Shown here: positions 1 to 49,545 of the stretch, piece after piece | Layout: every line of letters starts with the position of its first letter | Position numbering within the stretch: position 1 is the stretch's first letter | Source: an uncultured archaeon | Lineage (GTDB): Archaea; Altiarchaeota; Altiarchaeia; JAFGQM01 | Length of the DNA: 49,545 nucleotides | Reading direction: 5' to 3' | Assembly: GCA_964619365.1 (NCBI GenBank) | Contig: CAZUDQ010000010.1 | Location: 1-49,545, forward strand | Notes under the pieces: model-generated | The model's database searches: none | Told to the model about the DNA's origin: nothing | The model's input: the letters and a program-made list of their open reading frames with translations, nothing else | Position numbers and translations under genes: made by a program

Positions 1-7
1 AATAAGG

Positions 8-1417
8 ATGCGTGTTAAAAACTTAAATTCCCTGGTCTTTCCTGTAGCAATATTACTCGTAACGTTTCTAGCCCTTAGCTTCAGCGTTCTCGCAGTCCAG
101 CCTCTTGATGCGACACTTTGTACCAAGGCTGACGCAGAAATCGAATCAATAATCCTTGCGTGCATGACAGAGTGCCAGAATGAATGGAATGCAAAAGATA
201 AAGCTAACTACTACTTGTATAAACAGGCGGCTGATGTGGAGTGTGACCCGCAGTGGATGGCCTGCGCCCAGAAGTGCCCGGGCGGAATCGAAGTTGCAAA
301 CGGCATAGACTACGGCCCAAAGATTGAGTGCGAGATTGATTGTACCACAGCCATGCACGCCTGCGAAGATCAGGCTGGTGAAGCCGTAAAGATGTATGCG
401 ATTATCGAGTCAAGGCTCACTCGTTGTCATTGTGAAAATTGCCTTCTTCCAGCATGTCGCTTCTTTGAGGATCCGGGTTGTGCAAAGACCATAAAGACTT
501 GTGATGGCATAAACTTGCTAATCACGGGTTCAACCTATCCACAGTCCTCAAAATCTTATATTGGTTGTAATACTTCAGCTGGCGCCGCGGCAACTTTGAC
601 TCAGATTGCCATTGCTTCAACAAAAGGGACGCAAAAAGAAAACAAGACGACAGTACCGGATAAACCCCCCCCACAACCAGAGACTCCTCCAACAACTAAA
701 ACAACAACACCAAAACCAACTGTAACAGAACCTCAAAAGACCCAAAAGACAGCTCAAGTAGAAAACAAGATTCAGACAATAGTGCAAAACACGAATGCCG
801 AGAAAAAAGACCTTGTCATAAAAAAGCCGGATAACGGCGATAAGTACAAGATTGACGCCGAGTTTAAAACAAAATATTATCTTAACAAGGTATCTGAGGA
901 TTACATAGATAAGATAATTGAAAACGTCCCTATTGTAAAATATTTTGGCACGCTCATAAAGGCAAAAAAGGACGACTATGTCTACCAAGGAAACGAAGAG
1001 AAGACAAAGAAGAACATGGTCGATTACAAGACGGATTACTATGGTGGAAAAGCCATGAATCATTACGATGATAGCACTGAAAAAGATATATCGCCCGTAA
1101 AGACGTTCTTTGAAAGCGTTGCAGAAAAGACCGTAGCTCCCTTCAAATGGACTTTTGATAAGCTTGGAGGCCTCTTTAAATCCGAAACCGCAAAAAGCGG
1201 CTCAGTCCTCTACAAGGACTTTGAGGCTGAAGTAAAATCTAACCTTAAAGCAGGAATGGACAAACAGACTGCAATTGAAATTGCAAAAAAAGACTTTAAG
1301 GAAACTGTGATTACGACAAGAAAATACGGGATTTACACAAGGGCCACAAAAGATAAGGACATAAATCACATGATTGACACTCTTGCAAAGGAACTTATAG
1401 ACGACGGAAAAATATGA
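8..1417 (+). CDS. Secreted hypothetical protein: Cys-rich N-terminal domain, Pro/Thr-rich linker, Lys-rich C-terminal domain
   Basis: 469-aa ORF; hydrophobic signal peptide (VFPVAILLVTFLALSFSVLA); many CxxxC motifs; PPPQPETPPTTKTTTPKPT linker; ATGA overlap with the next gene. Confidence 0.8.
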   Translation: MRVKNLNSLVFPVAILLVTFLALSFSVLAVQPLDATLCTKADAEIESIILACMTECQNEWNAKDKANYYLYKQAADVECDPQWMACAQKCPGGIEVANGIDYGPKIECEIDCTTAMHACEDQAGEAVKMYAIIESRLTRCHCENCLLPACRFFEDPGCAKTIKTCDGINLLITGSTYPQSSKSYIGCNTSAGAAATLTQIAIASTKGTQKENKTTVPDKPPPQPETPPTTKTTTPKPTVTEPQKTQKTAQVENKIQTIVQNTNAEKKDLVIKKPDNGDKYKIDAEFKTKYYLNKVSEDYIDKIIENVPIVKYFGTLIKAKKDDYVYQGNEEKTKKNMVDYKTDYYGGKAMNHYDDSTEKDISPVKTFFESVAEKTVAPFKWTFDKLGGLFKSETAKSGSVLYKDFEAEVKSNLKAGMDKQTAIEIAKKDFKETVITTRKYGIYTRATKDKDINHMIDTLAKELIDDGKI

Positions 1418-2226
1418 ATAAAGGAGTAAAAGTTTTCGGACTAGTAGTAGTTCTCTTAATCGCCTTATTTGGTGCCTACGCTCTTTATGGTGCATTAATC
1501 GTCGGTGAGATTGACCTCATCTTTACAAAAATTGATGTCTCTAATATCAATATGACTGATATGATTCCCGATTCCATAACTGGCATCTTTAGCCAGCCGG
1601 ATGCGTCTAAGGTAAAGTCCTACATTGAGTCTAAAGGATTTGAGCTTGTTTCAGCACAGCCTTTAGGGACTTCCTATCAAGTTAAATTAAGAACAGAGCT
1701 CATAACAGAAAACCTTCTTGCAACAAGCCTTGAAGATGCGGCATATCTTGGTTCTTACATAAACGGGGCCGACCCCAAAATAAAGACGCTAAGCCTTGAT
1801 GTCTATTACCTTGACGACCCGTTTTACAGGATATCTGGGCCGATTGAGGCCTTAGCCTCAGCTTATGACACTGAGGATGAGAGCTTTATAAATCTGATTA
1901 CAATAGAAGACATTCGCCCGATAGAATTTAAAATAGAAAGTGATCTTTGGCCCTTTGGATATTTAACAGAGCTAAGTTCCTTAGACGATTCGAGCGCGGT
2001 CTTCTCACTAATTCCGTATCAAACAAATGTCACCGAGATGGCAAATGATCTTGTCGCAATGGCATTTATCGTAGTCCAGGAAGTCCCATACATTGACTCG
2101 GTTACATTTATGATAGAAAACGGTGATACAACCGAGGCAGTCACATTTACTACCGGGGATATCCTTTCTTACACAAATGACGAGATAAGCTTTGAAGAGC
2201 TTATGAATGGCTCAGGGACAAATTAG
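1414..2226 (+). CDS. Membrane-anchored acidic hypothetical protein
   Basis: 270-aa ORF with one N-terminal TM segment; start overlaps the upstream stop. Confidence 0.8.
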   Translation: MNKGVKVFGLVVVLLIALFGAYALYGALIVGEIDLIFTKIDVSNINMTDMIPDSITGIFSQPDASKVKSYIESKGFELVSAQPLGTSYQVKLRTELITENLLATSLEDAAYLGSYINGADPKIKTLSLDVYYLDDPFYRISGPIEALASAYDTEDESFINLITIEDIRPIEFKIESDLWPFGYLTELSSLDDSSAVFSLIPYQTNVTEMANDLVAMAFIVVQEVPYIDSVTFMIENGDTTEAVTFTTGDILSYTNDEISFEELMNGSGTN

Positions 2227-2331
2227 AATTTAACATCCTTTTGGCCAATTCTTACAGACCATTTATGCCCGACCAATGTAACTCATTTGACTTGTAAAAA
2301 TGGCAGATGCATCTGACGCCATCAAGTCAGC

Positions 2332-2727
2332 TCACTTTTGTTTTTTAAGGGGATGCTCTACATCAATATGATTTTCCCTTCCAGAAATTACGTGCTCATT
2401 ATCTAACCACATCATTCCATTCTCGCTCGTGGATAACTTTGAATGCAATCTTCTAAGTTTACCAGTATCTAAATCATACTCATATTGAGTTGAATGGACT
2501 GGACCACCGTCTGGAGATTTTTCTATGACCGTTTGCAGGCTTCTATGTCCGTTTTTATTCCAACTCTGCATGCAAACACGACCCCCTTTGTCGATTCTTC
2601 TTGTTATTATCGGATAAAGTCGAGCCTTTTCATATCCCTTATGCGTTCCCCCATCCAGAACTTTTTTAACTAAAGACGGCGAAAGTTTCTTCTTCATGCG
2701 AGACGCTCTTAATTTTGGCAAGGCCAT
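2332..2727 (-). CDS. Hypothetical protein with basic N-terminus
   Basis: 131-aa ATG ORF filling the gap, with AT-rich upstream sequence; no family recognised. Confidence 0.65.
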   Translation of the reverse strand: MALPKLRASRMKKKLSPSLVKKVLDGGTHKGYEKARLYPIITRRIDKGGRVCMQSWNKNGHRSLQTVIEKSPDGGPVHSTQYEYDLDTGKLRRLHSKLSTSENGMMWLDNEHVISGRENHIDVEHPLKKQK

Positions 2728-2770
2728 AACACATTATTATTGTGAATAAACTATAAATACCATTAAAAGC

Positions 2771-3196
2771 TTATTTCATCATCCTAAGGTATTTTACCTT
2801 AAGGCCCATTTTTTCATAAAATCCAAGAGCCTTTAAGTTACCTGGTCCCACATGCAAAGAATAATTCCCAGCAGTTAAATCCTCAAGCTTTTTCATAAGC
2901 CTTTTTCCATAACCCTTTCCAAGCTCATCTGAACGTAGTGCAATATATGCCAGGTGATATTTGGGCTGAAAACTGCCGAACGCAGTCCTTATTATTACAA
3001 GGACTCCAATCCGTCTTCCGCCAAGCAAAGCTTCAAAGACAAAACCATCTTTAACTGCGGACTTAAGAGCGTCTAAAGTCTCAGAACGCGGGTCCTTAAA
3101 CTTACCCATGAACGAATCAATGTCATCACAAAAAGAATCAAGTTCCTCTTTTGTCTTAAGGTCCGCTGCTTTTATCTCAAAGGATTCAGTCGCCGT
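2771..3196 (-). CDS. GNAT-family N-acetyltransferase; track start 3109, frame open to 3202, candidate ACG start at 3196
   Basis: Acetyl-CoA motif ELGKGYGKRLM and C-terminal NLKALGFYEKMG; 112 aa from the ATG is short for a GNAT, and the in-frame upstream codons read (T)ATESFEIKAADLKTKEELDSF. Confidence 0.8.
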   Translation of the reverse strand, partial: TATESFEIKAADLKTKEELDSFCDDIDSFMGKFKDPRSETLDALKSAVKDGFVFEALLGGRRIGVLVIIRTAFGSFQPKYHLAYIALRSDELGKGYGKRLMKKLEDLTAGNYSLHVGPGNLKALGFYEKMGLKVKYLRMMK

Positions 3197-4388
3197 TTTC
3201 CTTTAGCTCCTTAATCGTTTTCCTCTCTTCTTTTGAGTAGAGCTCCATTGGCAATAGTTCTTTTATCCCGCTAACTTCCTCAGGCTTATCATCAACGTTT
3301 TCAGGATATTGCAAGAACTCTCCATCAGGAGTCTCGACAATTATGTTTCCTTCCTCATCATGATTGAGATAGTGGTACTGCAATGGAATCTTCCCGTACC
3401 CTCCAGGTATATCGAGGATGTAGTGAGGTATCCCGTACCCGGGCACAGTTCCCCTTAAATCCTTTAGGATTCCAATACCTCGCTTTATCGAAGTCCTAAA
3501 ATGGGAAATCCCCTGCGCTTTATCCAAATGGTGCAGGTAGTAGGGCTTAATCCTTGAACTTATAAGTTCCCAGATAAGTTCGCTTTGAATTTCAACAGAA
3601 TCATTTACACCCTTTAAAAGGACGCCCTGATTTAGGACAATAACTCCCTTATTAACAAGCTTTGCAATGTGCTCTTTTGCAACGGGCGTTAGTTCCCGCG
3701 GATGATTAAAATGGGTTACAATCCAGAGAGGGTGGAACTCACCTAACCCTTCAGCAAGCTTATTTGTGAGCCTATAAGGGTTCCAAACCGGCATCTTTGA
3801 ATGTATTCTGATTGTCCTTATGTGTGGAATCTCACGAAGCCTTTTTAATATGTAAAAAATCTCCTCGTCATTTAACATAAGGGGGTCGCCGCCAGTTAAT
3901 ATGACTTCTTTTATGCTTCTTGTTTTTGTTAAGTAATCCAAAGCTTCTTCAAGAAGTTTTGAGTCCGGATTAAATTCACTTTTTCCAGCAAGGCGCCTCC
4001 TAAAACAATACCTACAATAACCTCCACAATACGGTGTTGGGTAAAGAAGGGCACGATCAGGATATCTGTGTGTAACAAGGGGAGTCGGCTGGTTCCTTAG
4101 TTCCTTGTTTGTGTCTCCAATCGGGTCTTCAAGCTCTCCCCTGTGGAAGTCAAGCTCATTGACAGATGGAATACACATCTTTTTTATCGGATCGTTTGGA
4201 TCCTTTGGGTCAATTAATGATAAGTAATAGTTAGGAATCTTTATTTGGAATACGTCGCAGACCTTTTTAATATCTGCAAGTTCATTGGGACTTAAGTCCA
4301 AAGCTTTAGAAAGTTCGTCAGGCGTTCTTATCGCCGCGTCATTTTCCTGTAACCATCTGCTATCAGGATCTATTGTTTTTTCAGTGAT
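3186..4388 (-). CDS. kamA: KamA/AblA-family radical SAM enzyme (lysine 2,3-aminomutase-like); track start TTG 4301, frame open to 4421, candidate ATC start at 4388
   Basis: CxxxCxxC (CGGYCRYC), THRYPDR, LTGGDPL, THFNHPRE, NQGVLLKGVND, PYYLHH, DIPGGYGKIP with the PLP Lys; upstream in-frame WLQENDAAIRTPDEL resembles the KamA N-terminus. Confidence 0.9.
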   Translation of the reverse strand: MTEKTIDPDSRWLQENDAAIRTPDELSKALDLSPNELADIKKVCDVFQIKIPNYYLSLIDPKDPNDPIKKMCIPSVNELDFHRGELEDPIGDTNKELRNQPTPLVTHRYPDRALLYPTPYCGGYCRYCFRRRLAGKSEFNPDSKLLEEALDYLTKTRSIKEVILTGGDPLMLNDEEIFYILKRLREIPHIRTIRIHSKMPVWNPYRLTNKLAEGLGEFHPLWIVTHFNHPRELTPVAKEHIAKLVNKGVIVLNQGVLLKGVNDSVEIQSELIWELISSRIKPYYLHHLDKAQGISHFRTSIKRGIGILKDLRGTVPGYGIPHYILDIPGGYGKIPLQYHYLNHDEEGNIIVETPDGEFLQYPENVDDKPEEVSGIKELLPMELYSKEERKTIKELKENGD

Positions 4389-4443
4389 CTTTTGGTGGCA
4401 GGATTTCTTTCTTTCCCACCTTTAGACAAGATTTCTTGCCCAA
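4381..4443 (-). CDS. Putative 20-aa Lys-rich leader ORF (MGKKSCLKVGKKEILPPKDH)
   Basis: TTG 4 nt downstream of a perfect GGAGGT (4448-4453); its TGA overlaps the KamA frame. Confidence 0.4.
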   Translation of the reverse strand: MGKKSCLKVGKKEILPPKDH

Positions 4444-4578
4444 AAATACCTCCTAGTGTAATAGCTTAAGTTTTTAAGGCGCCTTATAAAAATGAGACAA
4501 GCGCAGGCCACGGGTCCCCAATATTAAAAGAAAATACTTGGATATAACACTTTTATTTAACAAGTCGTAAGACTATTT

Positions 4579-7254
4579 ATGGAGATAAGGCTAGTCTTAC
4601 TGACAACAGTTATTTCTCTTAGTTTTTTTCTTAGTCTCACACTTGGCGCTTATCCCGAAGAATATCCCAATTTAGCTGACCTCTCGACTGCGTGTGAATA
4701 TCTTGAATCCGGCTGGAGCGGCGAACCTAATGAAGACGGAGTAATAGAAACATATTGTTCAATTTATGAATACTCCCTTTTTGACCCTGAATATTATGAG
4801 CCTTATCGCGACAAGACGCCCATGTCTGAGCGTTGTGAGCGATTTGATGCGTGTTTGACCCCAGAAATCGAAAAGAGTGTTTCACTCCTAATTAAAGAGT
4901 ATAACCTTCTTTATCATAGCGAGCTTTGCAAAGAATCGTGCTCCGATGCGACATGCCAGGACTTTTACTGTCGCCATATGGATGAAAAAGGGTACTGGCC
5001 ATTTGACACTTGCATGGAATATTGTCCAAAGATGGATGGGGAGGCAGAAAGCCTTTGTCGGACATGGTGCAATGATAAGTACCTTGCCGAGGCTCTTAAA
5101 ATCAATGTAGATGGGGCTCCGTATTTTTGTGCGGCAAACATAATTGCCTCGCGTTGCTGCCCAAACGAGTTTGCAGAGGTCAGGGCGAGCTGTGATGAGG
5201 GGTCAGAGCCACCAAGCCCAGTTGCAGAGATATGCGACAACAAGATTGATGATGACCTTGACACTTTAATTGACTGCGAGGATCCAGACTGCGCTGCTAA
5301 TGCTGCTTGTGTTTTTGTTGTAACAGGAACTGTGCGCACACCAAATGGAAAAAAAATTGAAGCTGTTCCAGTAACTCTCAAAGATGATTTTGGGATTGAA
5401 ATAGCAAAGACTTACACAGATGAATCCGGGATTTTTGTCCTTGATTACAGTGATGCAGCAGCTTCCTTAGGCTTGCCTTATGACGAGGTCTACAGCATAC
5501 TAACCATCGATCTTGCCGAGAAAAACGGAGACTTTGAGATACTTTGGGACTGGGGAATTTCACCCCAAATTTATAGTGTCAGTACTAAGGACATTTTGCT
5601 TCCGACAAACAAGCATCTGGATTTAACTCTTTACCGTGGAAACAAGCTTTTGTGGCAGGAGTCAAAAATCTCTGACCCTGATTGGGATTCCCACTGGGAC
5701 GCCGCAAACGTCTACTATGAGACAAAGCGCGCAATTGATTTTATCAGGGAGGATTTAGGCTACGAGTTTAATGGTGGCGGAAACTCCCTTCCCATCTCAG
5801 TCTATGTTTACACAACAGAGACCGATACTGGAGCGTTTTTTAGCCCGAGTAGGAAGGGCACAGGAGGCGTCTTCCTTAGTCCATGGGCAAGCAGCCACGA
5901 AAACACTATGTGTCCTGAAAACTGCGTATGGCACGAGCTCTTCCACTTTACGATGTATAACAAATACGGGGGCTCAATACATCAAGGAGAGGGCTATCGC
6001 AATCACGCAGGATTTAAGAATAATGTGACTGAGGACAGTTACTGGGAAGCATTTGCCGAGTTTTGGCCAAACATCTTAGATCAAAAGTTAAACAAGGGCG
6101 ACTCAATCTATGCAGGCGTCTGGAGTATGGAAGTCAACTACAATCCGTGGGTAAAAGCGGGCAGATACGAAGAGCTTGCCTTTGCGACACTTCTTTGGGA
6201 CATGTATGATGCGCACAGCGCAGAAAGTGACAAGGGAGAAAAACTTATCCTTCCTTACAAAGACATCTGGGATGTTCTTATGAAAAAGCGCTATTACAAT
6301 ATTAAGGAAGTCTATAGCGCCCTTAGCGCAAAATGGCCTGATAAGTCTAAGGAGATTGACGCTCTTTTCATCCTGCATGGATTCTTTAAGGACAAAAACG
6401 CAGGCAACGGGAAGTATGATTTAAACGAACCATTTTGGGACAAGCTCAGGGATGGCGACAAGGAGTCAAACGGAATATGGGAAGCTGATGAGGCCTATAT
6501 TGACATCGGAACGCCCGCCGGAGAAAACATGAGTCGCCCTTACCAAGTCTATACAGTAGGGGAGGATGAAATTGGAACGGCAAGTAACTATCTTCGCCCG
6601 CAAAGGGAGAATAAACCGTTAGAAGAAGGCTCGTTTGTCAAGGCGTGGGTTGATGGTGATGATCCTTTGTTCAAAGTCGAGTACTCGTTTTCAGATTCTT
6701 CCTTAGATTACGTGAGCTATGATGTGCTCAATATAAAAAACGGATATGTCTATATTGAAACACCCCCTGATGGATATGACATGAGTGCCAAAATAACAGT
6801 AGATAATTACGAGGATTCAGGTAGCATCTCAGTCACAGGAGAAGACTACTATTCTGATTCAAGAGTAACTGGGGGCTACATTAAAGAAGGCAACATCACA
6901 GTTGGAGCAAAAAAAGAAAACTACTGTAATAATAACGGTATCTGCGAGTATGTGGAAGGCACGAGCTGCTCAGATTGTTATGATCCGACTCCGCTTAAAG
7001 CGCCTAAGGTGGATGGAAATAAGACTGGCAAAACAATTGTGCTTCCACCTAAGGAAGAAAGCCCTCTGGGAATAGTTATTGTAATCATTGTACTTGTAAT
7101 TCTTGCCGGAATCATTGCTTTCTTCTATATTTCAAAGAAGCCAAAAGCACCCACAGCCAAAAAAGAAGATGAACATATATTCTGCCCAGACTGTGGCGCG
7201 CAAGTGGGGCCAAAAGATATATTCTGCGAAGACTGCGGAGCAAAGCTAGATTAA
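4579..7254 (+). CDS. Large cell-surface protein with zincin-type HExxH motif, Cys-rich N-terminus, C-terminal TM and cytoplasmic zinc ribbon
   Basis: Signal peptide; EICDNKIDDDLDTLIDCEDPDC metal-binding-type motif; beta-sandwich-like segment; WHELFHF with downstream EAFAE; TM GIVIVIIVLVILAGIIAFF; CPDC...CEDC. Confidence 0.85.
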   Translation: MEIRLVLLTTVISLSFFLSLTLGAYPEEYPNLADLSTACEYLESGWSGEPNEDGVIETYCSIYEYSLFDPEYYEPYRDKTPMSERCERFDACLTPEIEKSVSLLIKEYNLLYHSELCKESCSDATCQDFYCRHMDEKGYWPFDTCMEYCPKMDGEAESLCRTWCNDKYLAEALKINVDGAPYFCAANIIASRCCPNEFAEVRASCDEGSEPPSPVAEICDNKIDDDLDTLIDCEDPDCAANAACVFVVTGTVRTPNGKKIEAVPVTLKDDFGIEIAKTYTDESGIFVLDYSDAAASLGLPYDEVYSILTIDLAEKNGDFEILWDWGISPQIYSVSTKDILLPTNKHLDLTLYRGNKLLWQESKISDPDWDSHWDAANVYYETKRAIDFIREDLGYEFNGGGNSLPISVYVYTTETDTGAFFSPSRKGTGGVFLSPWASSHENTMCPENCVWHELFHFTMYNKYGGSIHQGEGYRNHAGFKNNVTEDSYWEAFAEFWPNILDQKLNKGDSIYAGVWSMEVNYNPWVKAGRYEELAFATLLWDMYDAHSAESDKGEKLILPYKDIWDVLMKKRYYNIKEVYSALSAKWPDKSKEIDALFILHGFFKDKNAGNGKYDLNEPFWDKLRDGDKESNGIWEADEAYIDIGTPAGENMSRPYQVYTVGEDEIGTASNYLRPQRENKPLEEGSFVKAWVDGDDPLFKVEYSFSDSSLDYVSYDVLNIKNGYVYIETPPDGYDMSAKITVDNYEDSGSISVTGEDYYSDSRVTGGYIKEGNITVGAKKENYCNNNGICEYVEGTSCSDCYDPTPLKAPKVDGNKTGKTIVLPPKEESPLGIVIVIIVLVILAGIIAFFYISKKPKAPTAKKEDEHIFCPDCGAQVGPKDIFCEDCGAKLD

Positions 7255-8240
7255 GTAAAGCCCGGATGCAGGATGTTTATCAGATAGCCCATAACTAAGG
7301 TTAGGATAACAATGTGAGTAATAAGGATTGCAGTCAACTTCTTCCCGATGAATTTTACCAGAAGCGCTATTGAACTGATGCAGACTGCAGTTGATGTCAT
7401 TGAGAATGCAAGTGCGCTACCAAGGGGCAAGTTCACCCCGTGTATAAACGGCCTAAGAATAAGGACGTCAGCTCCGTTGCACATATAGATTGGGACTGCA
7501 ATTAGGGTCATTATGATGAGCCCGACGATAGGATCAGCTAGTTCAAAGCCTGCAGCAAGATCTACTACATCCACAAACTCAAAAGCGATTCCAAAGGCCG
7601 CGGCAAGAACGATGTAAGGAATAAGGCTCTTAAAGATTCTGGCCGTTTCCAGATATAAATCAGTTTCTTTTTTCGGACAATTTTTTGAACAGGTCATAAG
7701 CTCCTTAGTGTTCATCTCACCTTTGTAGAAGAGCTGGGTGACATAACCGGCAGAGATTGCAATGATAAACGAAAGAAGGATTCTTAAAGCCCCGTACCAA
7801 AGCCCAAGGACGGAAAAAGAAAGGATTATGACGTAGGGATTAAGGAGGGGGGCGGCAACCACAAAAGTGATGATTGTTGCAAAGCTGATTTTTCCTTTCA
7901 TCGTGCGTGTCAGGGGGATAGCAGAACACGCGCAAAGCGGGAGAAGGGAAGCGTAAAGGAAAGCAGTCAGCGGGTTTTTTGGATAGAAACGCCCATATTT
8001 TGTGAACTTGCGCTCAAGGAAAAGCGCGATAAAAATCCCGACAAGAATTATCAGGAAAAGCTCAATTAAATATTCAAACAAAAGGAATGCCCAGCCAGGA
8101 AGGGCCTGATTTAAGATGCATTTTTCCCTATTGGCATAGTCGATATTTGCTACTGTCTTATAGGCAAAATCCAAGACAAGGATTGAGAGTGCGATGATAA
8201 CTGCTATCTTTATGATATTTCGTTTAGTCTTTAATTCCAT
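7251..8240 (-). CDS. Predicted permease (DUF318/ArsP-like)
   Basis: Multiple TMs; LPLCACSAIP, AAPLLNP and PIYMCNGAD motifs typical of the family. Confidence 0.8.
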   Translation of the reverse strand: MELKTKRNIIKIAVIIALSILVLDFAYKTVANIDYANREKCILNQALPGWAFLLFEYLIELFLIILVGIFIALFLERKFTKYGRFYPKNPLTAFLYASLLPLCACSAIPLTRTMKGKISFATIITFVVAAPLLNPYVIILSFSVLGLWYGALRILLSFIIAISAGYVTQLFYKGEMNTKELMTCSKNCPKKETDLYLETARIFKSLIPYIVLAAAFGIAFEFVDVVDLAAGFELADPIVGLIIMTLIAVPIYMCNGADVLILRPFIHGVNLPLGSALAFSMTSTAVCISSIALLVKFIGKKLTAILITHIVILTLVMGYLINILHPGFT

Positions 8241-8325
8241 CCCAAAAACTCATCGCTTCTTTTTAGCGGGAAATATTAAAAGGAATATAAATATTGTTTT
8301 TATTTAGCTATTCCCTATAAATCAT

Positions 8326-8868
8326 ATGGAGACCAAGTTTCTTGCCGGCATAGCAATTATCATAGTAATAATCATAATCGCGCTTTTTCTAATTTTCCCG
8401 CATAACCCTAATCTTAAAACAAACGGAGATACCATCATGAACCAATCAAAAGAAAAGGCGGCTTTTGCTGCAGGCTGCTTTTGGGGAGTAGAAGCCAAGT
8501 TCAAGAAGCTTGGGGTAGATACAACAGTTGGTTATATGGGGGGCGACTTTAAAGACCCAAGTTACAAAGACGTCAGCTCAGGAGAAACGGGACACGCCGA
8601 AATGGTCCTTGTCCAGTACGACCCAAATAAAGTTTCATACGAGGAGCTTCTTGATCTTTTTTGGAGAACTCATGATTATACCCAGCTCAATCGGCAGGGT
8701 CCAGACATCGGCACCCAGTACCGCTCGGCAATTTTCTATTACACAAAAGGGCAAAGGGAAATGGCTCTAAACTCAAAGCCTGTGGGTGCAGTTACAGAGA
8801 TAATTCCAGCAGGAATTTTTTATCCGGCCGAAGACTATCATCAGGACTACTTTGATAAGAACTCCTAA
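8326..8868 (+). CDS. msrA: Peptide-methionine (S)-S-oxide reductase with N-terminal membrane anchor
   Basis: GCFWG catalytic motif, [31 protein letters not shown]. Confidence 0.95.
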
Positions 8869-8943
8869 CCTAGGCTTTAAACTATTTATAAATAGTTCTT
8901 TTTATTTATAACGTAGTTAACTATCAAAGTAAAATTTTTTACA

Positions 8944-9288
8944 ATGGGAAAAGAACGTCGTGATTATCCGGAACTTTGCAGTGAAGCCCTTGTGGCACTT
9001 TCTCGCCCAAAGACAGTTGGCGAGGTATCAAACAATCTTGATGCTGGCTGGCAGACGGTTGACAAATGTCTAAAGTTTCTTGAAGAAATCGGTTACGCGC
9101 GTGTTATAGTAGAGGAGCCAAGGCGTATATACGCAAAAAATAACGTTCTTCGGGTAAGTGACGAATTTATAAACGAGCTCACACTAATTACGAAGAAGAA
9201 AGGTACAAGGTATCATACTATAAACGACTGCCTTTCTGAGGCCTTGCGCGAATTCATTCAAAAAGAAAAACTCATAAAACGCTACTAA
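8944..9288 (+). CDS. Winged-HTH DNA-binding protein with possible C-terminal ribbon-helix-helix
   Basis: TVGEVSNNLDAGWQTVDKCLKFLEEIG wHTH pattern; LRVSDEFINEL...TINDCLSEALREFI is RHH-like; 1 nt from the next gene. Confidence 0.7.
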   Translation: MGKERRDYPELCSEALVALSRPKTVGEVSNNLDAGWQTVDKCLKFLEEIGYARVIVEEPRRIYAKNNVLRVSDEFINELTLITKKKGTRYHTINDCLSEALREFIQKEKLIKRY

Positions 9289-9289
9289 G

Positions 9290-10012
9290 ATGACAGAAAA
9301 ACGTGTATCTTCAGGAATAAAGGAGCTAGACTCGATGATTGGAGGTGGCTTCCCCCAAGGAGATGTCATTTTATATTCTGGAGCTCCGGGTACTGGGAAA
9401 AGCACAGCAGCCCTCCATTTTGTCGCCGACGGCCTTAAGAAAGGCGAAGACTGCATATATGTTGCAGGTGAGGCAACACGTGGAAAATTAATAGAAAACG
9501 CAAAGTCCCTTGGAATTGATTTTGAGTCGGCGCTAAAAGAAAAGAAACTTGAGATATTCCAGGTTGAAGATGTCGCGTTTCAAGATCCTCTCGGGCGGCG
9601 CTGCAAGCTTCCTCGCGACCCTGAACAAAGAATGGAGCGTCTGACTGCGGCCATAAAAAAGTGGATGGAGAAATACAACGGAAAAAGACTAGTTCTAGAC
9701 TCTCTTATTGCTTATACCATTGATGACCCGACAGAAACCCATAGCGCGCTTCTTAATAGCGAACTTTTCCGCGGACTTGACGGCCTTGGAATGACGACTA
9801 TATTCGTTTCAGAGACGCCAAGTGTGAGTGTATGCTACAGCCGTGATGGGGTAACTGAAGTCATGGCAGACGGAATTGTGCTATTTGGTCACAAGCTTGA
9901 AGGAGAACTGGGTTATAAGACACTTGAAGTCATAAAGATGCGTGCAAGCAAGATAACTGATGAAGTAAGGCGTTTTGAAATAGAGAAAAAAGGAATCAAG
10001 TTCTTAAAGTAA
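9290..10012 (+). CDS. KaiC-like/RAD55-family RecA-superfamily ATPase (single domain)
   Basis: RVSSGIKELDSMIGGGFP, Walker A GAPGTGKS, Walker B LVLDS, C-terminal LEVIKMR. Confidence 0.9.
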   Translation: MTEKRVSSGIKELDSMIGGGFPQGDVILYSGAPGTGKSTAALHFVADGLKKGEDCIYVAGEATRGKLIENAKSLGIDFESALKEKKLEIFQVEDVAFQDPLGRRCKLPRDPEQRMERLTAAIKKWMEKYNGKRLVLDSLIAYTIDDPTETHSALLNSELFRGLDGLGMTTIFVSETPSVSVCYSRDGVTEVMADGIVLFGHKLEGELGYKTLEVIKMRASKITDEVRRFEIEKKGIKFLK

Positions 10013-10697
10013 ATTTTTCAAGCTCTCGTATTGCATCCTTCCCAATCCACTTGGCAGTTTTATTCTCGCTTACTGCGAGTTCTCGTGCAGGGATTATTGC
10101 CTTTTCATTCAAATAAGTGTTTTTCTTTCCAATATGTCTTAGGGCCCAGTTGACTGCTTTTTTGACAAAGTTGCGAGAGTCAGTCGAGCAATTCTTTATT
10201 AGTGGCAAGTAAGACACAAGTTCGCCGTCACTTGCATTGATTCGTTTTAGGGCGCGAACACATATTGTACTAAATGCCGTACGTCTTACAAATTCCCGAT
10301 CATCTTTTGCCCACTCAAATATCTTCTCAGAAGCAAAGTCCTTTTTTGCAACAAGATCGTTTATCGCATCGGCAAGCTCCCACGAGTGGATTTCAGATAC
10401 CCAGCTGTCGGCTTGATCAGAACTAAACGCAGGTAATTCCTCAGTAAATATCGCAAGAAGGCGAGTCCCCCTGAAGTTCATATCCCAAAGCTCAAGGGCG
10501 CGTTTGTGGTCTTTTCCTATTTCTTTTGCAAGAGCCTTTATCTTTGGATGGCTGACCCCCAAATTTCCCCCCTTGGGAATCTTGAATCTTAAGGAGGAAA
10601 CCTTATAGTCTTCATCAGAAAGCTCCCTTAGTGCCAAAAGAGCAGCTTTTGCGTCCACACTTATCTTTTGCAAAAGGTCTTTTTTAAACAAGGGCAA
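9996..10697 (-). CDS. DNA alkylation repair protein (AlkD-like)
   Basis: SWELAD, WAKDDREFVRR, DSRNFVKKAVNWALRHIGK and WIGKDAIREL motifs. Confidence 0.85.
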   Translation of the reverse strand: MPLFKKDLLQKISVDAKAALLALRELSDEDYKVSSLRFKIPKGGNLGVSHPKIKALAKEIGKDHKRALELWDMNFRGTRLLAIFTEELPAFSSDQADSWVSEIHSWELADAINDLVAKKDFASEKIFEWAKDDREFVRRTAFSTICVRALKRINASDGELVSYLPLIKNCSTDSRNFVKKAVNWALRHIGKKNTYLNEKAIIPARELAVSENKTAKWIGKDAIRELEKFTLRT

Positions 10698-10769
10698 AAC
10701 AAGCCTTTTTATTTTCCTAGCCTATAATACCAAGGTTCGTTTGGGTGCTATTAACCTTTTGACTTTTGT

Positions 10770-10941
10770 GGGGTCGTGGGGTAAGCTGGCATCCTTGTGG
10801 GCTCCAGAGTGCAATCGTTACAATACGAAGCTTTGGAGAACTGAGCAAAAATTATTTTTTGCGATGAAGAACAGTTAGGTAAACGCGAAGTTAAACGCAT
10901 GGAGTTACCTGCCGATCTGGGTTCAAATCCCAGCGACCCCA
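10770..10941 (+). tRNA. tRNA-Trp(CCA) with a 99-nt intron (10808-10906) at position 37/38
   Basis: Acceptor stem GGGGTCG/CGACCCC-A; anticodon CCA at 10804-10806; T arm CTGGG-TTCAAAT-CCCAG; bulge-helix-bulge with CTCC/GGAG helix and AGA/TTA bulges. Confidence 0.95.
10808..10906 (+). ncRNA. Intron-encoded box C/D guide sRNA
   Basis: Guide CTTTGGAG (10831-10838) is complementary to CTCCAGAG, followed by D' CTGA (10841-10844); the N+5 rule gives C34. C' GCGATGA at 10861; second guide TAGGTAA is complementary to the 3' splice junction. Confidence 0.8.
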
Positions 10942-10974
10942 CCTTCTTTTCCTTTACATAAACCCAAAATTAGC

Positions 10975-12120
10975 ATGAAAGTTGCAATAGTCTCCCCACA
11001 GTACCCCCCTGTACGTGGTGGGATAGCAGAACATGTAGAAGGGCTTGCCTTTGCGCTTTCAAAAAATAATGATGTGAGTGTTTTTTCTATGGCGCCTAAG
11101 GAAAATCGGGATATCCCTTTCACCTTTGTCTCCTTAAAAGAAGCAAAGCCTGATATGTTAAACTCTGTTTCAGGACTCCTTTCATATATCTCATTTGCAA
11201 AAAAAGTTCAAAAGGAGCTTTGCGCAAACGATTTTGATATAATCCATAGCCATTCATACGGCGCTTATTTTATGGATGCGCAAAATACTGTGGAGACGAT
11301 ACATTCCACGTGGGCTGGGGAAGCACGCGCTCTTTCTGATTCTAATCCCGCAACGATAGAAAAAGCTCTCCACATAATTAGTCCCATACTCTCACGAATC
11401 GAGAAAAAGGGGCTTATGCGAACAAAAAGAGTCATTGCAGTAAGTGATTTTCTAAGGAACGAAGCGATAGCCGAATACGCCCTTTCCCCCGAAAAGATTG
11501 ATATTGTCCCAAATGGCATCTCAAGGGATTTTTTTATTCCCGGAAACCGTGAGAAGATACGCGCGCGCCATAATTTCAAGGATGGCGATTTTGTATTTAT
11601 GTATCTTGGGAGGATAAGCCCAAGAAAAGGAATTCCTCTTCTGCTTGAAGCATTTAGTCTGGCAAAGAAAAAACTCCCCAAAGCAAAGCTTCTTATTGTG
11701 GGAACCGGCGACTTTGTCCCTGAGATGAACGCCATGGCCTCGCGACTAGGAATAGCAAAACAAATGCTATTTGTCAATAATGCCACAAAAGAGGAACTGC
11801 GCGATTATTACTCTGCTTGCGATACTTTTGTCCTTCCAAGTTTGTATGAGACATTTGGAATAGTCCTTCTTGAGGCGATGGCCCAGAAATGCCCGATAAT
11901 AGCATCTGATGTCTGTGCGATACCATCTGTTGCTAAGGGCGCAGCCATACTATTTTCACCTAAAAAAGAACTGCTGGCAAAAGAGATGATAAGAGTTGCA
12001 AACGATTCTATTTTAAGAAAAGAGCTTTCAGAAAAAGCGCCAAAACGCGCAGAAGAATTCTTATGGGAAAATGTCGTTAAAAAAATCGAAACTACTTACT
12101 CAAAAGTACTAAAAGAATAG
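10975..12120 (+). CDS. GT4 glycosyltransferase
   Basis: YPPVRGGIAEH, IVPNGI, GRISPRKG, PSLYETFGIVLLEAMA. Confidence 0.9.
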   Translation: MKVAIVSPQYPPVRGGIAEHVEGLAFALSKNNDVSVFSMAPKENRDIPFTFVSLKEAKPDMLNSVSGLLSYISFAKKVQKELCANDFDIIHSHSYGAYFMDAQNTVETIHSTWAGEARALSDSNPATIEKALHIISPILSRIEKKGLMRTKRVIAVSDFLRNEAIAEYALSPEKIDIVPNGISRDFFIPGNREKIRARHNFKDGDFVFMYLGRISPRKGIPLLLEAFSLAKKKLPKAKLLIVGTGDFVPEMNAMASRLGIAKQMLFVNNATKEELRDYYSACDTFVLPSLYETFGIVLLEAMAQKCPIIASDVCAIPSVAKGAAILFSPKKELLAKEMIRVANDSILRKELSEKAPKRAEEFLWENVVKKIETTYSKVLKE

Positions 12121-13523
12121 ATAACGGCGTTTCCAGATCTAAAGACTTCCTCTCCCATGCATGAGAATTTCTCAACGTCAAAGCTATATGTGTAAATGTC
12201 GCGCTCGCCTAAAAGCACATAATCTATCCCGTGCGACTTTATTATATCCTCAGCAAGCGTAGGGTTTGTTGTCTCAAGGGCAGAATAAGCCTCAAGCCAG
12301 GACTCTCCGTCAGGAAGGCACTCAAGGAAGAGGTCAAACTCAGTCTGGATTTTTGGGTTTAGAAGAATTGTATTTATGACGCCAGATGTCTCAGGATTGG
12401 CAAGCACTTTTCCGGCAGGAACGTTTTCTTTTATCCAATTTATTGCAGAAAGGTCATCAGAAGAGACTGCGGGCGCAGGAACTGTAGCAACAATAACGCA
12501 CATCAAAAGAAGGACTGCGATTATTATGGCATAAGTTTCACGCGAAAACTCAAACTCAGGAATCATAAAAGCCAACGAAAAGCCCCAAAGCAAAAGCATG
12601 TCGTATGAGTGAAGCTGTGGGAACGGGATTGATAGTGCAAAAAGGACTGAAGACAAGACAAGTGCGCTTGTCCAGAAAAGCGAATAATCGTCCCAAATCC
12701 CCTTTCTCATTCGCCTCTTTTTGACATATCGCATCATGAAAAAACTGATTAGAAGAAGTACTGGTGCAAGGAGTGCTAGCTGCCACCAACCATTGCCTGC
12801 AAGCTTTGCAACGGCAGTTGAGACATCAAGGCACGCGCTTGAACTTAGTGCCGTTGCAATAATCCAGGGGGACGCTATTCCAAAGCCTATTGCAGTACTA
12901 AGCCCCACCCAGATAAGCGGCCAGCGGTTTCCTTCACGCAGCTTAAGGAAAGAGAAGAAAAAGATACATGCAAGAAACATCAGGGCAGACGAATAATTTG
13001 TTACAAAGAGAAGAGCGAGAATACAGCCTGGCGCCCAGCAATTGCCTTTAAGGAAAAAATATATGCCAAAAGGAATAAAGAAAAGCCCGATTATCTGCGG
13101 GCTGTCATAGGCCTGCATCGCAATAAATGGCATTGTACAAAGAAGGGCGGCAACAATAAGTCCAGTTTCCTTTCCCCTAAGCCTGCTGGCTATAAAATAC
13201 CCACTAATCCCGATTAAAAGGGAAAAAAGAGGTAGAATCCACTTTACCAGCTCAAGAACAGGGATTCCTGTACCAAGACTCGCATACCCGAGGGTTAAAT
13301 GGTAGGCTGGCGGGTACAAGTGCGGACGTCCTCCAAGTGTAAAATCGACGCTTGGCACCCACCCATCGCGCGTTACAAGTTCGCCAATCCTCGCATGATA
13401 AATAGAATCATAATTGACTGGAAACTCGTTTGAGGCTGGGACATAAAACCGCAGAGCAGCAGAAATTAGGATTGAAGCCAAAAGAAAATATACAAAAGTC
13501 CTTTTGCTTAATAGTTCATGCAT
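12096..13523 (-). CDS. Multi-pass GT-C-like membrane glycosyltransferase
   Basis: DSIYHAR and YPPAYH after TM1, many TMs, C-terminal AINWIKEN...GIDYV soluble domain. Confidence 0.7.
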   Translation of the reverse strand: MHELLSKRTFVYFLLASILISAALRFYVPASNEFPVNYDSIYHARIGELVTRDGWVPSVDFTLGGRPHLYPPAYHLTLGYASLGTGIPVLELVKWILPLFSLLIGISGYFIASRLRGKETGLIVAALLCTMPFIAMQAYDSPQIIGLFFIPFGIYFFLKGNCWAPGCILALLFVTNYSSALMFLACIFFFSFLKLREGNRWPLIWVGLSTAIGFGIASPWIIATALSSSACLDVSTAVAKLAGNGWWQLALLAPVLLLISFFMMRYVKKRRMRKGIWDDYSLFWTSALVLSSVLFALSIPFPQLHSYDMLLLWGFSLAFMIPEFEFSRETYAIIIAVLLLMCVIVATVPAPAVSSDDLSAINWIKENVPAGKVLANPETSGVINTILLNPKIQTEFDLFLECLPDGESWLEAYSALETTNPTLAEDIIKSHGIDYVLLGERDIYTYSFDVEKFSCMGEEVFRSGNAVIYSFSTFE

Positions 13524-14514
13524 TTAAAATCCCCCCATAAGTTTCTTTAAGTTTCAGTCCCACACTTTCCAAACTGTGGTTTTTAAGCTCTGCCTTGCCA
13601 CTTGCACCGAGCGAAGAACGAAGCGATTCGTCCCTAATAAGTTCTTTAAGTACTGGAATAAAATCCTTTTCATCCTGCACTTTTATACAGTTTTTCCCGG
13701 ATTCCATCCACCCTTCAAAAACAGGCAGGTCGCGTACAACAACGGCTTTTCCTGCAGCCCAGGCCTCAAGTATGACAAGGCCTTGGGTCTCAGTGCGTGT
13801 CGGAAAGAAGAATATGTCTCCAGCTGAGTAGGCCGCGTGGATATCAGGCACAAACCCTGTAAACTTTACATTAGGCGGCGGATTTGAAAGTGCGCGCTTC
13901 ATATTTTTATCCTTTGTTACCGCCTTTGCAATGTTACCAAACCATACAAAGTCATTATCAAAATGTCTTGCAGTTTCAACAAAGGTGTCGACACCCTTTC
14001 TCTTAAAGACATGACCCACTGAAAAAACCACAACACCACTTAAACCGAGTTCTTCCCGAAGGTCCTCCCCCAATTTTGGATCGACTTCAAAGTCGCTTTC
14101 AGGAACGCCGTTTGTCAATGCGAGGACAGGGCAGTCTATGCCATATCCTTTAAGAAGAGCATTCCTTGAAAATTCTGTTGGAGTAACTATGTAATCTGCC
14201 TGCGAGTACACCTGTTTTAGATAATATCTAAAAAACGGTGAAAATGTGGTTGAACCAAAAAAGCTGTCTTTTGAATCTTCTTCAAGAGTATGTGCATGCA
14301 TGACAACAGGGATTCCTCTTTTTTTCGCCCTTTTTGCCTCAACTAATGTTTTTGGAAAAATGGTGTGGATATGAAGCACGTCATAATCCTCTTTTGGATT
14401 TGTCGTTACTTCTATTCCTGCAGATTCAAGAGCTTTTATATGCCTTCTTGCAGCGACCCCCACTCCGCTTTTTTTAAGCGCCGAGCCACCTTCAAAAAAT
14501 ACGCAGACCTTCAT
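13516..14514 (-). CDS. GT4 glycosyltransferase, similar to diglycosyl-lipid synthase (CpoA-like)
   Basis: KSGVGVA, HAHTLEEDSKDSF, KRKGVDTF, ETQGLVILEA, VRDLPVF. Confidence 0.85.
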   Translation of the reverse strand: MKVCVFFEGGSALKKSGVGVAARRHIKALESAGIEVTTNPKEDYDVLHIHTIFPKTLVEAKRAKKRGIPVVMHAHTLEEDSKDSFFGSTTFSPFFRYYLKQVYSQADYIVTPTEFSRNALLKGYGIDCPVLALTNGVPESDFEVDPKLGEDLREELGLSGVVVFSVGHVFKRKGVDTFVETARHFDNDFVWFGNIAKAVTKDKNMKRALSNPPPNVKFTGFVPDIHAAYSAGDIFFFPTRTETQGLVILEAWAAGKAVVVRDLPVFEGWMESGKNCIKVQDEKDFIPVLKELIRDESLRSSLGASGKAELKNHSLESVGLKLKETYGGILNA

Positions 14515-15640
14515 GTTTACTCCGATACTTATGCTCTTTTATTGCCGTTTTGTATGCGTCCTCAAGCTTAAGAATTGTTGCGTCAAAGGAGCGCTCTTCT
14601 GCAAACTTGCGAGAGGATTCTTTTAGTCCCTCCAGGTTGCAATAACATTTTTCTATTGAGGCAAGGAGATCTTTTTTGTCGCCCGGGGCGTAGTGATAAC
14701 CGTTTCTTCCACCTTTAATTGTATTTTTAAGGGCAAGGACATCCACCCCAACGCATGGAGTATTACACGCATTTGCTTCAAGGACGACTAACCCTTCAGT
14801 CTCACACGTTGAAGGCATGATGAGAATATCAATTGCTGAATAGAAACCACGTAAGTCATTTCTAGGAAGAAAACCTAAGAACTGTATATTTTTTTTGCCT
14901 TTCCCAAGAGCCTTATATCTTTTTGTCGAAGGGCCTTCACCTGAGATTAGTATAGTCCCGTCAAAGTCATCTGCAATCCCGATAAGGTCTTCAACATGCT
15001 TTCCTTCTGAGTGCCTGCCTGCAAAGCCTATTAGCTTGCCGCTACTAAGATTATATTTTTTCTTGAAGGATTTGGCTCCATCTTCCTTAAAGAACTCAGT
15101 GTCTATACCGTTTGAAAAGGATATGGAACTTGGCATTCGCGTGCCGGCTCGATCCTTTAACATATCGATTATTACTTCAGAAGGCGCAGTTACAAGATCG
15201 AATCGCGAAAGGAGCTTTTTTTCGTACTTAAAATAAGCCACTTCGAGTGAATCATTTACCCAGTCGTTTGAAATGGGCATAATATCTTTAAAATAAAGCT
15301 CAGGAGGTGTGTGAAAGGTCATTATGGCCGGAATATCCTTTTGCCGGGCGTAGCTTATTCCAAAAAGTCCAACAACAGCTGGTGTCTGGACATGGATGAC
15401 ATCTAAATCCTTTTCGATTTTTCTTTTTTGCGGAAGGCCGATATTGTATCCTTTATACATTGCAAAAGGAATTGAGGTTAATGGTACGTCGCCCTCATTT
15501 GGATAGTAATCCCCCGAATCTGGATAATAAACAAATACGTCATGTCCCCTTTTTTCAAGACCCTTTTTCCAAAGCTCAATAGTATAGGCAACACCATTTA
15601 CTTGTGGCAGGTAAGTATCCGTAAATATCCCAATTTTCAT
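14492..15640 (-). CDS. GT4 glycosyltransferase, similar to monoglycosyl-lipid synthase
   Basis: MKIGIFTDTYLPQVNGV, TFHT, SNGID, PSTCETEGLVVLEA. Confidence 0.9.
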   Translation of the reverse strand: MKIGIFTDTYLPQVNGVAYTIELWKKGLEKRGHDVFVYYPDSGDYYPNEGDVPLTSIPFAMYKGYNIGLPQKRKIEKDLDVIHVQTPAVVGLFGISYARQKDIPAIMTFHTPPELYFKDIMPISNDWVNDSLEVAYFKYEKKLLSRFDLVTAPSEVIIDMLKDRAGTRMPSSISFSNGIDTEFFKEDGAKSFKKKYNLSSGKLIGFAGRHSEGKHVEDLIGIADDFDGTILISGEGPSTKRYKALGKGKKNIQFLGFLPRNDLRGFYSAIDILIMPSTCETEGLVVLEANACNTPCVGVDVLALKNTIKGGRNGYHYAPGDKKDLLASIEKCYCNLEGLKESSRKFAEERSFDATILKLEDAYKTAIKEHKYRSKHEGLRIF

Positions 15641-15674
15641 TTGCTAGGTTGGCGCTAAAAAAGCTTCCTTATAT

Positions 15675-16673
15675 TTAGGAAAGAAGTATGTAAAGGCTGC
15701 ACCATATAAAGCTGTTTAAAAGAACTAAAAAGAGTATTATTGTTACAAGCCCCCTTTCGGTTTTTGGACCAAAGAGCTTTAGGATGAGCTTTGCAAAGTC
15801 AAGTCTTCCAGAAGCAGGTACAGATAATAAGTTTCCTTTTTGCCCGTAAGGCCGTTCATTTTTTTGGCTGATATCCCGCCCGTTTGTTGCAAGCTTAAGG
15901 CCGATATCGATAAAATGCGGGATAAAAAGCAACAATGCAAGCGGAAAAAGCGGCAGGAAAAGGATTATTGCACCGATAAAAGCGCCCAAAAGAAGAGTTC
16001 CTGAGTCGCCTGGGAAGACCTTTGCAGGATACCTGTTAAAGAAAAAAAGCCCTATTGCCGCGCCAAGGGCAATAACGCAAAGAAAGAGAAGAGTTTCTGT
16101 GTATTCAGGAGCCGCTATTGCCATAACAAGAAGCCCTGCAATGATTATTACAGAACTTCCCACTTCCCAGCCGTTAAGTCCGGCAAAAGAGTTTGAGAAC
16201 GATGCGCAAAGAACGATTATTATTGTCCCGAACAAGACAAACAAAAGGGTACCCGCTCCGAAAAACGCAGCACTTGCCCCCCCAAAATACGTAAATACTA
16301 TAAATGAGAATATTGCCGCGCACAACAAAAGTAAAATCCCCTTCCCAAGGGTATGAAAAGCCCAGTTGGGGTTCTTCTTAAAGAGATGGAAGCCGTCATC
16401 AAAAAAGCCTATTGCACAAAACGAGGAGATAAGGAAGAGCATTGCGTAAGAGATGGGGTTTGCCCCAAAGAAGATTATGAGTACAAGCGTGCATATCCAG
16501 ATTGCAGGGAGGAGAAGAATACCTCCAGCCTCAGGAACTTTGGGTTCGCCTTCCTTGTTTATATCCTTTCCATATATCCCTATTGAAAAAAGCTTCTTTT
16601 TTAGTGAGGCAATTGTAGCAATAGAAATCAAAAGTGATGAAAGAAGAACAAATAAAAGAAATATTACATCCAT
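15675..16673 (-). CDS. Polyprenyl-phosphate GlcNAc-1-phosphate transferase (AglH/GPT, MraY-like family)
   Basis: GKDINK...VPEAGG, GFFDD, NSFAGLNGWE, NRYPAKVFPGDSGT; multi-TM. Confidence 0.85.
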   Translation of the reverse strand: MDVIFLLFVLLSSLLISIATIASLKKKLFSIGIYGKDINKEGEPKVPEAGGILLLPAIWICTLVLIIFFGANPISYAMLFLISSFCAIGFFDDGFHLFKKNPNWAFHTLGKGILLLLCAAIFSFIVFTYFGGASAAFFGAGTLLFVLFGTIIIVLCASFSNSFAGLNGWEVGSSVIIIAGLLVMAIAAPEYTETLLFLCVIALGAAIGLFFFNRYPAKVFPGDSGTLLLGAFIGAIILFLPLFPLALLLFIPHFIDIGLKLATNGRDISQKNERPYGQKGNLLSVPASGRLDFAKLILKLFGPKTERGLVTIILFLVLLNSFIWCSLYILLS

Positions 16674-16683
16674 TTAAAAGAGT

Positions 16684-17829
16684 TTAGTTTTTTGTTATCT
16701 CCCTTAGAAGCGTTGTTGCGTATCGCCCAGGCCCTAAGGAAAACCTTACTGTTATTTTTGATGCGCTCTCATTAAAATCAAGAACCGACAGATCGTTAAA
16801 CTCCATCATAGATTCGCGCACTTGCCCTTCACTTGCAAGAGTGGGCAGCCTTGCCAGCCTAAATGAATCCTGATTCACTCCGTCCTTAGAAAGAATCTCT
16901 TCCATTTCGGGTGTGGGTGCGATATTTGTTCCGACAAGGGGGAGTTCCTTAGGAACATTACCTTCCAGTAGGCAATCGGAAAGCGCAGAGTTAAACAAAT
17001 AGCCCTGATACGCATGGATAAACATGGTTCTTAGTTTCTTTGGAAGAGTGTTAAGTGCGCGCGCAAAGTCAGTTGGCTCCTTTGCAAGACTATTGATTAT
17101 TGCCTTTTCGTACCCTAAATAATTTGGGAATTCTTCAAAAGCGCGTTTATAATCAAGGGTTTCTTTTAGGTTTTTTCTTGCAAGGGCAGTATCTTCCCTG
17201 TTGTCTCCTTCACCTGTAAGAAATTCCATTGTCGCGCCCTTTATGTCACCTAACAGCAGAGCTTTTCCTATCAGGTGGTTGTTTGCGCGGTTGCCAAATC
17301 TTTGTGGTCCAAAGAAGTTTGGTGCCTTCCCATTAAGTTCTTTTGCAATTGTGCCCACTCGCGTTTTTGCGTCCTTTGATACGTCTTCAATTACTATACT
17401 AAAGCGGTTTCCAAGTAGTTCTCCGAGTCCCACCTGAACCGAGCTTTTTGAAAAATCCTTTAGAACAAGACCTTCAAAGGAGATTTTTTGGAGCTTTTCA
17501 GGCTGGACTTTCCAAATGGACATTCGTTGCGTTGTTCTTGCGCGTTTGTCCTTTGTCCCGGCATAATTGACTCTTTTTTGGGAAACCCCTGCAGCCTTTG
17601 CAATCATCTTTGCCGCGCGCATAGAGTCCCAGTTCTCTTTTTCAACTGTAAAATGAGTATACTCACCATCAAGGTCGCTAAATTTATTTTCTTTACCGTA
17701 CTCAAGAGCAACACCTGCTGGTGTAATCTCTTCTACTAAGAAATCCTCGCAACTAGTCTTTATCTTTCCACCCGTTCCAGGTGTCTTTGAGAGATAAGTC
17801 TTGATGCCTATTTTATTTTCAGTCCCCAT
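16684..17829 (-). CDS. truD: tRNA pseudouridine(13) synthase TruD
   Basis: EDFLVEE, YAGTKDKRA, GNRFSI, NFFGPQRFG, HAYQGYLFN, GRYATTLLRE; second ATG chosen (track start 17835). Confidence 0.95.
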   Translation of the reverse strand: MGTENKIGIKTYLSKTPGTGGKIKTSCEDFLVEEITPAGVALEYGKENKFSDLDGEYTHFTVEKENWDSMRAAKMIAKAAGVSQKRVNYAGTKDKRARTTQRMSIWKVQPEKLQKISFEGLVLKDFSKSSVQVGLGELLGNRFSIVIEDVSKDAKTRVGTIAKELNGKAPNFFGPQRFGNRANNHLIGKALLLGDIKGATMEFLTGEGDNREDTALARKNLKETLDYKRAFEEFPNYLGYEKAIINSLAKEPTDFARALNTLPKKLRTMFIHAYQGYLFNSALSDCLLEGNVPKELPLVGTNIAPTPEMEEILSKDGVNQDSFRLARLPTLASEGQVRESMMEFNDLSVLDFNESASKITVRFSLGPGRYATTLLREITKN

Positions 17830-18082
17830 CGTCAAGGACCTGTGGTGAGGCGATAGTCACATAAAGCCCCTTTTTTGCGCATTCCTCGCAGAAGTGGCGC
17901 GCATCACAATCGACTATTGCACGCTCGCCTTCGCGTTCCACCTGCTCGATTGTTGCCTTGACAAATCTTGCGCCAGACCCAAGCACGCGTCCGCAGTTTG
18001 CACAATATTCTTTTACCTCTGATATACTCTCCGGAATACTTTCTGGAATTTGGGCCATGTCTGAAGTATTTATCGGGAGCAT
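17819..18082 (-). CDS. Small putative zinc-binding protein
   Basis: CANC ... HFCEEC; overlaps the truD start. Confidence 0.65.
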   Translation of the reverse strand: MLPINTSDMAQIPESIPESISEVKEYCANCGRVLGSGARFVKATIEQVEREGERAIVDCDARHFCEECAKKGLYVTIASPQVLDDGD

Positions 18083-18233
18083 CTTAAAATTCTTTTTGTT
18101 ATAAATTGGGTTTTTGTTAGCTTAACGCGGTAAAGAAGAAAAAGGCTCAAAATCATATATAAAAGGCATTCATTTAGAGTTACTAACAAGTAGTGGCAAA
18201 TCGATTTATCTTAAAGCTCGGCTTAAGTTCCCA

Positions 18234-18899
18234 ATGTTTGGAATCGCCGCTCTTCTTGGTATAGGCGGACTTGCTCTATTTGACTCACTTGACCCACTGA
18301 CATTTATCATAATCTTTAAGATATTTTCCGAAGAGCGCCCGCTGGCAAAGTTTATAGCATTTATCGTACCTTACTTTGTCATATATGTGCTTTTTGGAGT
18401 AGTGCTTCTTTTCTTTATAACCGAGATTGAAGCACATTTCAGTGCGCTTGATTCTGCAATACTTGATTATATAATCTGGGCGGTCGGCCTGGGGCTAATA
18501 GCATATGGAATTTACATCCTGCTAAAAGGCGAGAATAAGAAAAAAGAAGAAAAAAGGGAACTTAAGGCCAAAAAGAATATCCCTCCCGAGGGTTCTGGTA
18601 TCCTTAAATATTTTATTTTAGGCGTCCTTTGGATTCTTGCCTGTTTGCCTTTTGCAATACCCTATTTTATCGTAATCCTAAAAGTCCTTTCGGCAGGGAT
18701 GAGCATGCTTGATAATATTGCAGTAGTAATTTTGTATTCAAGTATATTTGTTCTGCCTTATATTGTGACATTCCTCGCGCTTTATAGGTACAAGTCAAAC
18801 ACCCAAAAGAGGATAAAGAGACTAATGGATTTTATTCAGAACCGGTATCTCCTAAGCTCGATTCTGATAATTTTCGGAATAATCGTAATCTACCTCTAA
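18234..18899 (+). CDS. GAP/Sap-like membrane protein (LysE superfamily)
   Basis: LALFDSLDP, LPFAIPYF, YSSIFVLP; 3+3 TM topology. Confidence 0.7.
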   Translation: MFGIAALLGIGGLALFDSLDPLTFIIIFKIFSEERPLAKFIAFIVPYFVIYVLFGVVLLFFITEIEAHFSALDSAILDYIIWAVGLGLIAYGIYILLKGENKKKEEKRELKAKKNIPPEGSGILKYFILGVLWILACLPFAIPYFIVILKVLSAGMSMLDNIAVVILYSSIFVLPYIVTFLALYRYKSNTQKRIKRLMDFIQNRYLLSSILIIFGIIVIYL

Positions 18900-18976
18900 G
18901 GAACTTAAGCCTAAGTATTCTTTTTATTCTGAGAAGTACAAATTAAGCCAGTTTCCTTAACACAAATCATTTGCAT

Positions 18977-19050
<74 letters not shown>

Positions 19051-19244
19051 TTCTTTAATTATCACACAAGTCTTAGCAGAGCCTCCAGCTCACGCAAAGG
19101 TCATATGCGTTAAGGAAACATCCACCTTATCGTCCCGCCCTGGCTTTCATTATTCTAAGCAATATACCAGCACCCACCTATGTTAAAATCACGAGTACTA
19201 CAGCAACTTAGGTCAATCTCGCTAAGCTGGCAAATTAAGCTACA

Positions 19245-19412
19245 TCAGCTCATACAGACTACATTATCCATGAAGACCTCCAGGTCGTTTGTCAGCGCTG
19301 AATCCTTTTCCCCATAAACTACTGGGAAAATACCCTTGCATTTAGCTAAATCCGCACCATTATTAGAGATATTTTTAGCTAGACCAATCAGTTTTTTCTT
19401 TAATTTAACCAT
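19245..19412 (-). pseudogene. 55-aa ORF, possibly the C-terminal remnant of an inactive RecA/KaiC-associated protein
   Basis: ATG 6 nt after the PAS gene stop; ends KGIFPVVYGEKDSALTNDLEVFMDNVVCMS; below the track cutoff. Confidence 0.3.
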
Positions 19413-19417
19413 ATGTG

Positions 19418-20023
19418 TTATTTTTTATTTCCGTTTAGCTCTAGTATTATCAAGCTTAGTTCCTTTATTTTAGTCTTTAGTTCAATCATCTTAAGCTCTC
19501 GGGCAACTGCTAATTTCTGGAATCGCTCTAATTCATCAAGTTTTTTCTTCATTGCTTTGTGTTTGGTATCGTTACAACTAGGTATATTTTCTATAGCAAG
19601 CAGAATCATTTGTGATTTTGTATCTGTTGGGCGTATGCGCCGGGAATTTACTAAGAGCTCCCTCTTGTCGATATTGGGGAAATCACATTCTATCTTATAA
19701 TCCTTAACGCGCTTATTTTTTGTAAGGATATCTGTTAGCAACTTTCGCAGGGTGGGCATGTTCCATTGCCCACTACCCAAATCATAAATCGAATGACCCG
19801 TAATTTCATTAGGGGCGACTTTAAATAGTTTATAAAAAGAGCGACTAGCCACCTTTACCTTTAGCTCAGAATCAAGTACAATACAAGGTTCCCGCACAGT
19901 TTCTATGATGTTTTTAGTAACTTTGCAAATCTCTTTTGCTTGTTTACCAATATCATCACACAGAGGTAATTCTCTTTTTGATATTTTTTTTGTCTCTCCA
20001 GCCATTTTAATCCACAAACTCAT
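19418..20023 (-). CDS. PAS-domain protein with C-terminal coiled coil (RELKMIELK motif); alternative start 20005
   Basis: IIETVREPCIVLDSELKV..ASRSFY..F....G.SIYDLG.GQW PAS signature; ELERFQKLAVARELKMIELK tail. Confidence 0.8.
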   Translation of the reverse strand: MSLWIKMAGETKKISKRELPLCDDIGKQAKEICKVTKNIIETVREPCIVLDSELKVKVASRSFYKLFKVAPNEITGHSIYDLGSGQWNMPTLRKLLTDILTKNKRVKDYKIECDFPNIDKRELLVNSRRIRPTDTKSQMILLAIENIPSCNDTKHKAMKKKLDELERFQKLAVARELKMIELKTKIKELSLIILELNGNKK

Positions 20024-20140
20024 TTACGATTGATACTACTAAATGTATGGACTACTTATAAAAAGGTATGGTGGATGGAATTAATTTTAAAATTTTGAGA
20101 AAATCCGGCAAATCCTATAATGGATGGATGTAATTTTAGT

Positions 20141-20884
20141 TTAGTGCTCAATTGTGTCAAAGTAAGGCTCTATTATGGGTTTATTGCCCATAAGACTAAT
20201 AAAGGCCCTTAAATACATACCATTTAGTCGTATTATCCCGATTTGTTGCATCCTTCTTGCAGATGTGTTAACTATGAGTTTTCCATCAACTATTAACTTC
20301 CCCTTTTTTAACATACGGTGCGAGAGTTCGCCGTCTTCAAACATACTAAGACTTTCATCGAAGCCGCCTATTGCAAGGAATATGTCTTTGCGATACGCGC
20401 AGTTTGCAGTAGACAGTGCACCCATTCCAATGAAGCTTCCTACTCGCGGGAGTATGTTTAATTGTATCGCATAATGGAATTCATCCCATATCCGCCCATC
20501 AAAAGGCTTTTGGATGCCGCCAACACCCCACAATTTTTTATCATTTGCAAAGTTTTTTGCTATCCTTTCTATCCAATCATTCGCAACAACTGTATCCGCA
20601 TCAGTAAAAGCAAGAATATCTCCCTTAGCAATTTTTGCAGCCACATTACGTGCGATTCCTGGTCCCCCCCTTGGGGTGTAAATGACTTTTGCACCAAGCT
20701 TTCTTGCGATATCATCTGTCCCATCCTTAGAATGGCTGTCTGCAAGGATTATTTCAAAAGGCTTAAGCGCCCCATCAAGAATAGACTTTATGCACTTGCC
20801 AATGCCTTTTGCCTCATTTAGGCTCGGTATGATAACAGTTACCTTGGGAAGAGTCTCCATTGCCCTCTTTTTGATTTTTCTCAC
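20141..20884 (-). CDS. GT2 glycosyltransferase; likely start ATG 20860
   Basis: VTVIIPSLNE, SKDGT, ARN, FTDAD, GGFDE, EDGEL. Confidence 0.9.
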   Translation of the reverse strand: MRKIKKRAMETLPKVTVIIPSLNEAKGIGKCIKSILDGALKPFEIILADSHSKDGTDDIARKLGAKVIYTPRGGPGIARNVAAKIAKGDILAFTDADTVVANDWIERIAKNFANDKKLWGVGGIQKPFDGRIWDEFHYAIQLNILPRVGSFIGMGALSTANCAYRKDIFLAIGGFDESLSMFEDGELSHRMLKKGKLIVDGKLIVNTSARRMQQIGIIRLNGMYLRAFISLMGNKPIIEPYFDTIEH

Positions 20885-20929
20885 ATTAAAATCCTACTGC
20901 TTTTATTTCCTTTCCCCTAATATCTTAAA

Positions 20930-21097
20930 ATGAAATTAAATCCCTTTTCACGAAGTAAAAAGGAAGAGGAAAAAATGTCGTCGGAGCGCGAGCATATTAA
21001 AAATCGCCTTGCAAAAGTAAGAAAAGGCGCAAACGATTCCTGCGAAGGCCACGACGTAACTGATTTAGTATCAGGCCTTGCTGAAGGTGACGGGTGA
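20930..21097 (+). CDS. Small 55-aa hypothetical protein (MKLNPFSRSKKEEEK...), not in the ORF track
   Basis: ATG ORF filling the gap and abutting the aldolase stop; charged, helical composition. Confidence 0.5.
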   Translation: MKLNPFSRSKKEEEKMSSEREHIKNRLAKVRKGANDSCEGHDVTDLVSGLAEGDG

Positions 21098-22030
21098 TTA
21101 CTTGCAATCACGCTCGTATTCCGCCATAGCCTCATCAACATTCTTGTCATGAAACGTTATTGCTGAAACTGCGTTGCACATTGCAATAGCTTCTTTTAAG
21201 GGTTTTTGGTGGATGTTTCTTCCTGTCGCGTTGCCCCACGCGCCACTCACATGAATCTGGTCGTAAAGTCTTTGGAGGAACTTTGTTACATCCGTTGCAG
21301 AGCCGCCTGCACAAACAGCCTTTGTCCGCCCTGCCGCAACTACTGCTTCTTTCATCGCCTGAGCAGAATCAACACCCTCCTTTTTTGGGTAGTTGACCTT
21401 AACAAAGTCTGAACCGATACATGCCGCAACACCAGTTGCCCCGGCAATAAGATGTGGGTCTTTTTCGTCAGTTACAGCTTTTCCACGAGGATAAATCCAG
21501 AGTACTACGACAAGACCATTTTTGTGAGCCTCATAGACTATTTGAGCCGCTTCCCTTAGCATCTCGCGCTCGTACTCGCTTCCAAGATATATTGTATACC
21601 CGACGGCAACAATCTTTAGTTTTGAGTTGTTCTTTAGCTCAACGACCTGTGGGATATCAATCCAGGCTCCTGAATACGGATCCATTTGGTCTGTCTTGAC
21701 AAGATTGGCTTTCGAATTGATTTTGACAAGGTAGGCAACATCGGGATAGTCCATGCCGTATTGTGCGACAAGTCCGATTTGGGTTGCAAAAACCCCTATC
21801 TCACCCTCATTTGCGATTTTAAAAAGGTGCTCTGGGTTCGCGTCATCCTCAGCTATTCCCTTCCCGTAAAAGTCGTTATTAAGGTGTTCGACTTTTTGGT
21901 CGCCTGCAAAAAGCATGAGTCTCCCTGTCCCCTTTGTAATCTCGAGATAGTTTGCAATATATTCATCCTTTGCATTTTCCGGAACGCTTGCGGGAACCTT
22001 TATTTCTACTGGCCCTATTTTTGGATTCAT
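21098..22030 (-). CDS. Class I fructose-bisphosphate aldolase (DhnA type)
   Basis: LFAGDQKVEH, GYTIYLGSE, LWIYPRG, Schiff-base DFVKVNYP, CAGG, GNATGRNIHQ; divergent from the FBPase. Confidence 0.85.
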   Translation of the reverse strand: MNPKIGPVEIKVPASVPENAKDEYIANYLEITKGTGRLMLFAGDQKVEHLNNDFYGKGIAEDDANPEHLFKIANEGEIGVFATQIGLVAQYGMDYPDVAYLVKINSKANLVKTDQMDPYSGAWIDIPQVVELKNNSKLKIVAVGYTIYLGSEYEREMLREAAQIVYEAHKNGLVVVLWIYPRGKAVTDEKDPHLIAGATGVAACIGSDFVKVNYPKKEGVDSAQAMKEAVVAAGRTKAVCAGGSATDVTKFLQRLYDQIHVSGAWGNATGRNIHQKPLKEAIAMCNAVSAITFHDKNVDEAMAEYERDCK

Positions 22031-22115
22031 TTTAAATTTTAAAAATATTCCCCTTTTTTAAGTTCGGGACTTTAACTATTAGGATAATAAAAATCCTCTT
22101 CTTAATCCCTTTAAA

Positions 22116-23015
22116 ATGACTCCTAAAACACTGACCCAGGACATCTCATGGATGGAAAAAGATATTGTTGATATAATTTCAACATTAGCAAAGGTTTCGG
22201 CGGATATGCGAAGCACATTTCCAGATAAGCGTGGTCTTGCAGGAACAAAAAATGTTTATGGCGAGGAGCAGGAAAAGCTTGATGTCTGGGCTGACAAAGT
22301 CCTAACAAAAGAGCTCATTGACAGGGGGAAAGTAAAAGCAGTTCTTTCTGAAGAACAGGAGCAGGCGACAATGGGGACAGGGCGATATGTTGTTACAATG
22401 GACCCACTTGACGGGTCTTCAAACATAAAGAGCAACAATATGTTTGGTACAATAATCGGGATATATGACGGAAAAGATAAGGACTCCGTATTAATCGCAG
22501 GAAAAGACATGAACTGTGCCTTTTATGTGATGTATGGACCATTAACAAGTATTGTTCTTGCCTCAGAAAAAGGCGTTTCAGAATATCTTTATCATGAAGA
22601 TAAAAAGGATTTTTTCCTCGCAAAAGAGGGTATAACAATACCTGAACCCGGCAAGCTTTACAGCTTTGGCGGGGCAAACGACGGCTGGGATAAAAAGGAC
22701 TTGGCACTAAAGGATAAGTTCTTTGAGGCGGGCCTTAAGCTAAGATATGGCGGTGCTTTTGTCGGGGACATAAATCAGATTCTAACTTATGGGGGAATAT
22801 TCTTTTACCCGAAAAACAAAAAAATGGAGCGTGGCAAGCTTCGTCTAGTAATAGAATGCAATCCCATGGCATATATCATAACAAAAGCGGGTGGGAATGC
22901 GATTGATGATAAGGGAACTAGGATACTTGACATACCTCCAGAGAAAATAGCTCACAGGACGCCAATTTATATTGGCAGTAAAGAGCAAGTGGATATTGTT
23001 AAAAAGGACCTTTAA
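22116..23015 (+). CDS. fbp: Class I fructose-1,6-bisphosphatase
   Basis: NVYGEEQEKLDV, SEE, DPLDGSSN, LRYGGAFVGD, GKLRLVIECNPMA, HRTP. Confidence 0.95.
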   Translation: MTPKTLTQDISWMEKDIVDIISTLAKVSADMRSTFPDKRGLAGTKNVYGEEQEKLDVWADKVLTKELIDRGKVKAVLSEEQEQATMGTGRYVVTMDPLDGSSNIKSNNMFGTIIGIYDGKDKDSVLIAGKDMNCAFYVMYGPLTSIVLASEKGVSEYLYHEDKKDFFLAKEGITIPEPGKLYSFGGANDGWDKKDLALKDKFFEAGLKLRYGGAFVGDINQILTYGGIFFYPKNKKMERGKLRLVIECNPMAYIITKAGGNAIDDKGTRILDIPPEKIAHRTPIYIGSKEQVDIVKKDL

Positions 23016-23016
23016 C

Positions 23017-23365
23017 TTATCCAAAACCAAACTTCCGTTCATATTCTTTATGGGTCATCCACTCTAGTATCACAGAGACTACCACAAGCTTATCACCAAC
23101 TACAGTATAAACGAGTCTCCAGGAATCACTTAAATCATAGACTTTTAAGGTTATCAATACCGTATTTCCGTAAGTATTCTCTAGGTATGAGCTTAATTCT
23201 AAATCTTTCCCCAATGAAAGGGTCTGTTTCTAGCTTGTCAAGAGCTCTGACTATCATGTCATAAACTTCCTGTTCTTCGCCTCTGCCTTTTGCCAGAGAG
23301 TCAAAGGCTTCTTTGAGCCCCTTATCTGCAAAGTGGACTTCAATTCTCTTTTCAGAAGTCCTCAC
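23017..23365 (-). pseudogene. RelE-like toxin split by a +1 frameshift (ORFs 23135-23365 and 23017-23214)
   Basis: Joining at CTT AAA A GTC gives ...KYGIDNLKVYDLSDSWRLVYTV...ILEWMTHKEYERKF, a continuous 115-aa RelE-like sequence; GTGA overlap with the upstream gene. Confidence 0.7.
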
Positions 23366-23613
23366 CGTGCATTAACCGAGGTTTTGAGCAATCTGGGGTT
23401 ATGTGTCCAAAGAATAGCCCCGTCTTTATCTATTGCTATCTTTCCAGAATCCTCTAAATAGTCAAGTATCAGATTAAATGTTTGGTACATAGTCTTCTTT
23501 GGCAATTGCATCCAAAGTTGTCGCTTGTTTGGATATTCCCCACTATTCTTTAGAGTCTCTTCAACCATCATCACTGTATCAAGGCGTGGATAATGCAATA
23601 CATCAGATTTCAT
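23362..23613 (-). CDS. Small wHTH-like protein, putative antitoxin/regulator
   Basis: 83 aa; YPRLDTVMMVE...LWMQLPKKTMYQTF..ILDYLEDSGKI; coupled to the RelE-like gene. Confidence 0.75.
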   Translation of the reverse strand: MKSDVLHYPRLDTVMMVEETLKNSGEYPNKRQLWMQLPKKTMYQTFNLILDYLEDSGKIAIDKDGAILWTHNPRLLKTSVNAR

Positions 23614-23647
23614 TATATAAGTTTATATAATATATAAGTTTATATAA
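23614..23647. promoter_or_regulatory. Two tandem 17-bp palindromic repeats (TATATAAGTTTATATAA), candidate operator/TATA region
   Basis: Exact direct repeat at 23614-23630 and 23631-23647; each unit is TATATAA-GT-TTATATA; directly before the ATG at 23613. Confidence 0.6.
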
Positions 23648-23923
23648 TATAAACATATCAAGAATGAGACCCTTTTTGATATTCATCCCATTCAGGCACT
23701 ACATTCACACATTAATAGTAAGAGTGAGGCCCGCTCTCGCGCGGCGCACGAGAGCTAAGGCACACTTCTCCAAATTAGTCCGCCTCCCTTCCTTTGCGAA
23801 AGGTGCCTGCAAGGGGACAAAAGGGGCAGTTAAGATCCAATTGCCTTGTCCTTGCAAGCGGTAATAATAGCACATTAAAGTACTTGTAGTTATCGTAGGA
23901 TAATTTTATCCCCCAAGGATAAC

Positions 23924-24304
23924 TTAAGTAGGTATCATTTTTGGCATAGACTGCTTTGCCCCGTCTTCAAGAATCTTTTCGACATATCGCTTAAAGTCTG
24001 GGTCAGGACTTTTTGTCTTTTCATAACCGTCCCCCCGGCGAACATAATATGTAACGCTTCCCAGCGAGGATATATTCGAATTTAGAGGACCCTCAAGCGA
24101 GATTTCTGCTGCAAGACCTGAATATTCTTTTGGCAAGTATGCACCCGAGATTACAAATTGTTTCCTTATAGCCTCAAACTTAAAGCCCCAATTAGCAAGA
24201 GCTTTTTTGTATTCCGGTACATTTACAAATGTTTTTTTCTCTTTCATTTTTACAATAGCTAAAGCTAAGTTTGTCCTTGTTTTCCCCACAGTATGCATAG
24301 CCAA
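23924..24304 (-). CDS. Hypothetical protein, possibly 5'-frameshifted
   Basis: 126-aa ORF with no recognised family; a short upstream ORF ends at TAG 24307-24309. Confidence 0.55.
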   Translation of the reverse strand: MAMHTVGKTRTNLALAIVKMKEKKTFVNVPEYKKALANWGFKFEAIRKQFVISGAYLPKEYSGLAAEISLEGPLNSNISSLGSVTYYVRRGDGYEKTKSPDPDFKRYVEKILEDGAKQSMPKMIPT

Positions 24305-24444
24305 AGCTAAGCCTTAACATGTAGGCTTCTACCCATGGGAACTAGTGCCGGCTTGCACTGCGTCAAGTTTCCTTGAAACATCCCCAACAGGTTGCGGGAT
24401 ATTTGAGTGAGCCTGAATAAAAAGCTTTAGGGATTATTTTTTCC

Positions 24445-25326
24445 TTATACTGAAAAAAGGAGAAACCCTATACCCAATCCAACTACACTGCCACCTATTA
24501 TTGGGGGAAGAGCTGGAAGGGCTATTCTCTTTACGTTAGTTACATAATATATCGTAAATGCCAGGCCTAAAAGTGCGCCGATAACTGTTGTGATAACAAG
24601 TCCAAAACTGCCTGTTGACCTGAGCACGCCGACAAAAAGGATCAGCGGGATTGCAATATCTCCTGTCCCAAGAGCTATGATGTCGCCACCTTTACCTGAT
24701 GATTTTTTCTTTCTTGCCCCAGTCTTTATGCCTTTTGAGCTGGTCTGAAACATTACTGGAAGGTCGTTTTCAATCGCCCCGTCTGCAAGACCGACCATGT
24801 GTTTTGTCTTAAAGACAGAGATGTAATCATAAGCGGTAAGTACAAGTGCAAGAATAAGTGCAGGGACTATTCCAACCATCGCACCAAGGACGCCCCCGGC
24901 CCCTGCTATTGCGATTGCAAGGGTGATATTCTTTACAAAAAAGTTGCGCCAAACAAATCTTGCAAGGACACAGAGAAGCGCGCAGCCAAATGTTAATAGA
25001 AGGTAGGCAGATTCGCTTTCTAGGCCCGTAAAATTAAAGAAATCAAAAAAGAGGGTGTCCCACACAACAAGAGTTCCTACAAATATAATATATACTTCAA
25101 AGAGCCTGTAGAGTATGTTTCCCTTATAATACTTAAGGACTAAAAGAAGGACTATTGTCCCGATAGCTATAACCAAAAGAAGATATGCCGCCCCGAATGG
25201 GTCGTCAACATCACCCCCCGTCATAGGGTTTATGTCACCAACTTGTGGGATAAAACTTGCACCAACATAAATTCCAAGCGCGCTTGTTGCGACAAAAAGG
25301 AGGCAGAAAAAAGCTATCTTATTCAT
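24445..25326 (-). CDS. Presenilin-family intramembrane aspartyl protease
   Basis: YD (AYDYISVFKTKHM), GxGD (LGTGD) and PAL (LPALP) motifs; multi-TM. Confidence 0.9.
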   Translation of the reverse strand: MNKIAFFCLLFVATSALGIYVGASFIPQVGDINPMTGGDVDDPFGAAYLLLVIAIGTIVLLLVLKYYKGNILYRLFEVYIIFVGTLVVWDTLFFDFFNFTGLESESAYLLLTFGCALLCVLARFVWRNFFVKNITLAIAIAGAGGVLGAMVGIVPALILALVLTAYDYISVFKTKHMVGLADGAIENDLPVMFQTSSKGIKTGARKKKSSGKGGDIIALGTGDIAIPLILFVGVLRSTGSFGLVITTVIGALLGLAFTIYYVTNVKRIALPALPPIIGGSVVGLGIGFLLFSV

Positions 25327-25336
25327 TACGTAACTC

Positions 25337-27589
25337 CTATTTTACAACTTTTAGGTGGCCTTGCCTAGGTTCAAAAAGGTCTCCGTTTTCAAGGAGCTCG
25401 CGGATTATTTTTTCTGCTGCATGCTTATCAATATTATATGCGGTTTCTGCTTCTTCAATGACGCGGTCCATTGGAACGACTTCATATTCGTTTTGCAGGC
25501 TCTCAACTATGCGCCGTACATTTGTTAGCTTGTCACGCTTTGATTTTGGATGATCTGTCATCACACGGTCGATGTCAAATCCTCCGTTTTCATCCTCCAT
25601 TCCAAGTTCTCGCAAATAGAACTCAACAAGGCTTATTGCGCGATCTGCATCAGAGAGTTCAACGGTATCAGAAAGACGCACCTTTGCCGAGGCTTCAGAA
25701 AGACGTACAAGACCCTCAAGTTGTCGTGGGGTAAGGGGAACAGAACCTCCGCTTGCGCGCTTTCTTAACTCGACATAATAATCCTTTATTCGCTTAAACG
25801 CTTCATCAGAGAGTATGGGATGACAGTTCTTTCTTGCGTATCCAAAATATTTCTTTAAGATATCGCCTCTGATAACCGGAACTAATTGTGCTTCTGCTTT
25901 GATATCAGAAGCGTCAGGGTTTTGCGCCTTTTTCTGAGAATATCTATGTGCAGTTAGTATATGCTCGGCTAAGTTCTTATCACGTTTTTCATCTAAAACG
26001 TCTTTAATCGGGAAGATGAGGTCAAAACGGGAGATTAAGGAAGCAGGTATATTAAACTGCTCTGCCGGAGGTTTATATGGGTCGTATCTTGAGTACTTTG
26101 GGTTTGCTGCGGCAAGGACTGCAGACTCTGCCCTAAATGTTGCTATAATCCCTGCTTTTGCAACAGATACTGTTTGCTGTTCAAGAGCTTCGTGGATTGC
26201 CGAGCGGTCTTCCTCACTCATCTTATCAAATTCGTCGATACAGGCCATGCCGCCTGATGCCAGGACAAGTGCTCCAGCTTTTAGAACCCAGCCACCTTCT
26301 CCGAATTCATCCTTTTCTGCAATTGCAGTAAGACCTCCACCCGTTGCCGATTTTCCTGAAACGTAAAGTGACTTTGGCGCAAGGCGATTGACATATTTTA
26401 GAATCTGTGATTTTGCCGTTCCTGGATCACCTATCATGAGTATGTGGATAGAATCTCTTATTTTTGTCCCGTCAGGTAGGTTCTTGTTTGCGCAGCCGCC
26501 GCAAAGTTGTAGCATGACTGCCTCTTTTGCCTCTTTGTGGCCATAAATGGAAGGAGCTATGGATTTAATTAACTTATCATACACCATTGGGTCGCTTGCA
26601 AGAGCTTTTATCTCAGCCTCTTCCTCCTCTGTTATTTCAAGTTCGCTAAATTCATGTTCTGTAAACTCAATGTTATTTGCATCAATGAACTTTTGATAGA
26701 CTGTGCTCTGTTTGGGTTTCCCCCTTCCCGAACTTGCCTCTTCAAGTCGCAGGATGCCTGTTATGACTATCCTTTGTCCAGGAACTATCCTCTTTTTTAT
26801 AAGATCTTCTTCAAGCCAGACTGAGATTCGTTTTGCTTGGTCTCCACCCTTTAGAATTTCAAGCGGCTCTTGTATCTGGATTTTCTGGAAATCTATATAT
26901 CGTGATTGATCTTCCTCAAGTTCAAAGTCTGTGAACCGTTCACAATCAGGACATTTAGATGGCTTTTTGAGTCCTTTTTTTGGTTGGACGACCTCTACAA
27001 GATGCTCGCATTTTTTACATCTGAAAACACCCTTCCAAACCTTTGGAAGAACGTCAGTTGTTGTTGTGACAAGACCTTGAAGTGCAAACATCTTTCCAAG
27101 ATAGCGTGAGACGCAATCGCGGACCATAAGCTCACTTTCAGGCGGAAGGTTCTTTACCCTTACAAGGATAAGCATCTCTTCCTCATGGTCTCTTGCAAAA
27201 GCGATATGACGACTTTCGGCTTCTATTGCCTTATTGAATTCCAGAAGAACTTCATCAGGATAGGAAAGTAGCCTTTCAGATAAATTCGGCGAGAATGTCG
27301 CAAGCTCCTGGAAGTCAATTACTATTGAGCGTTTTTCAGGATAAAGGCTTCCCACAAGATCAAACTCTTCTTTGCAGTGTTCGCTTAAGAAACGTGGAAT
27401 CTCGTCCCATATTGCAGCCACATCCTCATTTAATTTTCCAGGGGGTTCTCCGGAGACCTCTTGAACTTGGGACGCGTCAGCCTCAAGAAGGCTATCCTCA
27501 TCTGAATCAACGATATTTTTAATAAACTCGCTATCTGGAGTATATTCCCCAGGCACCTCGTCTTCTTGCGTATCGTCGTTTTGTCCCAT
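25337..27589 (-). CDS. mcm: Replicative helicase MCM
   Basis: C4 zinc finger (CKKC..CPDC), Walker A GDPGTAKS, IDEFDKM, SRFD arginine finger, C-terminal winged helix; no intein. Confidence 0.98.
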   Translation of the reverse strand: MGQNDDTQEDEVPGEYTPDSEFIKNIVDSDEDSLLEADASQVQEVSGEPPGKLNEDVAAIWDEIPRFLSEHCKEEFDLVGSLYPEKRSIVIDFQELATFSPNLSERLLSYPDEVLLEFNKAIEAESRHIAFARDHEEEMLILVRVKNLPPESELMVRDCVSRYLGKMFALQGLVTTTTDVLPKVWKGVFRCKKCEHLVEVVQPKKGLKKPSKCPDCERFTDFELEEDQSRYIDFQKIQIQEPLEILKGGDQAKRISVWLEEDLIKKRIVPGQRIVITGILRLEEASSGRGKPKQSTVYQKFIDANNIEFTEHEFSELEITEEEEAEIKALASDPMVYDKLIKSIAPSIYGHKEAKEAVMLQLCGGCANKNLPDGTKIRDSIHILMIGDPGTAKSQILKYVNRLAPKSLYVSGKSATGGGLTAIAEKDEFGEGGWVLKAGALVLASGGMACIDEFDKMSEEDRSAIHEALEQQTVSVAKAGIIATFRAESAVLAAANPKYSRYDPYKPPAEQFNIPASLISRFDLIFPIKDVLDEKRDKNLAEHILTAHRYSQKKAQNPDASDIKAEAQLVPVIRGDILKKYFGYARKNCHPILSDEAFKRIKDYYVELRKRASGGSVPLTPRQLEGLVRLSEASAKVRLSDTVELSDADRAISLVEFYLRELGMEDENGGFDIDRVMTDHPKSKRDKLTNVRRIVESLQNEYEVVPMDRVIEEAETAYNIDKHAAEKIIRELLENGDLFEPRQGHLKVVK

Positions 27590-27731
27590 TTTATTGTTAA
27601 TAAGAAAAAGTCCTTTTTTAATCCCCCCAAAAGGGTTTAACTTTGCAAATAATAGCTAAAAAACAAAATAGAAAATAATACCCCCAAAAAGGGGGTCGGG
27701 TTATAAAATAATTAAAAAAAGGTCAGCGTGT

Positions 27732-28295
27732 TTATTCCATTACTGCGCCAACTTCGTGCATTGCTTTATCAACCTGCTCGATTGCCTGGTCGATAAATTC
27801 CCATTCTTTTGCTCCGACAACATTAATCTTTCCGGAGGTGAAAACAAGAACTACGCACTTTGGTTCTACGACACGGAATATAAGGCCTGGGAACTGCTCT
27901 GGCTCATACTCGACATTGTCAAGCTCTGTTGCCGCAACGTCAATATTTACCTCATATCCAAGATTTGCAGAGACAACAAGGTTTTGGACTTTGCTTTCCA
28001 TAACGTCACATTTTACATTGCCTTCTTTAAACTTCTTTTTGAGCTGTTCGACGACAAGCGGAATCTGGTCCCAGTGACGAGCGCCGGTGCAGTTGATTTT
28101 TCCCGAAGAAAAGATAAGCGCCGAGACGCGTGGCTCTTTCATGCGGTAAATTGCCCCAGGAAAATGATCTGGGTCGTATTCGATGTCCTTTGCTTTCTTT
28201 GAGAACTGCTCCAAGTTTATCTTATCGTGTATGTCCACTGAAACAACTAGGTTCTCAAGTTTCTTATCCCATTTTACATTGGTCATTTTTTTCAC
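27732..28295 (-). CDS. tbp: TATA-box-binding protein; alternative ATG 28286
   Basis: Two TBP repeats: EYDPDHFPGAIYR..ALIFSSGKINCTGA and EYEPEQFPGLIFR..LVFTSGKINVVGA. Confidence 0.97.
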   Translation of the reverse strand: MKKMTNVKWDKKLENLVVSVDIHDKINLEQFSKKAKDIEYDPDHFPGAIYRMKEPRVSALIFSSGKINCTGARHWDQIPLVVEQLKKKFKEGNVKCDVMESKVQNLVVSANLGYEVNIDVAATELDNVEYEPEQFPGLIFRVVEPKCVVLVFTSGKINVVGAKEWEFIDQAIEQVDKAMHEVGAVME

Positions 28296-28491
28296 TAAAA
28301 TTATTATGAATTATATGTTTTCTGTCCCCCGGAGACCTCTTGTTTTTCCAAGAAGAAAACGATATGTTAGAAGCTTCCTATATAAAAAGGTTTAAATAGA
28401 CTATATAAATGTCGCACAAATGTTTTTTATCCTGCCCCCCGCAAATAATTCGCCTTTATTCTACTAATATCTACCAATAATAACATCTACC

Positions 28492-30477
28492 ATGACAAAG
28501 ACTCTTGTTACATCGGCGCTCCCCTACGCTAATGGGGCAATGCATATAGGGCATGTCCGCTCGACTTACATACCTGCGGATATATACGTGCGTTTCCTTA
28601 GGTCACGGGGCGAGGATGTGAAGTTTGTCAGCGGAACAGACGAGCATGGAACGCCTATTGTCATCAAAGCAGAAGTTGAGGGAGTTTCGCCTAAGGTGAT
28701 TGCAGATAGGTATCACAAACTTATAGACGCAGACCTTAAGGGAATAGGGATTTCTTTTGATAACTTCTCCCAGACATCGCGCGAGCTCCATCATAAGACT
28801 GCCCAAGAGTTCTTTACGACCTTATCGGACAAAGGCCTTATATTTGAAAAAGAGGTAACCCAGCAATTCTGTCCCAACTGCAAGAGGTTTCTCCCTGATA
28901 GGTATGTTGTCGGGACCTGCACCCACTGTGGAAAAGATGCGCGCGGAGACCATTGCGAGAATTGTGGCAGGCATTTAGCGCAAGGCGAACTCACAAACGC
29001 GCGTTGCGCAAATTGCGGAGCCATCCCGGAGTCAAAAAATACGACACATTACTTCTTTAAGCTTTCAACATTCGGACCCAGACTAAAAGAGTATCTTGAG
29101 GATAACAAAGGCATATCAAGCAATGCGCGAAACTACGCGCTTTCCTGGATTCCTGAACTTACCGACTGGGATATAAGCCGAGAGCTCCCGTGGGGCGTTA
29201 AGATACCTGGAACAGAAGATAAAGTTACTTATGTCTGGTTTGATGCCCCCATTGCATATATCTCGTTTACAAAGGAACTTTTGCCTGAAGGCTGGAAGGA
29301 CTACTGGAAGTCAAAGGTTGTTCATTTCATTGGAAAAGACATCATCTACCACCACGCGCTTTTCTGGCCGGCAATGCTTATGGGACAGGGCGAGCTGCCA
29401 CCACCTGCTGCGCTTTGTGCAGGAGGCTTTATCACACTTGAAGGGGAGAAGATGTCAACATCCCGCAATCACGTCGTATGGATTAAGGATTATCTTGAAG
29501 CATTTCCCTCTGATTACCTAAGGTATTTCTTAATCTCAGCTGCGGCTCTTGACCAGGACATAGACTTTTCATGGCAGTCATTTGGCGAGAAGGTCAATTC
29601 AGAGCTTATTGGAAACTACGGCAATTTCATAAATCGTGCTCTTTCATTCTGCGCAAGCAAGTTTGACGGCAGGGTTCCTGAACTAACTAAACTCTCTTTA
29701 GAAGACGAGCAGATTATCAAGCAACTCCAAGACTCGCATGTCCGAGTCACTGAATTTTTAGAGAATTTCAACTTTATTGAGGCATTAAAGGAGATTATGG
29801 CGCTCTCGCGAGCAGGAAACGAGTACTTCCAGAAAAAGGAGCCCTGGAAAGACGGTGCGATAAGTCCTGAAAACACAATAAACTTATCAGTCAACCTTGC
29901 ACGCTCGCTCGCAATTATGGCAAGACCGTTCCTTCCGGATTCTTCAGCAAAGATTCTTGAGCAGATTAAAACTGCTGGTGAGTGGGATGACGCAAAAGAG
30001 CTGGGCTTAGAAGCAGGCCACGAGATATCAAAACCCTCACCAATATTCTTAAAAATAGAACAGGCAGACATCAACAAGCAGATTGAAAAACTAAAGAAAA
30101 AGGAAAAAGCAAAAATGGAATGCACGTGCAATAGTGAGGAAACGGAGGCAAAAGAACAAATAACATTTGAAGATTTCGAGAAGCTTGATTTAAGAGTAGC
30201 CCAAATCAAGGAAGCAAACCCGCATCCAAATGCAGATAAACTTATCGTCCTAAAGATTGATGTCGGCGGAGAAGAGCGCCAGATAGTTGCGGGAATCAAG
30301 GCAAGCTACGAGCCTGAAGAGCTTGTTGGAAAAAAGATTGTAATAATTGCAAACCTAAAACCCGCCAAAATAAGGGGCGTTGAGTCACAAGGCATGCTTC
30401 TTGCCGCAGGATGTAAATCTGGATGTTCTGTTCTCACACCTGACAAGGAAGTCGAGTCTGGCGAGATTGTAGGGTAA
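28492..30477 (+). CDS. metG: Methionine--tRNA ligase with C-terminal tRNA-binding domain
   Basis: TSALPYANG, HIGH, zinc knuckles, YVWFDA, KMSTS, C-terminal OB fold (RGVESQGMLL). Confidence 0.98.
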   Translation: MTKTLVTSALPYANGAMHIGHVRSTYIPADIYVRFLRSRGEDVKFVSGTDEHGTPIVIKAEVEGVSPKVIADRYHKLIDADLKGIGISFDNFSQTSRELHHKTAQEFFTTLSDKGLIFEKEVTQQFCPNCKRFLPDRYVVGTCTHCGKDARGDHCENCGRHLAQGELTNARCANCGAIPESKNTTHYFFKLSTFGPRLKEYLEDNKGISSNARNYALSWIPELTDWDISRELPWGVKIPGTEDKVTYVWFDAPIAYISFTKELLPEGWKDYWKSKVVHFIGKDIIYHHALFWPAMLMGQGELPPPAALCAGGFITLEGEKMSTSRNHVVWIKDYLEAFPSDYLRYFLISAAALDQDIDFSWQSFGEKVNSELIGNYGNFINRALSFCASKFDGRVPELTKLSLEDEQIIKQLQDSHVRVTEFLENFNFIEALKEIMALSRAGNEYFQKKEPWKDGAISPENTINLSVNLARSLAIMARPFLPDSSAKILEQIKTAGEWDDAKELGLEAGHEISKPSPIFLKIEQADINKQIEKLKKKEKAKMECTCNSEETEAKEQITFEDFEKLDLRVAQIKEANPHPNADKLIVLKIDVGGEERQIVAGIKASYEPEELVGKKIVIIANLKPAKIRGVESQGMLLAAGCKSGCSVLTPDKEVESGEIVG

Positions 30478-30513
30478 TCCTAAAGTAAAATAAGGGCAAA
30501 AGAATAAATAGTT

Positions 30514-30540
30514 GCAGGCCGTAAATCGACCTGCTTTTTT
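30514..30540. terminator. Hairpin plus T-run between convergent metG and the Yip1-like gene
   Basis: GCAGGCCG-TAAAT-CGACCTGC-TTTTTT. Confidence 0.5.
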
Positions 30541-30558
30541 CAAAAAATAAAAGTTTCC

Positions 30559-31224
30559 TTAGTACGTAAAGTAACTGCCGCTATATCCGCCGCCATAAGC
30601 TCCGAGAGCAGATTTTGTTGCCGCTAGGTTATTTGCGTACTGCATGGCATTGCCCCAGATAAGGGAAGTTATTATTGCACCCTCAATAAGTCCGATTACA
30701 AACGAGACGATTATAAAGAGGATTATTGCAAGTACAGTAAACCCTAGTGCTGCGTTCTTTCCGAATCTCAATCCGCTACCCATGAAGAGTAACCAGGCCA
30801 CATAGATTAGTGCAACAAAGCCGATTGCTGCCGAAACAAGCGCAAGACCGATTCCAAGACCAGCTATAATCTCAGTTATAAAACCGATTATTATGGCTGG
30901 TGTTGCGGCGTAGCCGACAACTGTTGTCGCTTCTTCAAAACTGAGTTTCTTTCCAACAATACCTGAGCCAAAAGCGCTCAAAGCAAATCCCGTTCCAAGA
31001 ACGACAATCACCCATGTTACAAGTGCGAATATACCTGAGACAACGCCCCACGTAAGTCCGCCCCATCCTATAGCTCCTCCGATTATGCTACCAATAAGTG
31101 GCAAAAGCCCAAGAAGGATGACATACATTGCCATCTGGCCAACACTCCTTTGCGGAACTGACGCAAGGAACTGTGGCGCACTTGTCGGACTACAGCACTT
31201 AACTGCATCATCAACTAGTGACAT
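30559..31224 (-). CDS. Yip1-family membrane protein
   Basis: N-terminal SPTSAPQF, about 5 TMs, VVGYAATP motif. Confidence 0.75.
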   Translation of the reverse strand: MSLVDDAVKCCSPTSAPQFLASVPQRSVGQMAMYVILLGLLPLIGSIIGGAIGWGGLTWGVVSGIFALVTWVIVVLGTGFALSAFGSGIVGKKLSFEEATTVVGYAATPAIIIGFITEIIAGLGIGLALVSAAIGFVALIYVAWLLFMGSGLRFGKNAALGFTVLAIILFIIVSFVIGLIEGAIITSLIWGNAMQYANNLAATKSALGAYGGGYSGSYFTY

Positions 31225-31318
31225 TTTATTATTTTCCTATTTTATTTTAAAGTAGGTTTATTAACCGTATTAAAAACTGGAGAGGGAATAAAAATTAAAA
31301 CAAGCAATTAATCTGCGG

Positions 31319-31519
31319 TTAAGCGTATTTGCTGAATTTTTCGTGTTGGTCGTCAATGCCTTTTTTTACTCGCTTTTTCTGCGCTTCCCAAAAATCCTTG
31401 TCATTTACTTTATTGGATGGCAGACGAATGGGAACCGCCCTGGATTCAGGAGGGTATTGAACATATACGGGGGCGCGTGTCTGTTGCTTCTTTCCAAATA
31501 GAAATGACCATAATCCCAT
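31319..31519 (-). CDS. Small hypothetical protein
   Basis: 66 aa; MGLWSFLFG amphipathic start; TAATG overlap with the upstream ORF. Confidence 0.6.
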   Translation of the reverse strand: MGLWSFLFGKKQQTRAPVYVQYPPESRAVPIRLPSNKVNDKDFWEAQKKRVKKGIDDQHEKFSKYA

Positions 31520-31950
31520 TACGAAACGTTTTCTTTATTATCAAAATTGACCCCAAGAAAGTTAAAGAACTTCTTTGCACGCGAGTCCCCTTGATGTTGG
31601 CATAATGCACTATTTTCAGTTGTCCCGGGAAGCATGAGTTCACCCCCTTCCGGGACTATCTTTGAAAGACGAAGAAAGTGTTCGTCTGCGATATGTGATG
31701 CGTGATCAAGGAGGGAATCCATCTTTTGTTTTTGATTGATACTTATCTTCCCGCTACGATAGAGGTTTGCGATTTGGCGCCTGAAGTTTGCCCTCTGCTT
31801 TGGTGAGAACTCACGACGAACGTGATTTTGCATCTCAATGGCCTCAATTGTACTTATCCCCTCTTTATGGGCGCGGCTGACGAATTCGTCCACCATCGAG
31901 ATTTTTGTCTCAAGGTGTTCTTCAAGCCGAGTAAATTCTTTTTCGTCCAT
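31519..31950 (-). CDS. Hypothetical protein
   Basis: 143-aa ATG ORF tightly coupled to both neighbours. Confidence 0.65.
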   Translation of the reverse strand: MDEKEFTRLEEHLETKISMVDEFVSRAHKEGISTIEAIEMQNHVRREFSPKQRANFRRQIANLYRSGKISINQKQKMDSLLDHASHIADEHFLRLSKIVPEGGELMLPGTTENSALCQHQGDSRAKKFFNFLGVNFDNKENVS

Positions 31951-31952
31951 TT

Positions 31953-32291
31953 TTACTTATGCCTCATTCTCATAGGCGTTTTTCTAATAAAATGATTAAC
32001 GGGCACGCGGCCACCCATAACATCGATTGCTCCAGTGAATGCTCCATGCATCCCGTCAGCACCCCACACTTGTCTCTTTGAGTAGTCAATGCGTCCCGCC
32101 TGGTAAGCTGTTATACCATGTTCCCTTAAGTGCAATGGGACCTCGTTCATACGAGGCCTTATGGTCTTACCGCCGAACTTAAAGAAACCTCTTGACCCTG
32201 GCGTGCGAGCCTTTCCATGCAAAGGGAGGCCTGATATCTGTGATTTTCGCATATTGCGTTTTGGTGGTGGTCGTTCTTTTGGGCGGATCAT
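31953..32291 (-). CDS. Basic (Arg/Lys/Pro-rich) hypothetical protein
   Basis: 112-aa ATG ORF, first of three coupled genes. Confidence 0.6.
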   Translation of the reverse strand: MIRPKERPPPKRNMRKSQISGLPLHGKARTPGSRGFFKFGGKTIRPRMNEVPLHLREHGITAYQAGRIDYSKRQVWGADGMHGAFTGAIDVMGGRVPVNHFIRKTPMRMRHK

Positions 32292-32417
32292 TTCTAAAGC
32301 ATTAGTTTTTCAGATATGGAGATAAAAAATGTCATGGGCGGTATTTTTATTCATTGCTCCCTTTATTTTACTGAGTTTATCGCGTGGGTGGCACGATGAG
32401 CTAAATGAATAATCGAA

Positions 32418-33542
32418 ATGGATTTATCAGGTTCGTCAAAAGCAGATGCATATGCCAAGCGCAGAATGCTAATGGTTTTACTCATAATTGTCGCAATAGC
32501 AGTCGTTAGCGCAATTCTTGCTATCAGCTCGCCGAATGTCAACCAAACTCCAGTAAAAAACAATAGCGATTCTAGTTCCCCATACGCCCCGCCCCCAGTG
32601 TATGAAAAAGAGAAGGAAGTAGTAATAGTAGAAGACGACGGGAAAAAAGAAATAATCATAATTGAAGACGAGCCAGAGATTATATGCATACTCCCACCGT
32701 TTCCTGAACTTGGCTGCCTAAAAGACAATCCCCCGCCAAATATCTTTGATGCATACGGCATGAGGACGATTGATGACAACGTAGACGACATGATTGAAGA
32801 AGTCGAAGACGAATGTGTCACCGAGCCTATTCCTGACACTCAGTGTATAATCGACACCACACTTGTCAAGTCAGAAGGCTCCTGGGCATGTGAGTGGGAC
32901 TGCCTTGAAGATATGGACTCCTGTATAATATACAAGACGCACCTTGCAGTCGCCGTCCTTAGGCAGTTTGTCCCGCCAACTGATGTTTTTGTCGGACGTA
33001 CAGACGATTATGATTATTATATACTATACCTAGATTATTCACAAGGTTCTGACGGGTGGATGATACAACAGCCACATTACATAGGTCGTGAGGACAAGGT
33101 AAGAAAGGATACAGTATCTCTTTATAACGATGTTTATTATGCGGGCGTTATTGACGATGTTGTCTTCCCGGATATATTCCACGTTGACCTTAGCGACGAT
33201 AATCCACAATTCTGTTTTGATGTCCCATCAGACGAGTCTTGTGCCTGCGAAGTTGATATAGGGACATTTACAGTAGGTGAATGCCCCCAGCTTCCAGCAG
33301 ACCTACGTGGAATCTGTGATGAGACTGTCGATTATGTTTATATCAACCCGGGCAACAACAGAATATGTTTTGAGGTTTCAGAAGATGCTGAAGAAGAGCT
33401 TTACACTTATAAGTTTGACCTGACAAGCGGAGAAGACCACTATTATGTTGGTGGCGCTCTTGTCACAACACGGAGTTATGACTGTTGTGTTGATGCATCT
33501 TTTGAAGGATTCATAGAAATAACAGACGACGAAGACGATTGA
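32418..33542 (+). CDS. Membrane-anchored acidic Cys-rich extracellular protein
   Basis: 374 aa; N-terminal TM; Asp/Glu-rich; many Cys. Confidence 0.8.
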   Translation: MDLSGSSKADAYAKRRMLMVLLIIVAIAVVSAILAISSPNVNQTPVKNNSDSSSPYAPPPVYEKEKEVVIVEDDGKKEIIIIEDEPEIICILPPFPELGCLKDNPPPNIFDAYGMRTIDDNVDDMIEEVEDECVTEPIPDTQCIIDTTLVKSEGSWACEWDCLEDMDSCIIYKTHLAVAVLRQFVPPTDVFVGRTDDYDYYILYLDYSQGSDGWMIQQPHYIGREDKVRKDTVSLYNDVYYAGVIDDVVFPDIFHVDLSDDNPQFCFDVPSDESCACEVDIGTFTVGECPQLPADLRGICDETVDYVYINPGNNRICFEVSEDAEEELYTYKFDLTSGEDHYYVGGALVTTRSYDCCVDASFEGFIEITDDEDD

Positions 33543-33605
33543 ATAAACGAAGTTCTCTCTTGTTTTGTTAAGCTAAAAGAACAAGTGGGTTCTGTACTAT
33601 TCCCT

Positions 33606-34304
33606 TTAGTCTCGTAATACTTCCTTTGGTATCTTGCCTTCATAAAGCGCTTTACCAAGTATACAACAATGAAGTCCTAATGTCTCAAGCGTCTTTATGT
33701 CCTCTTCGCTGCTTATGCCCCCTGAAGCACATAGAAGCGCATCAATCATGGCGAGTTTTGAGAATTCATCAACGTCAATACCCTCCATTTTTCCTTCTTT
33801 ATCAACGTCTGTAATAAGGAAACAGTAACAGTAGGGTTTTAGCTCATCTATAAGCTCTGCAGTAAAGAGACCACTACCATCTTTCCATCCATGGGTCAAA
33901 ATCTCCCCACCTCTGGAATCAAGTGCGATGATTATATGTTCGGGACCGACATCCTTTGCAAACATCTTGACAACTTCAGGTTCATTTACCGCCATCGAGC
34001 CGATTATGACGCGTGCGAAGCCCGCATCAAGAACCTCTTTAGCATGTTCTATTGAACGAACGCCGCCGCCAAACTGGCAGGGGATATTCACTTCCTGCAC
34101 AATCCTTTTTGCTATTGCAAAATTCTCACCGTCATCACCTATCGCAGCGTCAAGGTCGATTACATGAAGGCATTTTGCACCTTCCTTTTCCCATTTCTTT
34201 GCGATTTCAACAGGATCCCCGTAGTATTTTTCGGTTCCTGGAGCGCCCCCAATAAGCTGGGCGCATTTGCCGTCTCTAATGTCTACAGCCGGTATTATAT
34301 TCAT
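33606..34304 (-). CDS. hisA: ProFAR isomerase HisA
   Basis: IIPAVDIRDGK, LHVIDLDAA, FGGGVRS, TDVDKEG, ASGGISS, GKALYEG. Confidence 0.93.
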   Translation of the reverse strand: MNIIPAVDIRDGKCAQLIGGAPGTEKYYGDPVEIAKKWEKEGAKCLHVIDLDAAIGDDGENFAIAKRIVQEVNIPCQFGGGVRSIEHAKEVLDAGFARVIIGSMAVNEPEVVKMFAKDVGPEHIIIALDSRGGEILTHGWKDGSGLFTAELIDELKPYCYCFLITDVDKEGKMEGIDVDEFSKLAMIDALLCASGGISSEEDIKTLETLGLHCCILGKALYEGKIPKEVLRD

Positions 34305-34422
34305 TTTTTACTAGATTAGATATTATCCCTTATAAAACTTATTGGTATTATTCTAGCTTTTTAAAGCTTAAACTATAATTTAGAATGAAAAAACCACAAA
34401 ATATGGTTAAAACCCAACCAAA

Positions 34423-34719
34423 ATGGATCTTATGAACAAAAAAGGCCAAACGGCCCTAGAATACCTACTTATTGTTGTTGTGGCAATTATAGTTGTCGTC
34501 GCGGTGATGGTATGGATGAACGCTACTACAAGTGAAGCAATAACTACGACTACAGGTCAAGTAAATGTAGCTCTTTGCCGCGCAGTATCATGTACGGCTG
34601 ATGCTGATTGTCCGGTAGATCTTGTAGCTGGAGCAGCAACCTGCGGTACTGCCGCGACGTGTGTTGGTACAAGCAATATTGGTTCGACTACAATACCAGG
34701 TCACTGTGAGCCGGCATAA
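34423..34719 (+). CDS. Class III signal-peptide pilin with six-Cys C-terminal domain; likely the major pilin
   Basis: KKG|QTALEYLL plus hydrophobic helix; first gene of the locus, followed by its own terminator. Confidence 0.9.
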   Translation: MDLMNKKGQTALEYLLIVVVAIIVVVAVMVWMNATTSEAITTTTGQVNVALCRAVSCTADADCPVDLVAGAATCGTAATCVGTSNIGSTTIPGHCEPA

Positions 34720-34770
34720 GCCCGGTTCACATCTATTCTCTTTTCTTTTTTAATTTTTTCTTTATTTTCA
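34706..34770 (+). terminator. Hairpin plus long T-rich tract after the first pilin
   Basis: GTGAGCCGG-7nt-CCGGTTCAC, then TCTCTTTTCTTTTTTAATTTTTT. Confidence 0.6.
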
Positions 34771-34780
34771 TTATCTTAAA

Positions 34781-35017
34781 ATGCGCTATAAAGGTCAAAC
34801 GGCCCTTGAATACCTCCTTATAGTTGTCGTCTTACTTGTCGTAGTCGTACTTGCAGTAGTCCTTACACAGAATATCGGCGAGAGTGTAGTTGGTGATATG
34901 AATGAGACTGTAGGGAACACAGAGTGCGGACTTACGCGATGCAATGGACCCTCTGATTGTATTGCTGCTTGCGGAGACGGGGCTGATTGTATTGCAGGGA
35001 TTTGCTGGATTGACTAA
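34781..35017 (+). CDS. Class III signal-peptide pilin with six-Cys domain
   Basis: YKG|QTALEYLL; CGLTRCNGPSDCIAACGDGADCIAGIC. Confidence 0.9.
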   Translation: MRYKGQTALEYLLIVVVLLVVVVLAVVLTQNIGESVVGDMNETVGNTECGLTRCNGPSDCIAACGDGADCIAGICWID

Positions 35018-35057
35018 CTTGCCCTAAGATTTATTAATCTCCTTCCATTAATTCCTT

Positions 35058-35339
35058 ATGTATAGAGCCGTCAATAATGCGCGCGGGCAAACCGCTCTTG
35101 AGTATCTTCTTCTAACAACTGTGTCACTTGTTTTGATTCTTGGCGTCCTTATCTGGTCTCAAAGCCAAGTTGAAAGTGCAGGAAGCTCAATAGAATCAAG
35201 CAGCGGGCCTGTAACAATAGGCATATGCCGAGCCGTTCCTTGTTACACGGAACTTGAATGCGACATTTCAGATGAGTGCAGTACTCTTGATGCAAATTGC
35301 GTCATGGGGTTTTGCTCGCCGCCTGAACCAACTGAATGA
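35058..35339 (+). CDS. Class III signal-peptide pilin with six-Cys domain
   Basis: ARG|QTALEYLL; CRAVPCYTELEC..C..CVMGFC. Confidence 0.9.
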   Translation: MYRAVNNARGQTALEYLLLTTVSLVLILGVLIWSQSQVESAGSSIESSSGPVTIGICRAVPCYTELECDISDECSTLDANCVMGFCSPPEPTE

Positions 35340-35369
35340 TTTATTAAGAAAATACGCTTAATTTACACA

Positions 35370-35555
35370 ATGAAGCCAATCTTTAAGAACAGAAAAGGCC
35401 AAACGGCTCTTGAATACCTCCTTATGATAGCAATAGTCCTGGCTCTTTTGGTTCTTGTCATCTCGATGACTCAGTATGTGGAGGAAATCGGTGTTGGCAT
35501 AGGTGGGACTCTTGAGGCCTCACGAGTACAGGTAATTGACTGGCTTCTCATATGA
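35370..35555 (+). CDS. Minimal (Flp-like) class III signal-peptide pilin, Cys-free
   Basis: RKG|QTALEYLL; 61 aa. Confidence 0.85.
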   Translation: MKPIFKNRKGQTALEYLLMIAIVLALLVLVISMTQYVEEIGVGIGGTLEASRVQVIDWLLI

Positions 35556-36285
35556 TTCTTTTGATAAAATGGAAGTAACTAGCACCTTGCGCATACTCCG
35601 CGCAGGGGCGATTTCATTTGTCCTTGCAAGTCTTGCAATATTTTTTGCATATTATATTTTTCCACAACAGGCATCAATCCTTGCAATAACCTTTGTTGTA
35701 ATAGCACTAACGCCATTACTTTACGATGCAACACGCGATGAGGAAAAGATAGTCGAGAAATGCGGAGTCGGTTTCATTGAGCGTTACAGTAATATTGTGG
35801 AATCCATGCTTGTCATCTCGATAGGCATATTTCTCGCATACTTAATTTGGGGCGCCCTTCTCCCACCTGGATCTCCAGATGGGGTATGTACAGGTTCTTT
35901 GCCATGTAGTTCTGCAATATTCCTCCTGCAGGGTGAGGCCGCAATAGCAACACGGGGCGTTTTTGAAGCCTTGGCACTTGTCGGATTTTCGTTTTTCCTT
36001 TCACTTTTCTTAGGAGCTGGCGCCTTACTCATAATCACCTGGGACTTATCCTCACTTATTGTGCGCTCGGCAATTGGTCCGCTTGCATTTTTTGCTTACT
36101 TGCCACAACTTTTCGGTTTCTTTTTAGCAGGTCTTGCAGGCGCACTTCTATCATTTGCAATACTCTCCCATGACTTTAAAAGTCCAGGTTTTAGACATGT
36201 TATAAGCGATTCGTTCCTCCTACTGGGTCTCTCCATAGTACTTGTCATATTAGGAGCATTTTTTAGCGGGCTTACTTTAACTTAA
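35536..36285 (+). CDS. SpoIIM-like membrane protein; alternative ATG 35569
   Basis: Multi-TM; FLSLFLGAGALLIITW and FFLAGLAGALLS resemble archaeal SpoIIM-like proteins. Confidence 0.65.
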   Translation: MTGFSYDSFDKMEVTSTLRILRAGAISFVLASLAIFFAYYIFPQQASILAITFVVIALTPLLYDATRDEEKIVEKCGVGFIERYSNIVESMLVISIGIFLAYLIWGALLPPGSPDGVCTGSLPCSSAIFLLQGEAAIATRGVFEALALVGFSFFLSLFLGAGALLIITWDLSSLIVRSAIGPLAFFAYLPQLFGFFLAGLAGALLSFAILSHDFKSPGFRHVISDSFLLLGLSIVLVILGAFFSGLTLT

Positions 36286-36303
36286 ACGGGTGTTTGACAG
36301 CAA

Positions 36304-36846
36304 ATGAAATCAAGACGCGGGCAGATGACTTTGGAGTTTGCAGTCATGCTGATGGTTGTAATAAGCATTTTTGCCTACGTTACGATACCCGCCAGCGAAG
36401 TTTCACGCGCAACAATATCGGGTGTCGGGACAAGTGCCCTGGCAAGAAAAGCGGTAGATTCAATAGTACAAAAGGCAAATGTTGTGGGGATAAGCGGTGA
36501 GGGCGCGCGCGGCGCAGTAAAGATAACACCCGCTTCGACATTTAAATTATTTTCCATAACGGGTGGACGTAACCTGAGCGCAAGTTTTGAAATTCCAAGC
36601 AGCGCCGAACTCTATGATTTAGAGGGCACAGAACTTTACGCTCTTGTGACGCCATCGATATCAGAATACACTCGTGAGGCGGATTTTGATATTTCAGGCG
36701 ACCTTTCCAGTCTTGCACCCCTAAGCTCGGCACAGACATATTGTGTCTGTATGGAAAACAGCGGCGGCGTTGTTGAACTGGAGACTATGAAATATGGGCC
36801 ATGGGGGTGTGACTGCACTGATGTTTACGGGATAGCAAAGAACTAA
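36304..36846 (+). CDS. Class III signal-peptide minor pilin
   Basis: RRG|QMTLEFAV; later GISGEGA motif. Confidence 0.85.
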   Translation: MKSRRGQMTLEFAVMLMVVISIFAYVTIPASEVSRATISGVGTSALARKAVDSIVQKANVVGISGEGARGAVKITPASTFKLFSITGGRNLSASFEIPSSAELYDLEGTELYALVTPSISEYTREADFDISGDLSSLAPLSSAQTYCVCMENSGGVVELETMKYGPWGCDCTDVYGIAKN

Positions 36847-36849
36847 AGA

Positions 36850-37572
36850 ATGAAAGTGATTAAGAACAAGCGCGGGCAACTCGCAATCGAAGCTTCAATA
36901 ATACTTGTCATTCTTGTTGACATACTCCTCCTATTCTGGTTAAACGGTCCCTTGCAGGAAGCAGAAGAAAGCTGGACTGATGTCAATGCAGTGGCTCTAG
37001 GGCAAAACTCGCTTTTGCAAATTGCATCGGCTGTAAGGGAAGTGAATCTGGGTGGTATTGGTGCAAAACAGGATTTCATGATTCATATACCCTTTAACAC
37101 AGTTGATATACAAGACGGAGACGGCTCAGGGACGTATTCTGTAAACGAGACTTTAGAGGGACGACTTTTAGGAAAAGGACCATTTAAAAACGGACCTTAT
37201 GTTAACCTAACACTAATAACTTACAGGCCGGCAGGAGACTTGACTGTTCCATTTACCGTAAACGAAAATGGCGAGTTTTACACAGGGTCTGACAGTATAC
37301 AGACTCCGTTTTATGCAATAACTTTAGTCCAGGGTATTGACGCCCCCCTTGAGAACTTTCCCTTATGTGCCATAAAGGAAAACGCATCTGAAGCAAGGAC
37401 CGGCCTTACAAGGTTCTACTTTGCAACAGAAGACGGTCAAAGGGACATAAAATTCTGTTCTGAAGCAGGGTTTAATGTATTTTTATATCTTGACAAGACT
37501 CCCTTTTACACAATGAGGATGCTCCCGCGCCATTATTACACACTTCCAGAAAACTGGGACATAAAACTATGA
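36850..37572 (+). CDS. Class III signal-peptide minor pilin
   Basis: KRG|QLAIEASI; IASAVREVNLGGIGA. Confidence 0.85.
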   Translation: MKVIKNKRGQLAIEASIILVILVDILLLFWLNGPLQEAEESWTDVNAVALGQNSLLQIASAVREVNLGGIGAKQDFMIHIPFNTVDIQDGDGSGTYSVNETLEGRLLGKGPFKNGPYVNLTLITYRPAGDLTVPFTVNENGEFYTGSDSIQTPFYAITLVQGIDAPLENFPLCAIKENASEARTGLTRFYFATEDGQRDIKFCSEAGFNVFLYLDKTPFYTMRMLPRHYYTLPENWDIKL

Positions 37573-38054
37573 CAAAAAGTAATTTATCTCGGAAAGGGCA
37601 GCTTTCATTCGACCTTGCCTTTGCTGTAATCCTGATAGTTATCATCGCAAGTGGTATGATAATATATTTCAATTCCTCAAATGAGGCCTTAAGGTACCCG
37701 ACTGCGGCAGCTGCCGCGACTTCAGCCTGTCAGAGTGTGGCATCAAGTGTATCAGCTCTTGCAAATAGTGTAGACAGCACAAAAACAGTTCAGGTTTCAT
37801 ATGCAACAGTTGAGATTCCAAGCGATTTTCTCTCTTCTGACCCCACTAACATCTATAGTGCCGTCAACTCTTATACTCTGGCGATTTCAGGCGATACAAT
37901 AAGCTGCACGTCCCTTCTTTCAGATTCGCAGGTGATAATGGAACTCGGATTTTCTCCTTGTGACTCAGCAATAACACTTATCCCTGGCGACACATTAGTC
38001 CTTCACTGGAACGCGACAAGTTCTGGACGCTTCAAATGCTCAAAATTAACATGA
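37569..38054 (+). CDS. Class III signal-peptide minor pilin
   Basis: RKG|QLSFDLAF; ATGA coupling. Confidence 0.85.
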   Translation: MTKSNLSRKGQLSFDLAFAVILIVIIASGMIIYFNSSNEALRYPTAAAAATSACQSVASSVSALANSVDSTKTVQVSYATVEIPSDFLSSDPTNIYSAVNSYTLAISGDTISCTSLLSDSQVIMELGFSPCDSAITLIPGDTLVLHWNATSSGRFKCSKLT

Positions 38055-38425
38055 AAACCTTAAGAATATCAAAAAAGGGCCAAATGGCAATGGAGTCGCT
38101 TTTTACAGTCCTTTTTATCATAACTGCAACAGGTGGGATATTCCAGGCTGCGCTTTTTGAGAATTTGGCAATAGATACTATGGCAAGCTCACGCGCCCTA
38201 CTTGAGGCTGCTGCAACCGAGATGACGATATTAGGGTATAAAACACACTTAGTACGATTGGATTATAATGTCTCAACAGGACTTCCTGATGTCTATGTTT
38301 TTTCAGAGGATTGCAGTAAATTCAGACAGACGCTAGCAGAACACTACTCCTCAGGTAGTTTGGACTCAGGTGAAAACGAATTTATATGTTCAGAAGAGAT
38401 TTATGCGAACAAATTCAGGTTTTAA
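38051..38425 (+). CDS. Class III signal-peptide minor pilin
   Basis: KKG|QMAMESLF; start reassigned to the ATGA overlap at 38051. Confidence 0.85.
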   Translation: MKTLRISKKGQMAMESLFTVLFIITATGGIFQAALFENLAIDTMASSRALLEAAATEMTILGYKTHLVRLDYNVSTGLPDVYVFSEDCSKFRQTLAEHYSSGSLDSGENEFICSEEIYANKFRF

Positions 38426-38426
38426 G

Positions 38427-38969
38427 ATGATTGGCAAAATAAAGAACTTGCACCAGAAGCGGGCGGGACAGGTGTTCTCCTTAGATGCGTTCTTTTCACT
38501 TCTTGCAATAATGCTCATATTTGGAACATCTCTGCAGTATATCTATTTGTCAGGAGAAGAATTGGGGAGTTTGCATGATATAAAATCACTCGAGTTCCCT
38601 GCGCGCGCCACAGCAGATATCGCATACGCGGCATATATTGATGACCCATTAAGTCCCACAATGCTAATCCAGAACGGCGATTGTCAAAACTTAGTTCAGG
38701 GCAGTATTACACAGGGTCAAATACCTGATGTGGGTTATTGGCTTGAAGCAGCAGACCTTGCCAAGTCAGACAATTATATGGAAAAGAGTATATGCGAGGA
38801 ATGTTACCCGCAAGAAAACTGTGGGACGGGGGACAAACTATACCTTTTTAACAATGCAAACCAGACAACAGCATCAGTTGTGCGTTTCATGCTTGCCCCA
38901 GACGCCAGCGGAAGCTTAGTGCCGGGCAGAATAGCAACAGTATCATTTAACATTTGGAAAGAACAATGA
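38427..38969 (+). CDS. Class III signal-peptide minor pilin
   Basis: KRAG|QVFSLDAFF; start reassigned to ATG 38427. Confidence 0.85.
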   Translation: MIGKIKNLHQKRAGQVFSLDAFFSLLAIMLIFGTSLQYIYLSGEELGSLHDIKSLEFPARATADIAYAAYIDDPLSPTMLIQNGDCQNLVQGSITQGQIPDVGYWLEAADLAKSDNYMEKSICEECYPQENCGTGDKLYLFNNANQTTASVVRFMLAPDASGSLVPGRIATVSFNIWKEQ

Positions 38970-39385
38970 AAAAGATAAGCTCAAAAAAAGGCCTTGCGGC
39001 AATGCTCGATTCACTTTTTGCATTTTCAATTGCGATAATGGCAATTGGCACACTTGCACTACTCGCCGTGCCTGGGGAAAGTTCAAGCCAGGCTACTGAT
39101 TATTCGGTGAATGTATGGGCTGAGGACATAGCTGATGCCTTTGCAATAAGTTTGGATTGGAACCAGACAAAAGCAAGCGATTCAAATTTTCAGACAGAAT
39201 TTAATCAAAGCATAAATGCGATTGCGGGCAGCTTCCACATGTACATTTCAGCAGAGCTAAACGGCAACTCTTTTGAAGCGAGTGGGAACTACAATGTGCC
39301 AGACACAATAGCTGTTGCAAAACGTGTTCTTTATGACGCCTCAATCGACGAGTTTTCAATTTTGGAGGTAAAAGTTGGGATATAA
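38966..39385 (+). CDS. Class III signal-peptide minor pilin
   Basis: KKG|LAAMLDSLF; ATGA overlap at 38966; C-terminal LEVKV strand. Confidence 0.8.
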   Translation: MKKISSKKGLAAMLDSLFAFSIAIMAIGTLALLAVPGESSSQATDYSVNVWAEDIADAFAISLDWNQTKASDSNFQTEFNQSINAIAGSFHMYISAELNGNSFEASGNYNVPDTIAVAKRVLYDASIDEFSILEVKVGI

Positions 39386-39386
39386 G

Positions 39387-39719
39387 ATGAAACAAAAAGG
39401 CTATGTATTCAGTATAGGAATCGCGCTCCTTTTGATTGTGGCTTTTGTAATGGCAATAGCCCTTATCATGTCCCAGTCAGTCTTAAGAGAAGGCAATTAT
39501 GATGAGATTGCCGTAAGAAAGCTTGTGGGTGCTGCCAGAAATGCAAAAGTGCTTGATGAATTGGGCGTTGGGTTAAGTAATGCAACGGATGAAATGGCGA
39601 GTGCAGGTTTTCCCTTTAACATACGGTCTGAGATAGTTTCGTATGGGGGTTCTGATAAGTATTACATGATGTTTGAGACATCATCAATACAACTTTCAAC
39701 AGAGTTTGACAACCCTTAG
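39387..39719 (+). CDS. Pilin-like protein with class III-like signal
   Basis: KQKG|YVFSIGIALL; start reassigned to ATG 39387. Confidence 0.75.
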   Translation: MKQKGYVFSIGIALLLIVAFVMAIALIMSQSVLREGNYDEIAVRKLVGAARNAKVLDELGVGLSNATDEMASAGFPFNIRSEIVSYGGSDKYYMMFETSSIQLSTEFDNP

Positions 39720-40154
39720 ATGCCAAAGAAAGAGAGTAAGCGGACATTTGAATTCTTTGCAAAAGGACACCCAAACGTTCTTTGTGAGCACAGAAGCACT
39801 CTTGAAATAACACGCGAAGCTTTCCTCACAAAAAAAGGTGATTGCATAATAGGGATTTCCTCAGAAAAAGCATGCGCAGATATTCCCGACTGGCTAAAGT
39901 CCCACTTAGAAAACGGCGGCAGGATTCAGATAAAACTATCCTGTGGTAAAATTCACGACACAATAGAAGCAAAAGGCGATAAGAAGCTCTCATTTGAATC
40001 AAAAGATTCTATTGTCATAAGAAAAAGTGATTTTTGTTGTGGCAGGACGCTTTGTGTCAATTCGAATAAGGTGGCATGTGATATTTCACGAGAATTGATA
40101 AACGCTCTTGTGGATAAGAACAGCAATCTAAAAGTAGAGATAACAGTTCTCTAA
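39720..40154 (+). CDS. DUF371-family archaeal protein
   Basis: AKGHPNV..EH..TLEIT.E.FLT.KGDCIIG, VIRKSDF, K.A.DI.RELI. Confidence 0.9.
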   Translation: MPKKESKRTFEFFAKGHPNVLCEHRSTLEITREAFLTKKGDCIIGISSEKACADIPDWLKSHLENGGRIQIKLSCGKIHDTIEAKGDKKLSFESKDSIVIRKSDFCCGRTLCVNSNKVACDISRELINALVDKNSNLKVEITVL

Positions 40155-40489
40155 GATATTTCAAGAGCCTTTAAGCACGCCGTATACTCTACAGTTTCTT
40201 CCCATGAGCACCCCTTAACACCTAAGGAACAGCGGCTATATTTGAGGCAGTCATATTCTTTCTTGTAACTGCAGTCCGAAAGCATTGGAGTTTCTGCGCA
40301 AATCTCATTTGAGCACCCTGAGACCACACAGCTTGCGTCCTGCAGCTCAGCTGCAGTTTCGCCTTCAGTCACATTTAGTATCTCATCAAGTATTTCAAAA
40401 TCATTTACCGAGTCGATACTCGTTAGGACAGTCAAACCGACAGCTGCTATAACCAGAACGAATACTGCGTAGATGAGAGTCTTTTCCAT
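40151..40489 (-). CDS. Membrane-anchored Cys-cluster protein (eight-cysteine-cluster-like)
   Basis: N-terminal TM; CVVSGCSNEICA..SDC..EYDCLKYSRC..GCSW..CL. Confidence 0.75.
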   Translation of the reverse strand: MEKTLIYAVFVLVIAAVGLTVLTSIDSVNDFEILDEILNVTEGETAAELQDASCVVSGCSNEICAETPMLSDCSYKKEYDCLKYSRCSLGVKGCSWEETVEYTACLKALEIS

Positions 40490-40522
40490 ATCACTATTAT
40501 TAGGCGATTTGTGGCTAAAAAG

Positions 40523-41275
40523 CTATTGTCTTCCCACCCTTGACATAATTAAAGCAAGGCACAGTATCACAATAATGCTTCCAAGCATCATCCAAAGACC
40601 TGGATGATAGCCTACGGACAACGCATCATCCTGTAACGTTAACGTGTCTTTTGTCTGCGGCCCCGGAACGTCTAGGGTATTAGCTTCCCAAGCATCTCCA
40701 TCATCCACCTCAAAAGCAATCGCCTCCTCAACGTCACCGCCATCTCCTGTTGCCATAACAGCCCTTGTGGCATCATCTGTGGCCGCAGGGGGCATTACTG
40801 ATTTTTGCATTGATAATTCAGGTATGTTGGCGAGCTCTCCATACAATAATGGCTCACCAGGGTATGTCGTAGCTGGCGACTGGAAGGCGAGTTCCACTCC
40901 AACTGAGAGCACTATTGCCAGCAGGAATAAAGGCAAAAGCCCCCGAAGCGCATTTGCTATGCTCCGCTCATCCATACCTTTTGGAACTATGGCTATAATC
41001 TTATTTGTAGGTCCGTATATCTTCATGTCGCGCCCTTTCCTGCTTTTTTCAACGCGCTCAACTTCGACAAGACCAGCTTTTTCTAAATTCTCAAGATTAT
41101 ACTGTGCAGTGTTTATTGCTATGTCGGTTTTGTAAGCAATTTTCATCGCAGACAGGGGTTCGTCTGAAATAAGGTTCAGAATCTTTCTTGCAGTAGGATT
41201 TGCTAGAACTGAACTCACGTTTCCGCTTTCTCCATCTCCAAGCGGAATAATTGCAACTTTACTTTCCTTAGCCAT
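40523..41275 (-). CDS. Membrane-tethered ArsR-like wHTH regulator
   Basis: VLANPTARKIL...AQYNLENLEKAGLVEV..SRKGRDMKIY; two TMs flanking an acidic loop. Confidence 0.85.
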   Translation of the reverse strand: MAKESKVAIIPLGDGESGNVSSVLANPTARKILNLISDEPLSAMKIAYKTDIAINTAQYNLENLEKAGLVEVERVEKSRKGRDMKIYGPTNKIIAIVPKGMDERSIANALRGLLPLFLLAIVLSVGVELAFQSPATTYPGEPLLYGELANIPELSMQKSVMPPAATDDATRAVMATGDGGDVEEAIAFEVDDGDAWEANTLDVPGPQTKDTLTLQDDALSVGYHPGLWMMLGSIIVILCLALIMSRVGRQ

Positions 41276-41285
41276 TTTCTAAATC

Positions 41286-43202
41286 TTAGAAGAGCCACTC
41301 ATCTCCTGTGTACTCTTCTATCTGAACTTCAGCTGTTGATGGGGCTTTCTCCAATATCTCCAACATATCGATTTCTTGTTCTAAGCTATAATCGCCAAGT
41401 ATGTCCATTTGTGACTCAAAGTATTTTGTGAAATTACCAAACACTTCTTTGTAGTGTGGGGATACCGTTAAGTCAACACTTGCCCGCTCCCATGGGGAAA
41501 AGACATGGTAATAATAACAGTCGGGACATTCCTCTTCAGTCGGCTGCTCTGGTGGAAGGAGTATTCCGCATTTTTCAGAGACGCGGTAATCACAAGGCAT
41601 TGGTACTGGAACTAGCCATGGTCCTGGTGTATCATCACCGCGCTCATCAAGTATCCAGTCCTTTATGACACTCGTGTACCTTGATAGGAGGATGCCCTTT
41701 TCTATTCCTGTGTTTGGATAAGTCTCTTCACTTCCTCCAAGAACTATCTCCTTTTCTACTTTGTGGGTTTGCCCACCCCGGTCCTTGTAGCTTGCAATAA
41801 GAGTTGCTTTGCCAACCTCACCATCAGTCAAAGGAGTGAGCTTGAGTATGATTATTCCGCCTTTAACCTCGCCACCTTCGCTTTTTGAGGGGAAAAGAGT
41901 GTTTACTTTCATAATCTCGCCAGTTGCGGCGTCAGCTTCAGGGCTCCCAAACACCCTCTCGATTTCATAATCATCAGAGTCTAAGGAAAGTATCAAGTCA
42001 AAGACAAGGGGGGTTACCATGTATTCAAAGCCTTCGTCCATTCTCTCTTTAAAGTCCTTTCCGGAATGAACTGAATAGTAGTTTGCACCCTTCACTTTGG
42101 AGATGGCTTCAATGAGTTCAGTGTTAAAGTCAACACCTATTCCGATAAACGTTGAGTAGATACCGTCATCAGCGTTCTTCCCAGTCATTCCAAGAAGGCT
42201 TTCCTCGCTTATTGCGCCCGTATTTGGCATGGCGTCAGTCAGGAAGATTATTCTGTTCTCATACTCGGATTTATCTGCGTTAATATATTCTTTGAATTCT
42301 TCAGTTCCAAGGGCCATTCCAGCCTCCATATTTGTCCCACCCTGGTCCTTAAGTTCTAAGATGTGATCTGCAATAGCACCCATATCTGTGTTGCCAACAA
42401 GCGAGAGTGGCTTAGCAAGATAACCTGTGTCATCAAAAACAACCATGCCGAAGCGGTCGTCATCATTTAGGTGTGAAAGAAGTTCGACAACAGCTTCGTT
42501 TGCTATTTCCATCTTGCTTTTATCCATATCCTCATCATAGATTGGTTCTTTGCCCGGAGTGAACTGGTCGTAGTAATACTTGTCAAAAGGCGAGCCCATA
42601 GAACCCGAGATATCAAGGACGACAACAAGATTTAGTTTCTTTCTTTCAAAGTCGCTTTCCTTGATATTTGAGTCAAGCCCGACGGAAAGATAATCTTCAA
42701 GTTCTCCTGAAAGTGGATCTTTGCTTTTTGCATAACTGTAACTTGGACAAAATAGCTCTTCACAAGGACTGTCGGTTTTCCCTGTGTCAAAGAAATAGTC
42801 GTAGAAAAGCCCCTCATAAGTAATGTCTGTGTAAAGCGGGAAATAGCCTTCTTCTAAATTTGCCCTGAAATTCTCAATGTCTTTTGCCCCCCCGACTGAG
42901 AATCCCAAGTTTCCATCAGCCGCCTCCATTTGCATTGTTGGCGCATAACCACCTGTCGTTCCGCCAAAACTTTTTGAGATTCCACCCCAAAAATCCTCCG
43001 ACGAATCATACTTTAAGGACCAGTCGTCGATTTTTACGCTTATTGAACCGTTGGGGGTAGTGATAAGTATTGTGTCCGGGCCGCTTACAGTTAATACTGC
43101 AACAAGTGCTATTACTGCAATACAGATGCATACTCCAAAAAGCGTCCACTCATTTTTCGTGCTTTTCACAGCGGATTTTTCAACAGTTTTTTTCTTGTCC
43201 AT
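41286..43202 (-). CDS. Membrane-anchored VWA-domain protein
   Basis: MIDAS VLDISGSM, GGTNM, IIFLTDA, IGIGVDFN; N-terminal TM. Confidence 0.9.
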   Translation of the reverse strand: MDKKKTVEKSAVKSTKNEWTLFGVCICIAVIALVAVLTVSGPDTILITTPNGSISVKIDDWSLKYDSSEDFWGGISKSFGGTTGGYAPTMQMEAADGNLGFSVGGAKDIENFRANLEEGYFPLYTDITYEGLFYDYFFDTGKTDSPCEELFCPSYSYAKSKDPLSGELEDYLSVGLDSNIKESDFERKKLNLVVVLDISGSMGSPFDKYYYDQFTPGKEPIYDEDMDKSKMEIANEAVVELLSHLNDDDRFGMVVFDDTGYLAKPLSLVGNTDMGAIADHILELKDQGGTNMEAGMALGTEEFKEYINADKSEYENRIIFLTDAMPNTGAISEESLLGMTGKNADDGIYSTFIGIGVDFNTELIEAISKVKGANYYSVHSGKDFKERMDEGFEYMVTPLVFDLILSLDSDDYEIERVFGSPEADAATGEIMKVNTLFPSKSEGGEVKGGIIILKLTPLTDGEVGKATLIASYKDRGGQTHKVEKEIVLGGSEETYPNTGIEKGILLSRYTSVIKDWILDERGDDTPGPWLVPVPMPCDYRVSEKCGILLPPEQPTEEECPDCYYYHVFSPWERASVDLTVSPHYKEVFGNFTKYFESQMDILGDYSLEQEIDMLEILEKAPSTAEVQIEEYTGDEWLF

Positions 43203-43316
43203 TTCTTTTTATTTTTTAGGATGCTATCTATTTAAAGAAGGTTAGATACGCTTTGAACCTATCATGCCCTCCTTTTATTGGGTAAAAATCTAAACTAAAG
43301 TATTTTCATATTAAGA

Positions 43317-44510
43317 ATGGCAGATATTTTCTCAGCATTCGGGCTTTCAGTACCTGCAGCATCAAATGTCACAAACACAGTCGCACCGGCCGTAATCAAC
43401 AGTACCCATAAGGCTTCAGGATTCTTTTCAGATTTTGTCAAGCAGGACATGGGATTTTTGACAGACACTACACTATTTGGCAACACGCTTTGGCAGCTTG
43501 CAGTGTTTTGCATAATAATCATAGCATCAATTGTAATAGGAAAGATAATCTACTACCTAATCAAAAATAAGCTTTTGTCCAAAGCCGAAAAGACTGCAAA
43601 CACAATTGATGACCAGCTTGTTAAAACGGCTGGCGGCCCGCTTATGCTCGCAATATTTCTCATAGGTTTGGGGATAGCAATAGACATCGTGCGCATGCCT
43701 GCTGAACTTTACATGTTCCTTGAGGACATAATCGGCGTTGCAGTAACTCTTGTCGGAGTATGGTTTGTCTTCCGCTTAATTGATATAATCATTGGAAGCT
43801 ATCTTGCTCCAATGGCGCTAAAGACTGGGACAAAGGTTGACAATTCAATGCTCCCAGGTCTTTCAAAAGGGCTTAAGGCAATTGTACTCATGATCGGGCT
43901 TTTGGTCATCGTTGGCAATATGGGTTATGACCTAACAGCAATAATTGCCATACTTAGTGTTGCATCAATTGGTGTCAGTTTCGCCCTTAAAGATACCTTT
44001 GAAAACATCTTCTCAGGGATAATTCTCTACGTTGACCGTCCCTTTAAGATAGGTGACAGAATAAAGGTAAACGATAAGACTTACGGGGATGTAACAGACA
44101 TTGGCATACGAAGCTCAAAGATTAAGAACCTTGATAACAATGTCGTCATAATAGCAAACAAAGAGCTTGTCAATTCCACACTTGAGAACTACCTTAAGCC
44201 GAATAAGAAAGCAAAGAAGAAGTTTAATATAGGCCTTGTATATGGGACAAAGCAAAAGGACATGGAAAAGGCAATAAAGATAATAGAAAACGCAATAAAG
44301 ACAACTGAGGGCGTAACACCAGATAAGCCTCTAATAACATTCAATAAGTTCGGAGATTTCTCACTTAACATTCTTGTTATCTACTGGATAAAGTCCCTTG
44401 ATTACTGGCTTTCAGCAGAGCATGATATCAACATGAAGATTCTCTCCGAGTTTGAAAAAGCCGGACTTGAAATGGCCTTCCCGACCCAGACTATCCATAT
44501 CGAGAAATGA
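43317..44510 (+). CDS. mscS: Small-conductance mechanosensitive channel family protein
   Basis: FALKDTFENIFSG..DRPFKIGD..G.V.DIGIRS, FGDFSLN, AFPTQT. Confidence 0.92.
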   Translation: MADIFSAFGLSVPAASNVTNTVAPAVINSTHKASGFFSDFVKQDMGFLTDTTLFGNTLWQLAVFCIIIIASIVIGKIIYYLIKNKLLSKAEKTANTIDDQLVKTAGGPLMLAIFLIGLGIAIDIVRMPAELYMFLEDIIGVAVTLVGVWFVFRLIDIIIGSYLAPMALKTGTKVDNSMLPGLSKGLKAIVLMIGLLVIVGNMGYDLTAIIAILSVASIGVSFALKDTFENIFSGIILYVDRPFKIGDRIKVNDKTYGDVTDIGIRSSKIKNLDNNVVIIANKELVNSTLENYLKPNKKAKKKFNIGLVYGTKQKDMEKAIKIIENAIKTTEGVTPDKPLITFNKFGDFSLNILVIYWIKSLDYWLSAEHDINMKILSEFEKAGLEMAFPTQTIHIEK

Positions 44511-44791
44511 GCCAGGAGCAAAAACGCGCCCGCGTTACAGTCTCGGGGACAGTCCAAGGCGTTTACTTCAGAGCATCCTGTCGTGATGAGGCAAGGCGTG
44601 TTGGAGCCACGGGATGGGTCAGAAATCTTCCGAGTGGGGTCGTTGAGGCACTTTTTGAAGGAGATGTATTCGCCGTTGCAAAAATGATTGCCTGGATGGA
44701 AAACGGTCCTTCGGCGGCAACTGTTACACACCGGAAAGTCGAATGGGAAGCCCCAAAAGGCGAATTTGTCGGGTTTAATGTCACTTACTAA
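44507..44791 (+). CDS. acyP: Acylphosphatase
   Basis: GTVQGVYFR, GWVRN, GPSAA. Confidence 0.95.
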   Translation: MSQEQKRARVTVSGTVQGVYFRASCRDEARRVGATGWVRNLPSGVVEALFEGDVFAVAKMIAWMENGPSAATVTHRKVEWEAPKGEFVGFNVTY

Positions 44792-44977
44792 AAAGTAAGA
44801 TTTTCTTACTTTCTCCGAAATAGCGGAGGACTATGGTCGGGTTACTTTGTAACCCAACGTAATAGAAATTTAAAAGTAAGATTTTCTTACTTTCTCCGAA
44901 ATAGCGGAGGACTATGGTCGGGTTACTTTGTAACCCAACGTAATAGAAGAATTTAAAAGTAAGATTTTCTTACTTTT
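44791..44977. repeat. Tandem structured repeat: units of 81 and 83 nt plus a third copy of the 23-nt palindrome
   Basis: Units start at 44791, 44872 and 44955; AAAAGTAAGA-TTT-TCTTACTTT occurs three times; the intervening segments are identical except for 2 nt. Confidence 0.9.
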
Positions 44978-44980
44978 GAT

Positions 44981-45991
44981 TTATGACTGGTTAAAGTGGT
45001 TATAACCCTTAGCTTCAAGCTTTGATATCTTGCCACCCTTTCCAATAAGGCGAATCTCCTTTCCAGGCACTACGCGACCTATTTCAGTAAGACATGGAAG
45101 CTTCTTTTTTAGTTTCTTCCAACTTTCCTTTCTTATCGTGCAAAGCAGTTCAAAATCCTCACCAATGTTATAAGTCATCTCCTTAAGGTCAAGGTCAAAT
45201 TCTGTGCATACAAGTTTAGTTGCTTCCCTAACTGGAACCCTTTCCTCTATTATCTCAAAACCGCAGGAGCTAGCCTTTGACATGTAACCAAGTGAGTATG
45301 CAAGCCCGTCAGAGATATCTGTGCAGCTCGTAACGCCCCCAGAGCGCGCAAGTAGCTTGCCTTCCTTTACCCGCGCCTTAGGATCCCTACAGGAACCTAT
45401 TGCCCATTTTTCAATACTACCCCGTTCTTTAGGTGAAAATCCCGTTAAGTCAAGATTATTAGTAAGTATCTGCCAGCCGCATGCAGCTCCACCAAGGGGT
45501 CCAGTGACTGCAACAATATCTCCATCCTTTGCACCACCGCGTCGCATAACATCATCTTTATTCTTTATCTCGCCGAAAGCAACCCCATCAAGTATAAGCT
45601 TCTCTGAAGAATTCATATCCCCCCCAAGGAACTTTGCGCCAGCTTCCCTGCAGGCAGATTCTGCACCCCTAAAAATCTCCTTAAACGCTTCAAGAGGATA
45701 GTTTTTCCCGACACCAAGAGATAAGAGGAATCCTTTGGGTGAAGCGCCCATAGATGCAAGATCTGAAAAATTAACCACAGCGGCTTTGCGTCCAGTCTGA
45801 AAGGGCGTCATGCCAGGATAGATATGGATTCCTTCCTGAATCATGTCAGTGCATATTGTAAGAAAGCTGTCGCCAAAGGGAATAACAGCGGCGTCATCCC
45901 CCACGGGAACAGTCACACCTCTGGGTTTGCCTAAGAATTCACTTATCCATGAAATCGCAGAGTCCTCACCAATATCCCCAAGCTTTGTCAT
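44981..45991 (-). CDS. thiL: Thiamine-phosphate kinase
   Basis: GDDAA, NFSDLASMGA, GGD, DISDGL, GEDFEL, GYNHF; start reassigned to MTKLGDIGE. Confidence 0.95.
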   Translation of the reverse strand: MTKLGDIGEDSAISWISEFLGKPRGVTVPVGDDAAVIPFGDSFLTICTDMIQEGIHIYPGMTPFQTGRKAAVVNFSDLASMGASPKGFLLSLGVGKNYPLEAFKEIFRGAESACREAGAKFLGGDMNSSEKLILDGVAFGEIKNKDDVMRRGGAKDGDIVAVTGPLGGAACGWQILTNNLDLTGFSPKERGSIEKWAIGSCRDPKARVKEGKLLARSGGVTSCTDISDGLAYSLGYMSKASSCGFEIIEERVPVREATKLVCTEFDLDLKEMTYNIGEDFELLCTIRKESWKKLKKKLPCLTEIGRVVPGKEIRLIGKGGKISKLEAKGYNHFNQS

Positions 45992-46044
45992 ATAAGTATT
46001 TATCTGCTCATCTAATAAATCCAAAAGAAACAAACTTAAAAAGA

Positions 46045-46473
46045 ATGAAACGCGTCATTGCAACAGGAGTCTTTAATATCCTTCACCCTGGCCACATTGC
46101 TTTCCTTGAAGCTGCAAGGGAGATAGCAGGAGATTACGGCGAGCTTATTGTGATTGTCACAAGTGACGTCATGGCAAAAAAACAGAAGGGCAAACATGTC
46201 CTGCCTGCCGAACAGAGACGCGATGTTGTGGGCTCACTAAAGATTGTAAGCTCAGCATTAATCGGCGACCCAATTGATATGATGGTTCCCATAAAAGAAG
46301 TTTGTCCAGACGTAATAATCCTAGGATTCGACCAGGAAATCTCAGAAAAAGAACTGGAAGAAAAGTTAGAAAAAGCAGGTATTAACGCAGATATCATTCG
46401 CATAAAAGAATCAAAAAAAGGCGAGTATATGTCTACAAGTTCGATTGTTGAGAAGATACGAAACTCCAAGTAG
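46045..46473 (+). CDS. ribL: Archaeal FAD synthase (cytidylyltransferase family)
   Basis: ATGVFNILHPGH, PDVIILGFDQ, STSSI; start reassigned to MKRVIA. Confidence 0.8.
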   Translation: MKRVIATGVFNILHPGHIAFLEAAREIAGDYGELIVIVTSDVMAKKQKGKHVLPAEQRRDVVGSLKIVSSALIGDPIDMMVPIKEVCPDVIILGFDQEISEKELEEKLEKAGINADIIRIKESKKGEYMSTSSIVEKIRNSK

Positions 46474-48393
46474 CTATTTTAAAATCCCGTTTCTTTCAAG
46501 CATCCAGGCAAAAAAGCCTGCAAGTTCCCTAGTGATTATTATAAATATCTTTAGTATCACAAGTAGCAAGAGGGCAATTGCCCCTGCAAAGACCAGCCTT
46601 CCGGGAACGCCTCCGGTATTTCCTTCAAAGAAAGGCTCGACAACATCCTTTAGGATGTCTTCTTCGGATTTTGCAGAACTGTAAGTTCCTGCCATCATCT
46701 CTTTTGTTGCGTCATTATCCCAGATAGCCTTTGCAAACTGCTCCGGGATATAACTGTTTGTGTAAACGGAAACAAAGACTATTATGCAGGCAAATATAGC
46801 TCCTATTGTTAGCATTTTATCTGTGAATTCAGCGCCCGTTTTCCATGCGCTTTTTGTTTCAATCTCTTCTTCACTCTTAACACTGTTTACTGCCCAGTAG
46901 CAGCCAAGCATGAGACCAAAGAAAACAAATAAGTACTCTATGTTAAGGAAGATGAATATTCCCGGAATAAGTCCGATTAGCGCAAGAATCATTGTCACCT
47001 GCACGGCCTGTTTTTTTGCCATGTAATATGTTGCGCGTGCATAGCTCCCAAGTCCTGCCGCAAGGAATATGACAATAAGTGAAATCAAAATCGCATTTTG
47101 CGCCATAAAACCAAAGAGGTCAAAGATTGCCAGATTCCTTTCATAACTAAGTCCAATTACAGCAAGAAGTGCAGTTGCAATAATAAGGCATGCGATAAAG
47201 GCTATGATATACACAGTTACTGTGTCAAGTTCTATTTCTTTTAGCTTTGTTCCAAGGGCAACACCGGCTTTAGGTTCACGGGCTACCTTGTGCTTTATAG
47301 GGTTTCTCGTGTGGTTTATGAATTCAAATACTATGACAATTATTGCAAGTACAATAGGTATTAAGAAAAAGCCCATTAAACCAGATTCCCCACTGCTAGG
47401 ACAATCCTGTGGGCAGTTGCCTGTATTTTCACCTGAACTACAAATCCCATCCCCGCAAACGGTGCAATCCTCTGGACAAGATTCCTTTGTTTCTTCTCCA
47501 GAGCAGTTTCCATCCCCGCAGACCGTAACAGTTCCAGAGCTAAGGAGTCCTGAGCCATTATCTGTTTCATTTGTTGTATTCTCAAGCAGGAAACAATCCT
47601 CAGGGCAGTTTGAAGAGTTTTCATTTCCTTTGCATACCCCGTCCCCACACACCGAGCAATCAAGAGCGCAAATTTCTTCCTCGCCCCCATCACAATACCC
47701 GTCCCCACACACCGAGCAATCAAGAGCGCAGCTTGTTTGATGGAGACCAAGCATCTCTATTGGGTCGCATACCCCGTCTCCACAGATTTGACAGTCAACA
47801 GGGCATGAATTCTTATCCTCATTAGTATCACAGACCCCATCCCCGCATTCTGCGCAGTCGGCAGGACACGTAGTTCTTGATTCACCCACGTCACAGACCC
47901 CGTCCCCACAGATTATACAATCGTCCGGACACGAAACTTTATCCTCATTAGTATCACAGATTTTATCTCCACAATCAGCGCAGTCCTTAGCGCAGTTTGT
48001 CCTGTCTTCATCAATGCTGCAGACCCCGTCCCCACAGTGGGAGACAACGGTTAGCATTACATTTGCGTCTGAGGTTGGAATCATATACTTCCCACTGTTT
48101 CCCGGTGTGAATTCTGTAACCCCTTGGTAATTTGTAGTCTTGAAATATTCTTTTAAGAGCTCATTGCCATACCCATAATAAAGTATCCTGAATTCAAGGC
48201 CTGAAACAGGGACTTTTGTTAAATCTTTGACGATTTTGATACTTAATTCATCCCCAACGTTTATTGTCCCCCCTGGTGAGATTGATACATCAGTACCCGG
48301 CATTATGTGTACAGGACAGCTGGTGCTTCCAAGCGCCGGGACGCTTAAGAGTAAAAACGAAAGAACAAAGAGTGCGGCTATAGATGTTTTCAT
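46474..48393 (-). CDS. Surface protein with nine CGDGxC..E..CPxDC repeats and a multi-TM C-terminus
   Basis: Signal peptide, Ig-like segment, 9 Cys repeats counted, then multiple TMs. Confidence 0.88.
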   Translation of the reverse strand: MKTSIAALFVLSFLLLSVPALGSTSCPVHIMPGTDVSISPGGTINVGDELSIKIVKDLTKVPVSGLEFRILYYGYGNELLKEYFKTTNYQGVTEFTPGNSGKYMIPTSDANVMLTVVSHCGDGVCSIDEDRTNCAKDCADCGDKICDTNEDKVSCPDDCIICGDGVCDVGESRTTCPADCAECGDGVCDTNEDKNSCPVDCQICGDGVCDPIEMLGLHQTSCALDCSVCGDGYCDGGEEEICALDCSVCGDGVCKGNENSSNCPEDCFLLENTTNETDNGSGLLSSGTVTVCGDGNCSGEETKESCPEDCTVCGDGICSSGENTGNCPQDCPSSGESGLMGFFLIPIVLAIIVIVFEFINHTRNPIKHKVAREPKAGVALGTKLKEIELDTVTVYIIAFIACLIIATALLAVIGLSYERNLAIFDLFGFMAQNAILISLIVIFLAAGLGSYARATYYMAKKQAVQVTMILALIGLIPGIFIFLNIEYLFVFFGLMLGCYWAVNSVKSEEEIETKSAWKTGAEFTDKMLTIGAIFACIIVFVSVYTNSYIPEQFAKAIWDNDATKEMMAGTYSSAKSEEDILKDVVEPFFEGNTGGVPGRLVFAGAIALLLLVILKIFIIITRELAGFFAWMLERNGILK

Positions 48394-49364
48394 TTTTTGG
48401 ATTTTCTTATTATCTTTTGGGCATCAAGCTCATCAATTCCATATTCACCGAGCTTTGAGCGAATCCTGCTTTCCGAAACGCCGTTGTCAAGAAGGTCGCC
48501 CACAATCTCTTCGACTTCATCGGGTTCTTCCTTTTCTTGTGACTTCTTCTTTTTTGGCGAACTGCCCGCACCCTTTTTCTTATAGATTATTATTGCCACA
48601 ACGGCTAGTGCAACGGCGGCGACAATCACCCACCAGTAATCTCCAATCATTTGACTCAGGTCAGTCTCTTCAACAGTTACTGGCGCAGTTCCACAGTCGG
48701 CAGGACATGTCGAACTGGTTTCCCCGTATTTGTTGTCACATATCTCGTCCCCACATATAACACAATCCTCGACGCAAAATATCTCAGTCCTTGTGTATTC
48801 GTCTGGCTGGCAGATGCCGTCCCCGCAAACTACACAATCTTCAGGACAGTTTGTCCAGTTTTCAAATCCCCAGCAAAGCCCGTCCCCGCATATCGGGCAG
48901 TCAACAGGGCAATTCTCGTTAGTTTCAAGCTTATTTTCCTCGCATATATCGTTTCCACATACTGCGCCAAGCACATCGGGAGTGTATATCATAAGTACGT
49001 TAAAGCGCGCGCTTCTTCCTGCCGCCTCAATAAAATACATGCCCGCTTTGCTAACGACAAACGTAAAAAGTCCTTGGTTGTTTGTACTCCCACTGGCAGA
49101 TGTTGTCCTGTCAGTCTTTGTCGCGGGATTCCCGTCAGCATCAAAATAGATAAATACACTTTTTCCAGTCATAGGTTCGTCTTCTCTGACATCACTTATC
49201 TCTACAGTTATTATTTCTCCAATAAGTTTTTGGGCAGGAAGCACTTCGACTTTTGAGTAAAGTCCCTGGTCACGACCGGTCACACAGTCTGAACTTGCAA
49301 GGGCCAAAGCACTAAATATAACTGCGCAGACAAGCGCACAAATAACTATGATTTTTTCATCCAT
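48390..49364 (-). CDS. Surface protein with four CGDGxC..CPxDC repeats, single TM and helical cytoplasmic tail
   Basis: Signal peptide; 4 repeats; WWVIVAAVALAVVAIII TM; ATGA overlap with the next gene. Confidence 0.88.
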   Translation of the reverse strand: MDEKIIVICALVCAVIFSALALASSDCVTGRDQGLYSKVEVLPAQKLIGEIITVEISDVREDEPMTGKSVFIYFDADGNPATKTDRTTSASGSTNNQGLFTFVVSKAGMYFIEAAGRSARFNVLMIYTPDVLGAVCGNDICEENKLETNENCPVDCPICGDGLCWGFENWTNCPEDCVVCGDGICQPDEYTRTEIFCVEDCVICGDEICDNKYGETSSTCPADCGTAPVTVEETDLSQMIGDYWWVIVAAVALAVVAIIIYKKKGAGSSPKKKKSQEKEEPDEVEEIVGDLLDNGVSESRIRSKLGEYGIDELDAQKIIRKSKK

Positions 49365-49545
49365 CGGGCAGTATAATTATCAGGTAGAGTAAATATAAAC
49401 TGGAGAGATTATCCCCTTGGCATACGCATAATACAAAAAGCTAAATAAATATTGCAGCAGATATCTATAAACTAATCTTTTTAAGTCTTTCCCAGTAGAA
49501 ATAACCTAGATATACTAAGTATAACTAATACCATAACTAAATAGG

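Follow-up and report, generated by a model that had tools for sequence, protein, structure and literature searches.

Between positions 34423 and 35555 of the window (the whole stretch of 49,545 nucleotides that was analyzed), four small genes lie in a row, share the start of their predicted mature proteins, and differ in what follows it. The question raised by this locus is whether these genes encode the subunits of a filament and, if so, what three of them display at its surface. The host population was sampled from a salt lake and is an archaeon with a small genome (1.2 Mb). The nearest named syntenic record carries the label Candidatus Altiarchaeota. The features of the locus are given below, with percent identities referring to the counterparts in a syntenic MAG locus (L015).

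32418 to 33542, plus strand: membrane-anchored, acidic, Cys-rich protein, 374 aa, no Pfam match (44.5% identity over 364 aa)
34305 to 34422, plus strand: AT-rich region (23% GC), presumed promoter, on composition only
34423 to 34719, plus strand: pilin 1, 98-aa prepilin, six-Cys head of the long form (Cys spacing 4, 5, 10, 5, 14)
34705 to 34760, plus strand: terminator-like hairpin (34705 to 34731; 10-bp stem, -16.7 kcal/mol), then a T-rich tract
34781 to 35017, plus strand: pilin 2, 78-aa prepilin, six-Cys head of the short form (Cys spacing 4, 5, 3, 5, 4)
35058 to 35339, plus strand: pilin 3, 93-aa prepilin, six-Cys head of the short form (Cys spacing 4, 5, 5, 6, 4)
35370 to 35555, plus strand: pilin 4, conserved 61-aa mini-prepilin lacking a head and Cys, ending in ...QVIDWLLI
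35569 to 36285, plus strand: distant SpoIIM-like polytopic membrane protein, 238 aa from ATG 35569, no direct Pfam match
36304 to 36846, plus strand: prepilin-like m1, 180 aa, RRGQMTLEF... (Class_IIIsignal 18.4 bits, below the cutoff; 36%)
36850 to 37572, plus strand: prepilin-like m2, 240 aa, KRGQLAIEA... (33%)
37569 to 38054, plus strand: prepilin-like m3, 161 aa, RKGQLSFDL... (34%)
38036 to 38425, plus strand: prepilin-like m4, 129 aa, KKGQMAMES... (36%)
38370 to 38969, plus strand: prepilin-like m5, KRAGQVFSLD..., start probably ATG 38427 (38% over 71 aa)
38954 to 39385, plus strand: prepilin-like m6, 143 aa, KKGLAAMLD... (33%)
39375 to 39719, plus strand: prepilin-like m7, 114 aa, QKGYVFSIG... 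(35%)
39720 to 40154, plus strand: DUF371 protein, syntenic, ends the gene row (PF04027, E value of 7.9e-46; 52%)

The pilin genes and their neighborhood

The four open reading frames were found as the initial annotation had placed them, and the alignment confirmed that GQTALEYLL is invariant in all four. It is preceded by leaders of 4 to 10 residues (MDLMNKKG, MRYKG, MYRAVNNARG, and MKPIFKNRKG for pilins 1 to 4) which are basic and end in Gly, and a hydrophobic stretch follows each leader. All of the aligned pilins have a +1 Gln, a +5 Glu, and a +6 Tyr (the first two being Q9 and E13 in the numbering of pilin 1), and the Flp motif G/XXXXEY is present in each as G/QTALEY. The Pfam family Class_IIIsignal (PF04021, DUF361) matched pilins 1 to 4 at 26.8, 21.0, 17.1, and 32.4 bits, which places pilins 1 and 4 over and pilins 2 and 3 under the gathering cutoff of 23.7 bits. 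Matches to Flp/Fap (PF04964) were weak for pilin 1 (15.6 bits, E value of 0.015) and pilin 2 (13.3 bits, E value of 0.073); pilins 3 and 4 were not listed, and no pilin reached the gathering cutoff of 32.2 bits. A Pfam scan of 40 aligned relatives gave a Class_IIIsignal match for 38 and a Flp_Fap match at an E value of ≤1 for 24.

After the shared N terminus, pilins 1 to 3 carry the annotated six-Cys pattern, C-x4-C-x5-C-x3/5/10-C-x5/6-C-x4/14-C, and in each the last Cys is part of a G-x-C. Pilin 4, with about 51 mature residues and a Cys count of zero, lacks a head, as had been claimed. The two loop insertions attributed to pilin 1 are present but not private to it: they are a trait of a long-form subfamily, in which the last loop has 14 residues, as in clusters P0002 to P0009 and P0015. 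Pilin 2 corresponds to cluster P0032 in the exhaustive profile search. That search, of 1.84 billion proteins, recovered 119 clusters at an E value of ≤1e-3, of which 46 were at ≤1e-10, and 29 homologues besides the window's own protein were found with E values down to 6e-28. Since homologues were recovered in such numbers, chance open reading frames were ruled out.

The order of genes in the operon is one to four Cys-head mini-pilins, one headless mini-pilin, the SpoIIM-like protein, and seven larger prepilin-like genes, and the same order was observed in L015 and in 14 other loci. Between the window and L015, 14 of 15 genes were matched by blastp at 33 to 67% identity, the SpoIIM-like membrane protein being matched separately. 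The most conserved gene of the neighborhood is pilin 4, at 66.7% identity to its L015 counterpart (HisA, 55.8%). Its orthologues were identified in 14 other distinct loci, and each of the 15 loci examined has exactly one copy. A word-index search with pilin 4 had returned only one relative, compared with the 14 orthologues obtained by reading loci, which indicates that the word index is limiting for such short proteins. Directly upstream of the headless pilin, one to four small Cys-containing pilins were found in 14 of the 15 distinct loci; at the exceptional locus, without an upstream Cys pilin, the contig extends merely 234 nt upstream. The numbers of head genes and of their cysteines (4, 6, 8, or 12), against a single headless pilin, fit the proposal that the head pilins are interchangeable subunits.

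An overlapping start at TTG 35536 was considered for the gene after pilin 4, and ATG 35569, 13 nt downstream of pilin 4, is the most likely start instead. The product of this gene was classified as SpoIIM-like through a paralogue (G000:C4:57185-57982) which it matches and which itself scores 48.3 bits on PF01944. It was found in all seven other genomes of the family, at 44 to 53% identity except in the same-genus genome, where the match was only partial (E value of 3e-5).

The spacers between the pilin genes are 61, 40, and 30 nt long and AT rich, at 20 to 33% GC compared with 43% for the window, whereas the prepilin-like genes farther downstream adjoin or overlap one another; both observations bear out the initial annotation. 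The hairpin at 34705 to 34731 is located at the pilin 1 stop codon. A GC hairpin and T-tract followed the long-form pilin gene in all five long-form loci with downstream DNA, the equivalents at L050, L053, L054, and L062 each having a different stem sequence, and this recurrence backs the terminator that had been proposed after pilin 1. A hairpin and T-tract also followed the first gene in L056. L015, a locus of higher GC content, has only 3 to 16 nt between its pilin genes and no hairpin after the first of them, so that separate transcription is not universal. In the window, TTTATTAA-like elements are located about 24 to 31 nt upstream of the start codons of pilins 3 and 4. Because the 3- to 16-nt spacers of L015 hold no such element, independent promoters are not claimed as a conserved feature.

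A fixed-length stalk and a variable six-cysteine head

Conservation across the family supports the six-Cys head as a real module. In an alignment of 40 pilins the Cys columns show little or no variation, and among the 100 stored members of ≤130 aa, 58 have exactly six Cys, 11 have four, 10 have eight, and 12 have none, with 82 even nonzero counts and 6 odd ones. The head comprises 30 to 45 residues with a family Cys spacing of 4, 5, 3 to 12, 5 to 8, and 3 to 14. Fifty-six proteins combined the prepilin motif with C-x4-C-x5-C, and in 47 of them the first Cys is located exactly 44 residues after the -1 Gly of the cleavage site. The stalk of the head pilins is also close to invariant across distant loci (KGQTALEYLLIVVVAIIVVVAVMVWM). 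Together, the fixed length and the near-invariance of the stalk suggest a packing constraint, which would be needless for a mere anchor. Mean pairwise identity among the 39 exact-pattern members was 62% at mature residues 1 to 25, 18% at residues 26 to 43, and 19% at the non-Cys positions from C1 to C3. The recurrent non-Cys residues in the head were Asp before C3 (24/39), Gly after C4 (23/39), and Gly two before C6 (21/39), and the same 39 members had no conserved His or aromatic head positions.

The loops had been described as variable, and this proved correct across the family, at about 19% identity; among strains, no head variation was seen at the covered positions. Ten runs contain the locus, all of those listed being DNA. 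Contigs of four other DNA runs covered positions 33600 to 37000 at low depth, with many bins uncovered, and were identical wherever the pilin genes were covered; over this region, single-letter changes at 36000 and at 36276 were the sole differences listed. A deep pile of contigs at 34738 to 34777 consisted of unrelated AT-rich contigs.

The head module was found alone, in tandem, on non-pilin anchors, and ahead of large adhesin-like domains. Non-pilin membrane anchors carry it in a 96-aa open reading frame of L007, in P0080, and in P0110, indicating that the module is not pilus specific. In a same-genus genome, a stalk and head like those of pilin 1 are fused to a 330-aa Cys-rich extension. 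Longer relatives with the same N terminus carry Beta_helix/NosD, Laminin_G_3, TSP_3, and MopE modules, P0099 matching the MopE putative metal-binding motif at 81.5 bits. Such fusions are in line with a stalk that serves to display different domains. Bacterial MAG records (L009 and L012) also encode proteins with the GQTALEYLL N terminus.

AF2 models were obtained for pilin 1 (mean pLDDT of 73.8) and pilin 3 (mean pLDDT of 78.5, with head residues 61 to 90 at 79 to 89), and in both the first Cys is at the end of the long predicted helix. The pilin 1 model has a helix at residues 11 to 53 and four short strands at 79 to 96, and the head of pilin 3 was modeled as two short helices and one hairpin, with no beta-sandwich. 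In agreement with the initial annotation, no curated family (Pfam or NCBIfam) or solved structure significantly matched the head. NCBIfam gave nothing above noise for the four pilins, and the Pfam scan of the pilins gave a subthreshold AtDEF-like match (22.7 bits against a cutoff of 25 bits). In the scan of the 40 relatives, AtDEF-like, again below threshold, was the sole head family, matched by nine relatives at an E value of ≤1. Foldseek searches of the PDB with both full-length models produced no match at an E value of ≤0.001, the weak ones including scorpion toxin BeKm-1 (E value of 4, TM score of 0.58 by target) and alpha-defensin HNP4 (E value of 6.6). When the head profile was compared with PDB sequences, the nonsignificant matches included the nodule Cys-rich peptide NCR13 (E value of 0.034) and squash trypsin inhibitors (E values of 0.04 to 0.2). 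There was no significant head match among the Atlas families, and the search by features gave no usable match; the Atlas structural neighbors, none of which reached the naming bar, included late-nodulin, EB, CC, and Dickkopf_N clusters. The wide VIA-align search returned long-helix matches alone (Z of ≤4.3, model residues 3 to 47), in which the head was barely covered.

Knottins, defensin-like and nodule Cys-rich peptides, and EB, CC, and Dickkopf_N modules likewise place six Cys in about 30 residues, have a stretch resembling C-x-x-D-x-D-C, and end in a G-x-C hairpin; they are the best, if nonsignificant, neighbors of the head in sequence and structure. However, none of their signatures fits the Cys spacing of the family, none matched significantly or reached a curated cutoff, and the head described here is fused to a pilin helix. 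The CS-alpha-beta defensin signature comprises CxxxC plus CxC; CxC is absent from pilins 1 to 3, and C-x3-C occurs in pilin 2 only. In those passages of the consulted pilin papers that deal with cysteines or disulfides, no description of a six-Cys pilin head was found.

Proposed filament and competing explanations

The genome searched (1.2 Mb, 85% complete) contained seven T2SSE matches, six of them over the cutoff, six T2SSF matches, and one Peptidase_A24 match in an open frame of 302 aa. These ATPase, platform, and prepilin peptidase genes are all away from the pilin operon, elsewhere in the genome: the window ORFs scanned contained no T2SSE, T2SSF, or A24 domain, and no tad locus (ATPase, TadB/C, and TadV) was found around the pilins within the window. 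A DsbA-like Thioredoxin_4 open reading frame (G000:C6:62483-63163, 69.4 bits) bears on the plausibility of disulfides; VKOR was not found at an E value of ≤0.01 in the 85% complete genome.

We suggest that the products of the four genes are probably the subunits of a type IV pilus, similar to Epd and Flp pili, that exposes small disulfide-rich heads at its surface, an explanation in which we have moderate confidence. The A24 prepilin peptidase would cut the basic leader between Gly and Gln (G/QTALEY), the near-invariant N-terminal helix would then pack in the filament core, and the ATPase/platform pair encoded elsewhere would extrude the filament. In pilins 1 to 3, the predicted helix of about 43 residues would end at the first Cys of the 30- to 45-residue module, whose six Cys most likely form three disulfides, giving a rigid surface knob with hypervariable loops. 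Pilin 1, the long form, is likely the major subunit, because the terminator-like hairpin and T-tract follow the long-form gene in all five loci; as the product of the first gene, placed ahead of this conserved element, it would be the abundant one. The short forms, pilins 2 and 3, may be alternative or co-assembled subunits, and pilin 4, the SpoIIM-like protein, and the seven larger prepilins may serve as low-abundance assembly, priming, or tip components. The filament would most likely be used for attachment to surfaces or to other cells, and its variable heads could determine specificity or help to evade recognition. Host attachment and virus evasion, the roles suggested in the initial annotation, are conjectural, as are a host and a knotted arrangement of the cysteines.

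A more ambitious version of this explanation, which we put forward only tentatively, is a modular display pilus in which a near-invariant, fixed-length stalk carries swappable, knottin-like three-disulfide heads on a scaffold primed by the headless pilin. The head pilins might, as one possibility, co-polymerize or alternate in such a filament, and the number and type of head genes in each genome could conceivably set what it binds.

The assignment of the major subunit has one competitor, in which the main, Flp-like subunit would be the headless pilin 4, and the Cys-head pilins would be minor, tip, or sparsely inserted components that provide binding knobs on a fiber which is otherwise all helical. 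Contrary to pilin 1 as the major subunit, pilin 4 is the most conserved small pilin and the only universal one, more similar to its L015 counterpart than HisA is and single-copy in all 15 loci. It has the top Class_IIIsignal score of the four (32.4 bits), and in its roughly 51 mature residues, its G/XXXXEY motif, and its lack of a head it resembles bacterial Flp pilins. Set against this, its gene comes last among those of the small pilins and lies downstream of the terminator-like element, and the stalk of the head pilins is near-invariant (KGQTALEYLLIVVVAIIVVVAVMVWM), as that of a core-forming major subunit would be. Small size does not decide the main subunit, since Methanococcus maripaludis is described in the cited passages as having both a small major pilin and an essential minor pilin of similar size (PMC3875500). 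We consider a main role for pilin 4 unlikely, though the strongest of the competing explanations.

A different use of the class III signal, for export or anchoring by a machine of the pseudopilus type, would make pilins 1 to 3 small disulfide-rich peptides (defensin-, knottin-, or nodulin-like) at the surface or released from it, with, for example, antimicrobial or signaling roles. There is precedent in Sulfolobus, where sugar-binding proteins are reported, in the part of the source that covers them, to use class III signals and to be PibD substrates (PMC4858521). The weak, nonsignificant resemblances to NCR13, squash inhibitors, BeKm-1, HNP4, AtDEF-like, and the Atlas clusters, together with the occurrence of the head on non-pilin anchors, are in keeping with such peptides. 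The distance from cleavage site to first Cys, fixed at 44 residues in 47/56 proteins on a near-invariant stalk, is not, nor are the constant placement of the genes alongside a headless pilin gene and those of seven larger prepilins and the lack of an evident protease or release site in the head pilins; we regard this explanation as improbable. It is very improbable that the six Cys bind a metal or iron-sulfur center and that the filament is redox active or conductive. The heads are indeed Cys rich, and the putative metal-binding motif of MopE is present in some longer relatives (P0099), but an extracellular location, the 82 even against 6 odd Cys counts, and the lack of conserved His or aromatic positions in the head argue against it, as do loop lengths that range from 3 to 14 residues, a variation compatible with disulfide scaffolds but not, in most cases, with metal sites.

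Comparison with known pili

To our knowledge, the type IV pilins solved so far take two forms, a helix with an alpha-beta or Ig-like globular head and a bare helix (Flp). If the pilus with disulfide-rich heads is correct, a six-Cys knob set directly on a helix of fixed length would be a third form. The modular display version, if true, would add a pilin class unseen in solved filaments and a natural case of disulfide-rich peptides presented on a fiber. One stalk, one to four variable heads, and one headless partner also make a testable model for how filament binding may be varied, in an uncultured, small-genome, and poorly known lineage whose surface biology is essentially unstudied, and a head so compact and autonomous may interest protein engineers.

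The likeness to the bacterial Flp/Fap (Tad) pilins lies in the G/XXXXEY motif, the tiny mature pilin 4, and the weak Flp_Fap matches. The differences are a best score far below the Pfam cutoff (15.6 versus 32.2 bits), an archaeal context, and the lack of a nearby tad locus. We know of no Flp pilin with a Cys-rich head. The type IVa pilins of bacteria such as Neisseria and Pseudomonas combine a conserved core helix with an exposed, variable C-terminal part that is stabilized by a disulfide, their heads being alpha-beta domains of about 100 residues that usually contain a single disulfide. The same logic applies here, with a head of 30 to 45 residues, six Cys, and no beta-sheet domain. Archaeal pilins with beta-sandwich heads have the class III signal and N-terminal helix in common with those of the window, whose head is 3 to 4 times smaller.

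The initial annotation had taken beta-sandwich heads to be the established form of characterized archaeal pilins. Such pilins exist, but the premise is incomplete, since the passages on the M. maripaludis major pilin, MMP1685, describe a protein of 74 aa with only 62 mature residues (PMC3875500). Cysteines have been proposed to stabilize the pilin of Pyrobaculum arsenaticum in the passage that discusses them (PMC13705601). The closest known counterparts are the Epd pilins of clade 1 (the major pilin MMP1685, the small minor pilin MMP1283, and EpdA to EpdC), a likeness drawn from their published descriptions. In the sections cited, these are likewise tiny and have paralogues, a leader that ends in Gly, a +1 Gln, and a +5 Glu, and larger minor pilins are encoded in one operon, with the genes for the ATPase and the platform protein at other loci, as reported for M. 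maripaludis (PMC3875500). Attachment is the sole function given for the M. maripaludis pili there (PMC3875500). Two differences set the pilins of the window apart: they have a +6 Tyr, which the M. maripaludis pilins as described lack (PMC3875500), and three of them have a six-Cys head, which the passages dealing with cysteines or disulfides in Epd pilins do not mention. The suggestion of a distinct pilin class holds in part. Small (about 70 aa), multi-paralog major pilins had already been described for the clade 1 system (PMC4858521), and the novelty of the locus therefore lies in the head rather than in the size of the pilins or their paralogues.

The pilin array and its genomic setting

The initial annotation had described four small prepilins with an identical GQTALEYLL start, three of them carrying six-Cys heads, separated by AT-rich spacers and with a terminator after the first gene. 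Every detail of this array proved correct, since the open reading frames, the PF04021 matches, the Cys spacings, the low GC content of the spacers and the pilin 1 hairpin were all found again.

Features of the pilin gene row
34423-34719, + strand: pilin 1, ORF of 98 aa with six-Cys head
34781-35017, + strand: pilin 2, ORF of 78 aa with six-Cys head
35058-35339, + strand: pilin 3, ORF of 93 aa with six-Cys head
35370-35555, + strand: pilin 4, ORF of 61 aa without Cys
35569-36285, + strand: polytopic membrane protein, 3' of the pilin array
36304-39719, + strand: seven larger ORFs with prepilin-like N termini, 3' of the membrane protein
After the seven prepilin-like ORFs, + strand: DUF371 gene, end of the gene row

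Alignment of the four pilins showed a short basic leader with a terminal Gly, followed by an invariant QTALEYLL and a hydrophobic stretch. The Pfam family Class_IIIsignal (PF04021; cut-off, 23.7 bits) matched all four, with pilins 1 and 4 above the cut-off and pilins 2 and 3 below it. The Cys spacings were 4, 5, 10, 5, and 14 in pilin 1, 4, 5, 3, 5, and 4 in pilin 2, and 4, 5, 5, 6, and 4 in pilin 3, with G-x-C at the last Cys in each. The spacers measured 61, 40, and 30 nt and had a GC content of 20 to 33%, compared with 43% window-wide. A 10-bp hairpin (34705-34731), with a T-rich run after it, overlaps the pilin 1 stop codon. One revision concerns the gene after pilin 4, whose start is probably ATG 35569 instead of the overlapping TTG 35536.

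The window encodes TBP and MCM and is therefore archaeal. The nearest named record with a syntenic locus (L015) is a MAG labelled Candidatus Altiarchaeota archaeon, and further records with related N termini are labelled Micrarchaeia or Micrarchaeota. The sequencing runs containing the locus were labelled salt lake metagenome and were all DNA. Profile searches of the assembly (1.2 Mb, 17 contigs, 85% complete) gave seven matches to T2SSE-type ATPases, six of them above the cut-off, six to the T2SSF platform and one to the A24 prepilin peptidase; Pfam scans of the window ORFs found none of these domains there. A DsbA-like ORF was present, and VKOR was not found in the genome at this completeness.

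Several other genes were noted. The ORF at 32418-33542 (+) encodes an acidic, Cys-rich protein of 374 aa that carries an N-terminal membrane anchor and matches no Pfam family. This protein has a 44.5% identical counterpart in the same position beside the L015 pilin operon and may be part of the same surface system. Another small extracellular Cys-rich module beside the pilin genes is the eight-cysteine-cluster domain of a membrane-anchored protein of 112 aa (40151-40489, -; TIGR04289, 33.8 bits, below the 50-bit cut-off; TIGR04292, E value of 1.4e-10). A von Willebrand factor A domain is present in a 638-aa protein encoded at 41286-43202 (-), 1.1 kb past the end of the gene row on the opposite strand. 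At 10975-16673, four glycosyltransferases of GT4 type cluster with a Glycos_transf_4 gene (PF00953, sugar-phosphate transferase type) and an ORF of 475 aa that matches no Pfam family. This cluster could be a source of surface or pilin glycans; an N-x-S/T sequon occurs within mature residues 20 to 43 in 24 of 39 head pilins. Elsewhere in the genome, three closely spaced open frames with class III signals (G000:C1:119053-124397, -; 700, 1630, and 106 aa) are candidate giant pilin-like adhesins, and P0113, a family member of 1630 aa, has four Laminin_G_3 stretches.

The six-Cys head as a protein family

A word-index search with pilin 1 retrieved 29 relatives of 76 to 150 aa, and a profile search run exhaustively against 1.84 billion representatives yielded 119 clusters at an E value of ≤1e-3, 46 of them at ≤1e-10. 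The six-Cys spacing was conserved in these homologues. Of 134 family proteins collected, 130 have the prepilin motif and 60 have C-x4-C-x5-C. In an alignment of 40 sequences, five of the six Cys columns were invariant and the remaining one was at least 90% Cys, and the first Cys lay exactly 44 residues past the -1 Gly in 47 of the 56 proteins having both the prepilin motif and C-x4-C-x5-C. Among 39 exact-pattern proteins, mean pairwise identity was 62% over mature residues 1 to 25, 18% over residues 26 to 43, and 19% at the non-Cys positions between C1 and C3. Recurrent head residues were Asp before C3 (24/39), Gly after C4 (23/39) and Gly two before C6 (21/39), and the loops were 3 to 14 residues long. 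The two loop insertions reported for pilin 1 are indeed present, but they mark a conserved long-form subfamily with a last loop of 14 residues and are not private to this protein.

Among 61 genomes of the phylum, a head-only profile matched the window's own genome and five of the seven other genomes of its family, compared with none of 53 elsewhere; some matches are sequences used to build the profile, those in G004 and G005 being independent. The module also occurs on ordinary N-terminal membrane anchors without the G-Q...E prepilin motif (L007 1498-1788, -; P0080; P0110) and in tandem (twice in P0080, and in the pilin P0064), indicating that the head is an autonomous module. Proteins with an N-terminal RGQTALEYLL were seen in bacterial MAGs, at L009 5388-5663 (Planctomycetales label) and L012 6001-7068 (Omnitrophota label; 355 aa, 26 Cys), and may reflect cross-domain kinship of Flp-like stalks or mis-binning.

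AF2 models of pilins 1 and 3, built with family alignments, had mean pLDDT values of 73.8 and 78.5. The pilin 1 model has one helix (residues 11 to 53), which ends at the first Cys (C52) and is followed by four short strands; in pilin 3, head residues 61 to 90 (block-mean pLDDT, 79 to 89) form two short helices and a hairpin. Neither full-length model had a significant match in the fold libraries. The best Foldseek rows, non-significant, were an alpha-defensin (E value of 6.6) and a scorpion toxin (E value of 4; TM 0.58 by target), and VIA-align matches were confined to the helix. The head-only profile weakly matched PDB sequences of NCR13 (E value of 0.034) and squash trypsin inhibitors (E values of 0.04 to 0.2), and Atlas structural neighbours were late-nodulin, EB, CC, and Dickkopf_N-type clusters, all below the naming bar. 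Pfam AtDEF-like matched pilin 2 below threshold (22.7 versus 25 bits) and 9 of 40 relatives at an E value of ≤1. From these results, we read the head as a small module, rich in disulfides and generically knottin/defensin-like in appearance, outside any described family.

Conservation of the operon and of a terminator-like element

L015 has the same gene order as the window: a 375-aa Cys-rich membrane protein, divergent hisA, three Cys-head pilins, one headless pilin, the membrane protein, seven prepilin-like genes and DUF371. Over 14 gene pairs, blastp identity was 33 to 67%, the headless pilin being the most conserved pair (66.7%, versus 55.8% for HisA), and the head pilins showed no one-to-one orthology. 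One six-Cys pilin of L015 (6247-6483, +) has Arg for Glu at +5 (GQSALRYIL), an unusual residue at this site among type IV pilins. The operon membrane protein (35569-36285, +), linked to the SpoIIM family as a divergent relative through a paralogue in the window's own genome (G000:C4:57185-57997), occurs in all seven other family genomes, with only a partial match (E value of 3e-5) in the same-genus genome. The headless pilin was found in 15 distinct loci, and in 14 of these small Cys-containing pilins lie directly upstream. In the remaining locus, L028, the contig extends just 234 nt upstream.

Cys pilins directly upstream of the headless pilin
One: L014, L027, L029, L031, L065, L068 (some cut by contig ends or a masked run)
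Two: L052, L054, L056, L081
Three: window, L015, L053
Four: L050

The array heads carry 4, 6, 8, or 12 Cys, and those with 12 are tandem heads. In more distant loci labelled Micrarchaeia or Norongarragalinales (L021, L023, L024, L083), a small pilin without Cys likewise comes after small pilins that contain Cys, with other Cys patterns.

The terminator noted after pilin 1 has equivalents: a GC-rich hairpin followed by a T-tract was present 3' of the long-form gene in all five loci with downstream DNA (window, L050, L053, L054, L062), with stems of different sequence. One is also found 3' of the first gene of L056. The feature was absent from L015 and 3' of genes directly preceding the next pilin gene. 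Such a conserved element, resembling a terminator or attenuator, is compatible with strong expression of the first gene and read-through into the following ones, and we therefore propose pilin 1 as the major subunit.

A filament model and its comparison with known pili

In the most likely mechanism, the A24 peptidase would cleave at G|Q and one ATPase/platform pair would extrude the subunits into a filament with the near-invariant helix in its core. The helix, fixed at 43 residues, would give all heads the same radius, and three disulfides would hold each as a surface knob with variable loops. The headless pilin, the SpoIIM-like protein and the seven larger prepilins would be conserved low-copy parts. 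Longer relatives join the same N terminus to beta-helix, laminin-G, TSP3, and MopE modules. In the same-genus genome, the first ~95 residues of a 427-aa protein (L004 1363-2646, +) are a 59% identical pilin-1-like stalk and long-form head, followed by a 330-aa extension with 23 more Cys; P0033, P0034, and P0055 are akin to it (418 to 438 aa). Judged from these sequences, the stalk serves to present extracellular binding modules. Host attachment or virus evasion, suggested in the initial annotation, is a conjectural role.

That the head proteins are instead anchored or released defensin-like peptides is improbable. Metal binding by the head Cys is a very remote prospect. Among 100 members of ≤130 aa, six Cys were counted in 58, four in 11, eight in 10, and none in 12, and nonzero counts were even in 82 versus odd in 6. 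Alternatively, the headless pilin might be the main, Flp-like subunit and the head pilins its decorations, which we consider rather unlikely. At the processing site the system has the Flp motif G/XXXXEY, but the Pfam Flp_Fap cut-off is not reached and a tad context is missing.

The six-Cys mini-head is a real, conserved feature, novel on type IV pilins, within a conserved operon in which the number of head genes varies. A full-text literature search found no paper on such a head. The available text of the archaeal T4P surveys PMC4858521 and PMC13705601 describes no counterpart, a point on which supplement-only pilin families could bear, and SpoIIM is not mentioned in the survey text available (0 occurrences in PMC4858521). 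In proposed working and in organisation, the system resembles the Epd (clade 1) pili of M. maripaludis: their major pilin is tiny, with 62 mature residues (PMC3875500), several small paralogues exist, the minor pilins share one operon, and the ATPase is encoded at another site (PMC3875500, PMC4858521). By analogy with these pili (PMC3875500), the filament likely functions in attachment.
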